Assembly: GCA_045541795.1 (NCBI GenBank)
Contig: JAZQJV010000018.1
Span: 197,134-261,133 of the forward strand
Source of the DNA: Patescibacteria group bacterium
GTDB taxonomy: Bacteria > Patescibacteriota > Microgenomatia > UBA1400 > PJMF01
DNA length: 64,000 nt
Reading direction: 5' to 3'
Shown: positions 1-64,000 of the stretch, piece after piece
Layout of the letters: each line of letters begins with the position of its first letter
Position numbering within the stretch: the first letter of the stretch is position 1
The notes under the pieces: model-generated
Databases searched by the model: none
Told to the model about the DNA's origin: nothing
Seen by the model: the letters and a program-made list of their open reading frames with translations, nothing else
Position numbers and translations under genes: made by a program

Positions 1-2
1 CC

Positions 3-137
3 TTGCGCTTTGCCCTCCATCACTACGCCCAGCCTGGTAATGTGATCGCCATTTTTGGCAAGGGTCATGAACAAAGCATGAATTACGATGGCCAGACAGA
101 AACCCTTTGGAATGACATCACCGGTGCCCAGCAAATC
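3..137 (+). CDS. C-terminal fragment of a Mur ligase (MurE-like GKGHE motif), open to the window edge and in frame with downstream murC with no intervening stop
   Basis: Translation ...VIAIFGKGHEQSMNYDGQTETLWNDITGAQQIM matches the C-terminal GKGHE region of MurE-type ligases. No stop codon precedes the murC ATG at 138. Confidence 0.4.
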
Positions 138-1529
138 ATGACTGGCATCAGCCATGGTGACACCAGTCTCGCGCTGGAAAAGAATAATTTTTTCCTGGTC
201 GGGATTAAGGGAGTAGGGATGACAGCCCTCGCTTCCTGCCTGGTAGATGCTGGCAAATCTGTCGCCGGTGCCGATACGGATGAGCGTTTTCCCACCAGTC
301 GCAATCTCGAGCGGCTTGCTGTCCCCATTACTCCATTAGACGGCGATCTCCCCGAAGATACCCAAGTCGTCATCTACACCGGCTCTCATGGTGGCCGCAG
401 TCAACCTCTCGTCCAGCAAGCCATCGCTCGCGGTCTACCAGTCTACTCACATATGGAAGCTTTAGCCTGGTTTTTTAATCGCGCTCGCGGTATCGCTGTG
501 TGTGGTGTCGGCGGTAAATCCAGCATTTCTGCCATGCTCGCTCACATCACTGCCAAGAGTGAGCCCCAATCATACGCTGTGGGCGTAGGCGAGATTATTG
601 GTCATGACCGCACTGGCCGGCTTATAGACGGCAGCAAATACTTCATCGCCGAAGCTGACGAGTACATTGCTGATCCCACTACCATTGGCACGAGCCAGGC
701 GCATATCCGCTTCCTGTATCTGTATCCACAAATCATTATCTGTCCCAATCTCCGTTTTGATCATCCTGATGTCTACCGCGATTTTGCCCACACCCAAGAA
801 GTTTTCCTGCAGTTTTTCACTCAGCTCAAGACCGGTGGCGTCCTGATTTACAACGGTGACGACCCTCACCTTACCAAGCTTGCCGCCCAGCTGCGCGCCA
901 AACGTCCAGACGTGACCACCATTAGCTACGGCCGAGCCGATACTAATGATTATCCGCTTGCCAAAAAGAAAATTCAGCTGGCCATCCCGGGAGAATATAA
1001 CCGCCTCAATGCCTTAGCGGCCATGCTCGCCGCCAAGCAAATTGGTCTCACCGATGACATCATCCGCGACGGCCTGGCCTCATACCGTTCTGTCAAACGC
1101 CGGCTGGAATATTTGGGCAAAAGAAACGGCGTGGAGATCTGGGATGACTACGCCCATCACCCCAGCGAAATCAAAGCCGTCATAGCTGCCATGCATGAAA
1201 AATACCCCAAGGGGCGTCTGGTCGTGGCGTTCCAACCGCATACCTATTCCCGTACCAAGCAGCTTTTTGACCAGTTTGTAGATGCGCTGGCGACTCATCA
1301 CGAACTGTGGCTGCTCGATATTTTCGCCTCTGCCCGGGAAAAACTAGATCCCAGCATTACCAGTCAGATGCTTGCCCAGGCTCTCGCCCGTAAGTATCCT
1401 GATGTCAGCGTCCACGCTATCGGCACTGTGGCCGACCTGGCCGCCAAAATCAAGACTGATTTACACTCAGGTGACGTCTTACTCACCATGGGCGCCGGTG
1501 ATATTTACCACGCGGTCACGAGCGATTGA
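138..1529 (+). CDS. murC: UDP-N-acetylmuramate--L-alanine ligase
   Basis: N-terminal GIKGVGMTALA Rossmann motif, central GVGGKSS P-loop and a typical MurC C-terminus (FQPHTYSRTKQLF...LLTMGAGDI). Confidence 0.85.
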   Translation: MTGISHGDTSLALEKNNFFLVGIKGVGMTALASCLVDAGKSVAGADTDERFPTSRNLERLAVPITPLDGDLPEDTQVVIYTGSHGGRSQPLVQQAIARGLPVYSHMEALAWFFNRARGIAVCGVGGKSSISAMLAHITAKSEPQSYAVGVGEIIGHDRTGRLIDGSKYFIAEADEYIADPTTIGTSQAHIRFLYLYPQIIICPNLRFDHPDVYRDFAHTQEVFLQFFTQLKTGGVLIYNGDDPHLTKLAAQLRAKRPDVTTISYGRADTNDYPLAKKKIQLAIPGEYNRLNALAAMLAAKQIGLTDDIIRDGLASYRSVKRRLEYLGKRNGVEIWDDYAHHPSEIKAVIAAMHEKYPKGRLVVAFQPHTYSRTKQLFDQFVDALATHHELWLLDIFASAREKLDPSITSQMLAQALARKYPDVSVHAIGTVADLAAKIKTDLHSGDVLLTMGAGDIYHAVTSD

Positions 1530-1544
1530 TTTAGCGATCTGTCC

Positions 1545-1586
1545 TATATTATATCACAATATGTCAGTTTTGTCAAGAGGCAAATT
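1545..1586 (-). promoter_or_regulatory. Extended promoter motif copy overlapping the last codons and stop of murB
   Basis: The minus-strand sequence AATTTGCCTCTTGACAAAACTGACATATTGTGATATAAT simultaneously encodes the murB C-terminus N-L-P-L-D-K-T-D-I-L-stop. Confidence 0.45.
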
Positions 1587-2504
1587 GTCACGGCTCAAAT
1601 CTTCCCGGTAAATCACCACTTCTGGCCGCAACCACACGCCGTATTCATGATAGACGCAGGCCTGGATTTTGCGGGCGCACTCTAGGATGTCAGCCTGGGC
1701 TGCGGTGCCTTTATTGACGATAAAACTGCAATGTTTGCCGGTGGCAGCCAGGCAGCCTGTCCAATCTAAGTGTAATTGGTCAATCAAAAATCCAGCGGGG
1801 ATGAGGGCTTGCTTCGCAAATTGAGGAAACCTTGACTGCAGATCGGGTGTATTGGGCGGATTTTGCCAAAAACAACCAGCGCTTGGCTCACTGAAGGCTT
1901 GAGTTTGCCGTTTTTTGGCCATCAAGGCTCTGGCCTGACGCGCTAGTAAATCAGGATCAGCGCCTGGTGTGACTTTGAGCCAGACGTTGGTAATGACGAG
2001 AGCGGGATTTTTTTGCAGTCGAGAATAGTCATAGGCAAAATCTAGTTCGTCTGCGCTCAAACACAAAAACTCACCCCGATCTCGGTCAAAAACTTCGATT
2101 TTCTCCACGAACGCACCAATCAGGATACCGCCAGCGTGAGCATTCCCCCAGACAGCGCCGCCCACACTTCCCGGCAGCGTGGTAAAGTTTTCTAGGTTTT
2201 TCCAGCCGTTTTTGACTGCCTGCCAGGCTACCTGCGCTATCATGTCGCCGGCCCAGATTTTTACGCCCGTGCCGATCAAAGTAAGCGGCTCGCCAGACGG
2301 CATCATTTTCCAGACTAGAGGAATTTCGCCGTCTGGCAGGAGGCTATCGCTGCCCCCGCCCAAAATCAAGACTTTATCCTGACCGGCAAATTTTTGCGCT
2401 GTAATCAAGTCCTCGCGCGTGCGGATTTCCCAAAAACTAGACGCTATCCCTCCCACTTTGATACTGGTGTACGGGGCTAATGATACGTTTTTTCTCTCGC
2501 TCAT
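1554..2504 (-). CDS. murB: UDP-N-acetylenolpyruvoylglucosamine reductase
   Basis: FAD-binding N-terminus (LAPYTSIKVGG, LILGGGSDSLL) and MurB C-terminal domain. Internal ATG at 2504 chosen as start; the ORF extends to 2624. Confidence 0.85.
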   Translation of the reverse strand: MSERKNVSLAPYTSIKVGGIASSFWEIRTREDLITAQKFAGQDKVLILGGGSDSLLPDGEIPLVWKMMPSGEPLTLIGTGVKIWAGDMIAQVAWQAVKNGWKNLENFTTLPGSVGGAVWGNAHAGGILIGAFVEKIEVFDRDRGEFLCLSADELDFAYDYSRLQKNPALVITNVWLKVTPGADPDLLARQARALMAKKRQTQAFSEPSAGCFWQNPPNTPDLQSRFPQFAKQALIPAGFLIDQLHLDWTGCLAATGKHCSFIVNKGTAAQADILECARKIQACVYHEYGVWLRPEVVIYREDLSRDNLPLDKTDIL

Positions 2505-2574
2505 GCGGCCGATTATACCATAAAATTGCCAAAACTGCCAACCAAAACCCGTTTTTTTCTGGTATAATATAGCA

Positions 2575-3000
2575 GTGATAACGGTAAACCTATTTGTTAA
2601 CTCGCATTTCTTAGTCGACCGCAAAATGCTCCGGCAGCGGACGATAGATTTTTTGGCGGCTCACACTCTGGAAAACGCAATCGTCGACGTCCATGTAGTC
2701 GGCTCACACAAAATCAAGCAGCTCAACGAGCAAATTGGTCACGAGGGTGTGACTGACGTGCTGTCATTCCCGCAATACGACCCCAAAGAAAAGGATTTTA
2801 CCCTGCCGCCCGGCGTGCCGCGCCACCTCGGAGACATCGTGATCAATTACGCAGAAGCGGTCAATCAAGCCCGTAAACGGGGGAAAATGGTGGATGAGCA
2901 AGTCTGGTTTTATCTTGAACACGGCCTGCTGCACTTACTAGGCTTTCATCATGATGACGGTATGGAGGAAACTTATGTTCGCCCCCCGCTGGACTTATAA
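2575..3000 (+). CDS. ybeY: rRNA maturation endoribonuclease YbeY
   Basis: H..LHLLGFHHDD metal-binding motif (HGLLHLLGFHH) and length of about 140 aa. Confidence 0.75.
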   Translation: MITVNLFVNSHFLVDRKMLRQRTIDFLAAHTLENAIVDVHVVGSHKIKQLNEQIGHEGVTDVLSFPQYDPKEKDFTLPPGVPRHLGDIVINYAEAVNQARKRGKMVDEQVWFYLEHGLLHLLGFHHDDGMEETYVRPPLDL

Positions 3001-4045
3001 AAGTCATTTTAGCCTGCTCCAGTGGTTGGGGCTGCTGGCCAGCCTGACGATAATATCTGCTTTGATCGTGTGTTGGCAGATAAGCTCGACTTACCGCAGT
3101 TTTTTGCAGCAAAGCGGACTTTCTGGTGATCAGCTGTGGTCACTGATACGCCAAGCCGCGCTCACAAGCACCCTCAACCAAGACGGCCAGACGAGCCTCT
3201 TACTTCTGGGGACAGACGAGCTCGAGACGCGCCCGGGTAATTGGCCGCTTACAGACACCATGATGCTGATCAAAGCTCAGCCTGAGTTTAGCAACATCAC
3301 TCTGCTTTCGCTGCCGCGCGACTTAGTCTTGCCCGGGGACAAAAACAGAATTAACGCGATATATCCCATATTTTATCAAGAATCAACTCAAACGGCTGGG
3401 CTGGCGACTGCTCAGTATTTATCCAGCCGGCTGGATATACCCATCCATTATCAGGTAGTAGTCACGATGCGTGACGTCGCTGATTTCATTGATCTGGTGG
3501 GCGGGGTGGACGTGGAAATTGCCCGTTCGTTTATTGATTACCAGTATCCACGTGACGACGTGGACGTCACCACGGTGCGCGATCCCCAGCTGCTTTATGA
3601 GACGGTGGAATTTACTGCCGGCCCGGCGCATTTAGATGGGCCGACGGCGCTCAAATTTATGCGCTCGCGCCACGCTCAAAATGAAGAAGGCTCTGATTTT
3701 GCCCGCGCGACGCGTCAGCGGCAAGTCATTGAAGCGCTCGCCAGCAAACTTGGCGCGCGCTTTCGTGATGATCTGCGCCGTTATGATTTGCGCTTACTGG
3801 GTGAGTGTTACCAATTTTACAATGATCGTTTTGCTGATCAATTACCATTTACACACGCACTCGCACTGGCTTTAGACTTTCTCTCGCGTGAACGGCTACC
3901 ACAAGTATCCAGTGGACGCTTGAGCGTCGATGAGCCTGGCAGCGTCTTACATGAAAACAAGCGCGATTTCACGATTCAAGCAGACAGTCTGGAGGCACTG
4001 CGCGCGGCCGTGCGTCGTGAGCTTAAGTGGGGCAGTGGCGAGTAA
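2951..4045 (+). CDS. LytR-CpsA-Psr (LCP) family cell-envelope polymer transferase
   Basis: N-terminal TM helix, then LLLLGTDE..R...DTMML, LSLPRD, GGVDV and FMRSRHA...G.D..R..RQRQV motifs typical of the LCP domain. Confidence 0.75.
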   Translation: MMTVWRKLMFAPRWTYKSHFSLLQWLGLLASLTIISALIVCWQISSTYRSFLQQSGLSGDQLWSLIRQAALTSTLNQDGQTSLLLLGTDELETRPGNWPLTDTMMLIKAQPEFSNITLLSLPRDLVLPGDKNRINAIYPIFYQESTQTAGLATAQYLSSRLDIPIHYQVVVTMRDVADFIDLVGGVDVEIARSFIDYQYPRDDVDVTTVRDPQLLYETVEFTAGPAHLDGPTALKFMRSRHAQNEEGSDFARATRQRQVIEALASKLGARFRDDLRRYDLRLLGECYQFYNDRFADQLPFTHALALALDFLSRERLPQVSSGRLSVDEPGSVLHENKRDFTIQADSLEALRAAVRRELKWGSGE

Positions 4046-4134
4046 GATCAGCTAAATTTCCCCGCCGCCGTGTCATTTTGCGCGGCCCGAAATGCTACGT
4101 GTACGATGTCACTTTTCGTGATATAATACCCAAT

Positions 4135-4944
4135 ATGTCCGCCAAAACATTCCGACCATCACGCCCGCGCTACGCCAAACGTCCCGCAAGCAATTACCAC
4201 TCTCCCCGTACAAAGGTGCGCCCGTCTTCAAGATCAGATCGCAAACTCATCCGCCCCCTTTTTTGGCTTTTGGCACTGTTGATTTTTTTCGTGGTCATCT
4301 ATTTTTTGACCCGTCGTTTTTTTGTGGTGCGCCGGGTGGGTTGCATCATCAATCGCACGAACACGCCTTGCTCAGCGTCGCTGTGGGAGGCTGCCCACAA
4401 GCTGCAGGGCCAACCGCTGCTTTTTGCAGATTTTGCCACTATCCTGGAGAGCGCCCACACTGAGGGGACTGATTTTGACTATGTCACGTACTATAAGATC
4501 CTGCCCGATAGTGTCATTGCTGATTATCATTTCCCTTCTCCCGTCTACTCACTCAGTATTGGCGATGGCAGCCCTCTCGGTTTTAGTCTTGACGGCCGCT
4601 ACACGATCGCCACGGGCGAAGCCGACCTCATTCACATCCGCTCTCATTACGCGCCGCTCAATGAGCGGCTGGCTCAGTTTGGGGTGGACGAACTTTTGCA
4701 CCAAAAATTTCTGGAATTGGATTTTTATTCGCGCGGGCACCGGGATAATTGGCAGTGGGTGACTCTCTACTCGCGCGGTCACATGCAAATTGCCACGCCC
4801 AATGCCGTCTATGATGTGGACCCCTTCCAGCTGGATGAAAACCTGCAAAAACTTTACTACGTCGAAAAAAACCGCCACAGCGACAAGTATCAGGAAATTG
4901 ACTTGCGGCTCAATGTCCCCGTCGTGCGAGACTTGGTAAATTAG
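4135..4944 (+). CDS. Putative cell division protein FtsQ/DivIB (basic cytoplasmic N-terminus, single TM, extracytoplasmic domain)
   Basis: Sits immediately upstream of ftsA-ftsZ. Topology is a basic N-terminus, one TM (LFWLLALLIFFVVIYFL) and an extracellular domain of about 190 aa. A TGATATAAT -10 box lies at 4118-4126. Assignment rests on synteny and topology. Confidence 0.4.
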   Translation: MSAKTFRPSRPRYAKRPASNYHSPRTKVRPSSRSDRKLIRPLFWLLALLIFFVVIYFLTRRFFVVRRVGCIINRTNTPCSASLWEAAHKLQGQPLLFADFATILESAHTEGTDFDYVTYYKILPDSVIADYHFPSPVYSLSIGDGSPLGFSLDGRYTIATGEADLIHIRSHYAPLNERLAQFGVDELLHQKFLELDFYSRGHRDNWQWVTLYSRGHMQIATPNAVYDVDPFQLDENLQKLYYVEKNRHSDKYQEIDLRLNVPVVRDLVN

Positions 4945-5050
4945 ACAAAATCGCAAAATTTGTCCGTCCACAAAGAGCAAGAGTGTGATATAATGGAGTA
5001 AAGAAATTGATACTTGATTTTTTGATAAAAATAGTTTATAAAGAAGCACT

Positions 5051-6361
5051 ATGATACAAAAAAGCGCCACCGGAAAAGAAATGATTGCCGCAGTTGATCT
5101 CGGCTCCAGTCATACTGTCACCCTAATTGCTAGTCGGGAAGCTGACGGCAATTTTAAAATCGTGGGCATTGGTGATGTCCCTTCGGTTGGCATCCGCCGG
5201 GCCAATATCGTCAACCTCGAGCAAGCCACCCAGACTCTCGAGCGCTCCGTGGCTATGGCTGAGCAAATGTGTGGCAATAATGTCGATAAAGTTTATGTCA
5301 ACGTTTCTGGCGCTCATATTGGTTATCGTAATTCCAACGGCGTGGTGGTCGTGGCGAGTGATGACGGCATTGAAGAATCTGACATTGACCGCGCCATCGA
5401 ATCCGCGCGCGCCATTAATCTTCCCGCTGACCAAGAAGTGCTCACTGTCACGCCTCGCACCTACAAAGTTGATGATCAAGAAGGTATCCTTGATCCATTA
5501 GGCATGGTCGGTCAGCGCCTAGAAGTCGAAATTCACATGATTACTGCTTCCTCCGCTGTGCTGCGCAACCTCGAAAAAGCCCTGGCTACGATCGGCTTAG
5601 AAAAGGAATCATTTGTTTTTGGCGGCTATGCCGCCAGCGAAGTCGTCATTGATGACAACGAAAAAAATGCCGGTGTCATTTGCATTGATATTGGCGCGGA
5701 TACGACCAGCTATTGCGTTTATCTTGACGGTGCGATCCAGCTTTCGGGCGTGGTGCCGATCGGCAGCCGCTACGTGTCGCAAGACATTAACGCCTACACC
5801 CGCGTCGGTTTAGACAAAGCAGAACGCATCAAACTTGATTTATCCAAAGACGCCAGCGAGCCCATCAAACAGCGTGAAGGCGAGACCCGTGAAGAATTCC
5901 GCCGCCGTTACAAAGCGGCCGATATATTTGACCTCACTAAATACGATCCCGGCGTCAAACCAGCGACCGTTTCCAAAGCCATGCTCGTGCGCACCGTCAT
6001 CGGCGCTAGACATCGGGAGATTTTTAGTCTCATCGCTGATGACCTCAAAAAAAATAAAATCGCCGACAAACTGGGCGCCGGTGCTGTCCTCGTTGGTGGC
6101 GGGGCCAAAGCCATTGGCGTGGGTGAAGTGGCCATGCAAACCCTCGGGATGCAAGTGCGCCTCGGTGTACCGCGTGGTATTGATGGCGTCATCCGTCACC
6201 TTGATGATCCGATTTATGCTACAGTGATCGGTTTGCTGCGCTATGCCAACCATGAACAGGCAGCAGCGCCCATCAGTGATCCTGCAGCCAGCGCCAAGCA
6301 AAGTAATCTGCCCAGTTTTATTAATGAAGTGGCGAGGAAATTTAAAAAATGGATGCCGTAG
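5051..6361 (+). CDS. ftsA: Cell division protein FtsA
   Basis: Actin-like ATPase; N-terminal AAVDLGSSHT; correct length; directly upstream of ftsZ. Confidence 0.85.
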   Translation: MIQKSATGKEMIAAVDLGSSHTVTLIASREADGNFKIVGIGDVPSVGIRRANIVNLEQATQTLERSVAMAEQMCGNNVDKVYVNVSGAHIGYRNSNGVVVVASDDGIEESDIDRAIESARAINLPADQEVLTVTPRTYKVDDQEGILDPLGMVGQRLEVEIHMITASSAVLRNLEKALATIGLEKESFVFGGYAASEVVIDDNEKNAGVICIDIGADTTSYCVYLDGAIQLSGVVPIGSRYVSQDINAYTRVGLDKAERIKLDLSKDASEPIKQREGETREEFRRRYKAADIFDLTKYDPGVKPATVSKAMLVRTVIGARHREIFSLIADDLKKNKIADKLGAGAVLVGGGAKAIGVGEVAMQTLGMQVRLGVPRGIDGVIRHLDDPIYATVIGLLRYANHEQAAAPISDPAASAKQSNLPSFINEVARKFKKWMP

Positions 6362-6433
6362 AGCAAAATTGCTCGTCAAATTTAAGATTTTTGTGATATA
6401 GTATGATCAACAAACAAAGGACAGAGAGAAGTT

Positions 6434-7813
6434 ATGGCACAGATCAAACCAACCAATAACACATTTGCAAAGATTAAAGTCATCGGCGTGGGCGGTGGCG
6501 GCGGTAATGCCATCAATTCCATGATTGACTCCAAACAAATACACGGCGTGGAATTTGTCAGTGTCAACACTGATGCTCAAGCACTCATGAATTCGCTGGC
6601 CGAAACCAAAATCCAGATCGGCGATAATTACACCCGCGGCTTGGGCGCAGGCGCCAATCCCGAAGTCGGCCAAGCCGCCGCCGAAGAGTCGCGCGAAAAG
6701 CTCAAAGAAGTGATGTATGATACCGAAATGGTCTTCATCACTGCCGGCATGGGCGGCGGTACCGGTACTGGCGCCTCACCAGTGGTAGCCCAAATCGCCA
6801 AGGAAGCAGGCGCGCTCACTGTGGCCGTCGTCACCAAGCCGTTTATGTTTGAGGGCAATGCACGTATGCGCATCGCCGAAGACGGCATCGAAAACCTCAA
6901 AGATTACGTGGACGCACTCATTGTCGTCCCCAATCAACGCCTCTTGGATGTGGTCGACAAAAAAATGACGCTCATTGAAGCGTTTCACTTGGCCGATAAT
7001 GTCCTCGGGCAAGGCGTGCAAGGCATTTCTGATCTCATCACCATGCCGGGTCTGGTCAATGTCGACTTCAAAGACGTAGAACGGGTCATGACGGACTCCG
7101 GCACCGCGATGATGGGTATCGGCGAGGGCGAAGGCGAAAACCGGGCCGTCATTGCCGCGCGTATGGCCATTTCCTCGCCACTTTTGGAACTGTCTGTAGA
7201 TGGTGCTAAAGGCATTCTTTATAATATTATCGGCGGTCCGGATCTCGGGATGCAAGAAATCTCCGAAGCTAGCCAGATCATCCAGTCTACTGCCGATCCC
7301 GATGCCATCATTATTTTTGGTTCGGCGATCCGTGAAGAAATGATGGGTAAAATCCGCATCAGCGTTATCGCCACCGGCTTTGAAGAGCATGCCTACATCC
7401 CGGGAAGTATTCCCTACGATCAACGTTTTGCGCCGCTTGGCGGGTCACTGCCAGCCGCGAGCTCTGTTGCTGCTATCCCGGCCTCACCTTTGCCGGCAAG
7501 TACGCTCAATCCCGCTCCGCCCAAAATCCAAATCAGCGAGACACCGACTAACTTTGTACAGCCACGCGCCGACATCAAACCAGATCCCCTGACAATGCCA
7601 CTTGGTAATGTCGCCACGCAGTTTGCGCCCCGGCAGGCTTACGATCCCATCCCTACGCCGCGCGCGATTAAAATCGAGCAGACGAGCAACATTGATCAAG
7701 CCGCACCCAGTTATCCGCCCTCACGTCCCACTCCAGCCAAAACGGAAACGGATTCTTACAGCGACGAAAACGACGTTTTCGCGCCGCCGGCTTTCCTGCG
7801 CAACCGCCGCTAA
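6434..7813 (+). CDS. ftsZ: Cell division GTPase FtsZ with long Pro-rich C-terminal tail
   Basis: [11 protein letters not shown] tubulin signature and [12 protein letters not shown]-loop region. C-terminal Pro-rich linker of about 130 aa. Confidence 0.9.
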
Positions 7814-7846
7814 AAGTCATCATCTATCCGGCCGAAAATAGTTAAT

Positions 7847-7978
7847 CTTTCATTTTGTGTGGCACGAAATGCTACACGTGTGGCATTACTTTTCATTTTT
7901 CGCCTGGTAAATATATCATAAACTGTGTGGCACTGGCGTAATAGCGTGTGGCATTTTGAGCACAAAATGTGTACAATC
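7847..7978. repeat. Direct repeat copy 1 (about 130 bp) containing four GTGTGGCA(C/T)T iteron-like units
   Basis: Near-identical to 10079-10230. Internal 8-mers GTGTGGCA repeat four times. Confidence 0.8.
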
Positions 7979-8298
7979 TAGTCATTGACACATTAATAAA
8001 ATGTGATATAATATCAGCTGACACCATTAATAAGGAATAAGAGAAGGGAGTCTGAGTGAAATTCTAAGATGAGGAAAATCAACACACGATTAATCACATC
8101 CGATGACACTAGAGCAGGGACGAAGGAGCCTTGGAATTGTGCACGCAATAAGGTGAGTGATGCTTTATCCGGTATTAGTGCATAATTTTTCCCTCTTATT
8201 TCCTTGCATTAATGGTGTCGCCGGAAGTACGACAGTACGTGTATCGCTCACCTTTAGTATATACTGAGGTTTGCGATCTCCGGCACTAGCAGATACAA

Positions 8299-9564
8299 AT
8301 GAAAGGCAGTATGCGCACTGTTTATGGGCGGATCTTTTTGGTGGCCACATTGGTAACGTTGGCAAACTTTCCCCCTAAGATAGGGGAAACAGGCGGGCTC
8401 GAAGAGCCCAACCTAAGGGAGTATGAATATAAGCAAGCAACCGTCTACGCTGCTACGTCCACCCTTACGACCAAAAAGATTAAAGACGTGCAGCTGGGTG
8501 AAGTCATCCAGATCGGCAGCAGTAAGTTTGTAAAAATCGCCGCCAACCGCTATCAAGCAGTAAAACCGTATACTTGTGCTGACCCGGTACTCACGTATGC
8601 TGGCGCTAGCAAAGGTTTCACTTATACGGGAAACTATCAGACCTTTACGGCGTACGCCGGGTGTCAGTATCAGGTAGAGTTGTGGGGAGCAAGAGGCGGA
8701 AACAGTAGAAATAATGGTGGCACAACTTACGTGGGTGGATATGGAGGCTATGTGAGCGGTACAATCATGATGAATACAAGGATGAATTTTTACGTATACA
8801 TAGGTGGCCAAGGAACGAATACAGATACTGGGGGTTGGAATGGCGGCGGCTACTTGACTGGTGGGCAAAGTTCTTTCGGTGGCAGCGGAGGCGGCGCTAG
8901 TGACATTAGGACCATATCCGGATCTTGGAATAATGATAATTCTCTGTGTAGTCGTATAATGGTGGCTGGCGCCGGCGGTGGTGGTGACGCTCGTGCCGAA
9001 GGATATGGTGACGGTAAGGGTGGCGACGGTGGAGGATTGTACGGAATACGCGGGCAGGCTATCAATCATACTAATGGCTATGGCTATTGTCAATCTTCTG
9101 GGGGAACACAAGTATCTGGTGGACAGCAAATGTGTTATGGTGAAATAATGTCTGATGATAAAGCAATAGGCTATTTTGGTGCAGCCTGCCAAAATCCGGA
9201 CAATTCAGATGCGTGGGCGCAAAGTGGCGGAGGCTCTGGATGGTATGGAGGTAGTGCTTCTAATCATTCTGGCGCTGGCGGCGGTTCCTCTTACATCTCC
9301 GGCCATACCGGCTGCGTCGCTGTTACCTCACAAAGCGACACTACTCCCAAATCGGGCTGTACTACCGGCACTACTAATTACCCTTGCTCACTTAGTCCTA
9401 CAGGATTGAGTTTTACTGACACCGTAATGATCGACGGCGCTGGTTATTCCTGGACAAATGTGAAAGGATCGCTCAAGCAAATGCCCAATCCGTCAGGCGG
9501 TTACTACGCCAGTGGCGTAGGCCATACCGGTAATGGTGCCGCCCGCATCACGCGCCTTAATTAG
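8299..9564 (+). CDS. Secreted glycine-rich domain protein (ALK/LTK-type Gly_rich-like)
   Basis: N-terminal hydrophobic signal/anchor. Repeated blocks NFYVYIGGQG, GGSGGGASDIRT and RIMVAGAGGGG resemble the glycine-rich domain family. Strong TTGACA-N17-TATAAT promoter at 7985-8012 with a 290-nt leader. Confidence 0.6.
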   Translation: MKGSMRTVYGRIFLVATLVTLANFPPKIGETGGLEEPNLREYEYKQATVYAATSTLTTKKIKDVQLGEVIQIGSSKFVKIAANRYQAVKPYTCADPVLTYAGASKGFTYTGNYQTFTAYAGCQYQVELWGARGGNSRNNGGTTYVGGYGGYVSGTIMMNTRMNFYVYIGGQGTNTDTGGWNGGGYLTGGQSSFGGSGGGASDIRTISGSWNNDNSLCSRIMVAGAGGGGDARAEGYGDGKGGDGGGLYGIRGQAINHTNGYGYCQSSGGTQVSGGQQMCYGEIMSDDKAIGYFGAACQNPDNSDAWAQSGGGSGWYGGSASNHSGAGGGSSYISGHTGCVAVTSQSDTTPKSGCTTGTTNYPCSLSPTGLSFTDTVMIDGAGYSWTNVKGSLKQMPNPSGGYYASGVGHTGNGAARITRLN

Positions 9565-9751
9565 TCACTTACTACTCTTTCTACTTTTTTAGATGTGCCT
9601 GCGCCCGCGAAAGCGGGCGCAGATGTATGCGACTTTTCACTCTTGCAATTTTTGGCTTTTTATGGTATAAATATACAAAATACAATCACAAGAGCAAATA
9701 ATTACTCAAAATATAGAATCGAAGATCCTGGCGATCAGGAACCAATACGTT

Positions 9752-9988
9752 ATGCTAGATCGCGACTTGGCAGATTTATACGGAGTACCAACTAAGCGTC
9801 TAAATGAACAAGTAAAGCGCAACAGCGAACGTTTTCCAGCAAGCTTTATGTTTCAATTAAGTGAGCAAGAGTTTGAGAATTGGAGGTCGCAATTTGCGAC
9901 CTCCAGTGCGGATAAAATTGGTTTGCGCCGTCCACCATATGCATTTACCGAACAAGGTGTTGCCATGCTTTCTGCAGTCCTCCACTAG
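9752..9988 (+). CDS. ORF6N-domain protein (phage/mobile-element KilA-N-like DNA-binding family)
   Basis: MLDRDLADLYGV.TKRLNEQVKRN.ERFP..FMFQLS..E...WRSQFATS....R.PYAFTEQGVAMLS closely matches the ORF6N domain consensus. Promoter TGGTATAAAT lies just upstream. Confidence 0.55.
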   Translation: MLDRDLADLYGVPTKRLNEQVKRNSERFPASFMFQLSEQEFENWRSQFATSSADKIGLRRPPYAFTEQGVAMLSAVLH

Positions 9989-10078
9989 GAGCCTCGCTAA
10001 AGGACCTAGGCAAAAAGTGTTTTGCATTCCAAATAATGGATAAAAGTTGGATTCCTCAATTACTAAGTCGCATATAAA

Positions 10079-10230
10079 AACTTTTTTGTGTAGCACGAAA
10101 TGCCACACGTGTGGCATTACTTTTCATTTTTCGCCTGGTAAATATATCATAAACTGTGTGGCATTTTGCGCCTTTTGTGTGGCACTGGCGCAGTAGCGTG
10201 TGGCATTTTGAGCACAAAATGTGTACAATC
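10079..10230. repeat. Direct repeat copy 2 (about 150 bp) with five GTGTGGCA(C/T)T units
   Basis: Same sequence as 7847-7978 with one extra iteron unit (gtgtggcattttgcgcctttt). Confidence 0.8.
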
Positions 10231-11338
10231 ACTGCCAGTAAACGTCCAGCTGCGTCGTCCCCAACTTATACTTTTCCGCTGTCTGTGTCAGCGCCTCAAA
10301 TCTCGCTGCCAATGCACCGGCACTCGCTTCCCGCCAAAAAAGCTGTAAGTGCCCCGGTTCATCAGTCAGGATCATTTCTGGCTCTAGTAGTGCCAATATT
10401 TCATCATGAAAATCGAGCATATTATAATAGACGCTGGCTTGATATTTTGGCCGGACCTGGAAAATCGCCGCCCACTGCTGTCCATCATTTATGCTTACAG
10501 GCGCCAAATAGCTCGCCTTTGCTGTCAGCCCCGCAGACGCAGCGTTTATCCGCGCTGTAAGTGAGTAATCTAAAGTCGCCACCGTACAAACGTGGGCATC
10601 TAAGTATTGATGCGGGCTCATACTGTCACGCAGATAATAATGACACTCCAGCATTCTGGTGGTGGGGAAAGCGGACACCGTAGCCGTGACGGCTTCCAAA
10701 AAACCGTCCACGGGCAAACGTAACTCATCGTCTAGCTGTACCATCTGGAAAGGTAACGTGATGGCCGGGCGCGCCGATTCGTCTGTTGGCAAAAACTGCG
10801 ATAGATAATGATGACGCTCATCCGCGATCACTACCAACGCCAGATCGATACCAATTATCAATACGGTGGCCAGCGAATAGATAAAAAGTAATCCGCTTTT
10901 GATAAATACCTCACTTTTTGCCTTAAGTAAAGCGCGGCCAAGAATGCTGCTGAGGGTAAAAAGGATCGCGGGCGCCAGGCAGAGGGTCTCAAATAAATAC
11001 GGTACCGCTAAAGGGTCAAAAGGCCAGACAGCCCCAAAAGCTAAGGCCCACCACCCTACGTAAGCGACGAGTTGTGCTACCACACTCAAAAGTCCTAGTG
11101 TCTGGACCAGTAGTAAGTGATGAAAAATGAGCAGCCCGCACGCTCGCGTCAAGCTCGCCCACAATGCCGTCACAAGCCCCAGGCACATCAGTACAGAGGC
11201 TAATGGCGGCACACCGCCAGCAAATAGGCAACTTGTCGCCGCCACAATCAACAAAGCGATGCCAAGAAAAGACAGTAGCGAAAAAACACGTTGCCAGGCA
11301 AAAAGCGGTGAGTGAGTCTTTAACTTCATAAAGATCAT
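10229..11338 (-). CDS. Hypothetical polytopic membrane protein with C-terminal soluble domain
   Basis: About five N-terminal TM helices followed by a soluble domain of about 200 aa; no recognisable motif. Confidence 0.5.
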   Translation of the reverse strand: MIFMKLKTHSPLFAWQRVFSLLSFLGIALLIVAATSCLFAGGVPPLASVLMCLGLVTALWASLTRACGLLIFHHLLLVQTLGLLSVVAQLVAYVGWWALAFGAVWPFDPLAVPYLFETLCLAPAILFTLSSILGRALLKAKSEVFIKSGLLFIYSLATVLIIGIDLALVVIADERHHYLSQFLPTDESARPAITLPFQMVQLDDELRLPVDGFLEAVTATVSAFPTTRMLECHYYLRDSMSPHQYLDAHVCTVATLDYSLTARINAASAGLTAKASYLAPVSINDGQQWAAIFQVRPKYQASVYYNMLDFHDEILALLEPEMILTDEPGHLQLFWREASAGALAARFEALTQTAEKYKLGTTQLDVYWQ

Positions 11339-11368
11339 TATAGCACAGATTATACGACCGAGACAGCC

Positions 11369-12571
11369 TTAATAATCAATGCTATTGCCAGTGGGCACGA
11401 GGCTAATCCAGATTTTGCCGCGAGGAATGCTGTAGGCCTTACCAGTGCTCGTGGTAAACTGCAACTCGCTTTCGCGTGATTTCTTTGACCATTTGATCGG
11501 CGTGGCCTCACCACCAAAAAAGTGAATCCCATCACCCTTAGAAATTACGTCATACATCATGTGCTTGAGCTCATCAATCGGGCCTTCTTCATCCACATGC
11601 ATCACGATCACGTTGTCATAAGCAAGCGGTTCATCATTATTGAGATCTGTCTGCGCCACGCCGCCATTGGAGCGCAAGTACTTGCCACTGCTGGCGTCAT
11701 ATTTCCACTCCACATCAAATTGTGACAGACCGCTCCAAAACTGATAGCTGACAGTCTGCGCGCCGCTACCGGCTTCCTCATCACTAAAGCTCCAGCCTTC
11801 AAAGCCGTCAGCCCAGTCAGTGCCGTCTACGGTTTTACTGCCTACCTTGGTGGCGGGAGACATATTTGTCCAGCCACGCTTGGCGGCCACTTCCCACAGC
11901 TTTTCGGTGCTAGTGGTCATCGTGTGCTCCGTGGCGATGTCTTTGCCAGGGATACGGTTGTAGTCACGGATAAAAGTAGGATAGCCGACACTAAACTGAT
12001 TAATGTCATTTTCACCAGTCCAGCCGTAATCAGTCAGCTGCCCGAGAGCGTTAGCTGGACCTTCAAGGTTGGCGCCACCCACGTGTACATACATCGGCCG
12101 GTTGAATCCTGACGCTAAATTAATAAAGTAAGTCCGAGCTGAACGGATTGGCGCCAGTGTCACGTCTTCACTTTGGGCATCACAGTAAAAAAGACCCATA
12201 AATCGGGTAATTCCGCCCTCAGCCACTGCTTCAAAAACCACATCTGCCCGCGATAGTCCCGACTGCGGCCGCGCATCTACGGAATTTTCGATCATTACGG
12301 CCAGTGGGCGGCGCGCGGCCCAGGCCTGCTGCTCTGGCTCAGTATACATCACGCCGTTGAGCGGACACTCCTGAGTTTTTGGTAAACTCTCAATGCCAGC
12401 AATTAACGATTCGTCTTCCTCCACTACTTCCTCAGCAACGGGCGCGGGCGTCGGCTCAGATTTGGGTGCGGCAGTGCTGCTAAAAAGCCGGAAGACCACC
12501 GTCGATAGCCCTAGCGAAATCAAGAAAAACGCTACCGGGATTAAATAAAGAAAATAATTATTTTTTTTCAT
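11369..12571 (-). CDS. DUF3048-domain lipoprotein (YerB-like)
   Basis: N-terminal signal/TM, then RPLAVMIENS..ARPQSGLSRADVVFEAVAEGGITRFMGLF, which matches the DUF3048 signature. Confidence 0.6.
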   Translation of the reverse strand: MKKNNYFLYLIPVAFFLISLGLSTVVFRLFSSTAAPKSEPTPAPVAEEVVEEDESLIAGIESLPKTQECPLNGVMYTEPEQQAWAARRPLAVMIENSVDARPQSGLSRADVVFEAVAEGGITRFMGLFYCDAQSEDVTLAPIRSARTYFINLASGFNRPMYVHVGGANLEGPANALGQLTDYGWTGENDINQFSVGYPTFIRDYNRIPGKDIATEHTMTTSTEKLWEVAAKRGWTNMSPATKVGSKTVDGTDWADGFEGWSFSDEEAGSGAQTVSYQFWSGLSQFDVEWKYDASSGKYLRSNGGVAQTDLNNDEPLAYDNVIVMHVDEEGPIDELKHMMYDVISKGDGIHFFGGEATPIKWSKKSRESELQFTTSTGKAYSIPRGKIWISLVPTGNSIDY

Positions 12572-12598
12572 GTCTATTCCTTGTCTTTCTTGTTTCCC

Positions 12599-12814
12599 TT
12601 ATCTATTGGCCGCCACTACGATTCCCAAAATCACCAAAATCGTGAGCGTCGCCCAGGCCGTCCTTTTAAGGTCAGCGGCAAAAACGCTTGCTGGAAAACC
12701 GTAAAAGTCCACTTGCTCTATTTTACCACGATTTGGCGCACTTGTCACCTCTGCTTGCGCCAGCTCTCGTGCTGCTTGCCGCTGCCGTCTGTTTTTTTTG
12801 TGTTTTTTCGTCAT
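12599..12814 (-). CDS. Small basic membrane protein (71 aa), hypothetical
   Basis: Same strand as, and sandwiched between, rseP and the DUF3048 gene. Has a C-terminal TM segment. Confidence 0.3.
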   Translation of the reverse strand: MTKKHKKNRRQRQAARELAQAEVTSAPNRGKIEQVDFYGFPASVFAADLKRTAWATLTILVILGIVVAANR

Positions 12815-12815
12815 T

Positions 12816-13946
12816 TTAGCCTCCCTTTGTCAGGCGCATCACGTCAGCGATCGTGATGAGCGCCGCCAAGATCATGATCCCGATAAATCCGATATAATTA
12901 AGCATTCCTTCTACCTTAGCTATCCGCGCTCGGCCGAAGGCCTTCTCACAAATAATCAAAAACAACCGCCCACCGTCTACCGCTGGGATCGGCAGCAAAT
13001 TAATGATCCCGAGGTTAAGTGACAAAAACCCAGCAAATGACACAATTTCCATCAGTCCTTGCTCAAAGGTTTTGGCACGGGCCAGCTCACCGACAATGCC
13101 TACCGGCCCCATCAACACCGCTTGCTTGGGCTCGCGGGAAAATAGCTGTCGTAGCGCCACGCCAAGCCCCTGTAACATCTGCCAAGACAGTCGCAACGAC
13201 TGTCGACCACCGTAATAAACGCTATACGGCAATTGCTGATACCAGGGGTAATGAAAATCTTGATAATTGGTCATCGCGATGCCCAAAGCGCCGCCACCGG
13301 CCGGAATTTCCTCCGCGCCCCGCAGCCTGGCCTCATAAGTGGCTAAGTTATCGCTACACACACCATTGCTGCAACTATCATCGAGCGTGATCGAGATCTC
13401 GCTCCCCAGCCTCTCTCGGGTAAACCCAGCTACGTCCTCCATTTGCTGCACCTGCAAACTACTGCTCGCATCCGCCACACTGACAATCCGCGCGCCTACA
13501 GGCAGCTGCAATCTGTCCGCCGGTGAACCTGGCTCTAAGTAATCAATAAATACCATCCCTGGTACCTCTCGCGGAATCCCGTAGACTGAGTAAGCGATCA
13601 TAAAAACTATGGCCGCCAGCACTAGATTGACCAGCGGGCCGGCCAAAATCACCAAAAACCGCTGCCAGGCAGGCTTAGTGTAGAATTCACCATCCGTGAT
13701 CTCGATCCCCGGCTGGGCGGGTGCATTTTCCCCGCTCAAGTTCACGTAGCCGCCCAACGGGATCAAATTAAGCACAAAATCAGTCTCCAGCCATCGGCCC
13801 AATTTCACCAGGCGCGGCGGGAAACCGATCCCAAATTCCTCCACCCGCACGCGGAAAAACTTCGCCACCAAAAAATGTCCCAGTTCGTGTACAATTACCA
13901 GAACAGCCAAAATCAGCAAATAGATAAGTATCGTCACCAAAGTCAT
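12816..13946 (-). CDS. rseP: Site-2 protease, RIP zinc metalloprotease RseP
   Basis: HELGH zinc motif in TM1, PDZ region and a C-terminal LPIPAVDGG-type motif (NLLPIPAVDGGRLF). Internal ATG at 13946 taken as start. Confidence 0.8.
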   Translation of the reverse strand: MTLVTILIYLLILAVLVIVHELGHFLVAKFFRVRVEEFGIGFPPRLVKLGRWLETDFVLNLIPLGGYVNLSGENAPAQPGIEITDGEFYTKPAWQRFLVILAGPLVNLVLAAIVFMIAYSVYGIPREVPGMVFIDYLEPGSPADRLQLPVGARIVSVADASSSLQVQQMEDVAGFTRERLGSEISITLDDSCSNGVCSDNLATYEARLRGAEEIPAGGGALGIAMTNYQDFHYPWYQQLPYSVYYGGRQSLRLSWQMLQGLGVALRQLFSREPKQAVLMGPVGIVGELARAKTFEQGLMEIVSFAGFLSLNLGIINLLPIPAVDGGRLFLIICEKAFGRARIAKVEGMLNYIGFIGIMILAALITIADVMRLTKGG

Positions 13947-14494
13947 ATTTTGAGTAATTCTTTTTGCTTGGCCGCAGCCCACTGTTCTACTTGATCAATG
14001 AGTTTTTTTGTCTCATCTTCCAATTTCACCAGATCGGCCTTGATATTGTCTTCGCTGACTCCGGCCTGGCCTTTTTGCGCTTCAATGTCACGCTTAGTAT
14101 CTGCGCGCAGCGAGCGGATCATGACTTTACCCGCTTCGACTTTTTGGCTGAGCGTCTTGACTAGCTTTTCCCGATCCTCACCCGTCAGCGGCGGGACGCT
14201 GATCCGGATAATGTCACCGTCTACCACCGGATTGAGATTGATCCCGGCCGTCTGGATACCTTTTTCGATCGCCCCGAGCACCGATTTATCCCAGGGAGAA
14301 ACAATCAACATCGTCGGGTCTGACACGCTAATTGCTGCCAGCTCCGTCACCTTCATCACACTGCCGTAAGCCTCCACCTTGACGCCATCCAAAAGTTGCG
14401 GACTGGCTCCGCCGGTGCGCAAACTGCCAATATCCTCCCGGATCACGTCAAGCGCTTTCTTTCCTGATTCGCCAAAAGCCTTAAAGTCAAACAT
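13943..14494 (-). CDS. frr: Ribosome recycling factor
   Basis: Full-length RRF (183 aa) with conserved VKVEAYG...LA.ISV.DP..L.I.PWDKS core. Confidence 0.9.
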   Translation of the reverse strand: MFDFKAFGESGKKALDVIREDIGSLRTGGASPQLLDGVKVEAYGSVMKVTELAAISVSDPTMLIVSPWDKSVLGAIEKGIQTAGINLNPVVDGDIIRISVPPLTGEDREKLVKTLSQKVEAGKVMIRSLRADTKRDIEAQKGQAGVSEDNIKADLVKLEDETKKLIDQVEQWAAAKQKELLKI

Positions 14495-14578
14495 AAATTC
14501 CTTCTAGTTGAACGTATTATACCGCAGTTTTGCCAAATTTGCCGACCAATTTTCCAATTCACCTGCTATAATACCACT

Positions 14579-15277
14579 ATGTCAGTCTACATTTATCATG
14601 GTGACGATACCGCCGACTCCTTCGCCCATTACCAGGCCAAACTTGACGAGTTACGTGCCCAAAATTTTACCATTACCAGTCTTGACGGCAAAAAAGACAC
14701 ACTGGCCGCCCTGAGTGATGCCCTAGACAGCCAAGACCTTTTTGCCGGGCCGCGCGCGCTCGCCATCACTGCCCTGCTTTCTCGTCCCAAATCCAAAATC
14801 CGTGACGAGTGGTGTCGGCAAATCGCGGCTGCTGATCTGGAAGTCCTCGTCTGGGCCGACAAAAAACTCACTCCCGCCACCCTCAAACTTTTCCCGGCCG
14901 CCCAGGTCTACGCCAGTCGTGACCAAAAAGCCATTTGGGAAGCCGTCGCCCTCCTTACGGCCGATAATAATAACGAAAGGTTTATCACGGCGGTAGAAAA
15001 AGCGATCCAGCAAGCCGACTCTAGCAGTGACCCGGGAATATATTTGACGGCTACTTTTTTGTGGCAAATCCAACAGCTTATAGATGTCAGCTTAGGACAC
15101 TTTCACGGCGCTCCTTTTGCCCGCACCCGCTTACAAAATCAGGCGGGACGCATCGGTCTGCCGGCCCTTTACCGACTCCACCAAAAACTGATTGAGCTTG
15201 ATTTTCGGGCAAAAACTGGTCAGTTATCATTACCCGTCAGTAAGGAACTTATATTAATTTTAACAGCAACGATATAG
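14579..15277 (+). CDS. Putative DNA polymerase III delta subunit (HolA-like, short form)
   Basis: N-terminal IYHGDD...LF.GPRALAI pattern typical of HolA N-domain. Weak similarity only. Confidence 0.4.
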   Translation: MSVYIYHGDDTADSFAHYQAKLDELRAQNFTITSLDGKKDTLAALSDALDSQDLFAGPRALAITALLSRPKSKIRDEWCRQIAAADLEVLVWADKKLTPATLKLFPAAQVYASRDQKAIWEAVALLTADNNNERFITAVEKAIQQADSSSDPGIYLTATFLWQIQQLIDVSLGHFHGAPFARTRLQNQAGRIGLPALYRLHQKLIELDFRAKTGQLSLPVSKELILILTATI

Positions 15278-15293
15278 TAGGCTAGAGTTTATA

Positions 15294-15333
15294 AAAATTG
15301 CCTCTTGACAAAAAGCCCATAATGTGGTATAAT
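15294..15333 (+). promoter_or_regulatory. Extended promoter motif AAATTGCCTCTTGACAAAA-N-TGGTATAAT
   Basis: TTGACA at 15305-15310, 17-bp spacer, TATAAT at 15328-15333, with conserved upstream AAATTGCCTC. Confidence 0.6.
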
Positions 15334-15492
15334 AAACGTAGTTTACCTTGAACTACCGTTCTTTAACAGCCAAAACAGGATCGAAAATAGATCATCAACG
15401 CGGCTACCCACCAGAGGTAGTCACAAAAAACACGTCGTGACCTATAAGGTCACCACAATTATAAATTAGTCACTAATAATTAATAATCTTAA

Positions 15493-15873
15493 TTATTCTT
15501 GAGAAAAATGCGCTAAGGGATCTAAAAGTCGCCGCCAAGCTGTATCCGGGCTTTCTTCCTCTGTCACAAACTCGGGCACACCGCCTGGCACGTATTCAAA
15601 AGTCGCCAAATCCAAATTACCTTCACCTGGATTTTTGTATAAATTAGTATCCCGGATCAGTTTTTCCTGATTGAGCGGCTCGCCGGCCAAGTCGAGCTCA
15701 CTTTGACGCTGCAAAAGTTGCAGCTGGAGCTTTTCTTTTTCGCGCTGGCTCGCCAGCACCGCCTGATGTGTGGCCTGTTGTCTTTGTCCACTTACCTGCA
15801 GTGAACCCAAAAAACTGCCGGCCAGAAGGAGAATGAAAACAGTGATCAGGATGCGCGGCAGCATTTTTTTCAT
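15493..15873 (-). CDS. Hypothetical TM plus coiled-coil protein, possibly FtsB/DivIC-like septum formation initiator
   Basis: N-terminal TM (ILITVFILLLAGSFLG) followed by a Q/L-rich coiled coil. Confidence 0.35.
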   Translation of the reverse strand: MKKMLPRILITVFILLLAGSFLGSLQVSGQRQQATHQAVLASQREKEKLQLQLLQRQSELDLAGEPLNQEKLIRDTNLYKNPGEGNLDLATFEYVPGGVPEFVTEEESPDTAWRRLLDPLAHFSQE

Positions 15874-15904
15874 ATAGTATTTATTATAGAGAAAGAGAGA
15901 ACTT

Positions 15905-16777
15905 ATGTCAAATCTTACAGTCCAAGATGGAGAAAAACTTTTTAATGATTATTTAACGGCCAGCGGTAAGGCCCATGCTACTATTATCGCTTATTCAAAA
16001 GACATCGAGCAGTTGACGGAATTTCTGCTCGGTCGGGGTAAAACTCAAATGGAAGCCGTCGGTGTTGATGATCTGGAGGCCTATAAGGAATATCTGGGCA
16101 AGGTTTACCGCTCGGATAAAACGGTGTCCCGCAAAGTCAATTCCGTGAAGTCTTATTTCCGCTATCTATCGGATAATCACTACATCCCGGATAATCCTTC
16201 ACGCTTGGTGGCTCAGCCCCAGTGTGAACAGACTCCGCCTCGAGTACTCAGTAAAACCGAGTACCGCGCTTTGCGTGATGCCTGCCGGGGTGACGTCCGG
16301 ATGCTGGCAGTGGTAGAAACCCTGCTGCAGACCGGGATGCGTATCAGCGAGCTGGCCAACCTCAAACTTGATGACCTCGACTTTGACCGCGGTGTGATCA
16401 ACATCGAGACCGAAGACACGCATCTCAATCGTAAGGTGCCGCTCAATGAGACCGCGAAGAAAACACTTCAGGCTTACCTGAAAGTCCGCCCGCGCGCGCG
16501 CGAAAAGACCGTTTTCTTGACCAAGACCTGTAAACCATTTTTGGTACGCAATATCCGTAAGTCCCTGGATCGGTATTTCCGGCTGGCGGGCTTGGGTGCT
16601 GGGGTCAAGGTCAATGACCTGCGTCACACCTTTATCGTCGAGCAGTTGCGCGCCGGTTTACCAATGGTCTATGTCTCGCAGATCGTGGGTCACAAACGCC
16701 TCACGACCACGGAAAAATACTTAGCTTTCGTCAAGATTCCTGAGTATGATGCCAACATCAAAATTGAGACCCTGTAA
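15905..16777 (+). CDS. Tyrosine site-specific recombinase (XerC/XerD family)
   Basis: Catalytic R (GMRISE), DLRHTF box and HKRLTTTEKYL box II with the Tyr nucleophile. Confidence 0.8.
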   Translation: MSNLTVQDGEKLFNDYLTASGKAHATIIAYSKDIEQLTEFLLGRGKTQMEAVGVDDLEAYKEYLGKVYRSDKTVSRKVNSVKSYFRYLSDNHYIPDNPSRLVAQPQCEQTPPRVLSKTEYRALRDACRGDVRMLAVVETLLQTGMRISELANLKLDDLDFDRGVINIETEDTHLNRKVPLNETAKKTLQAYLKVRPRAREKTVFLTKTCKPFLVRNIRKSLDRYFRLAGLGAGVKVNDLRHTFIVEQLRAGLPMVYVSQIVGHKRLTTTEKYLAFVKIPEYDANIKIETL

Positions 16778-16794
16778 GGCTGTTAGAAAATCAA

Positions 16795-16826
16795 GAAAAA
16801 GGGCGAGCTTGTCTCGCCCTTTTTTT
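16795..16826 (+). terminator. Rho-independent terminator (GGGCGAGCTTGTCTCGCCC + T7)
   Basis: Perfect GC-rich hairpin followed by TTTTTTT. Two more hairpins follow at 16858-16922. Confidence 0.7.
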
Positions 16827-16977
16827 GGGTGAATTTGCCATTTCTGGCGGGTTTTGCCGCTTTTTTGGGGTACGCCGCCTTTTTCCCGCCAGCAAGTGCT
16901 GGAAAAACGCCCCTTGCGGGGCGTTTTTCCAAAGTTGTCTATTGACCCACTTGCGTGAAGTCCACATGTATTATACA

Positions 16978-17862
16978 TCAAATTTGGGTAATTGTATACT
17001 CTCTTTGCCCCAAACCGATGCTTTCGGCGTATTCCAAGATGTGACGGCCATGCTGACGCTCCACACGCGCGATAAAGTGATCGCGCCCGGGATCACCACT
17101 CGTCCAGATTTTGTCAATGCAAGCCTGATCAAGCGCCACCGGATCAAGGCTGGCCAAAATCCCGATGTCTTGCATGCATGGCGCTTCGGGATGAGAGTCA
17201 CAGTCACAATCTACGGATAAATTATTCATCACGTCGATGTAGACAATGGATTTGCCGCCTGCGGCCACGTAGTCCGCCACCGCTTTGGCGGCTTCTGCCA
17301 TGCTTTCCAGGAAAGCGTCTTGGGCGGGTAAATTGCTCCATACAGCAGCGGCATCAGTCATGCTGCCAGCCGAGTGGATAAGCGCCTTACCAGCAGTGGA
17401 GGCAAAACCGATGGACTGGTTTTTGAGCACGCCGCCAAAGCCGCCCATCTGGTGACCCTTGAAGTGGGCGAGATTGACGAAGGACTCATAGCGGTCAAAA
17501 TGCGAGCCGATAATGTCATACTCTAAGTGCTTGCCACCAGTAACCGGGATTTGTTTTTCACCGTCTTCATCCAAGATGTCTACCGGGGCGACGTCCAGGA
17601 ATCCGTGCTCCTTGATCGCTTGCCAGTGATCGGCGGTCTCTTGCCGGCGCCCGCCGTATGCGGTATTGCATTCCACGATCGTGGCGCCAAGCTCGTGGAC
17701 GAGATCAGCGATGAGCGTGGGCTGGAGGTAATTGTGCCCGCCCGGCTCACCCGTGGAGATTTTCACCGCTACAGGCGCTGCCTGGGCGACGCCGAGACTT
17801 TGGTAAATTTTTAGCAAAGCCTTGGCGCTAACTTCTGGTGTAAAATATACAGTTGCTGTCAT
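16978..17862 (-). CDS. Uncharacterised protein with Cys cluster (DUF362-like)
   Basis: 294 aa with a conserved DCDCDSH...C cysteine cluster. Family call is tentative. Confidence 0.35.
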   Translation of the reverse strand: MTATVYFTPEVSAKALLKIYQSLGVAQAAPVAVKISTGEPGGHNYLQPTLIADLVHELGATIVECNTAYGGRRQETADHWQAIKEHGFLDVAPVDILDEDGEKQIPVTGGKHLEYDIIGSHFDRYESFVNLAHFKGHQMGGFGGVLKNQSIGFASTAGKALIHSAGSMTDAAAVWSNLPAQDAFLESMAEAAKAVADYVAAGGKSIVYIDVMNNLSVDCDCDSHPEAPCMQDIGILASLDPVALDQACIDKIWTSGDPGRDHFIARVERQHGRHILEYAESIGLGQREYTITQI

Positions 17863-17872
17863 TTGTCCTTTC

Positions 17873-18034
17873 TTAACGTAGTCCTACGGCTTCGCAAAAC
17901 TTGAGCGCATCACACACGGCATTACCGACAGGCCCTTGGCCAAAAATCTGCCAGAAAAAGTAAAAAAGTGCCCCGATGATAGCCAAAGTAATCACCAAAG
18001 CCACAAATGCGGACGAGCCGCCACGTCGTTTCAT
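17873..18034 (-). CDS. Small membrane protein (53 aa), hypothetical
   Basis: ATG preceded by an AAAGGA Shine-Dalgarno sequence. One TM helix. Absent from the ORF track because shorter than 60 aa. Confidence 0.3.
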   Translation of the reverse strand: MKRRGGSSAFVALVITLAIIGALFYFFWQIFGQGPVGNAVCDALKFCEAVGLR

Positions 18035-18059
18035 CAGATCCTTTCTATGTACCGAAATT

Positions 18060-18148
18060 TGGCGGAAGTAGAGGGATTCGAACCCACGAAGCCATTTCTG
18101 GACTCACGCTTTCCAAGCGTGTGCAATTGACCACTATGCGATACTTCC
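18060..18148 (-). tRNA. tRNA-Ser (anticodon GGA), long variable arm, 89 nt
   Basis: Cloverleaf folds. Anticodon loop TTGGAAA. T-arm GGTTCGAATCC. Long extra arm. Confidence 0.85.
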
Positions 18149-18206
18149 TTTGTTAAAGTTCTCGTATTTTACCACGACCATGCCCAAAATGCAAGCGGAC
18201 ATCAGC

Positions 18207-19781
18207 TCACCAGCGCAGAGTAATGTCACAGTCATCGTCAGTGAAGTCAAAGTAGCCTTCATCATCGTAGCAACTGGGGCCGCTCTCAAGCGCGCTGGTA
18301 TCCAGCGGGGGAAACTGGACCCTGTTTTGCGCTCGGCGCTTTTTGTTAGTCTGGACGGCAGCATTGACACTGCCATCCTCACCAAAAAGCAATGCTTGCT
18401 CGCCCGCACGGATGGGTACCGGCGGTAGGGGAGTGGTCAGGATTCTTTCGCCGTCTCCGCCGTCGCTAAAGCATTGATAGTATTCGATCACACGCTGATT
18501 GCAGATGATGTCGGCCATGGTGATTGGTTTTGTGAGGATCAGCCCTTCCAAACTCGTCACCCGGGAGAGCGCTACATAGGTCTGCCCCGCGGCAAAAGAA
18601 GGCCTTGATAAATCCAGGGTCAATTTGTCAAAAGTCAAGCCCTGAGCCTTGTGAATCGTGACCGCCCATGCTGGTTTGATGGGCAGCTGCTCATAAGTGC
18701 CATAAGTCTGATGGATGATTTTGCGCTGCTCGCGGTCGTATACCGCTCTGGTATCTTCCCAGGTGAAAGGATGGACGTCTACGATTTGTCCGTTATCCAG
18801 GCGGACATCTACGTAATCTTCGAAACATTGATATACTGCTCCCATGGAACCGTTTACCCAACGATTTTTGGGATCGTTGCTAAGAAGCATCACCCGCGCG
18901 CCGGGCTTGAGCACCAGATTGATCGGCGTGGGGAAGTCGCGCTCATTATAATTGCCAGTGGAATGACCTTTATAAGTATACGGCTGATCAGGGATCCGGC
19001 GCATGTGGATGGAGTTAATATTGTCTGCGCCTCGTCTGGTGGTGGTGAGCACAGTGCTGGAATCATCGAGGTTGGCGGGGTCAAATCGACCACTAATGAC
19101 CCGGGTGTTGAGCAGTGCTAAGTCAGCGGCGCTTAGTGACCCATCACGCACTCGGTGCAGTACACGGATAAACTTATCATCATGCTGACGGTATACATGG
19201 CTAAGTTCACAAAAGTACATATTGGCTAAGTGAGTGGTTGCCATCGAGTAGAAGACTTCTGAAGCAAAAAAGTACTCATGAGCGTAAAATTCCCTAAAAG
19301 TGGCCTCTTCTGCGCGCGAACACACGGGCGGTAGCTGGAAAAGATCACCAAAACACACCAGCCGTACTCCGCCAAATGGTAAGTTACTGCCGCGGGTGAT
19401 ATTCATGTATTCATTCAAAGCATCGAAAAGATCAGCTCGCACCATGGAAATTTCGTCAATAATCATCACATCCAAGCTGGCGCAAAACTCTCGCCGCTCA
19501 CGGCTGATTTTAGTGCGATTTTTCTTGACGTGCTCGGGCGTCACGGTGCCGCCCAAATGCATCATGTGATGAATCGTCTCGCCGCCGACATTGATAGCAG
19601 CGATCCCGGTAGGCGCCGTCACTACATAATTTAAGTCTTCGTCCTCGAGGAGAGCGACGTATTCACGAAGCAGTGTGGATTTACCAGTACCAGCCGGCCC
19701 GTAAATAAAAACGTTCCGATCAGTATTTTCTAGTATATCCCAGACTTTGCTTCTGGCCGGGTTTTCATTTTCCATAATCAC
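18207..19781 (-). CDS. PIF1/RecD-like superfamily 1 DNA helicase
   Basis: Walker A GPAGTGKST, DEISM, QLPPV and TIHKAQGLTFD motifs of the Pif1 family. Confidence 0.8.
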   Translation of the reverse strand: MIMENENPARSKVWDILENTDRNVFIYGPAGTGKSTLLREYVALLEDEDLNYVVTAPTGIAAINVGGETIHHMMHLGGTVTPEHVKKNRTKISRERREFCASLDVMIIDEISMVRADLFDALNEYMNITRGSNLPFGGVRLVCFGDLFQLPPVCSRAEEATFREFYAHEYFFASEVFYSMATTHLANMYFCELSHVYRQHDDKFIRVLHRVRDGSLSAADLALLNTRVISGRFDPANLDDSSTVLTTTRRGADNINSIHMRRIPDQPYTYKGHSTGNYNERDFPTPINLVLKPGARVMLLSNDPKNRWVNGSMGAVYQCFEDYVDVRLDNGQIVDVHPFTWEDTRAVYDREQRKIIHQTYGTYEQLPIKPAWAVTIHKAQGLTFDKLTLDLSRPSFAAGQTYVALSRVTSLEGLILTKPITMADIICNQRVIEYYQCFSDGGDGERILTTPLPPVPIRAGEQALLFGEDGSVNAAVQTNKKRRAQNRVQFPPLDTSALESGPSCYDDEGYFDFTDDDCDITLRW

Positions 19782-19866
19782 TCGCTTGTCACCAAACTTC
19801 TTCCTCCAGTCATACTTTTGTTATATCTTACCACATTTTTGGCGTTTTTGGTGGTATAATTGCAGC

Positions 19867-21048
19867 ATGAATACACAAATCTCATGTCCCAATTGTCATT
19901 TTACCTTTGATGTGGACCAAGTACTGGCCCAAAATGCCGAAAACCGCATCCGCAGCGAACTTCAAGCCGCACATGAACGCGCTCTCCAGGAATCAGCCAA
20001 AAAACACGAGCAAGAACTAGCCGCACTCAAAACCAAGCTCACCGCTAGTGCCCGGCAAGCCGCAAAGGCCGAATACGAAGCCGCCCAAGCAGAGCTTGCT
20101 GACAGACTCAAAAACGCCGACGTCAAACTCCAAGCGCGTGATGAACAGCTAGAAAAACTCCGCCAACAAAACCTCGACTTCCTCCGGGAAAAAGAAAAAT
20201 GGGCCCAAGAAAAGCAAAACCTAGAACTCGAAAACCGCAAACAGCTCGCCGCCGAGCGGGATAAACTGACGGAACAAATTAGCAAAAAAGTCGAGCAAGA
20301 AAATCAGTTGCGCCTGGCAGAAAAAGACAAAAAACTGGCCGATGCCATGGCGGAAATGGCCGTGCTACGGCGCAAGCTAGAGCAAGGTTCTCAGCAATCC
20401 CAGGGAGAAGTACTGGAGCTGGCGCTAGAAGATCAGCTCCGGGAAGCTTTTGGTGATGACATCATCGAGCCGATAGGCAAAGGCGTCAATGGTGCCGATG
20501 TGCGCCAGCGCGTTTTTAATACCAAAGGCAGTGAGTGCGGCAAAATCATCTGGGAGTGCAAACGTACCAAAAATTGGACGGAAGGCTGGATCAGTAAGCT
20601 CAAAGATGATCAACGCCAAGAAAAAGCCGAACTCGCCGTCCTCACCACGACGCAAATGCCCAAAAACGTTGACAAAGACTTCACTTTTTACCAAGGGATC
20701 TGGGTCTGCAAGCCAGAACTGGCCACATTTGTGGCCACCTTACTGCGCTTCAATCTGATCCGGATCGGCTTTGTGCTCGACTCCCAAGAAAGCAAAGATG
20801 AAAAAGTCGAAGCCTTATACCGTTATCTCACCGGCCCTGAATTCAGCCAAAAAATCGAAAGTCAATACGACACCATCGCCGGCATGCGCGCCCAGCTCGA
20901 AAAAGAAAAAACATTTTGGAACCGGCATTTTGCCGAGCGCGAAAAACAAATTGAGGCGCTTAGCGCCAGTGTGGTCTCAATGTATGGCGGCTTGCAGGGT
21001 ATTACCAGGGGCGCTCTGCCCAGCGTCAAAAGTCTCGAGGGCGAGTAA
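19867..21048 (+). CDS. DUF2130-domain protein (N-terminal CxxC zinc ribbon, long coiled coil)
   Basis: MNTQISCPNCHF zinc ribbon, about 150 aa of coiled coil, and a C-terminal conserved domain typical of DUF2130. Confidence 0.6.
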   Translation: MNTQISCPNCHFTFDVDQVLAQNAENRIRSELQAAHERALQESAKKHEQELAALKTKLTASARQAAKAEYEAAQAELADRLKNADVKLQARDEQLEKLRQQNLDFLREKEKWAQEKQNLELENRKQLAAERDKLTEQISKKVEQENQLRLAEKDKKLADAMAEMAVLRRKLEQGSQQSQGEVLELALEDQLREAFGDDIIEPIGKGVNGADVRQRVFNTKGSECGKIIWECKRTKNWTEGWISKLKDDQRQEKAELAVLTTTQMPKNVDKDFTFYQGIWVCKPELATFVATLLRFNLIRIGFVLDSQESKDEKVEALYRYLTGPEFSQKIESQYDTIAGMRAQLEKEKTFWNRHFAEREKQIEALSASVVSMYGGLQGITRGALPSVKSLEGE

Positions 21049-21114
21049 ACATCCTCAAATTGCCTGCGCATTTGTCCCAAAACCGTGTTATAATACATAC
21101 TGTTCTTAAAAAAT

Positions 21115-21187
21115 GCCAACCTAGTCAAGGTGGTCACGACACGTGTCTGAAAAACACGGAATCTTGGTTCGATTCCAAGGGTTGGCA
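21115..21187 (+). tRNA. tRNA-Phe (anticodon GAA)
   Basis: Acceptor GCCAACC/GGTTGGC. Anticodon loop CTGAAAA. T-arm GGTTCGATTCC. Promoter TTGTCC...TATAAT at 21072-21095. Confidence 0.85.
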
Positions 21188-21306
21188 CAGCAAGGCGGAT
21201 CATGTCAACTCCAAAAAAATTTATCGACTGTACTCGAAATTTTCCCAAATTTCGTCAATTTATCGACTTGAGTCGTAATTTTTGCCGTCACCATCGTCTG
21301 GCAGCT

Positions 21307-22878
21307 CTCATGACTGTCTGGATCATTTTTGCCGCCGCTTGGGTCTGGCTCAGCCGCGCTCATGCCTTTAGCTTCAATTTCCACGACGAGACTGATCACG
21401 TGGCCGTGGGCTATTTCCTCTATCGTGATCACCTGCGCCTTTACCAAGATCTCATTACGATCCATCAGCCGCTACCAGTGCTAGTGGGCGGCCTGTTTGC
21501 GCTGCTAGTGCCTCACGCCACACTGTATGCTTTTATTTCCCGGCTGCGTCTGCTGATGGCTTTATTTTGGGCTGGTGCAGGCACCGTCCTGGTTTGGCGC
21601 TTTCGCGCCCGGGGGCTTGTCGCCAGTGTCATCACCTGTTTGCACGCCTTCCCATATTTTGGTTTTTTTGTCTTGGCCGAATCCCTCGTCTGGCCAGCAG
21701 TCGCTTATCTGATCCTAGCGATCGCTGAGCAGTGGTGGCCACCAGCTACTGCGGCCCGGCTGCAGCGCCCGCAAGACAGTATCATCTGGGGTGCGCTTTG
21801 CGGTTGGTTGATTTTTAATCTCTTGCCGCTGGCGCCGTTTATCATTGCGGCTACCATTATCTATGCCTGGCCTCGCCGCCAGGCCTGGCGGCGGGAAGTG
21901 TTGCTCGTTTTTGGCGGCTTTTTACTAGTGGCACTGCCCATCTTTTTACTAGTCAGCCCTGTCTCTTGGTTTCGCCAAACCATCGTCAACTTCACTCAGT
22001 ACTGGTCGGCAGACATCCAGTCGTCAGCGCCGGCGGCGCTCACTCATCTCGGCCTCTGGCTCACTTATCCCTTGGTATCGGGATTTATCAGCTATCGCTC
22101 ACCCAGTCTCCTCATTTGGGCGGTCTTGATCATCTACCCGCTGATAATTTCTTATACCCACTCACGCCAGCAAGGCCTGCGCGTGACACTGCTGTATGTA
22201 CTCGTCGTCTTGCTCAATAACCGCGTCAATACTCCGGCCGCCACTCTGTATGAAGGCTTTCATTTATTGCCGTATTTGGCCGGTCTGGCGGCCTTTAGTG
22301 CCGCTGTCTGGTGCGAGCTCTGGCCGCGTGCCACCCGCCGCATCCGCGCCGACGTCATCGTTTTGTCGCTTGTCGCCTCCGGCATTGTCGGCGCCTGGCT
22401 GATCCAAGGTGATGACCGCCAAGCCAAATATGAGATCTTATTTTTGCCGGAGCAGTCACTCATTAATGTCATCAATATCCTCAAAAAACCCGGCGATCGG
22501 CTCCTCACCGGCGAGGAAGGCTATGGTTACCTCAATCTGCTCACGGGTATTCCTTTTGCCGACCGGCAAAACTTTCACCTCTACTGGTCTTGGCGCTCGC
22601 CCGAATTGCGCCAGGATTTCCTCGATACCTTTGCCAAGCGCCCACCAGCCTTCGTCTACTTCCCCAATCACACCGGCCGCGGTATGCCGGATCTACTGCA
22701 TGAGACGATTCTCCCAAGCTTTTACGTGAGCATCACCAATCCCGGCGGTACACCGAGCGATCTTTTTTATCGCGCAGATTTGGCCGCCAGCCTCTCGGCC
22801 GCAGTGCGCGCTGATCTGGCCGCCACTTACTATGCTCTTGCGGCTGCCTCCAGCGCCAGCCAGCTGGCTGCCGACTAA
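21307..22878 (+). CDS. Polytopic membrane protein (about 12 TM), possibly GT-C-fold glycosyltransferase-like
   Basis: Many TM helices then a C-terminal soluble region. The ORF opens at 21202, but the 5-prime 100 nt contains direct repeats, so the ATG at 21307 is the more likely start. Confidence 0.5.
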   Translation, partial: LMTVWIIFAAAWVWLSRAHAFSFNFHDETDHVAVGYFLYRDHLRLYQDLITIHQPLPVLVGGLFALLVPHATLYAFISRLRLLMALFWAGAGTVLVWRFRARGLVASVITCLHAFPYFGFFVLAESLVWPAVAYLILAIAEQWWPPATAARLQRPQDSIIWGALCGWLIFNLLPLAPFIIAATIIYAWPRRQAWRREVLLVFGGFLLVALPIFLLVSPVSWFRQTIVNFTQYWSADIQSSAPAALTHLGLWLTYPLVSGFISYRSPSLLIWAVLIIYPLIISYTHSRQQGLRVTLLYVLVVLLNNRVNTPAATLYEGFHLLPYLAGLAAFSAAVWCELWPRATRRIRADVIVLSLVASGIVGAWLIQGDDRQAKYEILFLPEQSLINVINILKKPGDRLLTGEEGYGYLNLLTGIPFADRQNFHLYWSWRSPELRQDFLDTFAKRPPAFVYFPNHTGRGMPDLLHETILPSFYVSITNPGGTPSDLFYRADLAASLSAAVRADLAATYYALAAASSASQLAAD

Positions 22879-23062
22879 AATTGCCCCTTGCAAAATCTAA
22901 TTGCCGTGCTATAATATCGATGTTGGATTAAATGCGCCACCCCGGCGCTGCCAGTTTTACTGGTTCCCACAAGCGACGCCGGTCCTCCTCCATGCCGGCG
23001 TTTCGCTTTTTGCGGCAATTTGCTGGTAAATTTCCGCCAAAATCTGATATAATACAGCGTAT

Positions 23063-23136
23063 GCGTCGGTAACTCAGTTGGATAGAGTGTCTGCCTTCTA
23101 AGCAGAATGTCGCGGGTTCGAGCCCCGCCCGACGCA
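23063..23136 (+). tRNA. tRNA-Arg (anticodon TCT)
   Basis: Anticodon stem TCTGC/GCAGA. Loop CTTCTAA. T-arm GGGTTCGAGCCCC. Promoter with TGATATAAT at 23046-23054. Confidence 0.85.
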
Positions 23137-23245
23137 CCCGAGCTTCATTAGCAGACATGCAGCTAGACTGCTAAAAATCTACCCCACCATGAATATATTG
23201 ATACACCGGCATTATTTTCGCACTGTTCACAAAAAATACTCAATT

Positions 23246-23280
23246 TAAAAACCCGCCTTCGGGGAAAAGGCGGGCTTTTA
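23246..23280. terminator. Bidirectional rho-independent terminator (CCCGCCTTCGGGGAAAAGGCGGG)
   Basis: GC-rich hairpin flanked by an A-run and a T-run. Terminates the phosphohexomutase gene (-) and tRNA-Arg transcripts (+). Confidence 0.7.
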
Positions 23281-23295
23281 GCAACTCCAGTGACC

Positions 23296-24726
23296 TTAGT
23301 CAAAAGCGTGCGTATTCACGCCCTTGGTCCAGTCAATTTCCGCGTGAGCCTTGAGGATGTCGCGGATGATCTTTTTGAGGCTGTCGTATTCTTTTTTGGT
23401 CTTGCCTTCAAATTTGATCGTAATGTACGGCCCATTTTGTGACGCGCGTACAGTCACCATTTGTGTGGGCGTATCCATGCGGATACCATCAATAGTGTCG
23501 TAGTCGGCCTTGGGGAATTGTTTTTTGAGGTCGCCGGCAATCACTTCCTTGATGAACTTAAATTTGATGTCATCAGCCAGCCCGAGCTTAATTTCTGGAC
23601 TGGTAGTGTATTTTGGCAAACTGTCTACGGCCTCGCCCAAAGTCAGATCCTTGCGCTCCAGATAAGACAGCAAACGCAATGACGCGTACGCGGCATCGTC
23701 ATGACCAAAGAAATTATCATTAAAGAAAATGTGGCCCGAAAGCTCACCGCCAAATGGCGCATTAAGTTCTTTGATCTTGGCCTTGATGAAAGAGTGACCA
23801 GTAATCCACATTACCGGTTTGCCGCCACGCTTAGTGATGGTCTGGCTTACAGCCTTGGAGCACAAATTATTAAAGACAATCGGCGCGCCAGGCATCGTGT
23901 CGAGTACATCGTCGGCAAAAAGCGCCACCACGCTATCCATCCACAGTACCCGGCCAGCTTCATCTACCACCGCCATCCGGTCACCGTCGGCGTCGTAAGC
24001 CAAACCAATATCCGCTTCATGTTTGAGCACGCCTTCACGTAGCCGCTCCAGCACTTCTACTTCTGTGGGATCCGGCACGCCTAGCGGGAAATTGCCGTCT
24101 AGCTTACAGTTTTGCTCGATCACCTCACAGCCAGCAGCGTGCAAAATTTCCGGATAGAACTTACCACTGGTAGAATTACTGGCATCAATCACCACTTTCC
24201 AGCGTTTGTGCAGGCGGAAGTTTTTGAGGATCGTGCGCAGGTAAGAGTCAAAGATGTCTACCTTGTGATTGGGCGCGGGCGTGGGCGCAGTCACGAAGTC
24301 GGCCTTAGCTGTGAGCTCCCGGAAAGCCTGTACCTCTTCTGACAGCATCGTCTCCGAGTAACCCGTGCCCAGCTTCAAGCCGTTGTATTCACGCGGATTG
24401 TGAGAAGCGGTAATCATCGCGTAGCCTTTGGTCTTAAACTCATAAGCGGCAAAATACACCATTTGTGACAAAGCTAAGCCCATATCATAAGTCTCAATAC
24501 CGCCGTCATTTAGCCCTTGGATGAAGGCTTTTTTGTAGGCTTTGGAGGTGATGCGGTTGTCATGACCCACGGCCGCATCTACGATCCGATGCATTGACAG
24601 CCAAGTAGCATAAGCCCGTCCAAAAGTATAATAGACGTCCTCATTCAAATCTACATCCATGACGCCACGGATGTCATAGCCCCGGAAAATATGGGGATTA
24701 ATGTCGGTAACAATTTTGTAAGCCAT
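23296..24726 (-). CDS. Phosphomannomutase/phosphoglucomutase (alpha-D-phosphohexomutase)
   Basis: Active-site loop TASHNPREYNGLK, Mg-binding DADGDR and sugar-binding GGELSGH motifs. Confidence 0.8.
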   Translation of the reverse strand: MAYKIVTDINPHIFRGYDIRGVMDVDLNEDVYYTFGRAYATWLSMHRIVDAAVGHDNRITSKAYKKAFIQGLNDGGIETYDMGLALSQMVYFAAYEFKTKGYAMITASHNPREYNGLKLGTGYSETMLSEEVQAFRELTAKADFVTAPTPAPNHKVDIFDSYLRTILKNFRLHKRWKVVIDASNSTSGKFYPEILHAAGCEVIEQNCKLDGNFPLGVPDPTEVEVLERLREGVLKHEADIGLAYDADGDRMAVVDEAGRVLWMDSVVALFADDVLDTMPGAPIVFNNLCSKAVSQTITKRGGKPVMWITGHSFIKAKIKELNAPFGGELSGHIFFNDNFFGHDDAAYASLRLLSYLERKDLTLGEAVDSLPKYTTSPEIKLGLADDIKFKFIKEVIAGDLKKQFPKADYDTIDGIRMDTPTQMVTVRASQNGPYITIKFEGKTKKEYDSLKKIIRDILKAHAEIDWTKGVNTHAFD

Positions 24727-24860
24727 AAAAGCCTTCCTAATTACCAATTTGACCCATTATAACATAACTTTTACTATTTTTGGTGGCAATTTGCCCGCGC
24801 GCCGGCTCGTTTTTATGGTATAATAAAAGCTCTTAGCAAAAATTAATAAAGGAACGATTT

Positions 24861-25427
24861 ATGGCAACAGTCAACGGCGGTAATCTCAAAAAAGGCATGT
24901 ACATTGATTTTCGCGGCGCGCCACATCAAGTGACCAACACTCAATTTGTCTCGCCAGGCAAAGGCTCAGCTTTTACCCGGGCGAAGCTCAAAAACATCAC
25001 CACGGGCAACACCCTAGAGTTTACCTTCAAGACCAACGAAAACGTGGAACTGCTCGATGTCCCCAGCAGAGAGCTGACTTACTCTTATCATGATGATGAC
25101 GTGGTCGCCTTCATGGATATGCGCACCTACGAGCAATTTGAGATCAAAAGAGAACTCATCGGCGATGACGTCTATTACCTCACGCCAGACGTCAAAGTCT
25201 ACGTGATGTTTTTGGGTGATGAGCCCATTGGCGTCACCCTGCCGCCCAAAGTCAAGCTCAAAGTCACCGAAGCGCCCGAGGCCATCAAAGGTGATCGGGT
25301 GACCGCTGGCAAAAAACCAGTGGTGATGGAAACAGGTCTCACTGTCCAAGCGCCCATTTTCATCAAGACCGGCGAGACTTTACTCATTGATACTACTACC
25401 GGCGAATACGTTTCTCGGGCCAACTAA
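24861..25427 (+). CDS. efp: Elongation factor P
   Basis: Full-length EF-P (188 aa) with KGMYIDFRG...PGKGSAFTRAKLKN N-domain. Confidence 0.9.
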   Translation: MATVNGGNLKKGMYIDFRGAPHQVTNTQFVSPGKGSAFTRAKLKNITTGNTLEFTFKTNENVELLDVPSRELTYSYHDDDVVAFMDMRTYEQFEIKRELIGDDVYYLTPDVKVYVMFLGDEPIGVTLPPKVKLKVTEAPEAIKGDRVTAGKKPVVMETGLTVQAPIFIKTGETLLIDTTTGEYVSRAN

Positions 25428-26065
25428 TCACGGCCTGGTGATACCTTTTCCTCTGCCTCCAGCCAACCGTGCTGCCGACACAGAGTCTTGATCTGCGCCG
25501 CCAGGTCTGCAATGTTGCCAGTATTATCAAGCACGCTTGAAATTCTTGCCGTCTGGAGGAGTTTGTCTTGTGAGTGCTCCACCCGCATCTCAGCCTTTTG
25601 CCGGTCCCAGTGATATGCCGCTTGGGCGCGCTCAATCATCTGCTCACGGCTGGCGGTAATTTGCCACAGCTCATCCACCAGCGTAGCAAAACCGGCCGCC
25701 GCCAGATGGCTGCCGAGTACAAACACCACCCGTCTGCCTCTTTTGCCTTGGGCAAAAAGCCATATTTCCAAATTTTGCCGCACACGTGGCCACATGATTT
25801 GCTCGAGCCACGCCAGATCCTCTGGATGAGTAAAAACGTACCAGGCAAGCCGCTTTTTGTCCACACTCGCGTCTGGCAAAAACACATCCAGGCCAAAACG
25901 GCTTTGTAATATGTCTTTGACTTCCGCCGTCTCATAAAGCCGAGCCACGATCTGGTCACAGTCAATGACACTCAACCCTAGCTCGGCCAAAATCCGCCCC
26001 GCGGTGGATTTACCCGCGCCCATCATCCCCGTGATCCCAATTACTTGCATAAGGCAATTATACAC
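25424..26065 (-). CDS. coaE: Dephospho-CoA kinase
   Basis: P-loop IGITGMMGAGKST. The start may be the internal ATG at 26050. Confidence 0.8.
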   Translation of the reverse strand: MYNCLMQVIGITGMMGAGKSTAGRILAELGLSVIDCDQIVARLYETAEVKDILQSRFGLDVFLPDASVDKKRLAWYVFTHPEDLAWLEQIMWPRVRQNLEIWLFAQGKRGRRVVFVLGSHLAAAGFATLVDELWQITASREQMIERAQAAYHWDRQKAEMRVEHSQDKLLQTARISSVLDNTGNIADLAAQIKTLCRQHGWLEAEEKVSPGRD

Positions 26066-26101
26066 CCCAAACGCCAGAATTTGTGGTATAATAAGCGCTA
26101 T

Positions 26102-26184
26102 GCCCTGGTGGTGGAATGGTAGACACAGCAGACTTAAAATCTGCCGACCGCAAGGTCATGCGAGTTCGAGTCTCGCCTGGGGCA
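26102..26184 (+). tRNA. tRNA-Leu (anticodon TAA), long variable arm
   Basis: Anticodon stem GCAGA/TCTGC with loop CTTAAAA. Extra arm present. T-arm GAGTTCGAGTCTC. Confidence 0.85.
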
Positions 26185-26221
26185 CGAGGTTTCACGAAAT
26201 GCAAAATTAAAATCTTTTCAT

Positions 26222-26231
26222 CCCCCCCCCC
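26222..26231 (+). repeat. Homopolymeric C10 tract 10 bp upstream of the -35 box of the DGR target-gene promoter
   Basis: ccccccccccattttgcccc TTGACA(26242-26247)-N16-TACAAT(26264-26269). Confidence 0.8.
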
Positions 26232-26404
26232 ATTTTGCCCCTTGACACGCGCGGCTATTGTGCTACAATGATTTGGCATCCGTGAGTAGTAAGTAACGTA
26301 GAAAGTAAAAAATCCAAAAAAACGCTTCCAAAAATAAAATGATGTAAACCATCTTGCTGTAGATAACCAAGCTATCTGCGCGCCTTAGAGAGTAGAAAGG
26401 CATT

Positions 26405-27769
26405 ATGTATAGCAAATTTTTGGGGCGTTTGTTCCTCACGGCTAGTTTCATCCCGCTGGCCGTGGGGCGTGCTGCCGCCGCCTCCAGCACTACCACCACG
26501 ATGAAACTGATAGACACCCCGCTGGCTGCAGTGGTGGGTACGGGGGGACGCGTCAATCTCATCCGCACGGCAGATAACACTTGGCAAGCCACGGATAACT
26601 CCAACTGCCCAGACGGCGCTGCTTATCCCAACGGCACTGCTCACTGTTTTGCCGCCAAAGGTGATTACACCGCCGCCCAGGTCTATCAGTACTCCTGCCG
26701 CAAGCACACCTGCTCAGCCGATACCGTGTGGAATCCCGCCTCAGGCACCTGTATCCCGATCGTGGATTACGGCTGTACCCACACCAATAACTTCATGACA
26801 CTGCAAGACTGGGACGGCTGTAGTGCTCTGGCCACACCGGCCGCCGGCGGCAATAATTACACCGCTGGGCCGTGCTTGATCGACAATCGCGACGGCAAGA
26901 CGTACAATGTCCGCAAATTTGCCGACGGCAAATGCTGGCTGGCCAACAACTTGAAGTTTGGCGGCGATTATCACTACTGGCACAATATCAAAGGTCAGTC
27001 AGCTGATACCTGCGCGCTGCGGCTGGGCAGTAAGTGGCAGTCTGGCGGCTTCAACAATCTCTATACCAATCAGTCTGCGGCCAAGCCGCCCACCAATCGC
27101 TTCTGGCAAGGCTCTTACGGCGACTGCGTCTATCCGTACTCATCCACCTCTAGTAGTGATGCCAGCAATAAATACGGCTATCTTTACAACTGGATGGCAG
27201 CCGTACAGTCTCCTTGCGGCTGGTATAGTCAAGAATGTGATCCTGACGCCATGGCGACCAATACCGACGGCAAAGGCACCTACGGGACGCAAAAAATCCA
27301 AGGCATTTGTCCGGAAGGCTGGCATCTGCCCACGGGCGGTACTGGTGGCGAGTTTAATATCCTCACTGACCGGGTTGCTGGTATCACTGGTGGCAGTAGT
27401 CACTTGGCCGATGAGTCCAATACTGCCGGCGGTTGTTATACCAAAGGTAATACTACCTGTGGTATTTGGTCTGATACTAGCCGCAATGGTGGTAACGGTA
27501 GTTACGTTTTAACTTTCTTCAACCCTGGAGGAGGTTTTAATACTACTTATGCCGGCCGTACCAATTACATTGGTGAGTCTGGGGCTACAGAAACTACTGC
27601 CGTCGGCCTGATCTACCAGGGGTCGAACGCGCGCTATTGGTCCTCTACTGCTAGGTCTACTACCAACGCCTACGGCTTGGACGTGTACAGCTCGGGCGTG
27701 AGACCCCTAGGCTACCATCCGGGCGACAGCAAGTACTACGGCTTTTCGGTTCGCTGCGTGCTGGATTAG
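26405..27769 (+). CDS. Secreted Fibrobacter-succinogenes-major-paralogous (FISUMP/DUF1566-like) domain protein; DGR variable (target) protein
   Basis: Signal peptide. Motifs DNRDGKTYNVRKFADGKCWLANNL, YGYLYNWMAA, CPEGWHLPT and GFSVRCV match TIGR02145-type domains. The C-terminal 58 codons form the VR. Confidence 0.8.
   Translation: MYSKFLGRLFLTASFIPLAVGRAAAASSTTTTMKLIDTPLAAVVGTGGRVNLIRTADNTWQATDNSNCPDGAAYPNGTAHCFAAKGDYTAAQVYQYSCRKHTCSADTVWNPASGTCIPIVDYGCTHTNNFMTLQDWDGCSALATPAAGGNNYTAGPCLIDNRDGKTYNVRKFADGKCWLANNLKFGGDYHYWHNIKGQSADTCALRLGSKWQSGGFNNLYTNQSAAKPPTNRFWQGSYGDCVYPYSSTSSSDASNKYGYLYNWMAAVQSPCGWYSQECDPDAMATNTDGKGTYGTQKIQGICPEGWHLPTGGTGGEFNILTDRVAGITGGSSHLADESNTAGGCYTKGNTTCGIWSDTSRNGGNGSYVLTFFNPGGGFNTTYAGRTNYIGESGATETTAVGLIYQGSNARYWSSTARSTTNAYGLDVYSSGVRPLGYHPGDSKYYGFSVRCVLD
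27588..27764 (+). repeat. DGR variable repeat (VR) at the 3-prime end of the target gene
   Basis: About 175 bp matching TR (30483-30655). It differs at 18 positions, every one an adenine in TR. Confidence 0.9.
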
Positions 27770-27781
27770 GTTTCCGGTTTG

Positions 27782-27866
27782 GGGCGCGGCTGTGGACCCA
27801 CGACCGGCGGAGCTTATGCGCAGCCGAGGCGGCAGCTTGCTGCCAGCCACAGTGGGGACCGGCCGC
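27782..27866 (+). promoter_or_regulatory. GC-rich inverted-repeat/hairpin structure immediately 3-prime of VR (DGR homing-associated structure)
   Basis: ggcgcggctgtgg...ccacagtgggg...gccgcgcc imperfect long stem plus inner perfect hairpin GGCAGCTTGCTGCC. Confidence 0.6.
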
Positions 27867-27959
27867 GCCGGCCACCAAAAAAGTAGCTTGAGCAATAAAA
27901 ATTAATTAGAAAAAATTATAAATTATAAAGTAAATCAAACATCAAAAAAAAGGAATATT

Positions 27960-28946
27960 ATGACGACAAACTCCAAAAAAGCACCCATCAAAAATCAGGC
28001 CGCGCCGGCCAGCAACTCTGGCGTCGCCAAAAAAATCACCAGTGCGGGCGGCGAGCAAAGTGATCTTTTTGCCGGCATGGCTCTGCCGGAGGCGGCCAAA
28101 AAAGCCGAAGCTCGGGTCTTCAAGGTGGGCCTGAGTGCCAAAGAAAAAAAGACCGCCGCCAAAATCAAGGAAATCCGCAACCGCGACCACAAAATCGGCC
28201 TGATTGACGAGTGGATCGAGGCCGAAGACGCCAATTTTGACACGATCATCCTTCACAAAGAGTACGATATGTTTGTGGCTTTCAACCAAAGCGCTTATCA
28301 GCTGCGCGTCAAACTCCATCCTGGCCTCAAGCTCTACTTACAGCTCAACAAATACCGCCCCGAAGCCTTACGGGTGGCCTTGGGCAAAAATCAGCTGATA
28401 GACATCCGCCTGGCGGCCGAGGAAGCGGGCTTACAGATGCAAGAGTTCAAGGATGACAACCAAGAAGTGCAGACTATCATCATCTCCGGCCTCGCCACCA
28501 TCACCAGTGAAGAATTTAATAACTGGAAAGCCTCATACATTGCCAATATCGAAAAAGCCCAAGCTACCATCAAACCATTTTACGGCGACCTCAATATTTA
28601 CAAAAGTCTCATGGATCTATCCGTGATGGAAATGCACGCCGTGGGTAATTTCCCGCGTCACATCCGTGAGGTGATCGGCCCACAATTACTCTCACTAGTC
28701 ACGGCGGCCATCGCTCTCATCCGTGATGCCACCCTCAAAAAAGAAGACGAGCTGCCGCTGCCGCGCAAAATCGCTGTGGTGATGGAGCTGGAGAAAAATA
28801 TTGATCAGCAGGGATTTTTGCTACAGACATCTCTCAATCTCCAGGTGCTCAATACCGATAGCTTTGCCCGGCTCGCCAGTGTCATGGGTGAGCTCATCCA
28901 TCAGCTCACAGCCTGGAAATTATCCCTCAAAAAGAAACGGGCATAA
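27960..28946 (+). CDS. DGR accessory protein (328 aa; basic N-terminus, helical C-terminal region possibly Avd-like)
   Basis: Sits between VR and RT in the position usually occupied by avd, but is about 2.5 times longer than a canonical Avd. No recognisable enzymatic motif. Confidence 0.5.
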   Translation: MTTNSKKAPIKNQAAPASNSGVAKKITSAGGEQSDLFAGMALPEAAKKAEARVFKVGLSAKEKKTAAKIKEIRNRDHKIGLIDEWIEAEDANFDTIILHKEYDMFVAFNQSAYQLRVKLHPGLKLYLQLNKYRPEALRVALGKNQLIDIRLAAEEAGLQMQEFKDDNQEVQTIIISGLATITSEEFNNWKASYIANIEKAQATIKPFYGDLNIYKSLMDLSVMEMHAVGNFPRHIREVIGPQLLSLVTAAIALIRDATLKKEDELPLPRKIAVVMELEKNIDQQGFLLQTSLNLQVLNTDSFARLASVMGELIHQLTAWKLSLKKKRA

Positions 28947-28973
28947 GTAAAAAACACCGGTATATAGGCAAAA

Positions 28974-30227
28974 TTGAATGGTATCATGATCGTCGATCAA
29001 GGTGAAGTCTGGTTTGAAAGCCGCCGTCAGCAATATGTAGACAGTAATGACTGGCAGCTTTATGAGCGCCTCCTGACAGCTTATTTTGACGCCCGTCGCC
29101 ACAAACGCTCTACCAATAATCAGCTGGCATTTGAAATTGATTTGCTTCATCACGTCCAAGAACTATACGACGCCATCCATGATCGTCACTATACCCTCGA
29201 GCCTGGCATTGCTTTTGTGGTAGACGACCCCAAGCCACGCGAGATTTTGGCCGCCTCTTTCCGCGATCGGGTCGTCCATCATTTTGTCTGCAGTCTCATG
29301 ACACCGTACTGGGAGCCGCGTTTTATCGCCGACTCATATTCTTGCCGGGTGGGCAAAGGTACGCACTACGCGATCGCCCGGGCCCACAAGCACGCCCAGC
29401 GCCTCACGCACAATTACCGCGATGAAGCCTGGGTACTCAAACTCGATCTCAAGTGTTATTTTATGTACATTGACAAAGCCGTCTTGTGGGAGCTGATCCA
29501 GCCGATGTTTACGGCTGATGAGGATGCGCTCGCGGCCGGGCGCATCAGTGAGGAAGAGGCCCGCTATCATCTGGTACGCGGTTTTAATGACTATTTTGCG
29601 GCTGTTTTGGAATATTTGTTGCGGATCATTATTTTTTCCTGCCCGATGCTGAGCGTCCAGCTGCGGGGCAGACTTGATCGCTGGACGCTCCTTCCTGCCG
29701 AAAAAACCCTATTTATCGCGCCTTTTTGGCGCGGTTTTCCAATTGGTAATCTCACCAGTCAGCTGTTTTCCAATATTTATCTGCATGCTTTGGACTGTTT
29801 TATCAAATATCGGCTAGGCTTTACTCACTACGGCCGCTACGTAGACGATTTATACATGATGGATACGGATAAAACCCGCCTTAAGCGCGCCCGCACGGCT
29901 ATCGGTAAGTTTTTGGCCGACACACTTCATTTGCGCCTTCATCCTACCAAGGTGATTTTACAGCCCGTCAAGTACGGCTTTCCTTTTGTTGGTGGGGTAG
30001 TGCGTCCGCACTCCTGCGTGCCTACTCGCCGTTTCCAAAAACGCTACCAAAAATTTATGACCGGCCACTCTGCCCGGCATTACACCGAGTATCAGCGCTC
30101 CCGCATCGCTAGTTACCAAGGTCATGATACCAAGATCCGCCATCTGCCCGAGCCCAAGCGCACGCTCACACAAAAAAGGCTCAAAAGACTAGCCGACCAG
30201 CAGCAAGCGTGTATTTATCACCGCTAA
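28974..30227 (+). CDS. Diversity-generating retroelement reverse transcriptase
   Basis: RT motifs FRDRVVHH (1/2), SYSCRVGKGTHYA (3), LDLKCYFMYI (A), DGR-specific IGNLTSQLFSNIYL (motif 4, 29742-29762) and YVDD (29838-29849). Confidence 0.85.
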   Translation: MNGIMIVDQGEVWFESRRQQYVDSNDWQLYERLLTAYFDARRHKRSTNNQLAFEIDLLHHVQELYDAIHDRHYTLEPGIAFVVDDPKPREILAASFRDRVVHHFVCSLMTPYWEPRFIADSYSCRVGKGTHYAIARAHKHAQRLTHNYRDEAWVLKLDLKCYFMYIDKAVLWELIQPMFTADEDALAAGRISEEEARYHLVRGFNDYFAAVLEYLLRIIIFSCPMLSVQLRGRLDRWTLLPAEKTLFIAPFWRGFPIGNLTSQLFSNIYLHALDCFIKYRLGFTHYGRYVDDLYMMDTDKTRLKRARTAIGKFLADTLHLRLHPTKVILQPVKYGFPFVGGVVRPHSCVPTRRFQKRYQKFMTGHSARHYTEYQRSRIASYQGHDTKIRHLPEPKRTLTQKRLKRLADQQQACIYHR

Positions 30228-30482
30228 AAAGGGCTTTTTTAGTGTAAAATTAAATGGACGAAAGTCGCTCTTTGATAGCTGACGCCGTGCCCGCCCGCGT
30301 AAAATCAACTCTCGGGTGGAAGAAATCCAGCACAAAAGACCAGCCTGCTGCCGGCTTGCCGAGCGTGATAGGTATTTTGGTACCGGGGCCGCCAGGCCCG
30401 AGGGGTAATCACAAGTGGTCTGCAGTTATTTTTTTCACGTATACTGCACCAGCTGACCGTCCGCCGGTACGGTGATGACGGC

Positions 30483-30655
30483 AAAAAACTGCCGTCGGCC
30501 TGATCAACCAGGGGTCGAACGCGAACTATTGGTCCTCTACTGCTAGGTCTACTACCAACGCCTACAACTTGAACGTGAACAGCTCGAACGTGAAACCCCT
30601 AGGCAACAATCCGGGCAACAACAAGTACTACGGCTTTTCGGTTCGCTGCAATGCT
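30483..30655 (+). repeat. DGR template repeat (TR)
   Basis: Non-coding copy of VR lying 255 bp downstream of the RT gene. Rich in AAC codons in the VR frame (aac x10, aat x2, aaa x1 at variable sites). Confidence 0.9.
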
Positions 30656-30698
30656 GTCATCAGCTCACGGCGTCAGCCAAGGAGTCAGAAATTGACCC

Positions 30699-30728
30699 TT
30701 GACAACACCCCAGCCACGATCTATAATG
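30699..30728 (+). promoter_or_regulatory. Strong sigma70-like promoter (TTGACA-N18-TATAAT) with no downstream protein-coding gene
   Basis: attgacccTTGACAacaccccagccacgatcTATAATg. The next 490 bp on the + strand contain only short, low-complexity ORFs. Confidence 0.55.
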
Positions 30729-31216
30729 AACGCACATCTAAATCGTAGCAAAGAGGATTTTGAAGTTCGGTGTAGATTCAATCTCCTACTGCTAATTAGA
30801 AATCGAGCTTACGTAGATTTCTTCTTACCGTACGTAAGGTTCTGTAACAGCGTGTGGAGTCCAACGTCAAGCGCTTGGATGCGACCTGGTATCGGTTTCA
30901 TGTCTTCAGTCTTTCTCTTTCTTGTCTGAGGTTTCTTGCTGCCGGTAGTGGTGGGGTTGAATTGCGGATGCATTTGGGAAGCGAACTCACACCCGCTCGC
31001 ACACGCTCGCGCGGGCAGCACGCCGTTTGCAGGATAATTGCAGAAGAAATTAATTTTCCAGGCGTCATGCATATTTTCCGGGGGAAGAGACGAGCAAACT
31101 GCCGTTGGTGACCAAAAGGAGTTTTCATCCGAACTTTTAGACCTTTTAAATCACGATCATGACGTTATCGCTCGTGAGTATTATACCATGAAAAAGTTGC
31201 TTGATGAGATTAAAAA

Positions 31217-32350
31217 TCAAGGTAGGTCTAGGTGAGCAATAATTTCCTCCTCACTTGGCAAAACATTTTGTAGGCTGTAGGTCGAAATGCCGACTGGTTG
31301 CCCACTTTTCTCGACTGTCCACTGGGCAACGACACTGTTTTTCTCTTTACAGATTAAAAGTCCGATAGTCTGCTTGTCCTGAGGAGTTTTGATCAGATGA
31401 TCGACGGCATTACAATAGAAATTTAATTTGCTGACAAATTCCGGTTGGAATTTTACTACTTTGAGTTCCACCACGATAAAACGTCGCAGTTTATAGTGAT
31501 AAAACAGTAGATCAGGGGCATACTCGTCGCCATTTACAACTAGCGGTACTTGCCTGCCCACATAAGCAAAGCCCGTGCCGAGTGTGAGTAAAAATTGCGT
31601 AAGATTGTTTTCAATTGCCTGCTGTAGGTCTTTTTCTTGATAATTTCTTCTCAAAGTCAGAAAATCTAATTTGTAATTATCTCGCAGAATTTCCCGAGCC
31701 AAATCACCCTCTGTCTTGGGTAGTGTAAGGGAGAAATTGTTGATTGTCTTGCCTCTTGTCTGGTAAAGTTTGGTATCAAGCATATTAAGCAGTGTTGCTC
31801 GACTCCAGTTGTTTTCTCTTACCTGAGCAATAAAAAACAATGCCTCATTCAGTGATTTGACTTTGGTAAAAATTTCGATGTGATGCCGCCATGGGATAGT
31901 AAAGATAATGTCTAAATGTTCATCTTTCCAATGGTCAATAGACGCTGTCTGCGATTCTGCATCAGGCTGGTGCAAAATTAAACCCATGGTAGATTCGTCA
32001 CCGAGTTGGTGACGACTTGGCAAACCCTTGAACTCTGCACCAAGTTGGTGCAGAATTGGGCTGTAGAACTCGTAAAACCGTTTCATATAGCGGATATTTC
32101 TTGCAGAGAAACCTTGTGCATCAGGAAATTCCACTTTAAGATCACGACTTAAATTATCGTAAAAACGACTGCCGTATTTGTTGTCAAACTGCTTAGTAGT
32201 AATATCTCTCCCTATCCGCCAGTAAAGTCGCAGCATCTGTTCATTAACAGCAATACTGGCTTTGATTTGAGTGTGAGCAATGTCCTTCTTGAGCGTTGAT
32301 AACCAGTGAACGTATTCTTGATTTTTGCTCGCCAATAATTCACTAGACAT
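31217..32350 (-). CDS. YhcG-like PDDEXK-fold nuclease (DUF1016 family)
   Basis: N-terminal DUF1016 region and C-terminal PD-(D/E)xK-like core (APDLLFYHYKLRRFIVVELKVVKFQPEFVSKLNFY). Confidence 0.65.
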   Translation of the reverse strand: MSSELLASKNQEYVHWLSTLKKDIAHTQIKASIAVNEQMLRLYWRIGRDITTKQFDNKYGSRFYDNLSRDLKVEFPDAQGFSARNIRYMKRFYEFYSPILHQLGAEFKGLPSRHQLGDESTMGLILHQPDAESQTASIDHWKDEHLDIIFTIPWRHHIEIFTKVKSLNEALFFIAQVRENNWSRATLLNMLDTKLYQTRGKTINNFSLTLPKTEGDLAREILRDNYKLDFLTLRRNYQEKDLQQAIENNLTQFLLTLGTGFAYVGRQVPLVVNGDEYAPDLLFYHYKLRRFIVVELKVVKFQPEFVSKLNFYCNAVDHLIKTPQDKQTIGLLICKEKNSVVAQWTVEKSGQPVGISTYSLQNVLPSEEEIIAHLDLP

Positions 32351-32456
32351 ATCAGACTTTCTTTTTTATACTTATAATTTACCATAAATAGTGCAAAATG
32401 TCAAATTTTCGTGCAACCTCAGTATATTTCGGAATAAAAATTCCTATCAAACAAAG

Positions 32457-33551
32457 CTATCTAAACTGACCGTTACAATAGTGATCTATTAAAATTCTTC
32501 TGTCAATTGAATCAGTCACTTCGTTATCAATAAATTGTGCACAACTAATGTCTGTTGATTCATGCAATAAAAACTCTGTAAATATCTTGAGAACAGTTTT
32601 TATTTCGCCTGTTTGATTATTTACTGTAAAACTCACACTATAACAATGTCCCATGCAGATATCACTAAAGGGGTTAATTGATGCATCAAATCTCTCAATG
32701 TGATTAGCGTGATCTTCGTCCGTGCTGATATCAGTGATACTTCTAATATGAATGTTTGATAAAGGATAGCTATATTCTTGTTTATCGAAATATTCATCAA
32801 CCGTACCATTAGTTTTTTGCGTGGCGGCGATCAATGAATTTCTTTGTTTTTCTTCAACTTCTTCAAACTCGTCCAGCATGCCCAATTCCCTTAAAGCTAC
32901 AGCATTTGCGTCAAATATTTGCATGTCTGAGTAATAGTATGTCAAAGAATATACTTTGCCGTCATATATGTATAATGCCAATCTATCTCCTTCTTCTATT
33001 CCACCAAAAGGATTACTTAATTGTCTGGTTTGATCTTCGATAAATCCTAACAACAATAGAGCTTTTTTGGCTTGTTCATAATAGAGTTCCATATTATCTT
33101 GATTAACTTCAATTATCCAATAGGCCAAATCGTGATCAGAACCAAAAGAATGTCTAAATTGTGGGCCACTCATAGTTAAAACAGGTTCTAGCGATTTTAA
33201 CCTCCACCAAGTATCGATGCCAACGCCATGCCAGCCTTTGGATTGGCCATATTCCCATCCATCATATAAAAGAAGATATTTTGAAATCTTTTGATTCAGT
33301 TGTGAAGAGCTTTGATTTGCACCCTCTAAATCATCATTTTTTTCTTTCAAATTAGTCAATTCATTTTCGCCAATATTGTCTAATTCCAAATCATGGTCGG
33401 ATGTCTCTTGTAAAGAATTTTTGTCTGACTTTTCTATGGTGAAATTTAAGTACATAGCTATCACAGTCAATATACATAACACTGCTAAAACAAATATAAC
33501 TATCCTTTTGTAAAAAGGCTCTATTGCAGTAGCTTTGTTATTATTTGGCAT
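32457..33551 (-). CDS. Hypothetical membrane-anchored acidic protein (364 aa) in AT-rich DNA
   Basis: Single N-terminal TM then an acidic soluble domain. Local GC is clearly lower than the surroundings. Same strand as yhcG, 106 bp upstream of it. Confidence 0.45.
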   Translation of the reverse strand: MPNNNKATAIEPFYKRIVIFVLAVLCILTVIAMYLNFTIEKSDKNSLQETSDHDLELDNIGENELTNLKEKNDDLEGANQSSSQLNQKISKYLLLYDGWEYGQSKGWHGVGIDTWWRLKSLEPVLTMSGPQFRHSFGSDHDLAYWIIEVNQDNMELYYEQAKKALLLLGFIEDQTRQLSNPFGGIEEGDRLALYIYDGKVYSLTYYYSDMQIFDANAVALRELGMLDEFEEVEEKQRNSLIAATQKTNGTVDEYFDKQEYSYPLSNIHIRSITDISTDEDHANHIERFDASINPFSDICMGHCYSVSFTVNNQTGEIKTVLKIFTEFLLHESTDISCAQFIDNEVTDSIDRRILIDHYCNGQFR

Positions 33552-33628
33552 ATCTGCATTATTACATCACGTTTATATTTCTTATTAATCAAGATTATTC
33601 ACGATTGCGACGAGAAAGACCCTTTTTG

Positions 33629-33702
33629 TGACCCCAAAGGGATTCGAACCCTTGATTTTTTGGATGAGAACCAAATGTCCTGGACCGCTAGACGATGGGG
33701 CC
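33629..33702 (-). tRNA. tRNA-Glu (anticodon CTC)
   Basis: Acceptor GGCCCCA/TGGGGTC. Anticodon stem TTTGG/CCAAA with loop TTCTCAT. T-arm GGGTTCGAATCCC. Confidence 0.8.
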
Positions 33703-33726
33703 ATTTTTTAAAGATGAGCTATTATA

Positions 33727-34821
33727 TCACGGAAAAAGCCCTCGTGCGCGAGCAATTTCCCACATGTGCGCATAAAAGTAGACATTATGGATCGCCGCCA
33801 GCCGTGCACAGCTGGTATCCTTGATCTTATATAAATGATGCAGGTATGCTCGTGAGTAGCGCTGACAGGTGTGACAGCCACAACCCGGATCTAGTGGGCG
33901 CTCATCGTGCGCGTATTTCGTCTTACCAAGGTCAAAAAGCTCATATATCTGGCCTGGCTTACTGCTCGAGACATAAAGCCGCCCGTGCCGGGCATCACGT
34001 GTGGGGAGCACACAGTCAAAAATCTGATAACCGGCTTTTGTCAGGGCGATAATTTCATCAGGTTTGCCAAAACCCATCGCGTAGCGAGGTAGCTCATCTG
34101 GCGTCAATCGGGCATTAGCGGCCGCCCATTCCAAATCTAGTCCGCCGCCAGGCAAAAACTTTGCCCCGCCCAGACAGTAACCATCAAAACCAATTGCCAC
34201 AAGTTCCTGGGCACACCACGCCCGTGCCTCCCAGTTGTCATGACCCTGGATCACCGCAAAAAGCAGTGGCCGCTCGGCCTCATCCAGCCGCCAGTAATGC
34301 AGCTGTCGCTCAAATTCCTGCTTGCAGCGTCTCGCCCAAGACACTGTCCGGCGCACACTTTCGCTCACACGCGCTGGGCTCGCCTCTGGTGGCGTATAAT
34401 CATCCAGACAAATTACGATGTCACTGCCCAGCGCAAACTGCATTGCCACCGAGTCCTCCGGCCGGAAAAGGAGCTTGGTTTGCTTTTTGGGCCCGGTGTA
34501 AGTCACCAGTCCCTTATCAGTAATTTTACCAAAGCCTGGGATTTTTTGGAAAAGTGAGTGTACCTGGAAACCGCCCGAATCACTAATCACCAAGCCGTCA
34601 TAGTTCATCAGTCGCTTCACCCCACCATGATCCACCATCCCGTCACGACCAGGAAAATCATGCAAGTGCCAAGTATTGACGATCAACCCTCGCACGCCGG
34701 TCGCATCCAGATCATCGCTGTCTAGACCCTTTACCACACCGCGCGTCGCGTCCGGGCAAAAAAGCGGCAAATTGTACTGCCGGCCCTTAATCACCAGTGA
34801 TTTTGGGGTGGTATCGCTCAT
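33727..34821 (-). CDS. tgt: Queuine tRNA-ribosyltransferase (tRNA-guanine transglycosylase)
   Basis: DSGGFQV substrate motif and zinc site CGCHTCQRYSRAYLHHL. Internal ATG at 34821 taken as start. Confidence 0.85.
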   Translation of the reverse strand: MSDTTPKSLVIKGRQYNLPLFCPDATRGVVKGLDSDDLDATGVRGLIVNTWHLHDFPGRDGMVDHGGVKRLMNYDGLVISDSGGFQVHSLFQKIPGFGKITDKGLVTYTGPKKQTKLLFRPEDSVAMQFALGSDIVICLDDYTPPEASPARVSESVRRTVSWARRCKQEFERQLHYWRLDEAERPLLFAVIQGHDNWEARAWCAQELVAIGFDGYCLGGAKFLPGGGLDLEWAAANARLTPDELPRYAMGFGKPDEIIALTKAGYQIFDCVLPTRDARHGRLYVSSSKPGQIYELFDLGKTKYAHDERPLDPGCGCHTCQRYSRAYLHHLYKIKDTSCARLAAIHNVYFYAHMWEIARARGLFP

Positions 34822-34828
34822 ACCTTCC

Positions 34829-35272
34829 TCAGCCGCAAAGCGGTATCCCGCGCGCATCCGCACGATACCCGGGGGCAGCAGACAGGATCAGCACCCCCTC
34901 GATAAATGCCCAAATTCCCACCGCAAAACTAGCAAGGAACAAGGTAAAAGGTCCGACGATCACGGCCAAAACTAGTTGGCAAATCGCCCGGGCATGATAG
35001 CCTAGATAAAAGTTATGCAAACCTAGACAGCCAAATAAAATCGCCAGGATACCAGCGACCGCCCGAGAGCGACGATCAGGCCGGTCATCGGCGACATAAT
35101 CCACGCATCCCGGATTGTCTACGTGATGAGAACTGCTTTTTACCTGACCGCTATAAGCCTTGCCGCCAGCCAAAAGCGCACCGCATGAGGGGCAATAATT
35201 ATCGTTTAAGCGTACTACCCGTCCACAACGATCACATTTTCGCTCTGGTAAGGTTGGATTTTTCTTGCCCAT
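34829..35272 (-). CDS. Zinc-ribbon plus TM2-domain membrane protein
   Basis: N-terminal CxxC...CxxC ribbon and TM2 signature GILAILFGCLGLHNFYLG. Confidence 0.6.
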   Translation of the reverse strand: MGKKNPTLPERKCDRCGRVVRLNDNYCPSCGALLAGGKAYSGQVKSSSHHVDNPGCVDYVADDRPDRRSRAVAGILAILFGCLGLHNFYLGYHARAICQLVLAVIVGPFTLFLASFAVGIWAFIEGVLILSAAPGYRADARGIPLCG

Positions 35273-35345
35273 ATCATCTTTCTAGTTACGACCGGCCTAA
35301 TATAGCACAAAGCGACTAACTTGTCAAGGACAGCTACCAACTACC

Positions 35346-35388
35346 CTATATTATATCACAAAAAGTCATTTTTGTCAAGAGGCAATTT
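35346..35388 (-). promoter_or_regulatory. Extended promoter motif (AAATTGCCTCTTGACAAAA-N-TGTGATATAAT) on minus strand
   Basis: -35 is the reverse complement of 35373-35378 and -10 the reverse complement of 35350-35355, spacing 17. Drives the TM2-tgt operon. Confidence 0.6.
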
Positions 35389-35458
35389 AGCCTGGAAAAG
35401 CAATTGAGGCTTGACAAGAAGATGCAGTAATGGTAAAATAACACCTTGAGAATTTTGT

Positions 35459-37195
35459 ATGTGGTCACAAATTAGGAAAATCTGGCAGTTCATCGGCGAG
35501 TATCGGCTCGCGACTTTGGCGACGCCGCTTTTGGCAGTGCTCGGTGCTGCAGCCGAGACAGCTGCTCCATTATTTATGGCAGCGATGCTCGACCAAGGCG
35601 TCACGCCAGGAGACATGGATAAGCTGGCCTGGTATGGGCTGTGGACGGTCATCTCATCGCTGGCAGCACTCGTGATTTCCTCACTGGCGGCCATATCTGC
35701 TGCCAAGGCGGGTGCCGGCTTTGCCAAAAACCTGCGCGCCGCCCTTTTTGCCAAAATCCAAGATTTTTCCTTTTATAATATTGACAAATTTTCGCCCGCC
35801 TCACTCATTACCAGGCTCACTTCAGACGTCAGCAGCCTGCAAAACTCATTTGTAATGCTCATCCGCATGGCCATCCGTGCGCCGGCAATCATCACACTGT
35901 CACTGTTGGTTTCATTTGGCCTCAATCGTCAATTATCACTGATTTTCCTGTTTTTGATGCCGGTCATCGTCATCGGCATGTATTTTATCACGACGCACGC
36001 TCATCCCCATTTCAAAAAGCTCTTCAAGATCTACGATAAACTCAACCTCGTGGTAGAAGAAAACATCCGCGGTATCCGGGTGGTCAAAACTTACGTCACT
36101 GCCAAGCGGGAAATTGCGAAATTTCGTCATGTGTCCGACGAGATCTACCAAGAATTTTCGCTGGCGGAAAAGATTTTGGCCCTCACTAGTCCCTTGATGG
36201 AATTTGTGACGTATACCTGCGTGCTCTTGATTGCTTGGTTTGGGGCGCATTTCATCGTGGCGGGCAGTTTTACCACGGGAGAACTTATAAGTCTCATCAA
36301 TTACGCCATGCATATCCTCATGAGCTTGATGATGCTTTCCATGATGATGGTGATGCTGGTGATGTCACGCTCGGCACTCGATCGGATTTGTGAAGTTTTA
36401 GACGAAAAAATTGACCTACAAAGCCCAGAAAATCCGCTTACCACCGTGCCAGACGGCCAAGTAGAGTTCCGGCGGGTGGGCTTTAGTTATGTCGGCGAGC
36501 GGGATCAGGAGTGCCTACAAGACATTACCTTGCAAATTCCTTCTGGTAGCACTCTGGGAATCATTGGCAGTACCGGCTCGGGTAAATCATCACTAGCACA
36601 GCTTATCCCCAGGCTTTATGACGTCACCTCTGGCAGTGTGGCGGTGGGCGGGCATGATGTGCGCGAGTATGACCTCAAAGCGCTGCGTCAAGCGGTGGCC
36701 ATGGTCCTGCAAAAAAATGTACTTTTTTCCGGCACCATCCGGCAAAATTTACGCTGGGGTAATAGTAAGGCCAGCGACAGCCAGCTGGAGGCGGCTTGTA
36801 AGCAAGCCCAGATCCATGACTTCATCATGAGCCTGCCTGATGGCTACGCCACCAAAGTGGAGCAGGGCGGAACCAATTTTTCTGGCGGTCAGCGCCAGCG
36901 TCTGTGCATCGCCCGCGCTTTGCTCAAAAAACCCAAAGTCTTGATCTTAGATGACTCCACCAGTGCTGTGGATACGCGCACCGAAAGCCTGATTCGTGAA
37001 GCCTGGCGCCACTCCATCCCCGATACCACGCTCATCATTATCGCTCAGCGCATCCTCTCCGTGCAAACTGCTGATCAGATTTTAGTGCTAGACGGCGGGC
37101 GGATCTCAGGCATCGGTACTCATGATGAACTGCTGGCGAAAAATCAGATCTACCAAGAAATTTACCATTCTCAAGTCAGAAAGGAGGAATCATGA
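35459..37195 (+). CDS. ABC transporter, fused permease/ATP-binding subunit (type I exporter)
   Basis: Six-TM domain then Walker A GSTGSGKSS, signature FSGGQRQRL and Walker B ILILDDSTSAVD. Confidence 0.85.
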   Translation: MWSQIRKIWQFIGEYRLATLATPLLAVLGAAAETAAPLFMAAMLDQGVTPGDMDKLAWYGLWTVISSLAALVISSLAAISAAKAGAGFAKNLRAALFAKIQDFSFYNIDKFSPASLITRLTSDVSSLQNSFVMLIRMAIRAPAIITLSLLVSFGLNRQLSLIFLFLMPVIVIGMYFITTHAHPHFKKLFKIYDKLNLVVEENIRGIRVVKTYVTAKREIAKFRHVSDEIYQEFSLAEKILALTSPLMEFVTYTCVLLIAWFGAHFIVAGSFTTGELISLINYAMHILMSLMMLSMMMVMLVMSRSALDRICEVLDEKIDLQSPENPLTTVPDGQVEFRRVGFSYVGERDQECLQDITLQIPSGSTLGIIGSTGSGKSSLAQLIPRLYDVTSGSVAVGGHDVREYDLKALRQAVAMVLQKNVLFSGTIRQNLRWGNSKASDSQLEAACKQAQIHDFIMSLPDGYATKVEQGGTNFSGGQRQRLCIARALLKKPKVLILDDSTSAVDTRTESLIREAWRHSIPDTTLIIIAQRILSVQTADQILVLDGGRISGIGTHDELLAKNQIYQEIYHSQVRKEES

Positions 37196-39057
37196 GCTCA
37201 TCACCACGTCCCGCCTCCAAAATTTCCTGGAAACTGTTGCGTCGGCTCTTGCGCCAGATCTGGCCATTCCGTCGTCGCTTTTTACTGGTCTTGGCGTTGA
37301 TTATCATCGCTAATGCCGACACGGTCCTTAGTTCCGTCTATACGGGTATCCTGATTGACAAATACATCACACCCATGCTAGCCACAGGGAGTCAAGATTT
37401 TGGCCCGCTGGCATTGTCAGTCACGTCAATGGCAGTGATTTATCTGGTGGGTATCGTCGTCAGTTTTTTGTCTGAATACTTGATGATCCCGGTCACGCAG
37501 GGCGTGCTCAAAAACGTGCGTGACAAAATGTTTGCCAAAATGCAGACGCTACCGCTGGAATATTTCGACAATAATAAGTTTGGTGACATCATGAGCCGTT
37601 TTACCAATGATACTGATACCCTCGAGCAAATGATCGGCCGCTCCGTGCCCAATGCGATCATGTCGCTGACGATGATCGCGCTTGTTTTCGTCACCATGCT
37701 TTGCCAAAGCCTGATCCTCACTCTAGTGGCGGTGAGCGTGATCGTCGTGATGATGATTTTTTCTGGGCGGATCATGCGGCTTTCGGCTCGCTATTTTGTC
37801 GCCCATCAAAAGTCTTTGGGCGATACCAACGCCCACATCGAAGAAGCGATTAACGGCCAAAAAGTGATCAAAGTATTTGGCCACGAAAAAGCTACCGTGC
37901 GCGAATTTGCCGCCCTTAATGACAAACTCGCCGAAAATAACCGTCGGGCCAACACTTTTGCCAATGTACTAATGCCTTTGATGATGAATTTTGGCAACCT
38001 CCAGTACGTGGCCATTGCCATCGTTGGCGGCATCTTGGCGGTAAACGGTCAGGCTGGTGTCACTCTCGGGCTGATCGCCACCTTCACTCAGCTTTCGCGC
38101 AATCTTTCACGTCCTATTAGTATGGTTTCCCAGCAAATTAATTCTATCGTCATGGCCCTAGCGGGAGCGGAGCGCATTTTCCAGCTGATTGATGAACAAC
38201 CAGAAATTGATGACGGCAAAATCGTGCTGGTGGACGCCAAACTCGACCACGGCCATCTAGTAGAAAGTCCGTCGCGCACAGGAATCTGGGCCTGGAAAAA
38301 GCCCGACGGCGCTCTGGTGAGGCTTCGCGGCGACGTGCGCTTCCAGCACGTCCGCTTTGGCTATACGCCGGGCAAGCTAGCGCTGGATGACGTCACCTTT
38401 TTCGCCGAGCCCGGACAAAAAATCGCTTTTGTCGGCCATACTGGCGCCGGCAAGACTACCATCACCAATCTGCTCAACCGTTTTTACGACATCAACGAAG
38501 GGGAAATCCTATATGACGGTATCAATATCCGTGACATCAAAAAAGCAGATCTGCGCCGTTCTCTCGGTATGGTGCTGCAAGACACCAATCTTTTCACCGG
38601 CTCGGTGCGAGAAAATATCGCTTACGGCGCCCCACGCTCAGATATGGCTCTGGTAGAAAAAGCTGCCCAGACCGCCTGCGCCAGTAATTTTATCGCTCAT
38701 TTGCCCGAAGGCTTTGATACTAAGCTATCTGGAGACGGCTCTGATCTCTCACAAGGCCAGCGCCAGCTACTCTCTATCAGTCGCGCGGCACTAATTGATC
38801 CGCCGGTGATGATCCTAGACGAAGCCACCTCAAGTATAGATACCCGCACTGAGCGCCACATCCAGCAAGGCATGGACAATCTCATGGCTGGCCGCACCAC
38901 CTTAGTGATCGCTCATCGGCTCTCTACAGTGAGGGATGCTCGCGCGATCATCGTCATGGATCACGGCCACATTATCGAAAGCGGCTCACACGCCAAACTC
39001 ATGGCTGCCAAAGGCACTTATTATCAGTTGTATACTGGAGCATTTGAACTAGAGTAG
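37192..39057 (+). CDS. ABC transporter, fused permease/ATP-binding subunit; partner of upstream gene (heterodimeric exporter)
   Basis: Overlaps the upstream ABC gene by 4 bp. Walker A GHTGAGKTT, signature LSQGQRQLL, Walker B MILDEATSSID. Confidence 0.85.
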   Translation: MSSSPRPASKISWKLLRRLLRQIWPFRRRFLLVLALIIIANADTVLSSVYTGILIDKYITPMLATGSQDFGPLALSVTSMAVIYLVGIVVSFLSEYLMIPVTQGVLKNVRDKMFAKMQTLPLEYFDNNKFGDIMSRFTNDTDTLEQMIGRSVPNAIMSLTMIALVFVTMLCQSLILTLVAVSVIVVMMIFSGRIMRLSARYFVAHQKSLGDTNAHIEEAINGQKVIKVFGHEKATVREFAALNDKLAENNRRANTFANVLMPLMMNFGNLQYVAIAIVGGILAVNGQAGVTLGLIATFTQLSRNLSRPISMVSQQINSIVMALAGAERIFQLIDEQPEIDDGKIVLVDAKLDHGHLVESPSRTGIWAWKKPDGALVRLRGDVRFQHVRFGYTPGKLALDDVTFFAEPGQKIAFVGHTGAGKTTITNLLNRFYDINEGEILYDGINIRDIKKADLRRSLGMVLQDTNLFTGSVRENIAYGAPRSDMALVEKAAQTACASNFIAHLPEGFDTKLSGDGSDLSQGQRQLLSISRAALIDPPVMILDEATSSIDTRTERHIQQGMDNLMAGRTTLVIAHRLSTVRDARAIIVMDHGHIIESGSHAKLMAAKGTYYQLYTGAFELE

Positions 39058-39070
39058 GGGAGAGGAAAAA

Positions 39071-39793
39071 ATGAGCGATAAACCGGCACTTTTTGCACAA
39101 AAACAGTTTTTGTTTCCGTATCAGTATAAATTTCCCGGCCAGGACAGTCGTGAAGTCATCCTGTATGCCACCCGTGAGTCCCAAAAACTCCTGTTTATCC
39201 GTTATGCTTGGCTCCTGTTGGCGGGGATTTTTGTCATCTGCATGATCTGGTGGTTGTGCCTTGTGATGATACCCGATCTCTTGCCCGCGCTGCCGGGCCA
39301 GATGTTGGCCGTCATTTTTTCCGTAGTAATTCTCGCCTGCCTGAGCCTCATCTGGTATTACTTGACTCACACCTGGACAAAAACCGTCGGCATCCTTACC
39401 AATTATCGTCTCGTCAAAATCGTCCAGTACGGCCTTTTTAATCACGCCACCCAGACACTCCCACTAGACGAAGTCGTAGACACCAGTGTGGGCAACAAAA
39501 AGTTCTGGGAACGTCTCCTGGGTGTGTCCACCTTTACCGCCCGCTCGTCGGCGGCCAGTTCTGGCCTAGCGACAGATGACGCTAGTGAGGGTAAATTTCG
39601 CATCAACAAAAAATACTTTTACTGGGAAAATATCGAGTACGGGGAAGACTTCGAAAATTACCTCCACAAGATCCTCAAACTCAAGCGGGAAAACCCCACC
39701 ATTGATCTGACTGCGTTCCGCCCCTTTATCGGCCAGCTCAAAGGTGAACAGCGTGAGTGGTTTATGCGCCAATTCCCAGATTACTGGAGTTAG
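39071..39793 (+). CDS. Membrane protein with bacterial PH (YdbT/DUF304-like) domain
   Basis: Two TM helices followed by a bPH-like domain. Translationally coupled to the ABC pair. Confidence 0.5.
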   Translation: MSDKPALFAQKQFLFPYQYKFPGQDSREVILYATRESQKLLFIRYAWLLLAGIFVICMIWWLCLVMIPDLLPALPGQMLAVIFSVVILACLSLIWYYLTHTWTKTVGILTNYRLVKIVQYGLFNHATQTLPLDEVVDTSVGNKKFWERLLGVSTFTARSSAASSGLATDDASEGKFRINKKYFYWENIEYGEDFENYLHKILKLKRENPTIDLTAFRPFIGQLKGEQREWFMRQFPDYWS

Positions 39794-39828
39794 AGCTGAG
39801 CCGAGTAATCACAAACCAGATGCAGCCA

Positions 39829-39868
39829 AAAATTGCCTCTTGACAAAACCGCCAAAATATGATATAAT
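39829..39868 (+). promoter_or_regulatory. Extended promoter motif AAAATTGCCTCTTGACAAAA-N-TATGATATAAT
   Basis: -35 at 39840-39845, -10 at 39863-39868, spacing 17. Confidence 0.6.
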
Positions 39869-39985
39869 AGGATTTCGTTTGATCGGCTATACTCAGGCAG
39901 TGGACGTCGGTCATGCTCTTTGAGAGGTGATTGACAAATGTGAAATAGCTGACAGACAAAATCTATCATAAAGAGGTGGAGCGTA

Positions 39986-40501
39986 ATGTTAGCGTACTCA
40001 AAACCCAGCAATGGGAAAGTACAGTGGTATCAGGACGAGACCGGTAGGATCATGAATCCGGTGGATCCTGACGACATGACGAAGGGCTTGAGATTTTACG
40101 AGGTTTTGCCCCACCCAACACAAGGTAACCCCGTAATCTATCAGGCGACAGGAGGAGAAGTTTTCCTCACGGTTATCGTCGGCCCCATGCTCATCGTCTG
40201 TGAACCGGAAACGGTTTACGGCGAAAACATGGACGTTGTCGGGCAGTTTCGTGTGGTACGGCGGAGTTTGGATAATCCAGACACCATCGTGCCGGCTGAC
40301 AAAACCTTCCTGGGAGAGGTTTATGCCAATTCCCAGAGAATTGTTGGAGCGCCGGAAAGGCTCTATCTGGTACGGCTGGCAAGCCCACCGGACGGTAAGT
40401 TTGTCTTCCGGACTGTCCGCGAAGTAATCCAGAGTCGGGACGGCTTCGGTATTGTCGCCGTGGCCAAAGCGCTGGAGCTTGGTTTACTTGAACTTAAGTG
40501 A
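39986..40501 (+). CDS. Hypothetical protein (171 aa)
   Basis: Intact ORF with promoter, 115-nt leader and a strong terminator at 40576-40599. Confidence 0.45.
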   Translation: MLAYSKPSNGKVQWYQDETGRIMNPVDPDDMTKGLRFYEVLPHPTQGNPVIYQATGGEVFLTVIVGPMLIVCEPETVYGENMDVVGQFRVVRRSLDNPDTIVPADKTFLGEVYANSQRIVGAPERLYLVRLASPPDGKFVFRTVREVIQSRDGFGIVAVAKALELGLLELK

Positions 40502-40575
40502 TTTTTGAATTTTGCTATTAACGTGTTCGCGGCCCAAAAGTGGCCGCTAACCATTGTAAACGCCTCCTGAAATGT

Positions 40576-40599
40576 GCCCCCGCGAAGCGGGGGCTTTTT
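40576..40599 (+). terminator. Rho-independent terminator (GCCCCCGCGAAGCGGGGGC + TTTTT)
   Basis: Perfect 7-bp GC stem followed by a T5 run. Confidence 0.75.
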
Positions 40600-40786
40600 A
40601 ATTTAAATTACCGCTCTCGCTCGCGCTTTGCTGCCAGCTGCCCAGCTGATCTATTAGCGCCTGGGTATTGCTACCCGCCGGGTGATACAGTGGCGAAAAA
40701 TCAGACATCAAAAACAAGAATCCTGCCATAATTACTACCGTCGTGATGGTTGCGCCTATAAGCCAGTTTCTTTCTTGCTTGGTCAT
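40598..40786 (-). CDS. Small membrane protein downstream of secF (62 aa)
   Basis: Overlaps the secF stop by 4 bp (operonic). Single TM helix. Confidence 0.3.
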   Translation of the reverse strand: MTKQERNWLIGATITTVVIMAGFLFLMSDFSPLYHPAGSNTQALIDQLGSWQQSASESGNLN

Positions 40787-41676
40787 TGTTTTTTCTCCTT
40801 ACTCTGGAACCAGTTTTTACCACGAAACAATATCAAAAGCGGGATCGAAGTAAAAGGTGATGAATAAGTACCAAAGATCACGCCCAAAAGCAGTGCCAAA
40901 CTAAATGAGCGTAATGTCACGCCTCCCAGCAGCAAAAGTGACAAAAGCATAAAGACTACTGTCAGCGAATTATTAAATGACCGGGAAATTGTTGCCGTCA
41001 CTGCCGCCTCACAGACACTTACAAAATCCGCATGGGGAAATTTTCGCTGCAGCTCACGAATCCGATCATAAATCACTACAGTGTCATGCACAGAAAAGGA
41101 AATCGTCGTCAGCATCGCGGTCACAAAAAGAGTGTCTACTTCCACACCCCGCGCCCAGCCCAAGATACTGTAAATCCCACAAATAATCGTCACGTCATGG
41201 ACGACGCCGAGTAAAGCGCCCATCCCATAAGCGAGATTATGAAAACGGTAATACAAATAAGCTACCAGCACTAGTGATGCCAGCAAAATCGCGACAAAAG
41301 TCTTGCGCAAAAGTTCCGCTCCCATCGTCGCGCCCACAGCCTCAAAACTGACTTGCTCGACTAATACCTGCTCATTTAATGCTGACAACAAGTCATTTTT
41401 CTGCTCATTAGTCATTTCGGCCGTGCGGATAATGCTCTGGCCAGCGTCGTTTTGCTTGATACTAGAAATCTTATAATCATCAGGAATCATTTCGCGCAGG
41501 CTAGCCTCACTCAGCAATGCCGCTTGGCTGGCTTCTACCGCTTCAATAGTCAGGATCGAGCCGCCCGTGAAATCTATTCCTGGCCGCAAACCTTTAAAAA
41601 TAAGCGAAATTAACCCCGGCACTAAGAAAAAAGCCGAAATCACAAAGTAAATCCAGTAGTGCTTATAAAATTTCAC
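40783..41676 (-). CDS. secF: Protein translocase subunit SecF
   Basis: Six-TM SecF topology with the conserved periplasmic loop and FSVHDTVVIYDRIRE motif. Coupled to secD. Confidence 0.85.
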   Translation of the reverse strand: MKFYKHYWIYFVISAFFLVPGLISLIFKGLRPGIDFTGGSILTIEAVEASQAALLSEASLREMIPDDYKISSIKQNDAGQSIIRTAEMTNEQKNDLLSALNEQVLVEQVSFEAVGATMGAELLRKTFVAILLASLVLVAYLYYRFHNLAYGMGALLGVVHDVTIICGIYSILGWARGVEVDTLFVTAMLTTISFSVHDTVVIYDRIRELQRKFPHADFVSVCEAAVTATISRSFNNSLTVVFMLLSLLLLGGVTLRSFSLALLLGVIFGTYSSPFTSIPLLILFRGKNWFQSKEKKQ

Positions 41677-43046
41677 GCTGCACCTCCGTTATCAGCTTGC
41701 AAACTATCTCCCCCGCGCAGGAAAACTCTAGTCAAGGTCCGCGTCACAAATATCCCCGTAAAAAGTCCAGTGACAACTCCTACAAAAAGCGTCATCCCAA
41801 ACCCGCGGATCGTACCAGAGCTTGCCAGAAATCCAAAATCAAGCGGATTAATGAGAATCAGGGCGATCATCAAGGTGATGAAATTGGCATCTTTAATGCT
41901 GTCCATCGCCCGACCAAAACTAAGCTCCCGGGCTTCATCGGTGTCATGATCAAGCAGTTCTTCTTCCTTCATCCGCGAGAAAACCAAGATATTTGAATCC
42001 ACCGCCATCCCCATCGTGATCATCACGGCGGCGATCGCGGGTAGTGTCATCGTCACGCCCAGTACCTTGTAAAGCGCGATCAAGATCAAGCAGTAAATCG
42101 CCAGGCAAGCATCAGCAATCAGACCCTTGCGGCCATAATTAAGTACCATAAACACCGCAATCAAGGTCAGCCCTACCATCCCGGCAAAGATACTGGCGCG
42201 CACACTGTCTTCACCCAAAGATGCGCCTACTTGAGACTGCGATAAAATCGTCAGTGGTACCGGCAGCGCGCCTGAATTGAGTTGCACGGCCAAAGCCTTA
42301 GCTTGCTCGCTAGTAAAACCGCCCGTAATTACCGCCTGACCGTCCAAAATCGGCGTATTAATCGTCGGCATCATAATCGGATAGCCGTCAATAAAAATAC
42401 CTAAATACCCGCCGACATTATTACTTGTGATCTCGCCAAAAAGCTGGCGGCCTTCTTCATTAAATGACAGCGCTACCACCTGCTGATGAGTTTGACTATC
42501 GAGTGTGGCTACCGCTCGCTCCAACATCCGGCCGTCAAGCCCCGTGGGAATAAATAAGTCATCAATACTCGCCGCCATCGTGGCGTCAAGGTTTTGCAAA
42601 CGGAAATCCAGTTGGGCAGTAGTCCCAATCAGCGCCAAAGCATCATCAACATTATTGACGCCTGGTAATTCCACAATCAAGCGGTACTGGTCACCATTGA
42701 TAGACGTCTGGATGATCGGCTCGGTCAAGCCGTAGGCGTCTACCCGAGTACGTACGATTTCCATCGCCGACTCAAGTGCCGTGAGCCGGTCATCACTAGG
42801 GATTTGGCTCATATCCGCTTGTAAAATCAGCTGCGTCCCACCGGCAATATCCAATCCGAGAGATAGAGGAAAGTCAAGGTTTGGCCTCAGGCCAAAAAAA
42901 GACGGCAGCGCCCGAGATTTGACAAAATTCACTTCACGGCCAAAAGCTCTAAAGCTAAACTGTCCCGGCAGGGCGATGAAAAAAGACACCAAAATCACCG
43001 CCATCACTATGAAATAATCTCGTACCAATTTGCTCTTCTTCCACAT
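41673..43046 (-). CDS. secD: Protein translocase subunit SecD
   Basis: SecD periplasmic domain and C-terminal six-TM bundle (MGMAVDSNILVFSRMKEE). Start set at the internal ATG 43046. Confidence 0.85.
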   Translation of the reverse strand: MWKKSKLVRDYFIVMAVILVSFFIALPGQFSFRAFGREVNFVKSRALPSFFGLRPNLDFPLSLGLDIAGGTQLILQADMSQIPSDDRLTALESAMEIVRTRVDAYGLTEPIIQTSINGDQYRLIVELPGVNNVDDALALIGTTAQLDFRLQNLDATMAASIDDLFIPTGLDGRMLERAVATLDSQTHQQVVALSFNEEGRQLFGEITSNNVGGYLGIFIDGYPIMMPTINTPILDGQAVITGGFTSEQAKALAVQLNSGALPVPLTILSQSQVGASLGEDSVRASIFAGMVGLTLIAVFMVLNYGRKGLIADACLAIYCLILIALYKVLGVTMTLPAIAAVMITMGMAVDSNILVFSRMKEEELLDHDTDEARELSFGRAMDSIKDANFITLMIALILINPLDFGFLASSGTIRGFGMTLFVGVVTGLFTGIFVTRTLTRVFLRGGDSLQADNGGAA

Positions 43047-43204
43047 AACAATACGAGCGAGTATACCACAAAATTGACGAGTAAAAACAAGCAAAATTGA
43101 CGCAGTTTTTGCGGAAATAATCAGACCGTCAAAATCCTCAGTCATAATTAGCAGAAAAAGCACAATTTTGCTAAAACTGCCCCCGATTTTTTCATCACGC
43201 CTGG

Positions 43205-43243
43205 AAATTGCCTCTTGACAAATTAGCAGTCATCTGCTAGAAT
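43205..43243 (+). promoter_or_regulatory. Extended promoter motif (AAATTGCCTCTTGACA-N17-TAGAAT) upstream of dnaK
   Basis: -35 at 43215-43220, -10 at 43238-43243. A second promoter TTGACC-N17-TACAAT lies at 43284-43312. Confidence 0.55.
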
Positions 43244-43249
43244 TGCTAA
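43223..43249 (+). promoter_or_regulatory. CIRCE-like inverted repeat (HrcA operator candidate) inside the dnaK promoter spacer
   Basis: TTAGCAGTC-N9-AATTGCTAA against the CIRCE consensus TTAGCACTC-N9-GAGTGCTAA: left arm matches 8 of 9, right arm 6 of 9. Confidence 0.45.
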
Positions 43250-43328
43250 TATTGACAAACAGACATTCACCAATTGACCAGCGCGGTCAAAGGTGATACA
43301 ATCTGACAATTAGAAAGGAAAAATTATT

Positions 43329-45242
43329 ATGTCAAAAATTATAGGTATAGATCTCGGCACAACTAATTCCGCCGTGGCAGTCATGGAAGGCGGACGAGCA
43401 AAAATCATCCCCACGGCTGAAGGCCGCAACACTTTCCCCTCCATCGTGAGCTTCAAGAAAGGTGAAACTACTGTCGGCGATGCCGCCAAACGGCAAATGG
43501 TTTTAAATCCCAAAAACACCGTCAATTCGGTAAAGCGTTTTATGGGCCAAAAATATAATGCTACTCCAGTGCAAAACGCCATCAAACATGTCGCTTATGA
43601 CGTGGCTACTGGTAAAGACGGCATGGCTGTGATCCAAGCAGACGGCTCACAGCTGACGCCACAAGAAATTTCTGCCAAGATCCTGCAAAAAGCCAAAGCA
43701 GATGCCGAAGCTTATCTGGGCGGTAACGTCGACCGCGCCGTCATCACCGTGCCGGCGTATTTTGACGACTCCCAACGGCAAGCCACCAAGCAAGCCGGTG
43801 AAATCGCCGGCCTTAAGGTAGAGCGGATCGTCAACGAGCCGACTGCCGCTGCTCTGGCTTACGGTCTCGATAAAAAGGGCAATAGCAAGATCGCTGTTTA
43901 TGACCTTGGCGGTGGTACCTTTGACATCTCTATCCTGGAAATCGGTGATGGCGTCTTTGAGGTAAAATCCACCAATGGTGACACCTTCTTGGGCGGTGAT
44001 GACTTTGACAACAAGATCATCGAATGGATCGTGGACGAATTCAAAAAAGAAAACGGCAAAGATCTCGCCAAAGATCCGCAAGCCTTACAACGGGTAAAAG
44101 ACGCGGCCGAAAAAGCCAAAATCGAGCTGTCAGCGACCATGAGTAGTGAAATCAATCTGCCCTTTATCACTCAGTCAGATGAAGGTACGCCGTTGCACCT
44201 CACGATGACCCTCACTCGGGCCAAACTCGAGGAGCTTACTGACGAACTCATTCAGCGCACCTTCAAGCCCGTGCAAGCGGCCCTCAAAGATGCCAAACTC
44301 TCTCCAGGCGACATCAACAATATCGTCCTGGTGGGTGGCATGACCCGTATGCCCAAGGTAGTGAGCGAAGTGGAGAAGTTCTTTGGCAAAAAACCAGAGC
44401 AAGGCGTCAATCCAGACGAAGTAGTCGCCATCGGCGCGGCCGTACAGGCAGGTGTCATCGGCGGTGACGTCCAAGACGTCGTGTTGCTTGATGTCACGCC
44501 GCTCACACTCGGTGTGGAAACTCTGGGCGGTATCCGCACTCCGATTATCAACCGCAATACCACCATCCCCACCAGCGGTAATCAGGTCTTTTCTACGGCC
44601 GCTGATAATCAAACCAGTGTGGAAATCAACGTCCTCCAGGGCGAGCGCGAAATGGCGGCAGACAACAAATCTCTGGGTCGGTTCGTCCTCTCTGGCATTC
44701 CCCCAGCGCCGCGCGGCATCCCGCAAGTGGAAGTTACCTTTGACATCGACTCCAACGGTATCCTCAAGGTCTCAGCCAAGGATCGCACCAGCGGTAAGGA
44801 AGCCAACATCACCATCTCCAACTCCACCAATCTCTCAGATGAGGAAGTGGAAAAGATGAAAAAAGAGGCCGAAATGCACGCTGAGGAAGACAAGGCCAAA
44901 AAAGAGCTGATTGAAGCCAAAAATCAAGCTTCCAGTGTCGCCTTTGAGATGGAAAAACAGCTCAAAGAATACGGCGATAAGCTCGAGGAGGCCGACCGCA
45001 AAAACATCGCTGATAACATCGAAGCGCTCAAAAAACTCGCCGAGTCTGATTCTACCACCAAGGAAGAATTAGAAAAAGCGATCGAAGACACGATGAAGAG
45101 TGCTCAAAAGATCGGCGAAGCGATGCAAAAGGCAAATGCGGCCACCGCCGGTAGCAATAATGCTGCTGCCAACGAGCCTAAAGCTGACGCTAGCACTGTC
45201 AGCAAAGACGGCGATGTCGTGGAAGGTGAGGTCGTCAGCTAA
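43329..45242 (+). CDS. dnaK: Molecular chaperone DnaK (Hsp70)
   Basis: [18 protein letters not shown] and the full Hsp70 architecture. Terminator at 45267-45291. Confidence 0.95.
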
Positions 45243-45266
45243 ACTACTGACAAAATCCAAAATGAA

Positions 45267-45291
45267 ACAGCCCCCGAAAGGGGCTGTTTTA
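45267..45291 (+). terminator. Rho-independent terminator of dnaK (ACAGCCCCGAAAGGGGCTGT + TTTT)
   Basis: GC hairpin followed by a T-run. Confidence 0.75.
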
Positions 45292-45457
45292 GTCTATTGT
45301 CAAGAAAGCGCGTCTCGTCATCTTAAAGCCTAGCAGCGTGTAGGCCGCCAGGCCAAATTCGATCAGCATCGTCGCCAACATTACTGGCGGCGAAAAACAG
45401 TACAAATGCTTTTTGTGAGTACTCATGATTTTTTGTATGCCCATATTATACCACTAA

Positions 45458-46414
45458 TTAGGCATTGTCTAAGATCTGTTTGATGATTGCTGCCACCGTC
45501 GGCACGCTCACGCTATTGCCCAGCATGGCATAAAGCTGTGCCTCCCGCAAACTTCCCGGCAGCACAAATGACTCCGGCAGGCCCTGCAACCGGGCGCACT
45601 CCCGAGGTGTGAGCTGGCGTACGCCCTTTTTGTCCACGATAAAGGGCACATTATAGCCGCCCTGGCCCATTGACGCTAGCAGCGTAGGACACACCGGTTC
45701 TGGCGCCGCCCGCAAATAGTAACGCCGCCAAGTATAAATGACCCCGCGCTCCAGTTTTTCGGCCTTGATTTTAGCCGCCACTTTGCCGCCCCGCAAATAA
45801 AAATGCGGCTCTACCCGGTCACTGAGAATACTGGCAAAACTAATCAAATTATTCGTCGCCAGCGGGAAACTAAATTCCCGCGCGCGGGCAGCATCGGCAT
45901 AAGCCACCAGGTATAGCCGTTCTCGGTTTTGCGGCAAACCACAAATATCCCTGGCATTGAGGACCGCATACACGGGGTAATAGCCCGCCGCGGCTAGATG
46001 TTCGAGCATCACCCCAAAAGTCCGCCCACCATCATGCCGCAGCAAATGAGCGACGTTTTCCAAAAGCACCACCGGCGGCCGCACTCTCTCTACCACTTCC
46101 ATCAGCCGAAAAAATAATTGCCCCGCTCCGTCCGGATCGCTAAAGCCTTTTTTGCGCCCAGCCCGGGAAAAAGGCTGACACGGGAAGCCTGCCGTCAGCA
46201 GCTGGAAGTCAAGCTCCTCCAATCGGCGCACCAATTGTTCATCAGTGATGTCTGCCTGTACGCATTCAGTCGGGAAATTTGCCTGGTAAGTCGTCAGGCA
46301 AGCCACATCCCGGTCGCTAGCAAAAATCGGCTCCACGCCCACCATCTGCCCGGCCAGACTAAATCCGCCAATGCCACAAAACAAATCCACCATTTTCCAG
46401 TTTGTCATTATCAT
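45458..46414 (-). CDS. DNA (cytosine-5)-methyltransferase
   Basis: Motif I DLFCGIGGF, motif IV GFPCQPFSRAG, motif VI ENV and motif VIII present. No restriction endonuclease gene adjacent. Confidence 0.8.
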   Translation of the reverse strand: MIMTNWKMVDLFCGIGGFSLAGQMVGVEPIFASDRDVACLTTYQANFPTECVQADITDEQLVRRLEELDFQLLTAGFPCQPFSRAGRKKGFSDPDGAGQLFFRLMEVVERVRPPVVLLENVAHLLRHDGGRTFGVMLEHLAAAGYYPVYAVLNARDICGLPQNRERLYLVAYADAARAREFSFPLATNNLISFASILSDRVEPHFYLRGGKVAAKIKAEKLERGVIYTWRRYYLRAAPEPVCPTLLASMGQGGYNVPFIVDKKGVRQLTPRECARLQGLPESFVLPGSLREAQLYAMLGNSVSVPTVAAIIKQILDNA

Positions 46415-46432
46415 ATTTTACCATATCCCGCA

Positions 46433-46470
46433 AGTTGCCTCTTGACAAAATGACCTATATGTGATATAAT
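46433..46470 (+). promoter_or_regulatory. Extended promoter motif (AAGTTGCCTCTTGACAAAA-N-TGTGATATAAT)
   Basis: -35 at 46443-46448, -10 at 46465-46470, spacing 16. Confidence 0.6.
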
Positions 46471-46565
46471 AAGTTATATTTGGCTCGCGCGCTGATCAAA
46501 ACTGGTCCGCAAAAGTCGGGTCAGCTCTTTGACAGCAAACGAGTAATTTTAAGGAGGTTTTTACT

Positions 46566-47366
46566 TTGGAATTCTGTTTAGTGTTAATGGGCGGTTTGTT
46601 GGCTTTGGTGGGCTTTGGAGCGGTCATCTTTGCGATGTACGCGTTTCTTCAGCCTGGTGGCGGCCCTACGGGGACGATTCTTAATCTAGTAGGTCTGGCA
46701 TTGTTGGTGGCTGCTTTCATGTGTCTGGCCGTACCGGCTGACGCGGCGGTGTCGGAAATGGATTCGGTCTGGAAGACAATTTCAGGAGATTTCGAAGAAA
46801 TCTCCCCAGATGTGAAGCCATTAGTCAGCCTAGACGTGGAGCAACAGTTCCGTAACCTGGCGGAAGCATTGATCCAGGAAAAAGAAATCAAGATTGATTA
46901 CAATTTTGGCAGACAACTGGTGCATCAGACGCTGCCAGAACCGGTCATTATGCCAGCCAAGAAAAGCGTGAACACGCACGCCGACCCCAATAATCCCAGG
47001 CACGTGGAATTTTTAGCGATTGTCATCTATCAAGAGGTCGGCAGTAACTGCTGGGATGACGAATCCCACTTCATGGTGGCCGACATCGTGCTCAATCGTG
47101 TTGAGGACGAAAGATTTCCCGACACAATTCACGAGGTCCTGACGGCCAGAAACCAATTTGGCCGCTTCCACTGGACAGGAGTCGTCTGGCCGCCCAAACA
47201 CAAGCATCCGGTGGAGCAGCAGGAAGTCGCCCGCTGCAAAGATATTGCCAGACGTGCGCTCTCAGGAGAGCACTCGCATATCTACGGTAAAGGGTACGTC
47301 TGGATGGCGAAATTTCGCCAGGGGCGCGATCACATCCGGAAAGCCAACATGTGGTTCGCCCGCTGA
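46566..47366 (+). CDS. Membrane-anchored SleB-like cell-wall hydrolase (Hydrolase_2 domain)
   Basis: Two N-terminal TM helices. C-terminal VEFLAIVIYQEVGS...FMVADIVLNRVEDERFPDTIHEVL...QF matches the SleB/CwlJ catalytic domain pattern. Terminator at 47401-47422. Confidence 0.55.
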   Translation: MEFCLVLMGGLLALVGFGAVIFAMYAFLQPGGGPTGTILNLVGLALLVAAFMCLAVPADAAVSEMDSVWKTISGDFEEISPDVKPLVSLDVEQQFRNLAEALIQEKEIKIDYNFGRQLVHQTLPEPVIMPAKKSVNTHADPNNPRHVEFLAIVIYQEVGSNCWDDESHFMVADIVLNRVEDERFPDTIHEVLTARNQFGRFHWTGVVWPPKHKHPVEQQEVARCKDIARRALSGEHSHIYGKGYVWMAKFRQGRDHIRKANMWFAR

Positions 47367-47423
47367 CGACCCTGTAAAAAATACTCGTTTCGTCATTTGC
47401 CCCGCACTGCGGGGCTTTTTTTA

Positions 47424-47462
47424 AAATTGCCTCTTGACAAAATGACCAAAGTATGCTATAAT
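47424..47462 (+). promoter_or_regulatory. Extended promoter motif (AAAATTGCCTCTTGACAAAA-N-TGCTATAAT)
   Basis: -35 at 47434-47439, -10 at 47457-47462, spacing 17. Confidence 0.6.
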
Positions 47463-47470
47463 AATATATT

Positions 47471-47830
47471 ATGAATACTTTTGATTTAGAGCTGCGCGTG
47501 GGAGGACATGAATACCTCGCTCGTTTTGAGGATAATCCCGCCAGCCGCAAGCTCAAAAGCGGCGTGCCTTGGAAGCTCGAAATGGCTGACCTCGACCGAC
47601 TCGAAAAATACTGCTATCTGGAAGACGTGACGTTTCCCACTGATGCTCGCCGCCCAGACATAATTAAGGCCGGCCAGCTCTACCTTTTTGAGGAAAACTG
47701 CTTGGTGCTTTTCCTGGAAGACTGCCGCAGCACCTATCGCTACACTTATCTCGGGGAAATTATTGATCCGGTCAAACTCAAAGATTATGCCGGCACCAGT
47801 CAGTGTATCGTCGAAATCCGCAAGCGCTAA
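47471..47830 (+). CDS. Hypothetical protein (119 aa)
   Basis: Intact ORF 9 nt downstream of a strong promoter; no recognised motif. Confidence 0.4.
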   Translation: MNTFDLELRVGGHEYLARFEDNPASRKLKSGVPWKLEMADLDRLEKYCYLEDVTFPTDARRPDIIKAGQLYLFEENCLVLFLEDCRSTYRYTYLGEIIDPVKLKDYAGTSQCIVEIRKR

Positions 47831-47851
47831 ATCAGTGCGCCCGGTCACAGA

Positions 47852-48658
47852 TCAAGACTGCTGCTTACCGGATGCATTAGGCTTTACAGCTGGATTTGGC
47901 CCAGTAACTGGTTTTTCATGCTGTTTTTTATCGAGGCGTACGGCCTGGCGCACCTGGAGAGCAAGTTTTGTCAGGCCAGAAGCGACAATCAGCTGATTTT
48001 GCGTAAACCGGCTCTGTTTTTGCAACTCATCTAGCTGTGGGATTAATTCATCTTCCACGAAATCTATTAATGGCTGATTGAGATCTACCGGATGCCCAGC
48101 CAAGATATTTTCCTGTTGCTGTTCGGCATAGACATTATAATATGCCACTTTTATTTCTTCTTCATGAGTTCGCTGGCGCTGGGCGATCAGATCAGTGTAG
48201 AGCTTTTGGAAAGCAATCGCCACGGGGCTAAAAACCACCAGAGACAACAGTGGGGAGTAATGAATCGGCCCAAAATCTGGTGTGGTCAGGTAAAAAAGTA
48301 CAAGCGTAGACAAAAATGATACGGCCGTGGGCAAGAGCGGACACACAAAAATCAGCAGTAAAAAATAAATCAGATACAGCGACACCAGCCAGCTACCATA
48401 GCCGCCGGTAGTACAAATCACCAAGGACAGCGCAAAACCAATCAAGGCCACCTCGATGGCTGAGTAAATATTTGTCCGGTCCTTATCAAAATGTAGCTCA
48501 ATTTGGTGATGGCGCACGTACATATTGACCAAGAAAAAAGCCGCCACACTCACCCCCAAAAACTGGAAAGTGTAGTTGCTTAGACTCGGCATCAGCGACA
48601 CCAGCCCACAAGCAAGGACAGAAAAAACGACGAGAGCAGTTTGGACAAATAAAATCAT
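47852..48658 (-). CDS. Hypothetical 7-TM membrane protein with C-terminal cytoplasmic tail
   Basis: Stop lies 4 bp from the DUF4012 gene on the same strand (operon). Confidence 0.45.
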   Translation of the reverse strand: MILFVQTALVVFSVLACGLVSLMPSLSNYTFQFLGVSVAAFFLVNMYVRHHQIELHFDKDRTNIYSAIEVALIGFALSLVICTTGGYGSWLVSLYLIYFLLLIFVCPLLPTAVSFLSTLVLFYLTTPDFGPIHYSPLLSLVVFSPVAIAFQKLYTDLIAQRQRTHEEEIKVAYYNVYAEQQQENILAGHPVDLNQPLIDFVEDELIPQLDELQKQSRFTQNQLIVASGLTKLALQVRQAVRLDKKQHEKPVTGPNPAVKPNASGKQQS

Positions 48659-48661
48659 AGC

Positions 48662-50698
48662 CTAAAACTTTGCTGTGTAATTTACATCACCCGTGACTAC
48701 AATCTCTTCTTGATTGTCATTGACATCAATCAAGTGGGGCACCTCACGCAAGCCACCCTGCTGCCAGATCTGCAAACGGTAATTTTCGCTGTCCTCATAA
48801 GGCACGGTGTACTCCAAGTCAAGCTTGGTGGTGCTCTTAGGATTGAGTGAAAAATAGCCATCAATCACCGTGAAGCCATTCTCATCATAAGTCTCGGCCT
48901 CACCCTTAAAGCCTTTGGCGCTGATCAGCTTACTGCCCTCAGGCAAATACAGCCGGAACCAATCATTATTGACAGAATTGAGACACAGCAAACCCGCCTC
49001 CAAATTACAGTTATCGCCGGCTTGCGAATTGGTATAAGTAATGACCACGCGCTTGGTGAGTTCACCATTTTCTGGCGGCAACACGGTCTGCTCGACCTCA
49101 TAATCAATAAACAGATTTGACTTCGCCCCACCGAGGTTGGCATCCACAATTGCCATGAAATCAGAACCGTCCGTCGGTGGCGTCATCCGGCCAGCCAGGT
49201 TGATCATTTCCGCTGAGTTTTGTAGCTCGTCATCAATAAAGTAGGTCTGGATATGACGGCCGTCCATCAGCGCAATTAGCGTTGAGAATAGATCAGGGAA
49301 CTTATCCTTGCTAGCACCGTAGACCTTTTCCAGCATCGCCTTCATCATCGGGCCCAAAATTCCTTTACGATCTTCGCGGATATAAGGAGTGGGCCGAGTA
49401 ATGATCTCAGACAAAGCCACGATAATCTGCGGGGCATTATATTTGGCGTCCGGCTCCGTCGAAAATTCGCCATAACCTTCTACCTGGATCGGCCCTAAAA
49501 TATCAATCAACTGGGTCAGCACAAAAGTATCAATAGTAATGATCCCGTTAATATCCTGCGGCTCAGAATCAATAGTGGCGTAATACTCCATAAATGTATC
49601 CATCGACCGCTTAAAATCCGGATCAATATTCATGTCACGCAGATGCCAGTACTTTTCGGTGGTCAAATATTTACCCAATTTTTCCGGAATCTTGATCTTC
49701 TTGGCAAATTTCTTATCCAGCTCATAAATGTCATCAGACTTTTCTGGCACCACCTTACCATCTTCCACAAAGATAATCGCATAGGCCGTCAAAAAGCCAC
49801 CAGTTGGCCGCAGTTCATTATTATTCTGGAAAATCACTAGGTACTTCATCCGTTCGCCCGTACCACCGGCCATTTCCGGGATCTTATCCAGGATGGGACG
49901 GTATTCTTTGGCAGTGGCAATGGCGCCAGCCAGTTGTTTCTTGCCATCCACCAACTGACTGCGAAGCGGCATGCCTGCCAACTCACTGTGGCCGGTATTA
50001 TTGAGTACTAGACTTGCCCACGGCAATTCACCGACTTTTTCCGGATACTTTTGCAAGTCAATTTCATCCAATCGCGCCGCGATTGAGTCAAGACCAGTGA
50101 TCACTTCATCCAGTTGAGGGCCAATAATTTGCAATGTATCCAGCAAACGCTTGACGCGGTCTTCAGTTGTATCGTCACCGTCCTCACCTTCCTCCTTGGT
50201 AAAGCCCAACATTTCCGCCGCCGGCTCCACAATCTCAATGATGTGATCTGCTAAATCAATTCCTTCGTCGCCGGCTTGCAATAAGACCAGACCGTCCTCA
50301 TAATACCTGCCGTAGCCAGTAAAATTCATCAGCGGCCGCAAATCCTCATAGCGCCTCTTGGTATACTCGTAACTCGTCTTGGTATCCGCTAAAAGCGTCC
50401 GCGTGCCCTCCAGGTCTTGAGCTTTAAAGGCATCATAAGCCATCTGGGCGCGCACGTAAGTGTCAGTAGCCTGACGACGGAATTTATCCACGCTATCTTT
50501 AAGTGATAATACCACTGTTAAGATGATGGCCAGCGCAAAAATCACCACTGCCAGCAAGCCGACGATTATCCAGCCCCACCAAGGCAAAGAAAAAAAACCG
50601 CCCGACTTTTTTTTAGCCGATCCTAAGTTACTTTTACTAGCACCAAAAGATAACTTTTCCATGAATATATTGTACCACAAATTTCCCAAAGTTGTCAC
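48662..50698 (-). CDS. DUF4012-domain protein (membrane-anchored, large extracytoplasmic domain)
   Basis: N-terminal TM. Conserved VIFQNNNELRPTGGFLTAYAII block typical of DUF4012. Confidence 0.6.
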   Translation of the reverse strand: MTTLGNLWYNIFMEKLSFGASKSNLGSAKKKSGGFFSLPWWGWIIVGLLAVVIFALAIILTVVLSLKDSVDKFRRQATDTYVRAQMAYDAFKAQDLEGTRTLLADTKTSYEYTKRRYEDLRPLMNFTGYGRYYEDGLVLLQAGDEGIDLADHIIEIVEPAAEMLGFTKEEGEDGDDTTEDRVKRLLDTLQIIGPQLDEVITGLDSIAARLDEIDLQKYPEKVGELPWASLVLNNTGHSELAGMPLRSQLVDGKKQLAGAIATAKEYRPILDKIPEMAGGTGERMKYLVIFQNNNELRPTGGFLTAYAIIFVEDGKVVPEKSDDIYELDKKFAKKIKIPEKLGKYLTTEKYWHLRDMNIDPDFKRSMDTFMEYYATIDSEPQDINGIITIDTFVLTQLIDILGPIQVEGYGEFSTEPDAKYNAPQIIVALSEIITRPTPYIREDRKGILGPMMKAMLEKVYGASKDKFPDLFSTLIALMDGRHIQTYFIDDELQNSAEMINLAGRMTPPTDGSDFMAIVDANLGGAKSNLFIDYEVEQTVLPPENGELTKRVVITYTNSQAGDNCNLEAGLLCLNSVNNDWFRLYLPEGSKLISAKGFKGEAETYDENGFTVIDGYFSLNPKSTTKLDLEYTVPYEDSENYRLQIWQQGGLREVPHLIDVNDNQEEIVVTGDVNYTAKF

Positions 50699-50703
50699 GC
50701 AAT

Positions 50704-51900
50704 TTACAGATCCTCGCTGATCACATTGGTCAGTGCTGGTCTTTTTGGCGGCACGAAGGTCTTTTTTGCAGCCGGACTGTGTGGATCAATTTTGGCTTGA
50801 TGGCTCCGGCGTGCGGTCAAGATCAGTTCATAAATCTTGACGGGAGCGTCCTGGGCTCGCTCAAGAGCGGCGAGCTTAGCGGCTAGCTCATCTTGCCGCA
50901 ATTCCAGCTCCCGGATCAAACTTAAAAGCTCGAGGGGGCTCAAGGTTTTCTGGCTACGGCACAAAGCTGCGCCAATATCAGCAATGCTCAAGGCATTCCT
51001 TTCCTGCTCACGGTAATTTGCTTGCGGCAGCGGGATAAATAAGGTAGGAATTTGAAATGCAGTGAGTTCTGCCACCGTATTGGCGCCAGCACGAGACACC
51101 GCAAAATTAATCCGCGGATAAAAATAAGCCAATTCCTCTTCACTCAAAAATTCTCGACAATAATAATTGTGCGTGACGATGTGATGTCCCTCCAAAAAGC
51201 TCTCCATCTTGCCTTGAGGATCATTGGTGCTGCTGGCACGCCCTACCTGATGAATAATAATGTAATCAGGATCAAGCTGCTCAATAATAGGCGCAAGAAG
51301 ATCATTAATCGGCTGAGCGCCTTGAGAACCTCCGGCCACGTACAGGATCGGCTTGGCCTGAGCCGGGGTAAACCAATCTGGGCGGGAAGCAGTTTCATCC
51401 CACAACTCAGATCGCAGCGGATTGCCAGTCAGCGTGGTTTTTTGAATATAAAAAGGGACTTTGGTGCGCGGCAGCGACACTGCAGTGTGATCTGCCAAAA
51501 GACCGATCAACCGGTTAGCACGACCCAGCACACAAGTCTGCTCGTGAGTAATGAGAGTAAGGTTTCTTTTTTTGGCCGCCAGCGCAAACGGTACTCCCAA
51601 GTACCCGCCAAAACTCAGTACCGTGTCTACGCCACGTGTATCAATAATTTGGCCAGCCGTCTCCACGGTGGCGTGGAAGGTGAACGGATTAAAGCTCCCA
51701 GTTTTTTGCCCATCAAAAGGAATAAATTCAATACCAAGTTCCTCCATCTTTGCTCGCTCCCACGACTTCTGGCCTGTGGCAACTTGCGCATATTCACGCC
51801 CCACGTAAATAACTTCCTCCTCGGGGTGATGCTTCGATAGCCAGCTGATAAAAGCTTGGGCTGGCGTCAAGTGTCCGCCGGTAATTAAAATTTTAGACAT
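50704..51900 (-). CDS. murG: UDP-N-acetylglucosamine--N-acetylmuramyl-(pentapeptide) pyrophosphoryl-undecaprenol GlcNAc transferase with C-terminal coiled-coil extension
   Basis: ITGGHLTPA N-terminus and YVAGGSQGAQPIN G-loop. About 80 extra C-terminal residues with a coiled-coil character. Confidence 0.85.
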   Translation of the reverse strand: MSKILITGGHLTPAQAFISWLSKHHPEEEVIYVGREYAQVATGQKSWERAKMEELGIEFIPFDGQKTGSFNPFTFHATVETAGQIIDTRGVDTVLSFGGYLGVPFALAAKKRNLTLITHEQTCVLGRANRLIGLLADHTAVSLPRTKVPFYIQKTTLTGNPLRSELWDETASRPDWFTPAQAKPILYVAGGSQGAQPINDLLAPIIEQLDPDYIIIHQVGRASSTNDPQGKMESFLEGHHIVTHNYYCREFLSEEELAYFYPRINFAVSRAGANTVAELTAFQIPTLFIPLPQANYREQERNALSIADIGAALCRSQKTLSPLELLSLIRELELRQDELAAKLAALERAQDAPVKIYELILTARRSHQAKIDPHSPAAKKTFVPPKRPALTNVISEDL

Positions 51901-53029
51901 ATTTCCTCCTTGTGTACATAGTTTGCTTGTCGTCACTTGACAACTGGCTAAAATTTGCCACTACTCCGGTCAAAAGTAAGGTCGCCATCAGTGAAGAACC
52001 GCCATAAGATAAAAACGGCAATGTGATCCCAGTCAGCGGCGTGACGCCAGAAATTGCTGCCAAATTTACAAAAATTTGTGACACTAAACTCACAAAAATC
52101 CCGTAAACAATCAGCTGCTGCTCACGTGACAGCGCGCCAGCACTCCCGATCCACACGATCGTGCCCAAAAAACACATATAAATGAAAAAAACTACCAGCA
52201 CACCCATAAATCCCACCTCCTCGCTCAAAATCGCAAAAATGGAATCGGTGTGGACTTCTGGTAAATAGCGAAATTTCTGACGTGACTGACCAATACCTTG
52301 GCCAAAAAGCCGCCCACGGCCGATCGCGTACTGAAGCTGTTTGACGTGATAATCATCTATATTTTCCGCACTGACATTATCCTGCATACCAGACATATAC
52401 ACGCCGATCCGCTCGCGTCTGTAAGGACTCGCAAAAATTAATATCAGCCCCGCCGTCAAGCACAAGAGCACCACCTTAGACACTTGCCAGAGGCTCGCGC
52501 CCGCCAAAAAATAACTCATTAAAGCTGGCGCCGCAATAATCATCAACGATCCAAAATCTTTTTGCGCCAAAAGTAGTGCCGCCGGGGGTAAAAGCCAGCC
52601 CAAAAAGATCCTTTCGTCATGAGTTTGCAGCGTCAGGTGAGCGAAAAAAATGATAAACGCGAGCTTGGCGAACTCACTAGTTTGTACCGATATACCGGCA
52701 ATTTCTATCCAGCGTTGGGCGCCGTGACTCGCATCGCCCCAAAATAAAGGTAAAGCGAGTAGCACCAGCCCGCCAAAATACACTAGCCGCGGCCAGTGCG
52801 TGTACCAATCAGACGGTACCACAAAACCAGCAATACCAGCCAAAATCAGCCCGCCAGCCATCATCAGGAGTTGATGCTTCACCACAAAATAAGGATCATC
52901 GCTAAAAAGTCTCTCCAGAGAAGTCGTCGCCGAGACATCAAAAATCAACAGTACGCCCAAAGCTAAAAGGATCACCGTCAAAAGTAATAATAAACGCGTT
53001 TTCGGCTTCAACATACCGTATTTTACCAC
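51893..53029 (-). CDS. ftsW: SEDS-family peptidoglycan glycosyltransferase FtsW/RodA
   Basis: Ten-TM SEDS topology with conserved loop motifs. Sits between mraY and murG. Confidence 0.8.
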   Translation of the reverse strand: MVKYGMLKPKTRLLLLLTVILLALGVLLIFDVSATTSLERLFSDDPYFVVKHQLLMMAGGLILAGIAGFVVPSDWYTHWPRLVYFGGLVLLALPLFWGDASHGAQRWIEIAGISVQTSEFAKLAFIIFFAHLTLQTHDERIFLGWLLPPAALLLAQKDFGSLMIIAAPALMSYFLAGASLWQVSKVVLLCLTAGLILIFASPYRRERIGVYMSGMQDNVSAENIDDYHVKQLQYAIGRGRLFGQGIGQSRQKFRYLPEVHTDSIFAILSEEVGFMGVLVVFFIYMCFLGTIVWIGSAGALSREQQLIVYGIFVSLVSQIFVNLAAISGVTPLTGITLPFLSYGGSSLMATLLLTGVVANFSQLSSDDKQTMYTRRKYV

Positions 53030-53086
53030 GTTTTTGCCGCTTTATGCTAGTCAGTTTACCGGTATTTATACTGTGGCCAAGCTGCA

Positions 53087-54136
53087 CTAAATTAAAGTCA
53101 CCCAGATACCAAAAAGCGTGAGTACAATTTGCAGCAGCCAAAAACGCTGTACAATTTTTGGCTCCGACCAGCCGATTTTTTGAAACAGCAAATGCAGCGG
53201 CGCCACCGGGAAAAATTTTCGTTTGAGGAAGCGCTTAGACAAAAGCTGTACCAACGACGTAAAAATCTCCACTACAAAAATCCCGCCAATTACTACCAGC
53301 GCCGTCGGCTTGCCGATCAGCAGTCCCATCACGGCAAAAATAGCGCCAAAAGATAATGCGCCCACATCACCCAAAAAAATCCGTGCCGGATACACATTAA
53401 AGTACACAAATGTGATCAAACTGCCGATAAAAAGCGTAATAAAAAGCGACAGCGGCCCGTCAAGCTTGGTGGTAGACAGTGAAGAGATCAGCCATAGTCC
53501 AAAAAGGGAAATCAGCATAATTCCCCCGGCCAGCCCGTCAAGGCCATCGGTAATATTCACGGCATTGGTAAAGGCCACGATCACAAACGCGGCAAACGGC
53601 ACATACAGCCAGCCCAGATACAGCTGTCCGATAAAAGGAATATTGACAAAATTTATCCCTAGCGAAAAGTACAGCGTACAGGCGATAATCAAGGCCAAAA
53701 GGATCTGGATCGTGAGTTTTTGCGGCATGCGCATCCCAAAAAAACCAGTCTTTTGGAAGCCAAAAAACTTCTTGACGTCATCATAAAGTCCCAGCGCGCC
53801 AAAAGACAAAAACGTAAAAATCAGCACCCCAATTTCTGCCGATTTATTAGTGTAATTAAAAGTCATGTTTAAATTGAGCACATCAATTAAAAGCATCGCC
53901 AAAAGCATCAGGATGCTCACTACCAAAATCACCAAAATCCCTCCGCCTACCGGCGTCCCGGCTTTTTTGGCATGAAATTTATCAAAAATCGGCGTCGGCC
54001 GGCCAAAAGGATCAATGGTTTTTTGTCGGGCTCTTTTAAAATTTAACTTGTAAAGCAAATCAATAAACGGCACGATCAGTACCATCGAAATCGACAAGCT
54101 CAAAAACAAAAAACCAAAATACAAAGCATTCGTCAT
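53087..54136 (-). CDS. mraY: Phospho-N-acetylmuramoyl-pentapeptide transferase
   Basis: NAVNITDGLDGLAGG and other MraY signature motifs. Confidence 0.9.
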   Translation of the reverse strand: MTNALYFGFLFLSLSISMVLIVPFIDLLYKLNFKRARQKTIDPFGRPTPIFDKFHAKKAGTPVGGGILVILVVSILMLLAMLLIDVLNLNMTFNYTNKSAEIGVLIFTFLSFGALGLYDDVKKFFGFQKTGFFGMRMPQKLTIQILLALIIACTLYFSLGINFVNIPFIGQLYLGWLYVPFAAFVIVAFTNAVNITDGLDGLAGGIMLISLFGLWLISSLSTTKLDGPLSLFITLFIGSLITFVYFNVYPARIFLGDVGALSFGAIFAVMGLLIGKPTALVVIGGIFVVEIFTSLVQLLSKRFLKRKFFPVAPLHLLFQKIGWSEPKIVQRFWLLQIVLTLFGIWVTLI

Positions 54137-54137
54137 A

Positions 54138-55469
54138 TTACTCCTGCACCCTCTCGATCGTCCCGCCCAAAGCTGCTAATTTCGCATCCAAGCGCTCATA
54201 ACCTCGGTCAATCTGCTCAATATTGGTGAGAGTCAACTGTCCGTTACCAGCCAAGCCAGCCAACATTAGTGTCGCCCCGGCACGCAGATCATGCACACTC
54301 ACTTCTAGCTTGCCGCCAAGCTGAGTCCGGCCTCTAATCCGTAAAGCGTGGCAGGCGTCGGGCCGATCATCACTCAAATTAAAGTTATACGTCCGCTCCC
54401 GGTTAGCTACTTCCGGCTGGAAAATTTCCAGATCCGCTCCCATTGCTCGAAGCGCCTCCACGTACTGGAAACGCTGCTGCATCACCGTCTCATGGATTAC
54501 ACTCACGCCCTCGCACTGGGTCAAAAGCATCGCCATCAGGGGCTGCCAATCGGTCATAAAGCCCGGATGAATACCAGTAGTAATATCAGTGGCACGCAGA
54601 CGGTCATAATAAAAGAAGCGCACGCCAAACTCGCCCACTTCATAACCAGCTCCAATTTCGGCCAGCTTCGCCAAAAAAGCCGTCAAATCCGCAGCCCGGG
54701 CGTTTTCTACGATCACGTCCCCCCGTGTCGCCAGTGCCGCGCAGGCATAAGAAATCGTCTCATTGCGATCCGGCATGATTTTATAAATCGTCCCGTAAAG
54801 CTCCCGCACCCCGTGGATCTGATAAGTGCGCGGCCGGATGAGGCGGATCTGTGCCCCGCAACTATTGAGAAAATGTACCAAGTCCAAAACCTCTGGTTCT
54901 ACGGCCGCATTTTCCAAGATCGTCGTCCCGGAGGCGACTGCCGCCGCCATCAGTAAGGTTTCCGTGCCGGTATGTGAGTTTTTGGCAAAACGGTAATTAC
55001 CGCCTACAAAATGTCCCGCCGGCAAACTAGCCTCTACCAAGCCGTGGGCGACTTCCAGTTTTACTCCCAACTGCTCCAAGCCCAAAAAATGCCTTTCAAG
55101 CGGTCTTTTACCAATCTTATCGCCTCCAGGAAGCGGCACGCGCGCTCGGCCAAACTTGCTCAAAAGCACCGGTAAAAATGCCACGCTCGAGCGCGAAAAC
55201 TCACCTTTGCTTTCGTCAATTTCGGCCACATTCAAACCCGCTGGATCAATCCAGAGCATTCGCTCACCACGATTTTCCACCCGCGCGCTCAAACTTTTGA
55301 TCAGCTCGGCCACAAAAGACACGTCAGCGATATGCGGGAGATTGAGTAGAGTGGAGGGGCTGCGCGCCAAAAGTGACGCAATCATGATTTTCCAGGATGA
55401 ATTTTTTGCTCCGCCCACCCGCACGCTGCCGCGAAGAGGTGTACCGCCAGTAATGACCAATTTTTCCAT
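54138..55469 (-). CDS. murA: UDP-N-acetylglucosamine 1-carboxyvinyltransferase
   Basis: MEKLVITGGTPLRGSVRVGGAKNS N-terminus and full-length EPSP-like fold. Confidence 0.9.
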   Translation of the reverse strand: MEKLVITGGTPLRGSVRVGGAKNSSWKIMIASLLARSPSTLLNLPHIADVSFVAELIKSLSARVENRGERMLWIDPAGLNVAEIDESKGEFSRSSVAFLPVLLSKFGRARVPLPGGDKIGKRPLERHFLGLEQLGVKLEVAHGLVEASLPAGHFVGGNYRFAKNSHTGTETLLMAAAVASGTTILENAAVEPEVLDLVHFLNSCGAQIRLIRPRTYQIHGVRELYGTIYKIMPDRNETISYACAALATRGDVIVENARAADLTAFLAKLAEIGAGYEVGEFGVRFFYYDRLRATDITTGIHPGFMTDWQPLMAMLLTQCEGVSVIHETVMQQRFQYVEALRAMGADLEIFQPEVANRERTYNFNLSDDRPDACHALRIRGRTQLGGKLEVSVHDLRAGATLMLAGLAGNGQLTLTNIEQIDRGYERLDAKLAALGGTIERVQE

Positions 55470-55557
55470 ATGCTATATTATACCACAAAAAAGCCCGCCA
55501 AAAAGCGGGCCTCAATCCTTAATTACCCAATTACCAATGTCACACGCCTGTCACTGC

Positions 55558-56289
55558 TTACCAGTCCCAGGCACGAGATGTCGTGCCAGTTTTCTGATAT
55601 GTGTCTTCCGGCTCAGCTTCAGCAGGTGTCGGTTGACGATCCAGAAGGCTGTCGCGAAACTGGGTGGTAGACTGATCAGCTCGAGCGGGCGTACCAATCC
55701 TTTCGGCGCCGCCAAAAAGCACCGCTTTTTCCTCGCTCGTCACCAGATCCACGTCATCCAAGTCATCACCAGGCAGATCATCGCCGGCATGAGCGTTGGC
55801 CACCGCATCTATGACTTCCTTATAGTCAGGATGCGCACCGTCGTATTCTGCCTGACATGCCGCTTCCTGAGCCTGCACGGACATGCGGGTGATGGTAATA
55901 TGAAATCCCAGCGGCGTCACCTCTACCGGCACCACCGCAAAAAGCCTCCCCACCTCATTGAGCCTGCTCGTAAAAATAGAGCACACTGCCGTCGGTATTT
56001 CTGGCCAGACTGTCTCCAGGAACTTATCCCGGATGCTTTCCATGTCAATGATTTTACTGAGTATCTCCGGGCGAGATACCGTACCTTCCTGACCATTGAC
56101 TGCAAACGTATCTCTGCGCCGACTGACCAAAAAATCTGTCAGCCCAAACTCGCACATCTGATTGATGCAGACGTCCACGATCTGCGCCGCCGTCATTGTA
56201 GACGTCACCGGGTAAGTGCCCACTAATTCCTGTGCCTCAAGGAGTCTGCAAGCTACCTCACGCAAGTCATCTGACTTTGTCATTACCAT
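55558..56289 (-). CDS. Hypothetical acidic protein (243 aa)
   Basis: Intact ORF driven by the extended promoter at 56328-56370. Confidence 0.45.
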   Translation of the reverse strand: MVMTKSDDLREVACRLLEAQELVGTYPVTSTMTAAQIVDVCINQMCEFGLTDFLVSRRRDTFAVNGQEGTVSRPEILSKIIDMESIRDKFLETVWPEIPTAVCSIFTSRLNEVGRLFAVVPVEVTPLGFHITITRMSVQAQEAACQAEYDGAHPDYKEVIDAVANAHAGDDLPGDDLDDVDLVTSEEKAVLFGGAERIGTPARADQSTTQFRDSLLDRQPTPAEAEPEDTYQKTGTTSRAWDW

Positions 56290-56327
56290 TGTTATTTACC
56301 TCCAAAATTTTAAGGATCAAATATATT

Positions 56328-56370
56328 ATATTATATCACACTTTATTAATTTTGTCAAGAGGCAATTTTA
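56328..56370 (-). promoter_or_regulatory. Extended promoter motif (AAAATTGCCTCTTGACAAAA-N-TGTGATATAAT) on minus strand
   Basis: -35 is the reverse complement of 56353-56358 and -10 the reverse complement of 56330-56335, spacing 17. Confidence 0.6.
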
Positions 56371-56548
56371 CCTGGTAAATAGGCATAATTTCGTAATTGA
56401 TGTATTTTACAGACAATTATAAAAACTGACAAATTACCACTTTTTCGTACACCCGAGCAAGCAAAAGCCAAAATCCGTACGCACTGATACATAAAATTGG
56501 TCAAAAATTGCTGGGTAAATTTAAAATTATAACTGCTAAAATAGTGCT

Positions 56549-56779
56549 ATGACAAAAAAAATCTCCATGTGTACAACAATTACTCTCTTGGTTTTGGCCC
56601 TGGCTACGACCGCCTCCACGCACTCACTGACCCCAAAAAAATCGCTGCGCCCCGGGCAAACTCCAGTCAAAAAAACGACACTTACCAGGCACACTCGCCA
56701 CAGCCTAGAAAAGTTGGAAGTGACACCAGAGCCGGCAGTAAGCATTAGTAATGACAATTTGCGTGCCGCCAGCGAGTAA
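56549..56779 (+). CDS. Small secreted protein (76 aa) with signal peptide, hypothetical
   Basis: MTKKISMCTTITLLVLALATTAST signal-like N-terminus. Located in the 5-prime region of the giant surface-protein gene. Confidence 0.3.
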   Translation: MTKKISMCTTITLLVLALATTASTHSLTPKKSLRPGQTPVKKTTLTRHTRHSLEKLEVTPEPAVSISNDNLRAASE

Positions 56780-56823
56780 TTTGGAGTAAAAAAAAGTTTG
56801 AAGAAGATTTAAATAAAGGACAC

Positions 56824-59800
56824 ATGAAAACGAAATTTAGCCAATTATTACTAAAAATTAGCCCCCTGATGCTGGTTTGCTGCCTCACGCTGCTGTCTGT
56901 CAGCCGCGCGCAGGCCAAAATGTGTTCTTTTAGCGTGGAGGAAGGCGCTACACCCGCTGTCGCCGATAGACGGCTTTATTGGTACAAGAGCGAAAAAGGC
57001 CTCCCGGATGAATACATCCATGACTATGAGCTGACTTATCTCGGGGAAAATGATCCCTGCCCTACGGCCGAATACGACGGCGAGTCAGGACGCATCTTAA
57101 TGAGACCCGACGAAAATTACGCTCCCATGGATCTACTCATACCAGCCCTGGCCGCTCTTGAAGCCCAAGATGCCGACGGTAATCATACCGAATCCCGTGG
57201 TCAGGAGTGGCCGTGGAAGGATTCTGGCACCTACGTGCGCATCGAAGGGCTCTATGACCAAAGTGTCATCCCTTGCGGTACGGCCGTCGGCGACCAGTGT
57301 GACTGGGACTGGGGTATCAATAAAATCACTTATACTTACAAAGGCACTTACAAAGTCGATGCCCAATACGAAATGATGGTGCAGTTGACCAATACCAGCG
57401 GCTACGCCGGGCCAAATTTTTACATCGACAGCTATGACCAAGCTGCCAAAACCATCACCATGTCTCCCGACTGGCGTGGCAGTGAGCACTACTATACCAA
57501 TCCTCACTACGCCCTGGGTGCGCTTTCTGGCGCCTACAAGTACTTAACGGCGCACGACTACTCGGCACAAGGCGAAGTCACCTTTATTCTCGATACCGCC
57601 TATTCATACCCTTACGTACCGATCAAATCCATTACCTACAAAGACGGCAAGCTTAGTAGTGACGTTTTTGTCAGTAGTGTCAGCAATGTCAAGACGATTA
57701 GCTTTGATGAGTTTGACTATGACGGCTACTCGCCAGTGACACGTGTCGCCAGTTATAATCCCGGCTCAATTCCTACCTACTACTACGACCAATCAGTTTA
57801 CCCATACGTCCGCCGCACACTCACTCTCCAAGCCGCCACCAATTCAAGCCTCGAGGCTGCCACCGGTTTGATGGCCATCATGTATGACATTTATGGCAAC
57901 AACACCCCAGCCGAGATTTACTTCACTGGCGAAAGCTTCGCCAAAGCCACCATGAGCATTGTTGGCCAAGAAACATATTACGCCTATCACTTCCCCGATG
58001 ACAGCACTATTAACGGCACCGATATCTTCAATCTCTCTGCCCTCCACCAGGTAGATGCTACCCATTACACGGCTGTCTTTAATGATCAAGCCACACTAGA
58101 TGAAGGCATGATTTTTGCCTTGATGAATCAAGGAAAAGTGTTTGACATCACTTTTGAAGATCCGGCCATGCCTGGCACATTAAATTTTGAAGATGGCGCA
58201 TTTACCTTAAGTTTCGCCGATGCTGAGCTGGCTGGCAGCGATCTCGCGGCAAAAATCACCTCGCTCGAGGCCATTCTCAATGGTGAAAAGATGCAGCCCG
58301 ACCAAACCGCAGTCGACGTTTACGAGCTCGCCAACGACTGGCTGATCAATGTCGACGGATCCGACATCACCTATTTAAATTTCTACCTCGAGACGCCCTA
58401 TTTTGGCCGGCTCATGACGATTGATCTCGAGGACGAATCAATAAATGTCGACTATACTGACTATGTACTTGCCCCAGGTACTTCTGCCAGCGATGCTGCC
58501 ATTATCTACATGCAACTGATTGGTCAATATCTGGACGATGAACCAGAAACATTTGACGATAAAGGCGTCGCCGCCGACTCTATCGACGAACCTATCAACC
58601 GGATTTATTACGACGCGGACTCCGCGCGTACGAAGGCGATCCTCATGGGTAATTCCACCTTTGCTGACGGGCTTAATATCGCCTCGCTCATCACAAACGG
58701 CGTCGAGGTCAACTACCAAGTCGGCCACCCGCTCTCCATCATCACCCATGTCTATGACGAATTTGACGTCATCCTCAGTGAAAACGCCACCCAAGCCTGG
58801 CTGCGGGAGCACTTAGCCGAGCTTACCGGTTTCCCCGGCATCGGCGTGTACACTGGTGACGTCATGGATGGCCCCGTCCACCAGCTTGGTGACATTCTTT
58901 TTGCCGGCACGGATGAGCAAGGCAACCTCGCCCTTGATTATTACGCCTCAGACGAAATTGATGTCTACATTGACCAGGCGGAAAGTAGTATCATTCATGA
59001 CGCCAGCGCCAGCAGCGAAGCGGCTTTAGTCAAAGAAGTCGGCCTCGTGGCAGATCTAGTCGCGCATCTTGGCCTTGACGAGCAAGTAAATATCACGGTC
59101 GGCACTACCCCAGGCGCCGCTGTAGCCACCATTGACGCTCTCCAAGGCAAAGCCGCCAGCGGACAAATTGTCCTCCACGTCACTGATCATACCGGCACTT
59201 ACGGCACTTTCTCCGTCCTGCAGATGCCCGAGCTGCAAGAGCAAACCAGCTCCTGTGGCCGTGACGGCGTCCCATACTGCGCTCACCCAGACACTTACGC
59301 CGGCAAAACGCTCATTTTTACCAATGATCTTGCACCCGCCACCATCCAGCAGCTGGCCGCTAGCGTCCACTCAGATAAAAATTACTTAGTGATGGCGCAG
59401 TCTACCAGCCAACCGGCGCAGACCGCCTCCCTCTGGAGCAAGCTCATCAAGCAGGCCTATGCCGCCAGTACCAATTACTATCTGCTCGAGTATGACGCCA
59501 GCAATCAGCTTCAATCCCTTGGCGTCACCACTCTTGACGACTCCATGCAAGCCATCATTGACAGCTGGCGTCAAGTTGCCGGTGACTTTACCCTGCGCTT
59601 GCTAAACGAGCAGGCCATCAGCGAAGCTACCCTCATTTACCTGGCCACCACCAGTGACACCGCTTTTGCCGATGTCATCAACTACGTGGCCACAAACGCC
59701 GCCGACGGCCTCAATGCCGAGATCTACGGCCAAGACTTTGCCATCCTCGTGATCGCCGGTAAAGTGACTCAGGTCAATTTCACCGAAACGACTACAAGAG

Positions 59801-60435
59801 AAGAGGTCGAAGCCGCCATTGCCGGTACTAAGGGGCAGTTTACCGTCAATTTTGGTTCCGTCACCATGCTTGCCAGAGATGGCGTCCTTTTTGAGATCAA
59901 AACGATCTCTCTTGAGCCAGGATTAAGCGCCCCGCAAAGCCGCAATGTGCCCAGCAATGCCCGCCCGCAAGGCTGCGATGCGTCTATCCCTGTGGGCAAG
60001 GCAGATCTTTTCCAGATCGACCGCCAGGCGGACAAAGCCACGCTCTATTTCACGCCCGTGCGTGACAACACCGATCGTTACCACGTGATGTTTGGCTACG
60101 CCGAAGGCGATGAACGCTTCTCTGGTGTCGCCCTCCAAGTGACCGCCGAGCAAAACAACGGTGTCTTGGCGCTTGACATCACCAATCTTGACCCACGCCA
60201 GGTCTATTCCTTCAAAGTCGCACCTGTGCACGAGTGTGCCGTAGGAGTGTGGTCCAATTGGCTGACAGCTGCACCCACCAGCGCCTCACGAGTCACGCAT
60301 ACCTACCGCTACTACTCTCAAGAGACTAAGCCTGCTGCCTACCAGCCCGCCTCAAGCACTACAGTCGAGAGCCCTACTCAGCGCACCACCCAAATCGTCA
60401 CCGCTAAATACTCTCAGGTGACCCGCAAAAAATAA
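56824..60435 (+). CDS. Giant secreted/surface protein (1203 aa) with C-terminal FN3-like module
   Basis: Signal peptide, acidic repetitive body, then a C-terminal 170-aa module shared with the downstream paralog (LDITNLDPRQVYSFKVAPVHECAVGVWSNW, FN3-like). Terminator at 60463-60486. Confidence 0.7.
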   Translation: MKTKFSQLLLKISPLMLVCCLTLLSVSRAQAKMCSFSVEEGATPAVADRRLYWYKSEKGLPDEYIHDYELTYLGENDPCPTAEYDGESGRILMRPDENYAPMDLLIPALAALEAQDADGNHTESRGQEWPWKDSGTYVRIEGLYDQSVIPCGTAVGDQCDWDWGINKITYTYKGTYKVDAQYEMMVQLTNTSGYAGPNFYIDSYDQAAKTITMSPDWRGSEHYYTNPHYALGALSGAYKYLTAHDYSAQGEVTFILDTAYSYPYVPIKSITYKDGKLSSDVFVSSVSNVKTISFDEFDYDGYSPVTRVASYNPGSIPTYYYDQSVYPYVRRTLTLQAATNSSLEAATGLMAIMYDIYGNNTPAEIYFTGESFAKATMSIVGQETYYAYHFPDDSTINGTDIFNLSALHQVDATHYTAVFNDQATLDEGMIFALMNQGKVFDITFEDPAMPGTLNFEDGAFTLSFADAELAGSDLAAKITSLEAILNGEKMQPDQTAVDVYELANDWLINVDGSDITYLNFYLETPYFGRLMTIDLEDESINVDYTDYVLAPGTSASDAAIIYMQLIGQYLDDEPETFDDKGVAADSIDEPINRIYYDADSARTKAILMGNSTFADGLNIASLITNGVEVNYQVGHPLSIITHVYDEFDVILSENATQAWLREHLAELTGFPGIGVYTGDVMDGPVHQLGDILFAGTDEQGNLALDYYASDEIDVYIDQAESSIIHDASASSEAALVKEVGLVADLVAHLGLDEQVNITVGTTPGAAVATIDALQGKAASGQIVLHVTDHTGTYGTFSVLQMPELQEQTSSCGRDGVPYCAHPDTYAGKTLIFTNDLAPATIQQLAASVHSDKNYLVMAQSTSQPAQTASLWSKLIKQAYAASTNYYLLEYDASNQLQSLGVTTLDDSMQAIIDSWRQVAGDFTLRLLNEQAISEATLIYLATTSDTAFADVINYVATNAADGLNAEIYGQDFAILVIAGKVTQVNFTETTTREEVEAAIAGTKGQFTVNFGSVTMLARDGVLFEIKTISLEPGLSAPQSRNVPSNARPQGCDASIPVGKADLFQIDRQADKATLYFTPVRDNTDRYHVMFGYAEGDERFSGVALQVTAEQNNGVLALDITNLDPRQVYSFKVAPVHECAVGVWSNWLTAAPTSASRVTHTYRYYSQETKPAAYQPASSTTVESPTQRTTQIVTAKYSQVTRKK

Positions 60436-60519
60436 TTACCAACCACCTAAGCAGCATCTCCAATCAGTCCTTCGGGACTGATTTTGCATCTGCCCGACTT
60501 TAAAAGATCAAATATAATT

Positions 60520-60562
60520 ATATTATAACATACTTTATCAAATTTGTCAAGAGGCAATTTTT
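60520..60562 (-). promoter_or_regulatory. Extended promoter motif copy (minus orientation) between the two giant paralogs
   Basis: About 85% identical to the 56328-56370 copy. Points antisense into the 3-prime end of the upstream giant gene. Confidence 0.45.
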
Positions 60563-60647
60563 CCTGCGCAAACTAGTGACTACTCCCTCATAAATTTTGC
60601 CAAAATTTGGCCGTGAAAATTAGACACAGTACTGATAAAATATACCC

Positions 60648-63473
60648 ATGACAACAAATTTCAAAGCAAAACTGACAAAATTACTATTCACAAGTTTTAC
60701 TGTCCTTGCACTCGCCGTGACCACTGGAAAATACGAGGCTGTCAATGCCCAAGCCAGTCCGCAAACACTCACCCTTGATCTCTATCAGCTGTACGCCTGT
60801 AATGAACTAAGCGATACTACTGCTTGCAGCGAACTGAGTACCTGGGCAGCTAATTTGGCCGCTCTTGATGTCAGCCAACCGCTCGGCATCCAGCTGACAG
60901 CCTCAGCTAATGACAATTTACAAACGGTGACGTTGGCCGATGCATTGGCGCTTCTTGACGATGACAGCAATTTTGATCTCAAGGCCTGGGCGAATCAGCT
61001 TACCTTGAGTCTTGATAACGAGGCCATGGATTTTTTAAACCTGCAAATTTATGACTTTTACCAAAGCACCAGCCCTGTAACCTATGAGTTTATCAGTTAC
61101 GAGTATAATACACAAACCCGCTATGCCCTCCAGGCCAACGTGCGGATTTATACCGCGCAAGAGTTAGTAGAAAATGCTTACCCTGACCAAACAGAGATTT
61201 TTTCCAATGTCGCCACTGACCTGCGCGATCAATTACAAAATTATACCGGCACCAATTTAGAGGAAATAGACATTAGTGTGCAAAATGATGAAGCCCTCCT
61301 GATCACCGCTGTAGATGGAGACTTACATGAACTCACGATTACCAGCCATGACATTGCCACCGCCACGCCGTACATTGCTATCTTTGCCATGATGGGTGAC
61401 TTTGCCGAAATTGTGGATGAAAACGGCGATCAGCTCGCTCTGGCACATTATCCCGCCGACAGCGTGCTTTGGATTGCTGTAGATGACTACAACACGCTCA
61501 TTGACCTGACTTCCAGTGAGCAGGGGATGGGAGAGCTTGCCTTTAACGTCACCACGACCAATAATATCGTCAATTTACAGACACTCATAGAAGATCCAGA
61601 TACCGGCGAATACAATTATGATTTTGATTACATTGAAACGACTACCGCCGGCGGTGACGGCAACACGGTGCAAATTGACCTTGTCCAGCTCGACCGCACA
61701 CAGTTCGCGCCACAAGGCGCTGTCAACTTGATCAATTATATCGCCGCCAATGCTCTGCTGCAAGACAGCAATCCTGACGTCGATCTACTGGACCTAGACG
61801 CCGTGGCGCTGACGGTCACATTGGATGAAAACGTCACTGCCAGTGTCAGCTATGACCAGCAGGAGCAGCAACCCGTCCTCGCCCTCGGGGATGACACTGC
61901 GGCGGCCATCCTCATGCTTTCCGGAAGCCTCGATGAAAGCATCCGCGCCCTCAATCTACCTGAGAGCAACCTGCAAATCACGGGGTCATTATCAAGCGTT
62001 AATTACGACATTGAAGTCAAGGTTGACGCCAGTGGGGAGGTAAGCACCTACACGAGCGTGAACACGAGTGAAACCATTGATCCAGACACTCAAGCCGCCA
62101 TCATCGCTGATCTTATTACCACCGGCGGTGACATTACCATCACCACTCCCGAGGGCGAGCTCGCCATACTCACTGTCACCGACGAGCAAACGGCGCAAAA
62201 GAGACTTTACTATTTCGCCGCCAAGGCTGGCCAAAGCCTCACGACAACTGCTGATATCCTGACTGTGGCCAAGCTCACCCGCGATATTATTGCGGTCGTC
62301 CCTGCTGACATCAACAGTGTCTATGTTGGCCTGAGTGACGGCATGCAAGAACTTGAGTCTATCTCCACCTTGGCGGAAAACGGCCAGATTAAAACTGTCA
62401 GCTATAACGCACTCACCGTCAGTACTGATAGTGAAGCACTCAAGGAGTTGTTGCCAGCAGTCGCCTCTCAGACTCCGGCAGCGGCCAGTATCAGTATCCA
62501 CGCTACACGAAGCAGTGATGAGACCAAAACCCTGTCTATTTTTGGCATTACCAGCCCGAGCGCCGACGTTTTTGCCACCGTCAAGCAGGCGATCAGTGAA
62601 GACTCCACCGCTATCGTCCAGTTGCTCGCCCTCGAAAGTGTCAGCGGGCAAATGCACACTGCCAGAAGTAGCGACAACATCGTCTCGGCAACGATTAACA
62701 CCATCACGCGCCTTGAAGATGATCAGCTGACCTTATCGATTACCGGCACTGACTTCACGATCAATATCAAAAACGGCGCTATTTATGCCGTCATCTTCAC
62801 CGCCACCACTACCCGGGAGCAAGTCGAGAGTGCCATTGCTGGCTCTCAAGGACAGTTTATGGTCTATTTTGGCTCTACTTACATGCTGGCCCGAGACGAC
62901 AAACTTTACGAGATCGCCACCCCAGCCAACGATCAGCCAGCTGCACCCACCTCAGATCCTAATGACCGCCACGCCAGCAGCCGCAACGTCCCCAACAACG
63001 CCCGGCCTCAAGGCTGTGACGCCTCCTTACCAATCGGCCAAGCAGATCTTTTCCAAATCGACCGCCAGGCAGACAAGGCGACGCTCTATTTCACGCCCGT
63101 GCGTGACAACACTGACCGTTACCACGTGATGTTTGGCTACAGCGAGGGTGACGAGCGGTTCTCTGGCATCGCCCTCCAGGTCAGCAGTGAGCAAAACAAC
63201 GGCGTCCTGGCTCTCGACATCACCAATCTCGACCCCCGCCTGACGTATTCCTTCAAGGTTGCCCCCGTGCATGACTGCGCCGTGGGTACGTGGTCAGCGT
63301 GGCTGACGGCTGGTCCTACTACCACTTCTCGTGTCAGCCACACTTATCGTTATGCTAATGAGCCGGTAAAATCACCTAGTTTGCCTACCTCGAGTCTCAC
63401 TACAAAAGCGGGCAGTGAGGGCAGTGTGCAAATCGTCACTGCCAAATACTCACCCGTTACCCGCCAGCACTAA
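60648..63473 (+). CDS. Giant secreted/surface protein paralog (941 aa) with the same C-terminal FN3-like module
   Basis: Signal peptide and acidic repetitive body. The C-terminal 170 aa are about 85% identical to the 56824-60435 product. Terminator at 63504-63528. Confidence 0.7.
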   Translation: MTTNFKAKLTKLLFTSFTVLALAVTTGKYEAVNAQASPQTLTLDLYQLYACNELSDTTACSELSTWAANLAALDVSQPLGIQLTASANDNLQTVTLADALALLDDDSNFDLKAWANQLTLSLDNEAMDFLNLQIYDFYQSTSPVTYEFISYEYNTQTRYALQANVRIYTAQELVENAYPDQTEIFSNVATDLRDQLQNYTGTNLEEIDISVQNDEALLITAVDGDLHELTITSHDIATATPYIAIFAMMGDFAEIVDENGDQLALAHYPADSVLWIAVDDYNTLIDLTSSEQGMGELAFNVTTTNNIVNLQTLIEDPDTGEYNYDFDYIETTTAGGDGNTVQIDLVQLDRTQFAPQGAVNLINYIAANALLQDSNPDVDLLDLDAVALTVTLDENVTASVSYDQQEQQPVLALGDDTAAAILMLSGSLDESIRALNLPESNLQITGSLSSVNYDIEVKVDASGEVSTYTSVNTSETIDPDTQAAIIADLITTGGDITITTPEGELAILTVTDEQTAQKRLYYFAAKAGQSLTTTADILTVAKLTRDIIAVVPADINSVYVGLSDGMQELESISTLAENGQIKTVSYNALTVSTDSEALKELLPAVASQTPAAASISIHATRSSDETKTLSIFGITSPSADVFATVKQAISEDSTAIVQLLALESVSGQMHTARSSDNIVSATINTITRLEDDQLTLSITGTDFTINIKNGAIYAVIFTATTTREQVESAIAGSQGQFMVYFGSTYMLARDDKLYEIATPANDQPAAPTSDPNDRHASSRNVPNNARPQGCDASLPIGQADLFQIDRQADKATLYFTPVRDNTDRYHVMFGYSEGDERFSGIALQVSSEQNNGVLALDITNLDPRLTYSFKVAPVHDCAVGTWSAWLTAGPTTTSRVSHTYRYANEPVKSPSLPTSSLTTKAGSEGSVQIVTAKYSPVTRQH

Positions 63474-63579
63474 AGCGTGCCTTTACCTCACCGGCGCGCA
63501 CCAAAATCAGCCCTTCAGGGCTGATTTTGGCCTTGTCAATCTCCACTTTTCGTGTTATAATAACTCATCTTTAACAAAT

Positions 63580-63650
63580 TGCCCGATCGTCTAATGGCAG
63601 GACAGCAGCCTTTGGAGCTGTTTATCGTGGTTCGAATCCACGTCGGGCAT
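63580..63650 (+). tRNA. tRNA-Gln (anticodon TTG)
   Basis: U1-A72 acceptor (TGCCCGA/TCGGGCA). Anticodon stem GCAGC/GCTGT with loop CTTTGGA. T-arm CGTGGTTCGAATCCACG. Promoter TTGTCA-N16-TATAAT at 63534-63561. Confidence 0.75.
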
Positions 63651-63735
63651 CCGTAATGCCTCCTTAGTATAAAAGTTAGTACAAGGGTTTTGTAACCCCT
63701 AGGAACTGGAGCGTTACCAGTAGGAGGCTCAGCTT

Positions 63736-64000
63736 ATGCAAAATCTGCGTCCCAAAATCGTAGTCATTGGTGGTGGTACGGGCACGGCCACTGTCCTTTC
63801 TGCTCTCAGCCGTGGTCACAAATTTGATCTCACGGCCATCGTCACCGTTTCTGATTCTGGCGGCTCTACCGGCAGGCTTCGCGACGAGTTTGGCTTCATC
63901 CCCGTAGGCGACGTGCGCGCCTGCCTAGCGGCTCTGGCCAGCGGTCACAACAGTGAGGAAGTCAAAAACATGCTCCTATACCGCTTTGACCGGGGAGAAG
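63736..64000 (+). CDS. YvcK/CofD-like (UPF0052) family protein, 5-prime partial at window end
   Basis: SD TAGGAGG 8 nt upstream. IVVIGGGTGTATVLSAL...LTAIVTVSDSGGSTGRLR matches the YvcK/gluconeogenesis factor family N-terminus. Confidence 0.6.
   Translation, partial: MQNLRPKIVVIGGGTGTATVLSALSRGHKFDLTAIVTVSDSGGSTGRLRDEFGFIPVGDVRACLAALASGHNSEEVKNMLLYRFDRGE

Follow-up and report, generated by a model that had tools for sequence, protein, structure and literature searches.

The question raised by this locus is whether a run of ten cytosines lying just upstream of the promoter of a DGR-target gene is a phase-variation switch, as the initial annotation of the 64-kb window (the whole stretch of 64,000 nucleotides analysed here) had proposed. 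Part of that proposal stands, in that the tract, its neighbouring promoter and the DGR target each prove real and the length of the tract differs between strains, but an on/off function is unlikely given where the tract lies and how closely the promoter approaches consensus. The segment concerned runs from a tRNA gene to the start of the target gene and holds the following features, L042 being a related strain that is introduced below:

26102 to 26185, plus strand: tRNA-Leu(taa), found by ARAGORN and Rfam
26193 to 26213, plus strand: 21-nt A/T-rich unit CACGAAATGCAAAATTAAAAT, identical to the final unit of a 33-nt repeat array flanking a cassette in L042
26214 to 26221, plus strand: CTTTTCAT, replaced by AT in L042 and belonging to an indel-variable segment that adjoins the C tract
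26222 to 26231, plus strand: homopolymer of exactly ten C (C10), corresponding to C7 in L042
26232 to 26241, plus strand: ATTTTGCCCC, a diverged copy of the promoter extension AAATTGCCTC directly 5' of TTGACA, and AATTTTTGCCCC in L042
26242 to 26269, plus strand: sigma-70-type promoter, with TTGACA at 26242-26247, a 16-nt spacer, TG at 26261-26262 and TACAAT at 26264-26269
26270 to 26404, plus strand: 5' UTR predicted at about 128 nt, with GAAAGG as RBS, 100% identical between the window strain and L042

The sequence confirms the ten cytosines and the 10 nt that separate them from TTGACA, a distance that is 12 nt in L042. The tract begins 36 nt past the 3' end of tRNA-Leu(taa) at 26185, a neighbour that the initial annotation did not mention, and lies inside the 56-nt spacer between this tRNA and the promoter; with a transcription start site probably located near 26276 it would span approximately -54 to -45. 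The genes upstream are housekeeping genes encoding PGM, EF-P and CoaE, the last with a GTG start, and Rfam found tRNAs only over the window. C10 is the sole C or G run longer than six in the window, where runs of five occur 25 times, runs of six three times and a run of ten once. By extrapolation of the run-length decay, 0.0004-0.006 C/G runs of at least ten would be expected in the window, and a run reaching ten appeared in 2 of 300 third-order Markov simulations. When 62 kb of conspecific and sister-species loci are added to the window, the C/G runs of at least seven number three, and all of them are found in the interval between tRNA-Leu and the DGR target, namely C10 in the window and C8 and C7 in L042. 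C10 is not explained by chance. Mononucleotide G/C runs of ten are intrinsically prone to slipped-strand mispairing, and C10 indeed has the length that characterizes contingency loci, which for G/C runs is about 8-9 or more and beyond chance expectation.

The first 12 nt of the CACGAAATGCAAAATTAAAAT unit (26193-26204) are identical to a short repeat bounding an insertion in L042, and the window contains neither a second copy of the 21-nt unit nor a recurrence of its 18-nt motif, and hence no sign of a regulon. When the sequence was inspected for UP-like A-boxes, AAAATTAAAAT was found at 26203-26213 just upstream of C10, with A/T runs that lack helical phasing. The DNA around C10 shows no significant structure (z = +1.4), and the region between tRNA and target has no similarity to the rest of the window or to the loci retrieved before L042.

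That the gene downstream is a DGR target is borne out by its FISUMP domain, by the neighbouring reverse transcriptase and by the distribution of differences between its VR and the TR. The region is organized as follows:

26405 to 27769, plus strand: DGR target gene encoding 454 aa; the N-terminus resembles a signal peptide and the C-terminus carries a FISUMP domain (PF09603)
27591 to 27757, plus strand: VR, in the C-terminal end region of the target gene
27960 to 28946, plus strand: 328-aa ORF between target and reverse transcriptase, a presumed DGR accessory protein that is kept in strain L041
28974 to 30227, plus strand: DGR reverse transcriptase (PF00078)
30483 to 30649, plus strand: TR, nearly identical in three strains (the window strain, L041 and L045)

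In the window VR and TR differ at 16 positions, all 16 of which are TR adenines, and the partial VR of L042 (positions 1-115 on the plus strand of that locus) likewise shows 16 differences from TR, again 16/16 at TR adenines. The two VRs also differ from each other, and solely at TR-adenine positions. Since the VRs of two strains depart from TR at TR adenines alone, the DGR is, judged by its sequences, active. Differences confined to adenines and a reverse transcriptase adjoining the TR are the features by which a DGR is recognized, and both are found here. The L042 contig furthermore ends inside the VR, as would be expected if the VR were heterogeneous in that population. The system resembles other DGRs with FISUMP or C-type-lectin-fold targets in its adenine-specific TR/VR relation, its reverse transcriptase and the placement of the VR at the C-terminus of the target, but differs in its 328-aa accessory ORF, for which a Pfam search returned neither Avd nor any other match, so that an accessory of the Avd type is not recognized by Pfam. 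This ORF is also much longer than Avd. At the junction between it and the reverse transcriptase (28942-28984) the window strain carries an extra 43 nt, and the reverse transcriptase ORF is 417 aa from a TTG start in the window as against 413 aa in L041.

A protein search returned thousands of homologues of the reverse transcriptase, and that of the JGI strain L041 (P0097) is 98% identical; despite this close relative in JGI, a metagenome scan with the reverse transcriptase protein gave no confirmed match. The target protein and CoaE have almost no relatives in the protein database, and no exact match was on record for CoaE, EF-P and the target (P0001) as encoded in the window, nor for P0002 and P0096. 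A scan of genome contigs with the target alignment retrieved distant FISUMP genes only, the closest being 45% identical and encoded in a goat jejunum MAG (L002), and upstream of that gene there is neither a poly-C tract nor a tRNA. A metagenome DNA scan with TTGCCCCTTGACACGCGCGGCTATTG, a 26-mer that spans the promoter spacer and is divergent in L042, found nothing, nor did a search of viral contigs using a conserved 31-mer of the 5' UTR. More distant homologues of the target were found on two contigs from different JGI samples (L043 and L044), but these are uninformative as an upstream comparison, being cut off 68-152 nt before the gene. Since both contigs stop at exactly the same base, something directly upstream breaks assemblies reproducibly; a repeat, a variable tract or a promoter sequence common to both could be responsible.

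The promoter assigned to the target gene likewise holds up. The TTGACA/TACAAT pair scored 11/12 with an extended -10 in a promoter scan, and it is credible because near-consensus matches are overwhelmingly intergenic: this applies to 17/19 of the sigma-70 matches of at least 11/12 in the window, whereas intergenic DNA makes up only about 10% of it. Perfect 12/12 matches number 11, all of them intergenic. The perfect sites have the form TTGACA-N16/17-TATAAT, mostly with TGn, and 16 near-perfect sigma-70 sites are intergenic, e.g. 15305-15333, 39840-39868, 46442-46470 and 47434-47462, as well as 60550-60522 and 56358-56330 on the minus strand. Alignment on the -35 hexamer reveals a common promoter architecture in the window, AAATTGCCTC-TTGACA-AAA, and no conservation among the aligned window promoters upstream of approximately -47. 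C10 directly abuts the 5' side of the diverged extension ATTTTGCCCC. Because the promoters share this extension and show no conservation further upstream, the C tract falls outside every promoter element that can be recognised. The notion that changes in its length would alter the geometry of the -35 region is contradicted by this arrangement, since the tract is upstream of every recognisable element of a complete promoter, the AAATTGCCTC-type extension included. A near-consensus promoter with an extended -10 should furthermore rely little on upstream contacts. The 5' UTR, for its part, has no significant predicted RNA fold (z = -0.7).

Further insight comes from L042, a 24-kb contig from an independent assembly (JGI 3300011008) that was found by way of its 96% identical CoaE (P0217) and comes from the sample in which the 98% identical reverse transcriptase occurs. 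Compared over 10.8 kb it is 97.1% identical to the window in nucleotide sequence, and the part spanning promoter and target is 96.2% identical, which marks it as a conspecific strain. Checking related assemblies for length heterogeneity, as had been proposed, gave C10 in the window and C7 at the same site in L042, and the tract length is consequently not strictly fixed. The length polymorphism among close strains that is typical of contingency loci is thus found here in one comparison of two strains, each represented by a single consensus contig. The bases adjoining the tract also differ by indels, CTTTTCAT being replaced by AT on one side and ATTTTG by AATTTTTG on the other, with a net difference of 7 nt. 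The 16-nt promoter spacer has 5/16 substitutions (P ~ 8e-5), clustered at 26251-26256, and reads CGCCCCTGCATTGTGC in L042 before TACAAT. The -35 hexamer, the TG, the -10 hexamer and the following 135-nt UTR, which includes GGCATCCGTGAGTAGTAAGTAACGTAGAAAG, show no difference between the two strains (141 nt, P ~ 0.014 at 3% divergence), and the coding sequence of the target outside the VR is 97.7% identical. This pattern suggests a constrained leader beside a hypervariable or recombined promoter segment. The changes are confined to 26214-26256, beside an insertion junction and a perfectly conserved flank.

Between strains that are 97% identical, a change in homopolymer length is as such nothing unusual, since several intergenic T runs also vary between the two, by 1 nt each (T7/T6, T6/T7 and T5/T6). 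The 3-nt change of the C tract with its flanking indels is the largest homopolymer change between the window and L042. Elsewhere, the intergenic interval 16820-16905 shows several differences in T and G runs between the two, and within it L042 carries an 11-nt tandem duplication, AAGTGCTGGAA, that is not present in the window.

From these observations it seems to us somewhat more probable than the contrary that C10 is a slippage-prone, strain-variable tract at an unstable junction, which either tunes transcription in a graded manner or does nothing at all, rather than an on/off switch. The length of the tract would shift by slipped-strand mispairing, possibly combined with imprecise recombination at the cassette junction. 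Each C gained or lost would leave the core promoter intact, but would move the upstream DNA by about 0.34 nm and rotate it by about 34 degrees. The DNA moved in this way would be the 21-nt A/T-rich unit followed by tRNA-Leu and, in L042, a cassette with a divergent promoter. The outcome would be a graded tuning of transcription at most, as in the rheostat model of Helicobacter pylori sabA, or no effect, and not a binary switch; sabA and Bordetella fimX are precedents for graded effects of homopolymers close to a promoter. Graded tuning or no effect is preferred over a binary switch because the tract lies upstream of a strong promoter, nothing is conserved past -47 in the other promoters and the A/T-rich unit is unique in the window, and on/off switching in particular is unlikely since a near-consensus promoter with an extended -10 should not depend on upstream contacts. 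The tract may nevertheless have a real effect on expression, since other promoters carry an A-run at approximately -47 to -43, part of which is replaced by C10, and since the A/T-rich unit upstream is conserved. Slippage as the cause of the length difference, like any effect on expression, is what we infer from the sequences compared.

A different reading is that the tract is a true contingency locus, in which slippage of the C run would switch or strongly modulate transcription of the target, for example by phasing an activator or alpha-CTD site such as the CACGAAATGCAAAATTAAAAT unit relative to RNA polymerase. This notion draws on the facts that the tract is long and rare, that it lies less than 20 nt from the -35 hexamer of a secreted or surface-type gene diversified by a DGR, that strains differ in the number of its C residues yet have a conserved core promoter and UTR, and that the A/T-rich unit upstream is conserved between the window and L042, and it can furthermore point to precedents of the sabA and fim types. 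In Bordetella, a C-stretch is found between the site of the activator BvgA and the -10 hexamer, inside the functional promoter, and its length decides between on and off. The tracts of Neisseria opc, porA and fetA are located within or overlap the -35/-10 spacer, where slippage controls expression, and in the vlhA genes of Mycoplasma gallisepticum a GAA repeat upstream of the -35 must have an exact number of repeats. The present tract resembles that of Bordetella fim2, fim3 and fimX in being a poly-C run in the promoter region of a gene for a surface structure, and it resembles the Neisseria and vlhA repeats in being a simple repeat at the promoter of a variable surface antigen. It differs from the Bordetella stretch in being found upstream of a complete -35/-10 promoter for which no activator is known, and from the Neisseria tracts in lying outside the -35/-10 spacer.

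How strongly such tracts can act is illustrated by Bordetella fimX, where a change of 1 nt in the C-stretch results in a 3.8-fold change of transcript (Gogol et al. 2007, PMC1891110). The functionally closest parallel is Helicobacter pylori sabA, where a homopolymer less than 20 nt upstream of the -35 acts as a rheostat by re-phasing UP-like elements (Aberg et al. 2014, PMC4081817). In both cases an intergenic homopolymer of strain-variable length precedes the -35 of a gene for a surface protein by less than 20 nt, and the spacing found here falls within that range in both the window and L042. However, the tract here is poly-C, a rigid sequence without intrinsic bend, whereas that of sabA is poly-T/A, and the promoter here is near-consensus with an extended -10 and belongs to a DGR-target gene of an uncultured gut bacterium. 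Several further points weigh against a contingency locus, namely that such a promoter likely needs no help from upstream, that other promoters lack a conserved element upstream of approximately -47, that the 21-nt unit is single-copy in the window and that the C7 of L042 is below the usual length of slippage switches. We consequently regard a true contingency locus as unlikely, albeit with an appreciable chance of being correct.

The poly-C may alternatively be a part or a scar of a cassette attachment or recombination site beside tRNA-Leu, altered by imprecise integration or excision and without any role in the promoter. L042 has an insertion of about 1.75 kb (1484-3239, plus strand of that locus) at a point corresponding to window position 26204/26205, between tRNA-Leu and the target promoter. 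In the orientation of the window, tRNA-Leu is followed by AGTTTCACGAAAAGCAA, C8, a 95-nt imperfect palindrome, a 91-nt direct repeat and an ATPase gene, after which come the second 91-nt repeat ending in CACGAAATGCAAAATTAAAAT, then AT, C7, AATTTTTGCCCC and TTGACA. The ATPase belongs to the AAA_14/DUF4143 type and is encoded on the opposite strand with a TTGACA/TATAAT promoter of its own. The 91-nt repeats are 96% identical and built of 33-nt units that each start with CACG (mostly CACGAA), and the insertion is bounded by the 12-nt repeat CACGAAA[A/T]GCAA, found in the window at 26193-26204. Since the repeat CACGAAAWGCAA is followed by poly-C at both cassette junctions, C8 at one and C7 at the other, the C tract may lie in or beside an attachment site, and the C8 at the far junction hints at an origin linked to recombination rather than at pure slippage. 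Imprecise recombination at an integration hotspot also fits the clustering of changes at 26214-26256 beside the insertion junction.

The sister species points in the same direction. In GCA_017431625.1 and six further assemblies, which have one common EF-P sequence, the order is EF-P, CoaE, tRNA-Leu(taa) and then, 28 nt on, tRNA-Arg, with no poly-C, no cassette and no DGR at tRNA-Leu. Because the sister species lacks both the tract and the DGR, the C tract belongs to a lineage-specific region that starts about 15 nt past tRNA-Leu; the 3' flank of this tRNA is the left boundary of the lineage-specific DGR region and, in L042, of the cassette insertion as well. In further agreement with a scar, the three tracts are the only C/G runs of at least seven in over 120 kb, the direct repeats of the cassette lie exactly at this site, and a second strain-specific island adjoins tRNA-Glu. 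However, no integrase, transposase or other recombinase gene is recognised in the cassette, and the spacing between the 12-nt repeat and the poly-C is inconsistent, being 0, 11 and 19 nt across the three tracts. One occupied site (L042) and one empty site (the window) are known, and the 1.75-kb difference between them may be an insertion or a deletion. That the poly-C is nothing but such a part or scar is in our view improbable. A repeat of the tRNA-Leu 3' end resembling an att site was sought downstream of the DGR but not found.

One may also imagine a system of two layers, in which the C tract sets the level or the on/off state of a surface protein with a ligand-binding tip diversified by the DGR while the poly-C/CACGAAA motif docks an ATPase cassette with a divergent promoter, but we consider this combination improbable. 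Full-text literature searches returned no paper describing homopolymer switches in Saccharibacteria-like bacteria and none linking a DGR target with SSR-type phase variation. Should the tract indeed tune or switch expression, this would accordingly be the first case found in the literature searched in which repeat-mediated expression variation comes on top of DGR diversification of the same surface protein, and an uncultured lineage of which the regulation is little known would then vary both the amount and the variant of a protein that faces the host or phages. What is firmly established goes less far and comprises a chromosomal DGR that is active, a homopolymer whose length varies between strains and an unstable junction flanking a tRNA.

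A function at the RNA level is very improbable, although some features of the region are compatible with it. C-rich read-through from tRNA-Leu could load Rho or insulate the target from the tRNA promoter; a terminator scan of the plus strand gave no terminator-like site from the tRNA to the target, the region does not fold stably, and the segment 26186-26241 is C-rich and G-poor. The suggestion is however purely inferential, a C run of 10 nt is far shorter than typical rut sites, and in the sister species tRNA-Leu is not followed by a tract of this kind. An artefact of sequencing or assembly, such as may arise from two-colour-chemistry poly-G reads and as is seen in the messy, clearly artefactual poly-C blocks beside N gaps in an unrelated MAG locus (L004), can be dismissed, since the tract in the window is a clean interior run that every assembly k-mer exceeds in length and that has no duplicated flanks, and since poly-C was independently assembled at the same position in L042. 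The poly-C of L004 (6414-6449 and 13850-13907, up to C24) was considered as a recurrent feature linked to FISUMP genes and rejected, its blocks being artefacts with an N run and duplicated flanks; they are a caution for homopolymers in MAGs in general.

Two observations concern the DNA downstream of the DGR. A perfect 12/12 promoter is found at 30699-30727, 50 nt past the TR and directed away from the DGR, and the approximately 490 nt that follow it (30728-31216) contain no convincing ORF, the only candidate being an 85-aa GTG ORF without a Pfam match. With about 98% conservation in L041 and L045, these nucleotides may specify a small protein or a small RNA. The strain-specific island mentioned above (31087-33627) has a low GC content, about 35-40% as against 50%, and abuts the 3' end of tRNA-Glu (33628-33702, minus strand). 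It encodes a YhcG/DUF1016 PD-(D/E)XK nuclease (31217-32350, minus strand) and a 364-aa protein without a Pfam match (32457-33551, minus strand), and it is replaced by 24 nt in L041 and L045. The end of the island next to the tRNA contains CACG motifs at a spacing of about 31 nt, which recall the repeats of the L042 cassette.

Follow-up and report, generated by a model that had tools for sequence, protein, structure and literature searches.

A stretch of 64,000 nt (hereafter, the window) very likely contains, at 26242-30677, a complete chromosomal diversity-generating retroelement (DGR), with the gene order target (carrying the variable repeat, VR), accessory gene, reverse transcriptase (RT) and template repeat (TR). 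Its genes, repeats, promoter-like site and TR-bracketing arms all lie on the plus strand. All components are present, the two repeats differ at template adenines only, and the catalytic and mutagenesis-promoting residues of the RT are kept. Every test run supported the initial annotation's claim of a complete DGR comprising a target with VR, an accessory, an RT and an adenine-specific TR. Judging from its sequence, the element is probably a working one. It appears to be ordinary and of a known DGR kind apart from its helper protein, in which two usually separate helper modules, Msl and Avd, appear to be joined in a single chain.

Reverse transcriptase and adenine-specific repeats

The RT gene spans 28986..30227 and encodes 413 aa when read from an ATG; with a TTG farther upstream (28974) as start, the product would have 417 aa, and the RT gene of the sister strain (P0001) begins at ATG. 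The protein carries PKPR (R85), IGNLTSQ (residues 253-259, nt 29742-29762) and YVDD (residues 285-288, nt 29838-29849), so that the proposed IGNLTSQ in motif 4 and the YVDD box were both found at the stated RT motifs. In DGR RTs, the signature [I/V/L]GxxxSQ replaces QGxxxSP (PMC7826257); IGNLTSQ fits this signature, and equivalents of Arg74 and Ile181 as well as the YVDD box are kept. The top solved homologue is bRT from the Bordetella phage DGR RNP (8ub7_A, E 2.6e-30) versus about 1e-6 for group II and retron RTs (group II intron RT match, E 5.7e-7), in line with the kinship suggested at the outset. Further, phrog_1423 matches the RT at E 7.5e-82, and among named sequences the closest are DGR RTs from Bacteroidales and phages (30-45% identity; Bacteroidales, 40-45%). 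Motifs and best solved homologue alike point to membership in the DGR clade.

Other RT classes were considered and rejected. Tested as a group II intron RT/maturase, the protein scored 87.2 bits with TIGR04416, whose cutoff is 300, and no Rfam group II intron was found in the window. The retron St85 model, which has a cutoff of 235 bits, reached 33.6. Among defence RTs (DRT/UG), the Drt models fell far under their cutoffs, the best PADLOC hit being a generic RT model, with partial matches to class models.

The repeat pair is a direct, ungapped repeat of 167 nt with 90% identity at an offset of 2892 nt, with VR at 27591-27757 and TR at 30483-30649. The repeat had thus been recognized correctly, but its earlier limits (27588-27764 and 30483-30655) were a few bases too wide and unequal in length. 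VR covers codons 396-451 of the 454-codon target, in frame at its 3' end, with changed positions from 27594 to 27729, and is the only VR copy within the window. TR contains 47 adenines and, as previously described, starts 255 nt downstream of the RT gene (stop at 30227).

Re-alignment and tabulation confirmed the adenine specificity of the mismatches: TR has A at 16/16 interior mismatches, where VR reads C,T / T / C,G / G,G / G / T / G,G / G / T / C / G / G. Two more at the 3' edge (27758-9, where TR reads AA) bring the total to 18. Across the 120 non-A positions, not a single mismatch was found; with 47 adenines in 167 positions, 16 mismatches would all hit adenines with a hypergeometric probability of 1.8e-10. 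Read in the VR frame, TR comprises 11 AAC, one AAT, two AAA and one AAG codons. Nine AAC, the AAT and both AAA codons are changed in VR, two AAC are unchanged, and a further AAT lies at the repeat edge. The asparagine-codon design reported earlier hence stands, with these counts in place of 10 AAC plus three AAT/AAA. Adenines in positions 1-2 of AA codons were changed in 15/30 cases, as opposed to 0/13 of the other adenines (Fisher P = 0.0013); since these 13 lie unchanged in scaffold codons, a selected, functional allele is indicated. The changed fraction at AA-codon adenines, about 50%, stands next to a reported in-vitro misincorporation rate of ~52% (PMC7826257).

Homology between the repeats stops abruptly at 27757/30649. 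The last 28 nt of VR (27730-27757) are identical to TR, even at four adenines, and do not form a G/C run; this invariant end is as expected of a 3' boundary or IMH-like region.

Target protein and candidate cis-acting elements

The target gene (26405..27769) encodes a 454-aa FISUMP-domain protein that has an N-terminal hydrophobic segment resembling a signal peptide, contains 17 cysteines and ends in a C-type-lectin-like domain. Both FISUMP scores beat their curated cutoffs (TIGR02145, 76.3 bits versus 41.65; PF09603, 48.2 bits versus 33.9), which upholds one half of the initial 'FISUMP/DUF1566-like' description; the other half was not borne out, as the target had no match to DUF1566 (PF07603) at E <= 0.01 in the Pfam search. 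FISUMP targets make up the published DGR target category 'd', or CLec2 (PMC5758913). A fold search with the target returned CLec proteins, three solved DGR variable proteins among them, bearing out the C-type-lectin-like fold proposed for the variable domain. The diversified codons would accordingly sit in the C-type-lectin-like domain of a predicted secreted, cysteine-rich FISUMP protein, which presumably binds a ligand. About 12-14 Asn/Lys-templated codons are diversifiable, corresponding to roughly 5e16 protein variants from those codons alone. Some distant homologues of the target carry PF07603.

Upstream of the target start, at a distance of 135 nt, lies a promoter-like site (26242..26269; TTGACA-16-TACAAT with an extended -10 TG; 11/12 consensus), a candidate promoter of the target-accessory-RT-TR unit by its sequence. 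Promoter-like sites in the region are in total no more numerous than in shuffles, so this one is to be read as a consensus match only.

Downstream of VR, at 27778..27875 (no strand assigned), we found nested GC-rich inverted repeats (27783-27790/27862-27869 and 27790-27795/27847-27852) around a hairpin (27831-27836/27839-27844). These constitute a candidate target-site stem-loop. The DNA fold is marginal (z = -2.0; 7/200 shuffles), with z = -2.5 for the central hairpin. In all of the relatives, a stem-loop occupies the corresponding site (z of -2.7/-2.8 in L002, -5.1 in L003 and -9.2 in L005), that of the window being the weakest in the family. A GC-rich cruciform directly following VR, like that at the Bordetella IMH, had been put forward: inverted repeats are indeed present, but they lie 21-118 nt beyond the end of homology rather than abutting it, and a Bordetella-type (G/C)14 IMH is absent at the 3' ends of VR and TR. 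In BPP-1, IMH and IMH* consist of (G/C)14 plus 21 bp that differ between VR and TR; they are defined for the Bordetella element and are not required of every DGR.

TR itself is bracketed by complementary arms. A perfect 12-nt inverted repeat pairs the outer upstream arm (30278..30289) with 30666-30677, and the inner upstream arm (30473..30483), which abuts the TR 5' end, pairs with 30652-30662. The segment holding both downstream arms (30652..30677) may serve as a spacer-like element within the DGR RNA. The bracketing duplex had z = -3.1 (2/300 shuffles), equalled by 2/119 genomic controls of the same geometry. In the sister strain L001, the inner arm 30473-30483 bears two substitutions, and by inspection pairing is kept as A-U/G·U in RNA; TR-flank pairing in the relative L002 was not significant.

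A composite accessory protein

The initial annotation named an accessory gene. We found its product to be an N-terminally extended two-domain protein rather than a plain Avd. Residues 1-85 (27960..28214) form a Lys/Ala-rich basic extension (pI 10.0), predicted with low confidence (pLDDT 35-58 for residues 1-60) and absent from most homologues. Residues 86-205 (28215..28574) comprise an acidic α/β domain (pI 5.2) plus a linker helix, resembling MutS domain I and hence Msl-like. Residues 206-328 (28575..28946) adopt the Avd-type four-helix bundle and are basic (pI 9.1); the basic four-helix bundle by which an Avd accessory is recognized thus resides in the C-terminal domain.

Within the Msl-like domain, the predicted β-β-α-β-β-α-β-β order (AF2 pLDDT above 90) matches that of MutS domain I. 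MutS_I (PF01624) matched 4/22 family members, collinear on this domain and below the cutoff (best 19.0 bits versus 20.6, E 0.0017); the window accessory itself gave no match in the PF01624 search. An hhalign comparison with E. coli MutS 1-125 recovered the expected register at a non-significant probability of 0.66%. Most homologues have a Phe aligned with MutS Phe36, where the window accessory has Met. Among 1.84 billion representatives, the accessory family forms 21 clusters, and each one with visible context adjoins a DGR RT. We entertain, as a doubtful but possible reading, that the 240-330-aa accessories of this small lineage represent a so-far undescribed single-chain fusion of Msl and Avd.

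Avd sits as a pentamer on the RT-RNA complex, so that such a fusion would put up to five mismatch-binding-like domains on the retrohoming machinery. If the fusion is true, the Msl-like domains might plausibly engage the mismatch-dense cDNA:VR heteroduplex or shield it from host mismatch repair, and the protein would offer a stoichiometric, tractable handle on the role of Msl in DGRs. In Bacteroides DGRs, host MutS suppresses retrohoming (10.1101/2024.11.15.621889), which provides a rationale for a mismatch-binding-like accessory.

We propose that the cassette would be transcribed on the plus strand, probably as a single unit from a promoter near 26242. The TR-containing RNA could be closed by pairing between the segments immediately on either side of TR, and would be bound by the DGR-type RT together with the Avd-type accessory, which also bears the MutS-domain-I-like module. 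From a presumed priming site, the RT would copy TR into cDNA, misincorporating at template adenines, and this cDNA would take the place of VR in the 3'-terminal part of the target gene. The homing boundary may comprise the invariant 28-nt repeat end and the downstream stem-loop; the Msl-like domain possibly engages the mismatch-rich cDNA:VR heteroduplex.

Genomic setting, activity and known systems

The region is flanked by tRNA-Leu (26102-26185) and tRNA-Glu (33628-33702), and the DGR had been assigned to a tRNA-flanked island. Besides the two tRNAs, a segment of low GC (0.36-0.41) at 31087-33627, next to tRNA-Glu and holding a candidate defence nuclease, would speak for such a setting, as would the Bacteroidales and phage affiliation of the nearest named RT relatives; at 30-45% identity, an ancient horizontal acquisition is therefore possible. 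Yet the GC content of the DGR (0.51-0.53) equals that of the genome, its neighbours are the housekeeping genes EF-P, CoaE and TGT, and the interval between the two tRNAs holds no integrase, phage or conjugation genes. Sister strain L001, the only close relative, carries the DGR in the same location without 31087-33627, making this insertion, which lies outside the DGR, a separate event. Nor were att-like direct repeats found; related DGRs adjoin different housekeeping genes, two per genome, and a TR-pattern scan of a viral contig collection returned no match. The island assignment was thus abandoned, and we regard it as highly improbable that a mobile island or prophage inserted between tRNA-Leu and tRNA-Glu carries the DGR as cargo. 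Among named organisms, TGT is closest to Patescibacteria sequences (about 50% identity; closest matches overall, MAGs), and the host lineage is plausibly Patescibacteria (CPR); the reduced-genome epibiont suggested at the outset is to be read as conjecture.

Alternatively, the element could be a DGR by descent alone, a relic that has ceased to diversify its target and whose VR/TR differences preserve earlier retrohoming. Searching metagenomes by pattern and by protein yielded no close match that would supply another VR allele, and two assemblies of one related element (L008 and L009) have identical VRs. Relative to L001, a 43-nt insertion in the window breaks the accessory/RT start-stop overlap (seen, by gene coordinates, also in L006-L008) and so uncouples their translation; the comparatively weak post-VR stem-loop and the Met at the Phe36 equivalent can be read the same way. 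However, flanking genes of L001 are ~2% diverged, while non-adenine positions of the window's repeats have accumulated no mismatch, and TR is conserved at least as well as the flanks (166/167 identical to that of L001, whose contig begins inside the accessory gene and hence lacks VR). Between the two strains, the accessory shows 19 synonymous and 0 non-synonymous changes and the RT 15 and 7, respectively; by these counts, both genes are under purifying selection. Moreover, no catalytic or signature residue has been lost. A relic is hence unlikely, and a working DGR is the reading we retain. The same cassette recurs at six related loci, where 16/16 to 26/26 mismatches are A-specific.

The element resembles the Bordetella phage BPP-1 DGR (mtd-avd-TR-brt) in its RT of the same clade ([I/V/L]GxxxSQ, YxDD, Arg74/Ile181 equivalents), its Avd-fold accessory, adenine-only TR-to-VR differences, a 3'-terminal VR in the gene for a CLec-fold, ligand-binding protein, complementary TR flanks and a candidate stem-loop downstream of VR. 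Unlike BPP-1, it is chromosomal rather than phage-borne, places TR after the RT (target-accessory-RT-TR), lacks the (G/C)14 IMH, has a ~75-residue insertion between RT motifs 3 and 4, encodes an accessory of 328 aa with an extra domain (Avd, about 128 aa), and diversifies a FISUMP rather than a tail-fibre protein.

Category 'd' DGRs have CLec2-type VRs in DUF1566/DUF823/Fib_succ_major targets, such as Legionella LdtA (Wu et al. 2018, PMC5758913). The window DGR shares with them a FISUMP/Fib_succ_major target whose VR overlaps the C-terminal ...YWSS...GFSVRC segment, and its core order avd-RT-TR corresponds to the listed architecture B2 (Wu et al. 2018). In the Legionella DGR, Msl accompanies Avd, whereas here both modules are apparently one polypeptide. 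Bacteroides DGRs with Avd-like and Msl proteins (Macadangdang et al. 2024, 10.1101/2024.11.15.621889) have a MutS-mismatch-domain-like accessory among their components, to which the Msl-like domain found here may correspond, and include the closest named RTs. Their targets are type V pilus tip adhesins, some (Bfr, Bth) reside on ICEs, and Msl is a separate protein; the window element, in contrast, has a FISUMP target, is chromosomal in a Patescibacteria-like lineage and has Msl apparently fused to Avd. Most CPR DGRs follow architecture B3, TR-(avd)-RT, which accounts for 90% in the CPR set of Wu et al. 2018. The present element is likewise compact, chromosomal and located beside housekeeping genes, and plausibly shares their host lineage, as suggested by TGT relatives, but differs from B3 DGRs in its same-strand accessory with the apparent Msl-like fusion and in a TR downstream of the RT.

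Repeat pair, reverse transcriptase and target

Judged from its sequence, the element is a genuine, complete and chromosomal diversity-generating retroelement (DGR) that fits published categories. This agrees with the core of the initial annotation, which had read a complete DGR here, and is carried by the adenine signature of the variable and template repeats (VR and TR), a DGR-type reverse transcriptase (RT), an Avd accessory and a FISUMP target. Between 25 and 32 kb, a repeat finder returned a single long direct repeat (167 nt, offset 2892, 90% identical), whose upstream copy (VR, 27591-27757, + strand) forms the 3' part of the target ORF and whose downstream copy (TR, 30483-30649, + strand) holds 47 adenines among 167 bases. 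In an ungapped base-by-base comparison, the TR base was A at all 16 mismatches inside the repeat (P = 1.8e-10 for this to occur by chance, given 47/167 adenines), and none of the 120 non-adenine TR positions differed from VR. Two further differing positions lie at the 3' edge (27758-9), where TR reads AA, bringing the total to 18. Re-alignment thus reproduced the adenine-specific mismatches annotated initially, and likewise the 255 nt between the RT stop codon (30227) and the start of TR; the repeat ends had been drawn a few bases too wide and the counts of variable codons were off by one. Read in the target frame, TR has 11 AAC codons, nine of them changed in VR, together with one AAT and two AAA codons, all three changed. 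A search of the full 64 kb found no second VR.

The final 28 nt are identical between VR and TR, four adenines included, as expected for the 3' boundary region. A Bordetella-like IMH, the 3' homing element to which the initial annotation had drawn a parallel, was not borne out: the (G/C)14 sequence is absent from this 28-nt end, and the two copies show no IMH/IMH* difference inside the repeat.

The RT (28974/28986-30227, + strand) matches Pfam RVT_1. Against the group II intron model it scored 87 bits (curated cutoff 300), and it fell below the curated cutoffs of the retron and Drt models too. Among all PDB sequences its best match by far was 8ub7_A (E 2.6e-30, two collinear segments), with group II intron and retron-type RTs at E 5.7e-7 or worse. 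Foldseek labels 8ub7 'Diversity-generating retroelement (DGR) ribonucleoprotein reverse transcriptase', with Avd as the B chain, which identifies 8ub7_A as the Bordetella phage DGR RT (bRT). In the alignment, PIGNLTSQ of the window RT falls on PIGSLTSQ of bRT, and RYVDD on RYMDD; the DGR RT signature is [I/V/L]GxxxSQ (Handa et al., PMC7826257). Together, the top match, the IGNLTSQ motif and the missed cutoffs support the DGR-type RT predicted initially. Two bRT residues that promote adenine mutagenesis, Arg74 and Ile181 (PMC7826257), have their equivalents kept as R85 (in PKPR) and I253. PHROG 1423 also matches the protein (E 7.5e-82), and phage RTs, those of Bordetella phages among them, are 30-38% identical to it. 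Compared with bRT, the window RT has an insertion of ~75 residues ahead of motif 4, which, judged by eye, appears to be present in the related locus L002 too. In exact look-ups, no record existed for the window RT, for the identical target P0121 or for the next relatives, P0122 and P0005, and a genome-contig scan with the window RT returned nothing.

The target (26405-27769, + strand) is a 454-aa ORF that contains VR in frame. It scored 76.3 bits against TIGR02145 (FISUMP; curated cutoff 41.65) and also exceeded the PF09603 curated cutoff; a Pfam search did not detect DUF1566, leaving the FISUMP half of the earlier FISUMP/DUF1566-like assignment. VRs overlapping DUF1566/DUF823/Fib_succ_major constitute target category 'd' (Wu et al., PMC5758913), to which 14% of DGRs belong; its VRs are of the CLec2 type, and Legionella LdtA is the example given (PMC5758913). 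The avd-RT-TR core order, which is that of the window, is published architecture B2 (PMC5758913). In both target class ('d'/CLec2) and core order, the element conforms to known categories. The N-terminus of the target is hydrophobic and signal-peptide-like, which suggests that the protein is secreted; it has 17 cysteines in all and may serve in cell-cell or cell-surface recognition. To our knowledge, DGRs are the only natural targeted protein hypermutation system in prokaryotes, and every well-defined one contributes a further scaffold for ligand binding and a candidate tool. The present element, clean, compact and chromosomal, comes from an uncultured Patescibacteria-like lineage and is predicted to diversify a FISUMP/C-type-lectin-like protein.

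A two-domain accessory protein

The most useful feature of this DGR, and the sole one beyond the ordinary, is its accessory, a 328-aa ORF (27960-28946, + strand) that appears to combine an Msl-like (MutS-like) N-terminal and an Avd-type C-terminal domain in one chain. The window protein had no Pfam, NCBIfam or PADLOC match, and PDB sequence searches with it and with its family profile gave noise only. Searching PHROGs placed 'Avd protein of DGR' on residues 209-326 (E 1.1e-4), and a 244-aa homologue from L002 returned the same match. Relatives are few: among 1.84 billion cluster representatives, searched exhaustively with HMMER, there were only 21, nearly all ~240 aa long and aligned to residues 83-326. 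In individual Pfam scans of the 22 family members, matches in the C-terminal half were to bAvd-like (15/22) and 23S_rRNA_IVP (5/22), and four of the 22 matched MutS_I in the N-terminal half, profile-collinear and all below gathering scores.

The AF2 model of the accessory, with pLDDT > 90 from residue 85, comprises a β-β-α-β-β-α-β-β domain (96-176) joined by a linker helix to a four-helix bundle (213-327). The order of strands and helices in the α/β domain is one that we take to match MutS domain I; with the sub-threshold Pfam matches, this makes a MutS-I-like identity of the modelled domain moderately supported. An hhalign comparison of the family with the verified E. coli MutS N-terminus fell in the expected register at a negligible probability (0.66%). 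That register puts the family's conserved Phe on MutS Phe36; the window accessory itself has Met at this position.

In DGRs, Msl is described as a separate gene beside avd (PMC5758913; 10.1101/2024.11.15.621889). We found no literature description of a fused Msl-Avd, in a survey that did not cover the MSL sequences in the supplementary tables of Wu et al. The two-domain accessory is rare and common to a small lineage of related DGRs. If the two are truly fused, this would be an argument for Msl working in physical association with the RT-Avd ribonucleoprotein, and would bear on the means by which homing DGR cDNA avoids mismatch repair.

Sister strain, activity and genomic setting

The closest RT, P0001, is 98% identical and comes from a sister strain, on the 4.5-kb JGI contig L001. 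This contig is collinear with window positions 28201-31086 and then resumes directly at 33628, implying that the DGR occupies the same locus in the sister strain and that 31087-33627 is a separate insertion. The tRNA-flanked island of the initial annotation was not supported. The insertion, a 2.5-kb stretch absent from L001, has a GC content of 0.36-0.41 and adjoins tRNA-Glu. It encodes a YhcG/DUF1016 PDDEXK nuclease (31217-32350, - strand; PADLOC candidate defence family PDC-S02, E 6e-129) and a 364-aa protein without a family match (32457-33551, - strand); no att-like repeats and no integrase were found in it.

Comparing the two strains, TR is identical at 166/167 positions, the one change being synonymous in the VR frame. 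The accessory differs at 19 synonymous and 0 non-synonymous codons and the RT at 15 and 7, respectively, a synonymous excess that places both genes under purifying selection. A 43-nt insertion relative to L001 lies between accessory stop and RT start (28945-28985). In L001 the two genes overlap in ATGA, as they do by gene coordinates in L006-L008, and the window has lost this overlap; from the overlap, their translation in L001 is probably coupled.

Within the window VR, 15/30 adenines of AA codons are changed, about half, close to the ~52% per-adenine misincorporation of bRT (PMC7826257). Scaffold-codon adenines are changed at 0/13 (Fisher P 0.0013 versus AA-codon adenines), indicating selection on the current allele. 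Indirectly, the lack of non-A divergence between VR and TR, intact motifs, purifying selection, the extent of AA-codon change and the unchanged scaffold adenines favour a functional element. Comparison with other alleles gave no direct signal of activity: the L001 contig lacks VR; a 48-nt TR pattern (A->N) had 0 matches in metagenome and viral contigs, an uninformative result as the identical segment of L001 was also missed; a metagenome scan with the target protein returned relatives at <= 34% identity only; and L008 and L009, the same RT in two assemblies, have identical VRs.

The DGR is flanked upstream by genes for PGM, EF-P, CoaE and tRNA-Leu, and downstream by those for tRNA-Glu, TGT and an ABC transporter. 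Among named organisms, Patescibacteria hold the nearest TGT relatives (~50% identity), closer matches being MAGs, and an epibiont with a reduced genome is a plausible host. Elsewhere, the ORFs at 21202-22878 (558 aa), 56824-60435 (1203 aa) and 60648-63473 (941 aa) matched nothing in Pfam at E <= 0.001.

Cis elements and more distant relatives

Sequences flanking TR are complementary on the + strand in an inner bracket abutting both TR ends (30473-30483 / 30652-30662) and an outer bracket of perfect 12-mer complementarity (30278-30289 / 30666-30677). Pairing between the 60-nt TR flanks exceeds that of shuffles (z -3.1, 2/300), and only 2/119 genomic controls of the same geometry equalled this pairing. 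Two substitutions in the upstream arm of L001 would preserve it as A-U/G·U; the same test on L002 was not significant. Complementarity between sequences upstream and downstream of TR has been described for Bordetella DGR RNA (10.1101/2023.10.23.563531).

Behind VR, the initial annotation had placed a GC-rich cruciform of the Bordetella type. Nested GC-rich inverted repeats are indeed present (27778-27875), but their fold is marginal and the Bordetella-like form did not hold up: over the full 146 nt, folding does not exceed chance (z -1.17), and the values for the central hairpin (z -2.5) and a trimmed 103-nt region (z -2.0, 7/200 shuffles) are weak, both having been chosen after inspection. 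A stem-loop recurs at the corresponding place in every relative, and in some it is strong (L003, z -5.1; L005, z -9.2).

A promoter-like site precedes the target (26242-26269, + strand; 11/12 consensus, extended -10), and a terminator scan of the + strand found no GC-rich terminator-like site between the genes and TR. By eye, a hairpin of A and T alone, with T residues after it (TAAAAAGGGCTTTTTTA), can be seen at 30225-30246, overlapping the RT stop codon; the scan missed it because its stem has no G-C pairs, and it might act as a weak terminator or as an attenuator between RT and TR. Fifty nucleotides past TR, a perfect sigma-70 consensus (TTGACA-17-TATAAT, 12/12; 30699-30727, + strand) points into a stretch without an ORF > 85 aa (30733-31216), conserved in L001 up to 31086. 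A structured noncoding RNA after this promoter was rejected, the fold being no better than shuffles (z +0.29), and the stretch had no Rfam match at E <= 1. At gathering thresholds, Rfam returned tRNAs only in the window, and around TR nothing at E <= 1.

After P0001, identity among RT relatives drops to 50% or less. Six loci at this distance (L002, L004, L005, L006, L007 and L008/L009) encode a ~245-278-aa accessory followed by an RT; a genome-contig scan with the trimmed accessory alignment returned two loci only. Wherever the contig extends far enough, the related loci have a FISUMP target and a TR between target and accessory, in contrast to the window DGR, where TR follows the RT. Their mismatches are likewise adenine-specific (26/26, 21/23, 16/16, 20/21 and 20/21). 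The cassettes sit among housekeeping genes, and two MAGs hold two each.

L002 encodes three tandem FISUMP paralogues (157-4667; 390, 571 and 460 aa), of which the last alone matches TR from end to end. In the 571-aa paralogue, 31 nt still match the 3' end of VR, and there are Cys-rich tandem repeats of 96-99 nt; the other paralogues may be former or alternative targets. A 66-nt direct repeat (L002 3069-3134 / 7215-7280; 97% identical, copies 4146 nt apart) flanks the last target and the TR-accessory-RT block, and may delimit a unit that was duplicated or is mobile. Contigs of related elements also tend to end at or near VR/TR: L005 starts inside the VR end (...VRCVKN*; L005 1-21), L003 ends ~100 nt past its target gene and L001 begins inside the accessory gene, a pattern that fits assembly breaks induced by repeats or heterogeneity.

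Follow-up and report, generated by a model that had tools for sequence, protein, structure and literature searches.

A probable MSL-Avd fusion with a basic N-terminal tail as the accessory protein of a chromosomal DGR

The window considered here, i.e., the whole of the 64,000-nucleotide stretch of DNA that was analyzed, encodes a DGR whose accessory gene (27960..28946, + strand; 328 aa from an ATG start) is situated between the variable repeat (VR) and the reverse transcriptase (RT) gene. The product of this gene probably is a three-part accessory protein of this DGR, consisting of a Lys/Ala-rich basic tail (residues 1-77; 27960..28190, +), a domain of the MSL (MutS-like) type together with a connecting helix (residues 78-204; 28191..28571, +), and a four-helix bundle of the bAvd type (residues 205-328 plus stop codon; 28572..28946, +), with these parts acting in the manner proposed further below. 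That is, msl and avd, which are two adjacent genes in distant Bacteroidales DGRs, are one gene here as well as in a small related clade. The novelty lies in the joining of two known accessories along with the addition of a basic tail, and not in a new accessory class. The ‘new accessory architecture’ raised by a first-pass annotation of this DNA therefore stands with regard to fusion and tail, but not with regard to the domains themselves, as MSL and Avd both are already known as accessories. No description of an MSL-Avd fusion was found in the searchable literature, keeping in mind that the longest MSL of Wu et al. 2018 (283 aa) could itself be one.

The cassette reads, in order, target gene with VR, accessory gene, RT gene, and then template repeat (TR). 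The target gene (26405..27769, +) encodes 454 aa, including a C-terminal FISUMP, or Fib_succ_major, domain (Pfam PF09603, E 2e-12; NCBIfam TIGR02145, E 4e-21) which carries the VR. The latter, found at the 3' end of the target gene (27591..27757, +), is a 167-nt direct repeat, 90% identical, of a second copy that is located downstream of the RT gene (30483..30649, +). As all of the differences between the two copies (16/16) sit on adenines of the downstream copy, it is this copy that is the TR. With TR/VR differences confined to adenines, and with a DGR-type RT adjacent, the DGR is genuine. That RT gene (28974..30227, +) encodes 417 aa if started at TTG 28974 or instead 413 aa if started at ATG 28986, the latter being where the 98%-identical protein P0001 begins. 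The RT matches Pfam RVT_1 (E 7.5e-11) as well as PHROG 1423 (E 8e-82). There are 7032 RT homologues at E <= 1e-30, many adjoining FISUMP-type targets; a scan of genome contigs with the RT as query returned no match. The 27-bp gap between accessory and RT genes that was initially described holds given the TTG start, but becomes 39 nt given the ATG start.

Two further observations concern the cassette itself. The RTs found beside the fused gene in loci L003, L006, L009, and L014 are 350-366 aa in length, versus the 413-417 aa of the window RT, with the extra length of the latter appearing to be a basic C-terminal extension. This longer RT accompanies the arrangement in which the TR follows the RT gene, an arrangement seen also in the 98%-identical locus L001. 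In addition, approximately 70 nt 3' of the VR there is a GC-rich hairpin (27828-27848; 8-bp stem with one bulge, loop CTTG) which is situated within a GC-rich stretch (27770-27878), itself followed by an AT-rich stretch up to the accessory gene. This hairpin may be a counterpart of the hairpin found 3' of the VR in other DGRs; the fold of the hairpin region as a whole was not significantly better than that of shuffles (z -1.76).

The accessory ORF is not a chance ORF, since a family of homologous proteins exists of which every examined member is found in the same genomic position. Its ATG is preceded by an AAGGA Shine-Dalgarno-like motif ending 7 nt upstream, following an AT-rich intergenic stretch. 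An opposite-strand ORF (27942-28319, 125 aa) was considered and is rejected as spurious, as it is the + frame that is conserved as a protein family. Taken whole, the 328-aa protein belongs to no Pfam or NCBIfam family, and it displays no enzymatic motif, the latter as was claimed from the outset; nor did comparison of the whole protein with PDB sequences yield a meaningful match, or a word-indexed search with the single protein against 5.8 billion proteins any match.

The family was found by exhaustive HMMER search over 1.84 billion representatives of 50%-identity clusters, which returned 21 fused proteins at E <= 1e-3, 13 of them at E <= 1e-10. Nearly all are 210-309 aa in length, align to query residues ~83-325, and possess both domains. 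They share an N-terminal conserved block, I-x-L-Y-x(4)-F-x-x-A-Y-E-x-S-A-Y-L-L ... L-R-V-G-F-P-x-x-S-L-x-K-V ... W, and a C-terminal one, P-F-Y-G-x-L-P-V-Y-K-x-x-Y-D-L ... F-L-L-R-L-A-F-D-Q. Eleven loci were examined, namely the window along with L001, L002, L003, L006, L008, L009, L014, L015, L070, and L071, with the near-identical L004 and L005 grouped with L003, and L010 and L011 with L009. In all of them (11/11) the fused gene is immediately upstream of a DGR RT, and in three (L003, L006, L009) there is a 4-nt overlap of its stop codon with the start of the RT; the visible upstream gene usually is a target with a FISUMP domain. That an oversized gene occupies the Avd position between VR and RT, as first noted, is in this manner borne out, as is the co-occurrence with DGR RTs that the first-pass annotation had proposed looking for, the gene being present beside the RT in every related locus examined.

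These same loci bear on whether the accessory gene might instead be an unrelated chromosomal or housekeeping gene lying by chance between VR and RT. Consistent with such a gene is that the DGR is chromosomal in the window, embedded amid the housekeeping genes pgm, efp, coaE, and tgt. The protein, however, matches no housekeeping family and is homologous instead to Avds, and retention of the gene directly upstream of the RT across the examined loci, overlapping it in some, is not what would be seen with a chance neighbor. The idea is refuted by synteny and homology together, leaving it with an almost vanishing probability.

The fusion family is small and rare. Among 185,579 species genomes, as queried using a 10-sequence alignment, 41 loci were found, of which 2/41 possess the full-length fusion and 39/41 the Avd part only. 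Loci on viral contigs all were Avd-only (14/14), as was the one locus returned by a metagenome scan with the family alignment. Relatives come mostly from ruminant-gut metagenomes and from MAGs. Where the neighborhoods of the closest relatives of the window RT (43-50% identity) are readable, those neighborhoods carry the fusion.

The C-terminal portion of the accessory protein, residues ~205-328, is a four-helix bundle of the bAvd type. This is seen in a number of ways. There is a match of window residues 209-326 with PHROG 3206 (“Avd protein of DGR”; E 1.1e-4), and Pfam bAvd (PF22296) matches 16 of 22 family members, at best with E 2e-9, with none of these matches of the fused family reaching the gathering score (best 38.3 vs. 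40 bits) and the window protein itself lacking a Pfam match. An HMM of the C-domain family in turn matches stand-alone bAvds at 63-74 bits. AF2, when supplied with the family alignment, gives a model with a mean pLDDT of 81.9, and >90 over most of residues 80-328, versus a pLDDT of 40 from the single sequence. Foldseek matches of this model are to 4dwl, 8ub7, and 2gsc, with TM-scores of 0.86-0.89 as normalized to the target, and a fold search of BFVD matched phage Avd-like proteins. The helical C-terminal half that had been described from the sequence is found as helices in the AF2 model, and the suggestion that an Avd-like core is preceded by an N-terminal extension proved to be correct, i.e., as based on the PHROG match, the Pfam bAvd matches across the family, and the fold matches, with structure prediction and fold search placing the four-helix bundle where it had been anticipated.

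Mutagenic retrohoming is known to depend on bAvd, a basic pentameric barrel that binds to the RT (PMC5758913). The bAvd of the Bordetella phage BPP-1 DGR (PF22296; 4dwl, 8ub7) is a stand-alone protein of 128 aa (PMC5758913), whereas the window bundle makes up the C-terminal third of 328 aa and is only 10-12% identical to solved Avds. The window core is mildly basic (pI 9.1, net +2), as would agree with such an assembly, and its pentamer formation as well as its RT binding are predictions by analogy. Also among the closest known systems is the 23S rRNA intervening-sequence protein family (PF05635; 2gsc, 2rld), the members of which are stand-alone and for which linkage with DGRs is not obligatory.

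The identity of what precedes the bundle is suggested by more distant cassettes. Bacteroidales RTs that are 40-46% identical to that of the window, i.e., P0041 (Dysgonomonas), P0115 (Bacteroides), and P0022 (Mfa2-pilus target), are associated with split genes. Ahead of TR and RT, these split cassettes have a pair of small genes, the first encoding an unannotated protein of 151, 169, or 207 aa, and the second a bAvd of 114-123 aa (loci L012, L013, and L072). An HMM of the N-domain family matches the first of these proteins in each case (L012_151, L013_169, L072_207; 46-53 bits, with L012_151 at 46.5) and not the Avds, while an HMM of the C-domain family matches the three Bacteroidales Avds and not the small upstream proteins. 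MSL accessory proteins, as described by Wu et al. 2018, are 112-283 aa in length, always accompany avd, and are encoded separately from it (PMC5758913), and Bacteroides DGRs that target pili similarly encode Avd plus Msl (10.1101/2024.11.15.621889).

Residues 78-204 of the window protein, judging from these homologies, would correspond to this known MSL accessory domain of other DGRs, since the homologous stand-alone upstream proteins include one, L012_151, whose match to Pfam MutS_I exceeds the gathering score (24.6 vs. 20.6 bits, E 3e-5). Like MSLs, that is, this segment is homologous to Bacteroidales proteins encoded between target gene and avd, an Avd is present alongside, and the domain order from MSL to Avd is the gene order msl-avd. 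Unlike published MSLs, which are separate genes, the window domain is joined with Avd into one polypeptide, and the fusion lacks the C-terminal ~45-100 residues that stand-alone MSLs possess, having Avd in their place. The stand-alone genes carrying this extra C-terminal segment are at 2698-3153 in L012, 2673-3182 in L013, and 2546-3169 in L072, and one may speculate that, where the genes are separate, it is this segment by which MSL docks onto Avd.

How closely the domain is related to MutS itself is a separate question. In the AF2 model residues 78-204 have pLDDTs of ~85-97 and follow an element order of helix, b-b-a-b-b-a-b-b, helix. The predicted secondary-structure order of the N-domain we take to fit that of MutS domain I. 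Seven relatives in addition to L012_151 have sub-threshold MutS_I matches (E 9e-4 to 0.12), often as the sole Pfam match, and across all eight the register is constant, with protein residues ~5-75 placed against model positions ~6-73. Alignment by MAFFT and by hhalign with MutS domain I (PF01624; 1e3m) brings the Phe conserved in the family into register with MutS Phe36, and the GFP of the family with MutS GIP. Direct statistics, however, are weak: comparison by hhalign of the N-domain profile with residues 1-126 of E. coli MutS (a sequence checked against 1e3m) gives P 0.01-0.035, the window's own residues 78-204 have no direct match to Pfam, searches of PDB sequences with either the family profile or the N-domain profile returned no MutS chain, and the matches listed by fold searches with the full model were all to helical bundles. 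A direct link of the N-domain to MutS is, by these comparisons, weak.

From that weakness an alternative can be constructed, which is that the accessory is a long Avd with a lineage-specific alpha/beta domain that is unrelated to MutS, with the MutS_I matches then due to chance and with a role in, for example, oligomerization or RT docking. Besides the non-significant direct statistics and the PDB searches, it can be pointed out in its favor that just one related protein is found above the Pfam threshold, and that the Glu of Phe-X-Glu is not conserved. Chance nonetheless would have to account for MutS_I being the best or sole Pfam match in eight independent relatives, in one register, and for the coincidence of Phe and GFP with Phe36 and GIP, and the stand-alone counterparts have already been published as MutS-like (PMC5758913; 10.1101/2024.11.15.621889). 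The alternative consequently appears to be quite unlikely and, even were it correct, the domain still would be a known DGR accessory in the MSL position. An MSL-type domain therefore is retained here as the preferred reading of residues 78-204.

The window protein lacks the connector, core, clamp, and ABC ATPase domains of MutS, with no Pfam or NCBIfam match to them and with the protein ending after the Avd bundle. The family column that aligns with MutS Glu38 is variable, that is, the Glu of Phe-X-Glu has not been kept, while at the position of Phe36 most members have retained the Phe, with the window protein instead having Met104. Canonical MutS-style mismatch reading by the window protein is unlikely, as based on this loss of the Glu from the family and on the replacement of the Phe by Met in the window. 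The window N-domain indeed is the most divergent of the family, with RVGFP having become RVALG and with conserved W and F having become H and M, respectively. It is also acidic (pI 4.9).

The remaining part is the N-terminal tail. Residues 1-77 include 16 K+R and 15 A (pI 10.2, net +8.6), in agreement with the basic Lys/Ala-rich N-terminus that had been described, and are predicted to be largely disordered, with pLDDT <50 for residues 4-42 and with helix beyond ~42 at low to moderate confidence. Most homologues lack a tail, three (P0125, P0127, P0134) have shorter, unrelated extensions, and among relatives there is no counterpart of like length or charge, with the nearest of them, L001, cut at residue 82. 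A metagenome scan with the window protein returned no further close relative.

Might the length of 328 aa then be in part an annotation artefact, with translation starting internally, at ATG codon 40 or GTG codon 56, and the product an otherwise ordinary family member of ~250-290 aa? Most family members do begin near window residue 76-80, and no relative possessing a conserved tail was found, whether in the cut L001 or in the empty metagenome scan. Against an internal start is that the Shine-Dalgarno-like motif is found only at ATG 27960, the sole in-frame start so equipped, with codons 40 and 56, the other in-frame starts before the conserved domain, both lacking one. As codons 57 through 103 hold no in-frame start, furthermore, at least 22 extra residues must precede the domain whichever start is used, and N-terminal extensions are seen as well in the three relatives just mentioned. 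The third-position GC content (GC3) of the tail also is like that of the rest of the gene (0.65 vs. 0.63). An internal start on this evidence seems unlikely, and translation of the tail is inferred from the sole Shine-Dalgarno-like start, the lack of starts at codons 57-103, and the matching GC3.

The location of the TR differs among these cassettes. It comes last in the window and L001 (VR, fused gene, RT, TR), but is found between VR and fused gene in L003, L009, and L070 (VR, TR, fused gene, RT; TRs at 5757-5941, 4754-4940, and 3065-3249, respectively) and between avd and RT in the Bacteroidales L012 (VR, msl, avd, TR, RT; TR at 3737-3941). The window tail is encoded roughly where the TR of relatives sits. 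That tail-coding DNA might be a degenerate TR was considered and rejected, with only chance matches of 7-9 nt to the TR being found. In L070, two tandem FISUMP-domain genes (565+ and 460 aa; 1-2667) precede the fused gene and have several repeats in common, though only the proximal one carries a VR that pairs with the TR. In the Dysgonomonas L012, a called 130-aa ‘gene’ between avd and RT (3619-4011) overlaps the TR and matches Fib_succ_major; as the TR copies the VR of the target, this match is as would be expected, and the call probably is an annotation artefact rather than a gene.

The proposed mechanism begins with the bundle. By analogy with bAvd, which is a pentamer, the window Avd bundle would oligomerize and would bind both RT and TR-containing RNA, with that binding presumably permitting the adenine-mutagenic synthesis of cDNA that is known from the DGR of the Bordetella phage. 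Fusion would put one MSL domain on every Avd protomer, from which it would follow that MSL acts as part of the RT-Avd ribonucleoprotein and not as a factor free of it. There it probably would contact nucleic acid at the stage of the cDNA or of the cDNA:VR heteroduplex, and such contact could serve to keep host MutS off of a heavily mismatched intermediate. Masking of that intermediate would be an attractive role for MSL, given that in one Bacteroides strain DGR mutagenesis is suppressed 5-10 fold by host MutS (10.1101/2024.11.15.621889). The basic tail would add non-specific affinity for nucleic acid.

Considered at the level of sequence, the fusion suggests that MSL and Avd work as one physical complex, and it would be the first argument of this kind for the two acting together. 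That is, a natural MSL-Avd fusion argues that MSL shares a complex with Avd and RT. One may go further and view the fusion as a ‘Rosetta stone’, with MSL being a physical subunit of the Avd-RT ribonucleoprotein and with degenerate MutS mismatch-binding domains arranged as a ring (five of them, given a pentamer as with bAvd) and masking the cDNA:VR heteroduplex from host MutS, i.e., as a built-in anti-mismatch-repair device. This extended view is a tentative one, possible though rather doubtful. The fusion in any case bears on how mutagenized cDNA comes to replace the VR and on how the mismatched intermediate escapes mismatch repair, and it supplies a single-polypeptide system with which joint action of MSL and Avd can be tested. 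There is as well a practical consequence, which is that Avd detectors expecting proteins of ~120 aa will overlook or mislabel fused genes; one family member indeed is annotated solely as “four helix bundle protein”.

Elsewhere in the window there are two very large + strand ORFs, at 56824-60435 (1203 aa) and 60648-63473 (941 aa), neither with an NCBIfam match at E <= 1e-5. Closer to the DGR, between its TR side and the tRNA/tgt genes, is a 2.54-kb insertion (31087-33627) relative to contig L001, which is otherwise 96-98% identical. It contains a gene for a YhcG/DUF1016 PD-(D/E)XK nuclease (31217-32350, -) along with an AT-rich ORF of 364 aa belonging to no family (32457-33551, -; local GC 0.376, versus ~0.50 elsewhere). 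The insertion, which abuts a tRNA gene (33629-33702), resembles a small islet of mobile DNA or of defence genes.

Follow-up and report, generated by a model that had tools for sequence, protein, structure and literature searches.

Two large genes lying in tandem on a contig of a Patescibacteria group bacterium pose a twofold question: how are two proteins that agree so closely at their C-termini, and so little elsewhere, related to each other, and what might the common C-terminus do? The question touches a wider one, as apart from type IV pili, little has been learned of how the ultra-small episymbiotic Patescibacteria display proteins and recognize their hosts. We examined it in the 64,000-nucleotide stretch of DNA that carries the two genes (henceforth the window).

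Giant acidic proteins with orphan bodies

The two genes form a same-strand pair of ORFs:

56824..60435, + strand: gene A, acidic 1203-aa product; signal-peptide-like N-terminus (aa 1-31), orphan body, shared C-terminal unit
60648..63473, + strand: gene B, acidic 941-aa product; signal-peptide-like N-terminus (aa 1-34), orphan body, shared C-terminal unit

The first-pass annotation had described both products as acidic, repetitive and furnished with signal peptides. Their acidity is borne out by whole-protein pI values of 4.33 (A) and 4.06 (B), and by eye their N-termini read as Sec-type signal peptides, with a K-rich n-region, a hydrophobic core and putative cleavage sites between AQA and K in A and between VNA and Q in B; the description as repetitive has to be dropped, as self-BLAST of each protein recovered no internal repeat. 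Both are Cys-poor and rich in Ala, Thr, Ser, Asp and Leu, with close cysteine pairs at 151/159, 811/819 and 1051/1138 in A and at 51/60 and 790/877 in B. Among 5.8 billion clusters the only homologs of the bodies are strain variants; a Pfam search of A and B gave no SLH or other S-layer family match, an NCBIfam search gave no match at E <= 1, and a full-length model of B, for which the alignment consisted of its three alleles, is unusable for fold assignment (pLDDT 33.6, pTM 0.23). We picture the two as large, strongly acidic proteins of a Patescibacteria-type bacterium that would be exported by the Sec route, each built from a signal peptide, a lineage-specific orphan body, a small conserved pre-domain, a low-complexity linker, a two-cysteine FN3 domain, an S/T-rich spacer and a short basic tail.

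A shared C-terminal unit with an FN3 fold

The common end of the two proteins consists of the following parts, preceded by the pre-domain:

59935..60315, + strand: FN3-type C-terminal module of A (aa 1038-1164; Cys1051, Cys1138; end ...THTYRYY)
62976..63356, + strand: FN3-type C-terminal module of B (aa 777-903; Cys790, Cys877; end ...SHTYRYA)
60316..60432, + strand: S/T-rich spacer and basic tail of A (end QIVTAKYSQVTRKK; pI 9.9)
63357..63470, + strand: S/T/P-rich spacer and basic tail of B (end QIVTAKYSPVTRQH; pI 9.5)

BLASTP aligns residues 938-1202 of A with 669-940 of B at 62% identity over 273 aa (E = 8e-104), a real homology and not the purely low-complexity similarity that had been named beforehand as refuting it. 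The alignment is limited to these last ~273 aa, and A and B are thus not tandem paralogs over their full length. Within the unit, identity is 86% in the FN3 module (~123 aa), 45% in the pre-domain region and 41% in the 40-aa tails, where the likeness is confined to the last ~14 residues; the figure of about 85% initially given for the last 170 aa consequently holds for the module and fails for the tails. The early FN3-like reading of the module proved sound: it adopts, with confidence, the seven-stranded FN3 beta-sandwich fold, even as its PF00041 scores (14.4 bits in A, 17.1 bits in B) fall under the Pfam gathering threshold of 25 bits. No further copy of the module occurs within the 64-kb window.

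Between A and B the dS of the module is 1.40; in the pre-domain and tail, synonymous change has reached saturation. Upstream of the unit no homology between the bodies was found by BLASTP or by hhalign (probability 0.3%, from very thin profiles). As judged from these comparisons, A and B appear to be paralogous in the C-terminal unit only, through an ancient relationship.

Promoters, terminators and the question of a duplicated unit

The regulatory elements around the pair bear on its origin:

55558..56289, - strand: divergent 243-aa acidic gene; GGAGG 9 nt ahead of its ATG; downstream of repeat copy 1
56308..56374, - strand: repeat copy 1, strong sigma-70 promoter (-35 at 56358-56353, -10 at 56335-56330, extended TG) facing the 243-aa gene
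60499..60566, - strand: repeat copy 2, perfect promoter (-35 at 60550-60545, -10 at 60527-60522) directed antisense into the gene A terminator and 3' end
60462..60486, + strand: intrinsic terminator of gene A (-14 kcal/mol, z = -3.35, then UUUUG)
60633..60641, + strand: extended -10 box TGATAAAAT, 6 nt ahead of the gene B ATG; no Shine-Dalgarno
63505..63529, + strand: intrinsic terminator of gene B (-22.3 kcal/mol on the plus strand, -24 on the minus strand)

It had been proposed at first that an entire promoter-gene-terminator unit was duplicated and that the bodies diverged afterwards; in its explicit form this account invokes a recent tandem duplication followed by point mutation of the N-terminal bodies. 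It can draw on likeness at both ends of the unit, namely a 67-nt upstream element, the C-terminal 273 aa and the terminators. The repeated intergenic element exists as claimed (56308-56374 versus 60499-60566, ~90% identical with one indel), and so do the matching terminators: they are identical at 22/25 positions, differ by one compensatory stem pair, form stable hairpins followed by a U-run and are the sole such sites in the window. The gene B stem is flanked by an A-tract and a T-tract, which yields a hairpin on both strands.

Read on the minus strand, though, the element itself proves to be a TTGACA-17-TATAAT promoter, perfect in both boxes and furnished with an extended TG. Where 0.04 copies of its 19-nt core would be expected, the window contains 10, and the supposed duplicated promoter of A and B is hence a generic one that points away from both genes; it is the strong promoter of general use in this genome and not the promoter of A or B. 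On the plus strand the repeat offers only weak 9/12 matches to a promoter, which are not conserved between the two copies. Copy 1 would drive the divergent 243-aa gene. Copy 2 has no gene start downstream of it and is 95% conserved in the syntenic strain L018. The two copies resemble each other more than the other eight copies do (81% in the spacer and -10, versus a mean of 54%) and share an extra short gapped match downstream of the -10, a point in favor of duplication; copy 2 is read here as a duplicate of copy 1 and, if active, would yield antisense RNA that covers the 3' end of gene A. Gene B likely has its own promoter in the extended -10 box at 60633..60641, which lies 6-7 nt ahead of the ATG in all three alleles, with the same layout in L018 and as TGCTATAAT in L019; from it gene B would be transcribed as a leaderless mRNA. 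The arrangement counsels caution in annotation, as a perfect consensus promoter beside a gene may serve the other strand.

Several observations tell against the duplication account. The module dS and the saturation in the pre-domain and tail place the event far back, and a neutral 67-nt relic of an old event would not remain 90% identical; the element is generic and on the wrong strand; the bodies lack homology even profile-to-profile; and between strains the synonymous saturation described below bespeaks allele replacement and not point mutation. Thus, a recent duplication of the whole unit is largely refuted by the old dS, the generic minus-strand promoter and the unrelated bodies, and we hold it to be very improbable.

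The module marks the C-termini of diverse secreted proteins

A profile search with the module delineates an uncurated, distinctive and highly conserved subfamily, for which we count the 1,057 cluster representatives retrieved at E <= 1e-10; a cutoff of 1e-3 gives 2,121 and one of 1e-30 gives 80. Relative to FN3 PF00041, which matches 26 of 55 relatives at E <= 1e-5, it adds a conserved Cys pair, a DLFQIDR A-strand, a GDERFG loop and a terminal aromatic-Arg-aromatic strand; it is also far more conserved, and it occurs as one copy at the extreme C-terminus instead of in tandem arrays. An N-terminal hydrophobic segment is present in 50 of the 55 members, every one of the 55 has a body pI below 5.5 (median module pI 6.75), and the linker ahead of the module has a median S/T/P/G/N/Q fraction of 0.67 versus a background of 0.44. 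The cargo is varied: Peptidase_S8, Beta_helix, NHL, Laminin_G_3, BNR/sortilin, BspA-type LRR, GH5 cellulase, FG-GAP and SdrD_B domains are all represented. NCBIfam models for choice-of-anchor Q (7 members, always upstream of the module, four exceeding the curated cutoff), the GloVer choice-of-anchor repeat (2) and the T5SS/PEP-CTERM-associated repeat (2) also match, and no T9SS sorting-domain model appears among the 25 listed of 30 family-wide NCBIfam matches. In species-representative genomes, related loci are found in five records named Patescibacteria or Roizmanbacteria and in several related MAGs with generic or doubtful names; three such genomes hold two module copies each. Our survey of the literature on surface proteins, C-terminal domains and sortase in Patescibacteria, Saccharibacteria or CPR found no description of this FN3 tag.

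FN3 is a very common spacer and binding fold in bacterial exoproteins, and a C-terminal FN3 could on that count be a plain ligand-binding or stabilizing domain, in which case A and B would be exoproteins set free by the cell, and their common module an ordinary one of structural, spacer or ligand-binding type. We deem this unlikely in view of the unusual conservation (68% mean column identity and 29 invariant positions over ten sequences, eight of them not from A or B), the position of the single module after a low-complexity linker and, in 59 of the 67 best single-domain matches (88%), within 10 residues of the protein end, and its occupancy of the slot downstream of choice-of-anchor domains. 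Such constant placement at the C-terminus of so varied a cargo speaks for a part in anchoring or targeting. Accordingly, the concern that the module would turn out to be a generic domain devoid of such a role came true by half: the fold is generic FN3, and the placement argues otherwise.

The reading to which we incline, at somewhat better than even confidence, is that A and B are exported, carry the FN3 module as a C-terminal retention or targeting tag and have bodies diversified by recombination. The subfamily would then be a common tag on more than 1,000 secreted proteins with unrelated cargo, holding or directing its carriers at the cell envelope either by non-covalent binding of an envelope component or through recognition by dedicated machinery. 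With a pI of ~4.1 in the bodies of A and B versus 9.5-9.9 in the tails, a near-neutral module and basic tail might lie at the anionic envelope and the acidic body point outward; acidity of exoproteins may, however, be a general trait of the proteome that says little on orientation.

The similar tails had themselves been taken for an anchoring signal. In support, a terminal motif, Q[IM]VTA.Y..V.R, is conserved in A, in B and in two other alleles although the spacer varies; against it, such a tail is not family-wide, most of the best members ending right after the module as noted above. The tails TQIVTAKYSQVTRKK and VQIVTAKYSPVTRQH contain no LPXTG motif or hydrophobic segment on reading of the sequence. 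The suggested search for sorting machinery came back empty within the 64-kb window, with no sortase, exosortase, T9SS or similar partner seen there. As A and B extend 40 aa past the module, a free C-terminus at ...YRY is not strictly required in this lineage.

Parallels with known anchoring systems

One functional parallel is the T9SS CTD, a beta-sandwich of roughly 80-100 residues. In Bacteroidota it is a conserved domain at the extreme C-terminus of proteins with unrelated cargo, and it serves both targeting and surface attachment (PMC4560394; PMC8545088). The FN3 module is likewise conserved, extreme C-terminal and found on many secreted proteins with unrelated cargo; it differs in having no sequence relationship to the CTD (no NCBIfam or Pfam match) and in its host lineage. 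Patescibacteria are not known to have an outer membrane. A second parallel is with the choice-of-anchor families, in which domains such as Q, GloVer and the PEP-CTERM-associated repeat, here upstream of the module, are followed in other lineages by a C-terminal sorting signal (PEP-CTERM, LPXTG or T9SS). The element in that slot here is a folded FN3 domain of ~125 aa instead of a short motif with a transmembrane helix, and A and B themselves have no choice-of-anchor domain.

The third parallel is with S-layers, which cryo-EM has reported on ultra-small CPR cells. In SLH and Lactobacillus-type systems a conserved end binds the cell wall, paired S-layer genes share only the anchoring third, and anchoring domains such as SLH are present on exoenzymes too; a conserved end with a strain-variable body and reuse of the domain on exoenzymes recur here, with a different fold class and a wall binding that is putative. 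A and B could by analogy be alternative S-layer or S-layer-associated subunits, in which the C-terminal unit would bind the wall and the variable N-terminal body form the exposed lattice, as in Lactobacillus SlpA/SlpB. This more specific version of the retention-tag reading fits their large size, very acidic and Cys-poor composition, strong terminator and probable leaderless or strong-promoter start, as well as the conserved anchor end with a body variable between strains. We nonetheless consider it quite unlikely, as A and B have no SLH or other S-layer family match in Pfam, the unusable model of B (pLDDT 33.6) yields no lattice-type fold and two mutually dissimilar bodies would need different lattices.

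More broadly, it is conceivable, as a tentative proposal that we would put below even, that the FN3 domain is the recognition tag of a Patescibacteria-specific surface-display system for a diverse secretome, with A and B its hypervariable, recombining host-contact or S-layer cargo. Were this true, the surface proteome of many uncultivated genomes could be told from a single, easily recognized C-terminal tag, which would play the part that LPXTG/sortase, the T9SS CTD or SLH have elsewhere. The cargo attached to the episymbiont envelope would then comprise proteases, lectin-like, beta-helix, LRR and orphan giant proteins; the most variable cargo, A and B, would be candidate determinants of host specificity or phage receptors; and in the few strains that can be cultivated the tag could be exploited for surface display or pull-downs.

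Mosaic variation between strains

Comparison with strain L018, to which the housekeeping genes MurA and MraY have a dS of 0.075-0.10, reveals two hypervariable segments:

57724..58623, + strand: hypervariable segment of gene A (codons ~301-600; aa identity 54-75%, dS 0.8-1.1 versus L018)
60648..61785, + strand: hypervariable N-terminal third of gene B (nt identity 50-69% versus L018)

The remainder of gene A has a dS of ~0.1-0.5. In gene B, codons 1-394 show pS of 0.69-0.84 and aa identity of 44-56%, and at ~61786 nucleotide identity jumps abruptly to ~95%; omega is below 1 throughout the comparison of both genes. A third allele of gene B, which has other sequence around it and is enclosed by an inverted repeat, is a mosaic whose breakpoints differ from those in the L018 comparison, making three distinct alleles in all. 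Synonymous and non-synonymous divergence are thus raised together between sharp, allele-specific boundaries, a pattern read here by inspection. Such near-saturated synonymous sites between strains point to allele replacement and not to fast divergence by point mutation, and the segments are best understood as old alleles exchanged by recombination. Diversification by a DGR can be set aside: A and B contain no match to the window's template repeat at 30483-30649, whose sole counterpart is 27596-27757.

The original view of A and B as variable surface antigens or adhesins therefore stands at the population level, with its mosaic alleles and near-saturated dS, and falls as regards the route of recent duplication. 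A and B seem to be secreted proteins of the surface type on which there is pressure to vary; exposure of the variable part is suggested by their signal peptide and architecture. Homologous recombination may keep the bodies diverse by exchanging allelic segments that diverged long ago, as would be expected of contact with hosts, phages or competitors. Localized variation in a predicted extracellular protein of a CPR genome has a precedent in a Gracilibacteria (BD1-5) genome, where a hotspot read as attachment-related lies in a PTD tandem-repeat region with variable nucleotide and conserved protein sequence (PMC6851277); the segments of A and B differ in being non-repetitive and in varying at both protein and synonymous sites, apparently through exchange of old alleles.

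The 8-kb block of the 243-aa gene, a small ORF, A and B adjoins two tRNA genes (tRNA-Gln/Thr; an Rfam search found tRNAs only). Together with the faster divergence of the entire block than of its flanks, and the different context and inverted repeat of the third allele, this might suggest a mobile or phage-derived island, with A and B as receptor-binding or tail proteins of phage type. We regard that as extremely improbable: the same synteny between MurA and CofD is present in the second strain, the block has no integrase, phage or transposase gene and its GC equals that of the flanks, the signal peptides fit cellular export, and the module family resides mainly on ordinary secreted enzymes.

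Of the remaining genes in the block, the 243-aa gene has no family match in Pfam or NCBIfam and appears to evolve fast between strains, with 84% aa identity and a dS of 0.415 to L018, as compared with 99% and 0.075 for MurA. The small ORF lies upstream of gene A:

56549..56779, + strand: 76-aa basic ORF with an N-terminal hydrophobic segment

The gene calls of L018 include this ORF as well (89% aa identity, omega 0.59); it has a weak promoter-like site beside it at 56498-56527 and is probably co-transcribed with gene A. By eye, the small ORFs that precede the giant gene in L002 seem unrelated to it.

Tandem genes for predicted secreted proteins with a common C-terminal FN3 module

The two giant genes analyzed here, A and B, lie in tandem on the same strand:
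56824..60435, plus strand: gene A, a 1203-aa ORF
60648..63473, plus strand: gene B, a 941-aa ORF

The first-pass annotation described their products as acidic, repetitive proteins with signal peptides, about 85% identical over their last 170 residues, and explained them by duplication of a whole promoter–gene–terminator unit with subsequent divergence of the N-terminal bodies. Both products are indeed strongly acidic (pI 4.33 for A and 4.06 for B), and their N-termini, read by eye, appear Sec-like, with a K-rich start, a hydrophobic core and AQA↓K or VNA↓Q; the description as repetitive fails, as self-BLAST of both proteins recovers no internal repeats. BLASTP aligns A 938-1202 with B 669-940 (62% identity over ~273 residues, E = 8e-104) and finds no alignment outside this C-terminal unit. 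Identity within the unit is uneven, with 45% in the ~100-aa pre-domain plus linker, 86% over the ~123-aa core module and 41% in the last 40 residues (the tail); hence, the 85% figure is valid for the module alone. The module has an FN3 fold. Pfam returns fn3 matches below threshold only, at equivalent positions of the two proteins, and NCBIfam returns nothing relevant.

The modules of A and B are separated by a dS of 1.40 (pS 0.63) and a dN of 0.09, synonymous sites in the pre-domain and tail are saturated, and profile–profile comparison of the bodies gives a probability of just 0.3%. These values argue for an ancient paralogy of A and B, demonstrable for the C-terminal unit only, and against duplication of the whole unit with later divergence of the bodies. 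A recent duplication of this kind would account for the matching terminators and upstream repeat considered below, but is largely refuted by these values. Among 5.8 billion clusters, the only homologs of the bodies are strain variants, making them orphans.

The FN3 module family and its predicted role at the envelope

A word-indexed search returned just eight relatives of the module; family size was taken from an exhaustive profile search, which recovered 2,121 cluster representatives at E ≤ 1e-3, 1,057 at ≤ 1e-10 and 80 at ≤ 1e-30, counts that include some ordinary multi-FN3 proteins among the weaker or multi-stretch matches. In the best 67 single-domain matches, from proteins of 191 to 2,201 aa, the module ends within 10 residues of the protein end in 59 and within 3 in 36. 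Its conservation is unusual for FN3: the ten sequences compared, those of A and B and eight from other proteins, show a mean column identity of 68% with 29 invariant positions, and the conserved features include a Cys pair, DLFQIDR, FTP, GDERFG, C-A-x-G-x-W-S-N-W-L and a terminal aromatic-Arg-aromatic strand.

The 55 fetched members display a common architecture. An N-terminal hydrophobic segment is present in 50, the other five resembling truncated gene calls; the body has a pI below 5.5 in all 55 (median 4.2), whereas modules are close to neutral (median 6.75); the 30 residues N-terminal of the module are rich in S/T/P/G/N/Q (median 0.67 vs 0.44 background); and many proteins close with a short basic tail of amphipathic appearance, such as …FYRYWDKVRNLFR or …YKYKVIIKNKIKTLINKFL. 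A Roizmanbacteria-type subgroup runs from the module through an S/T/P spacer to KKSWWQKFIEYF…, loosely resembling A and B, where an S/T-rich spacer separates the module from a basic tail of pI 9.5-9.9. At the Roizmanbacteria-type loci L009-L016 the spacer is ~50 aa long and the conserved tail (KKSWWQKFIEYFKS...) is basic, aromatic and amphipathic-looking; it may serve as a second anchoring element close to the membrane.

The domains borne by family members as cargo are diverse: Peptidase_S8, Beta_helix, NHL, Laminin_G_3, BNR/sortilin, BspA-type LRR, GH5 cellulase, FG-GAP and SdrD_B. NCBIfam further identifies choice-of-anchor Q in seven members, upstream of the module and above the curated cutoff in four, the GloVer choice-of-anchor repeat in two and a T5SS/PEP-CTERM-associated repeat in two. 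Choice-of-anchor families are defined by preceding different C-terminal sorting signals in different lineages. The slot held elsewhere by such signals is held here by the FN3 module, for which no curated sorting-signal model matches in A or B or appears among the 25 listed of 30 family-wide NCBIfam matches; this is the main basis for our proposal, made by analogy, that the module retains or targets proteins at the envelope. A and B would be exported by Sec, module and basic tail would hold or direct them there, and the acidic body would project outward. That A and B are S-layer subunits is a specific variant of this idea. The rival reading, that the module is a generic FN3 domain devoid of an anchoring role, has the FN3 fold itself on its side, and has to be set against the strict C-terminal placement and the choice-of-anchor associations. 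No sortase is encoded among the genes of the 64-kb window. While we consider the descriptive findings on A, B and the module solid, retention or targeting by the module is a testable lead. Each ingredient (FN3 domains, C-terminal sorting domains, surface proteins that vary) is of a known kind; in Pfam, NCBIfam and the searchable literature we found no FN3 subfamily described as a near-universal C-terminal tag of Patescibacteria-type secreted proteins, nor any clean mosaic produced by recombination in two giant orphan genes.

Mosaic variation between strains

The window's gene order is kept on a 35-kb metagenomic contig from another strain (L018), which carries MurG-FtsW-MraY-MurA, a 251-aa gene, a 76-aa ORF, a 1195-aa gene, a 944-aa gene and CofD. 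Housekeeping genes are 95-99% identical in nucleotide sequence, dropping to 81-85% in the 243-aa gene, 63-85% in gene A at 57600-58600 and 50-69% in gene B at 60604-61785, with an abrupt rise to ~95% at ~61786.

Synonymous divergence and amino acid identity between the window and L018
MurA: dS 0.075; 99%
MraY: dS 0.10; 100%
243-aa gene (55558-56289, minus strand): dS 0.415; 84%
Gene A, codons 301-600: dS 0.8-1.1; 54-75%
Gene B, codons 1-394: pS 0.69-0.84 (saturated); 44-56%

Omega is below 1 in every segment compared. Since synonymous sites are saturated too, the hypervariable segments cannot have diverged in place since the strains split, and are best read as old alleles moved by homologous recombination. 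The third gene-B allele (P0154, 960 aa, on the other-strain locus L019) confirms this reading by its shifting matches: across residues 1-290 all three alleles differ; at 290-388 B resembles the L019 allele and not that of L018; at 388-640 all agree; and from ~640 on B is near the L018 allele, the L019 allele being 72-86% identical. Although the spacer varies, A, B and the two further alleles all keep Q[IM]VTA.Y..V.R as a terminal motif. As the 243-aa gene diverges far faster than the adjacent MurA, the hypervariable zone begins ahead of A and B; its acidic product has no family match. In the proposed mechanism, diversifying or frequency-dependent selection by hosts, phages or competitors would underlie this variation.

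On L019, the first ~90 nt (1-90) recur inverted at 3262-3346, ~250 nt downstream of the gene-B allele, and the inverted copy holds a TTGACA-17-TATCTT promoter-like site; this is either a gene-flanking inverted repeat or an assembly artefact. The L019 allele has a terminator of different sequence and the same design.

Terminators, the upstream repeat and the start of gene B

The matching terminators of the first-pass annotation are borne out:
60462-60486: terminator of gene A, hairpin then UUUUG (-14 kcal/mol, z = -3.4)
63505-63529: terminator of gene B, hairpin then UUUUG (-22.3 kcal/mol, z = -5.3)

They are identical at 22 of 25 positions, a T·A to C·G stem change being compensatory, and neither sequence recurs within the window. 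Of the supposed duplicated promoter, the repeat is real (copy 1, 56308-56374, vs copy 2, 60499-60566; ~90%, one indel), but the promoter inside it faces the minus strand and is generic. A consensus scan places a perfect TTGACA-17-TATAAT with an extended TG on that strand in both copies (56358→56330; 60550→60522). The 19-nt core TTTGTCAAGAGGCAATTTT occurs 10 times on both strands of the window, against 0.04 expected (1569, 15294, 22877, 35371, 39829, 43204, 46431, 47423, 56351 and 60543), and every oriented copy reads AAATTGCCTCTTGACAAA-N13-TGnTATAATA. Several immediately precede, in their own orientation, a tRNA or the start of a gene; examples are tRNA-Arg, DnaK, a cell-wall hydrolase and a 171-aa ORF. 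TTGCCTC is conserved directly 5′ of the -35, exceeding a normal sigma-70 site; among the fetched loci, the extended motif is present only in the same-species L018.

Copy 1 faces the divergent 243-aa ORF (55558..56289), whose ATG is preceded at 9 nt by GGAGG. No gene begins downstream of copy 2, which aims at gene A's 3′ end and terminator, just as the copy at 1569 is antisense to the 3′ end of murC. In spacer and -10, copies 1 and 2 are 81% identical, against a mean of 54% among other pairs, and their match runs ~18 nt past the -10 with one indel (56308-56325 vs 60499-60516, 89%). Such likeness exceeds what the generic motif needs, so copy 2 truly arose by duplication of the 243-aa gene's promoter together with its first transcribed bases. 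Given the ancient paralogy of A and B, a neutral relic would not explain why the 67-nt element is still ~90% identical; either function has constrained it or it was copied later. Copy 2 is 95% conserved in the second strain. Judged by its promoter sequence alone, copy 2 could drive antisense transcription.

Gene B seems to be served by a promoter of its own: each of its three alleles carries an extended -10 box (TGATAAAAT, but TGCTATAAT in the third) 6-7 nt ahead of the start codon and has no Shine-Dalgarno. This arrangement implies that gene B would be expressed as a leaderless mRNA. Start codons 6-8 nt past a -10 box, with no Shine-Dalgarno, are seen at 47457-47473 (small ORF at 47471) and 60633-60650 (gene B at 60648), which suggests that leaderless mRNAs are in use in this genome. 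A near-consensus promoter (TTGTCA-17-TATAAT with TG, 63533-63561) adjoins the gene B terminator on its 3′ side; sitting 19 nt ahead of tRNA-Gln, it presumably serves the tRNA-Gln/Thr pair.

Genomic context and other features of the window

That the locus is a mobile or phage-derived island is a weak explanation. The window is an ordinary chromosomal region with dcw-cluster genes (MurC, MurB, LytR, FtsA, FtsZ … MurG, FtsW, MraY, MurA) alongside RRF, EF-P, DnaK, SecDF and ABC exporters. Among species-representative genomes, the module loci related to this one belong to records named Patescibacteria or Roizmanbacteria and to MAGs whose names are generic or doubtful; three of the genomes have two module copies. 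These records place the organism in Patescibacteria, with moderate confidence. The closest cross-genus relative, a 1176-aa protein adjoining rpoBC in a goat-jejunum MAG (L002; L001 is equivalent), shares with A and B only the C-terminal ~230 aa, at 57-60% identity.

Elsewhere, the low-GC stretch at 31200-33700 (GC 0.376 at 32-34 kb vs about 0.50 elsewhere) codes for a YhcG/PDDEXK nuclease and a 364-aa ORF with no known role, adjoins tRNA-Glu and may be a small foreign island. Just past ftsZ, a 421-aa protein (8299-9564, plus strand) has a strong ALK/LTK glycine-rich domain match (PF12810, E = 6e-41). A complete diversity-generating retroelement lies at 26405-30649:
26405-27769: target gene with a Fib_succ_major domain; variable repeat at 27591-27757
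3′ of the target: ORF with no assigned role
28974-30227: reverse transcriptase
30483-30649: template repeat

Its variable and template repeats differ at 16 positions, every one of them an adenine in the template copy.
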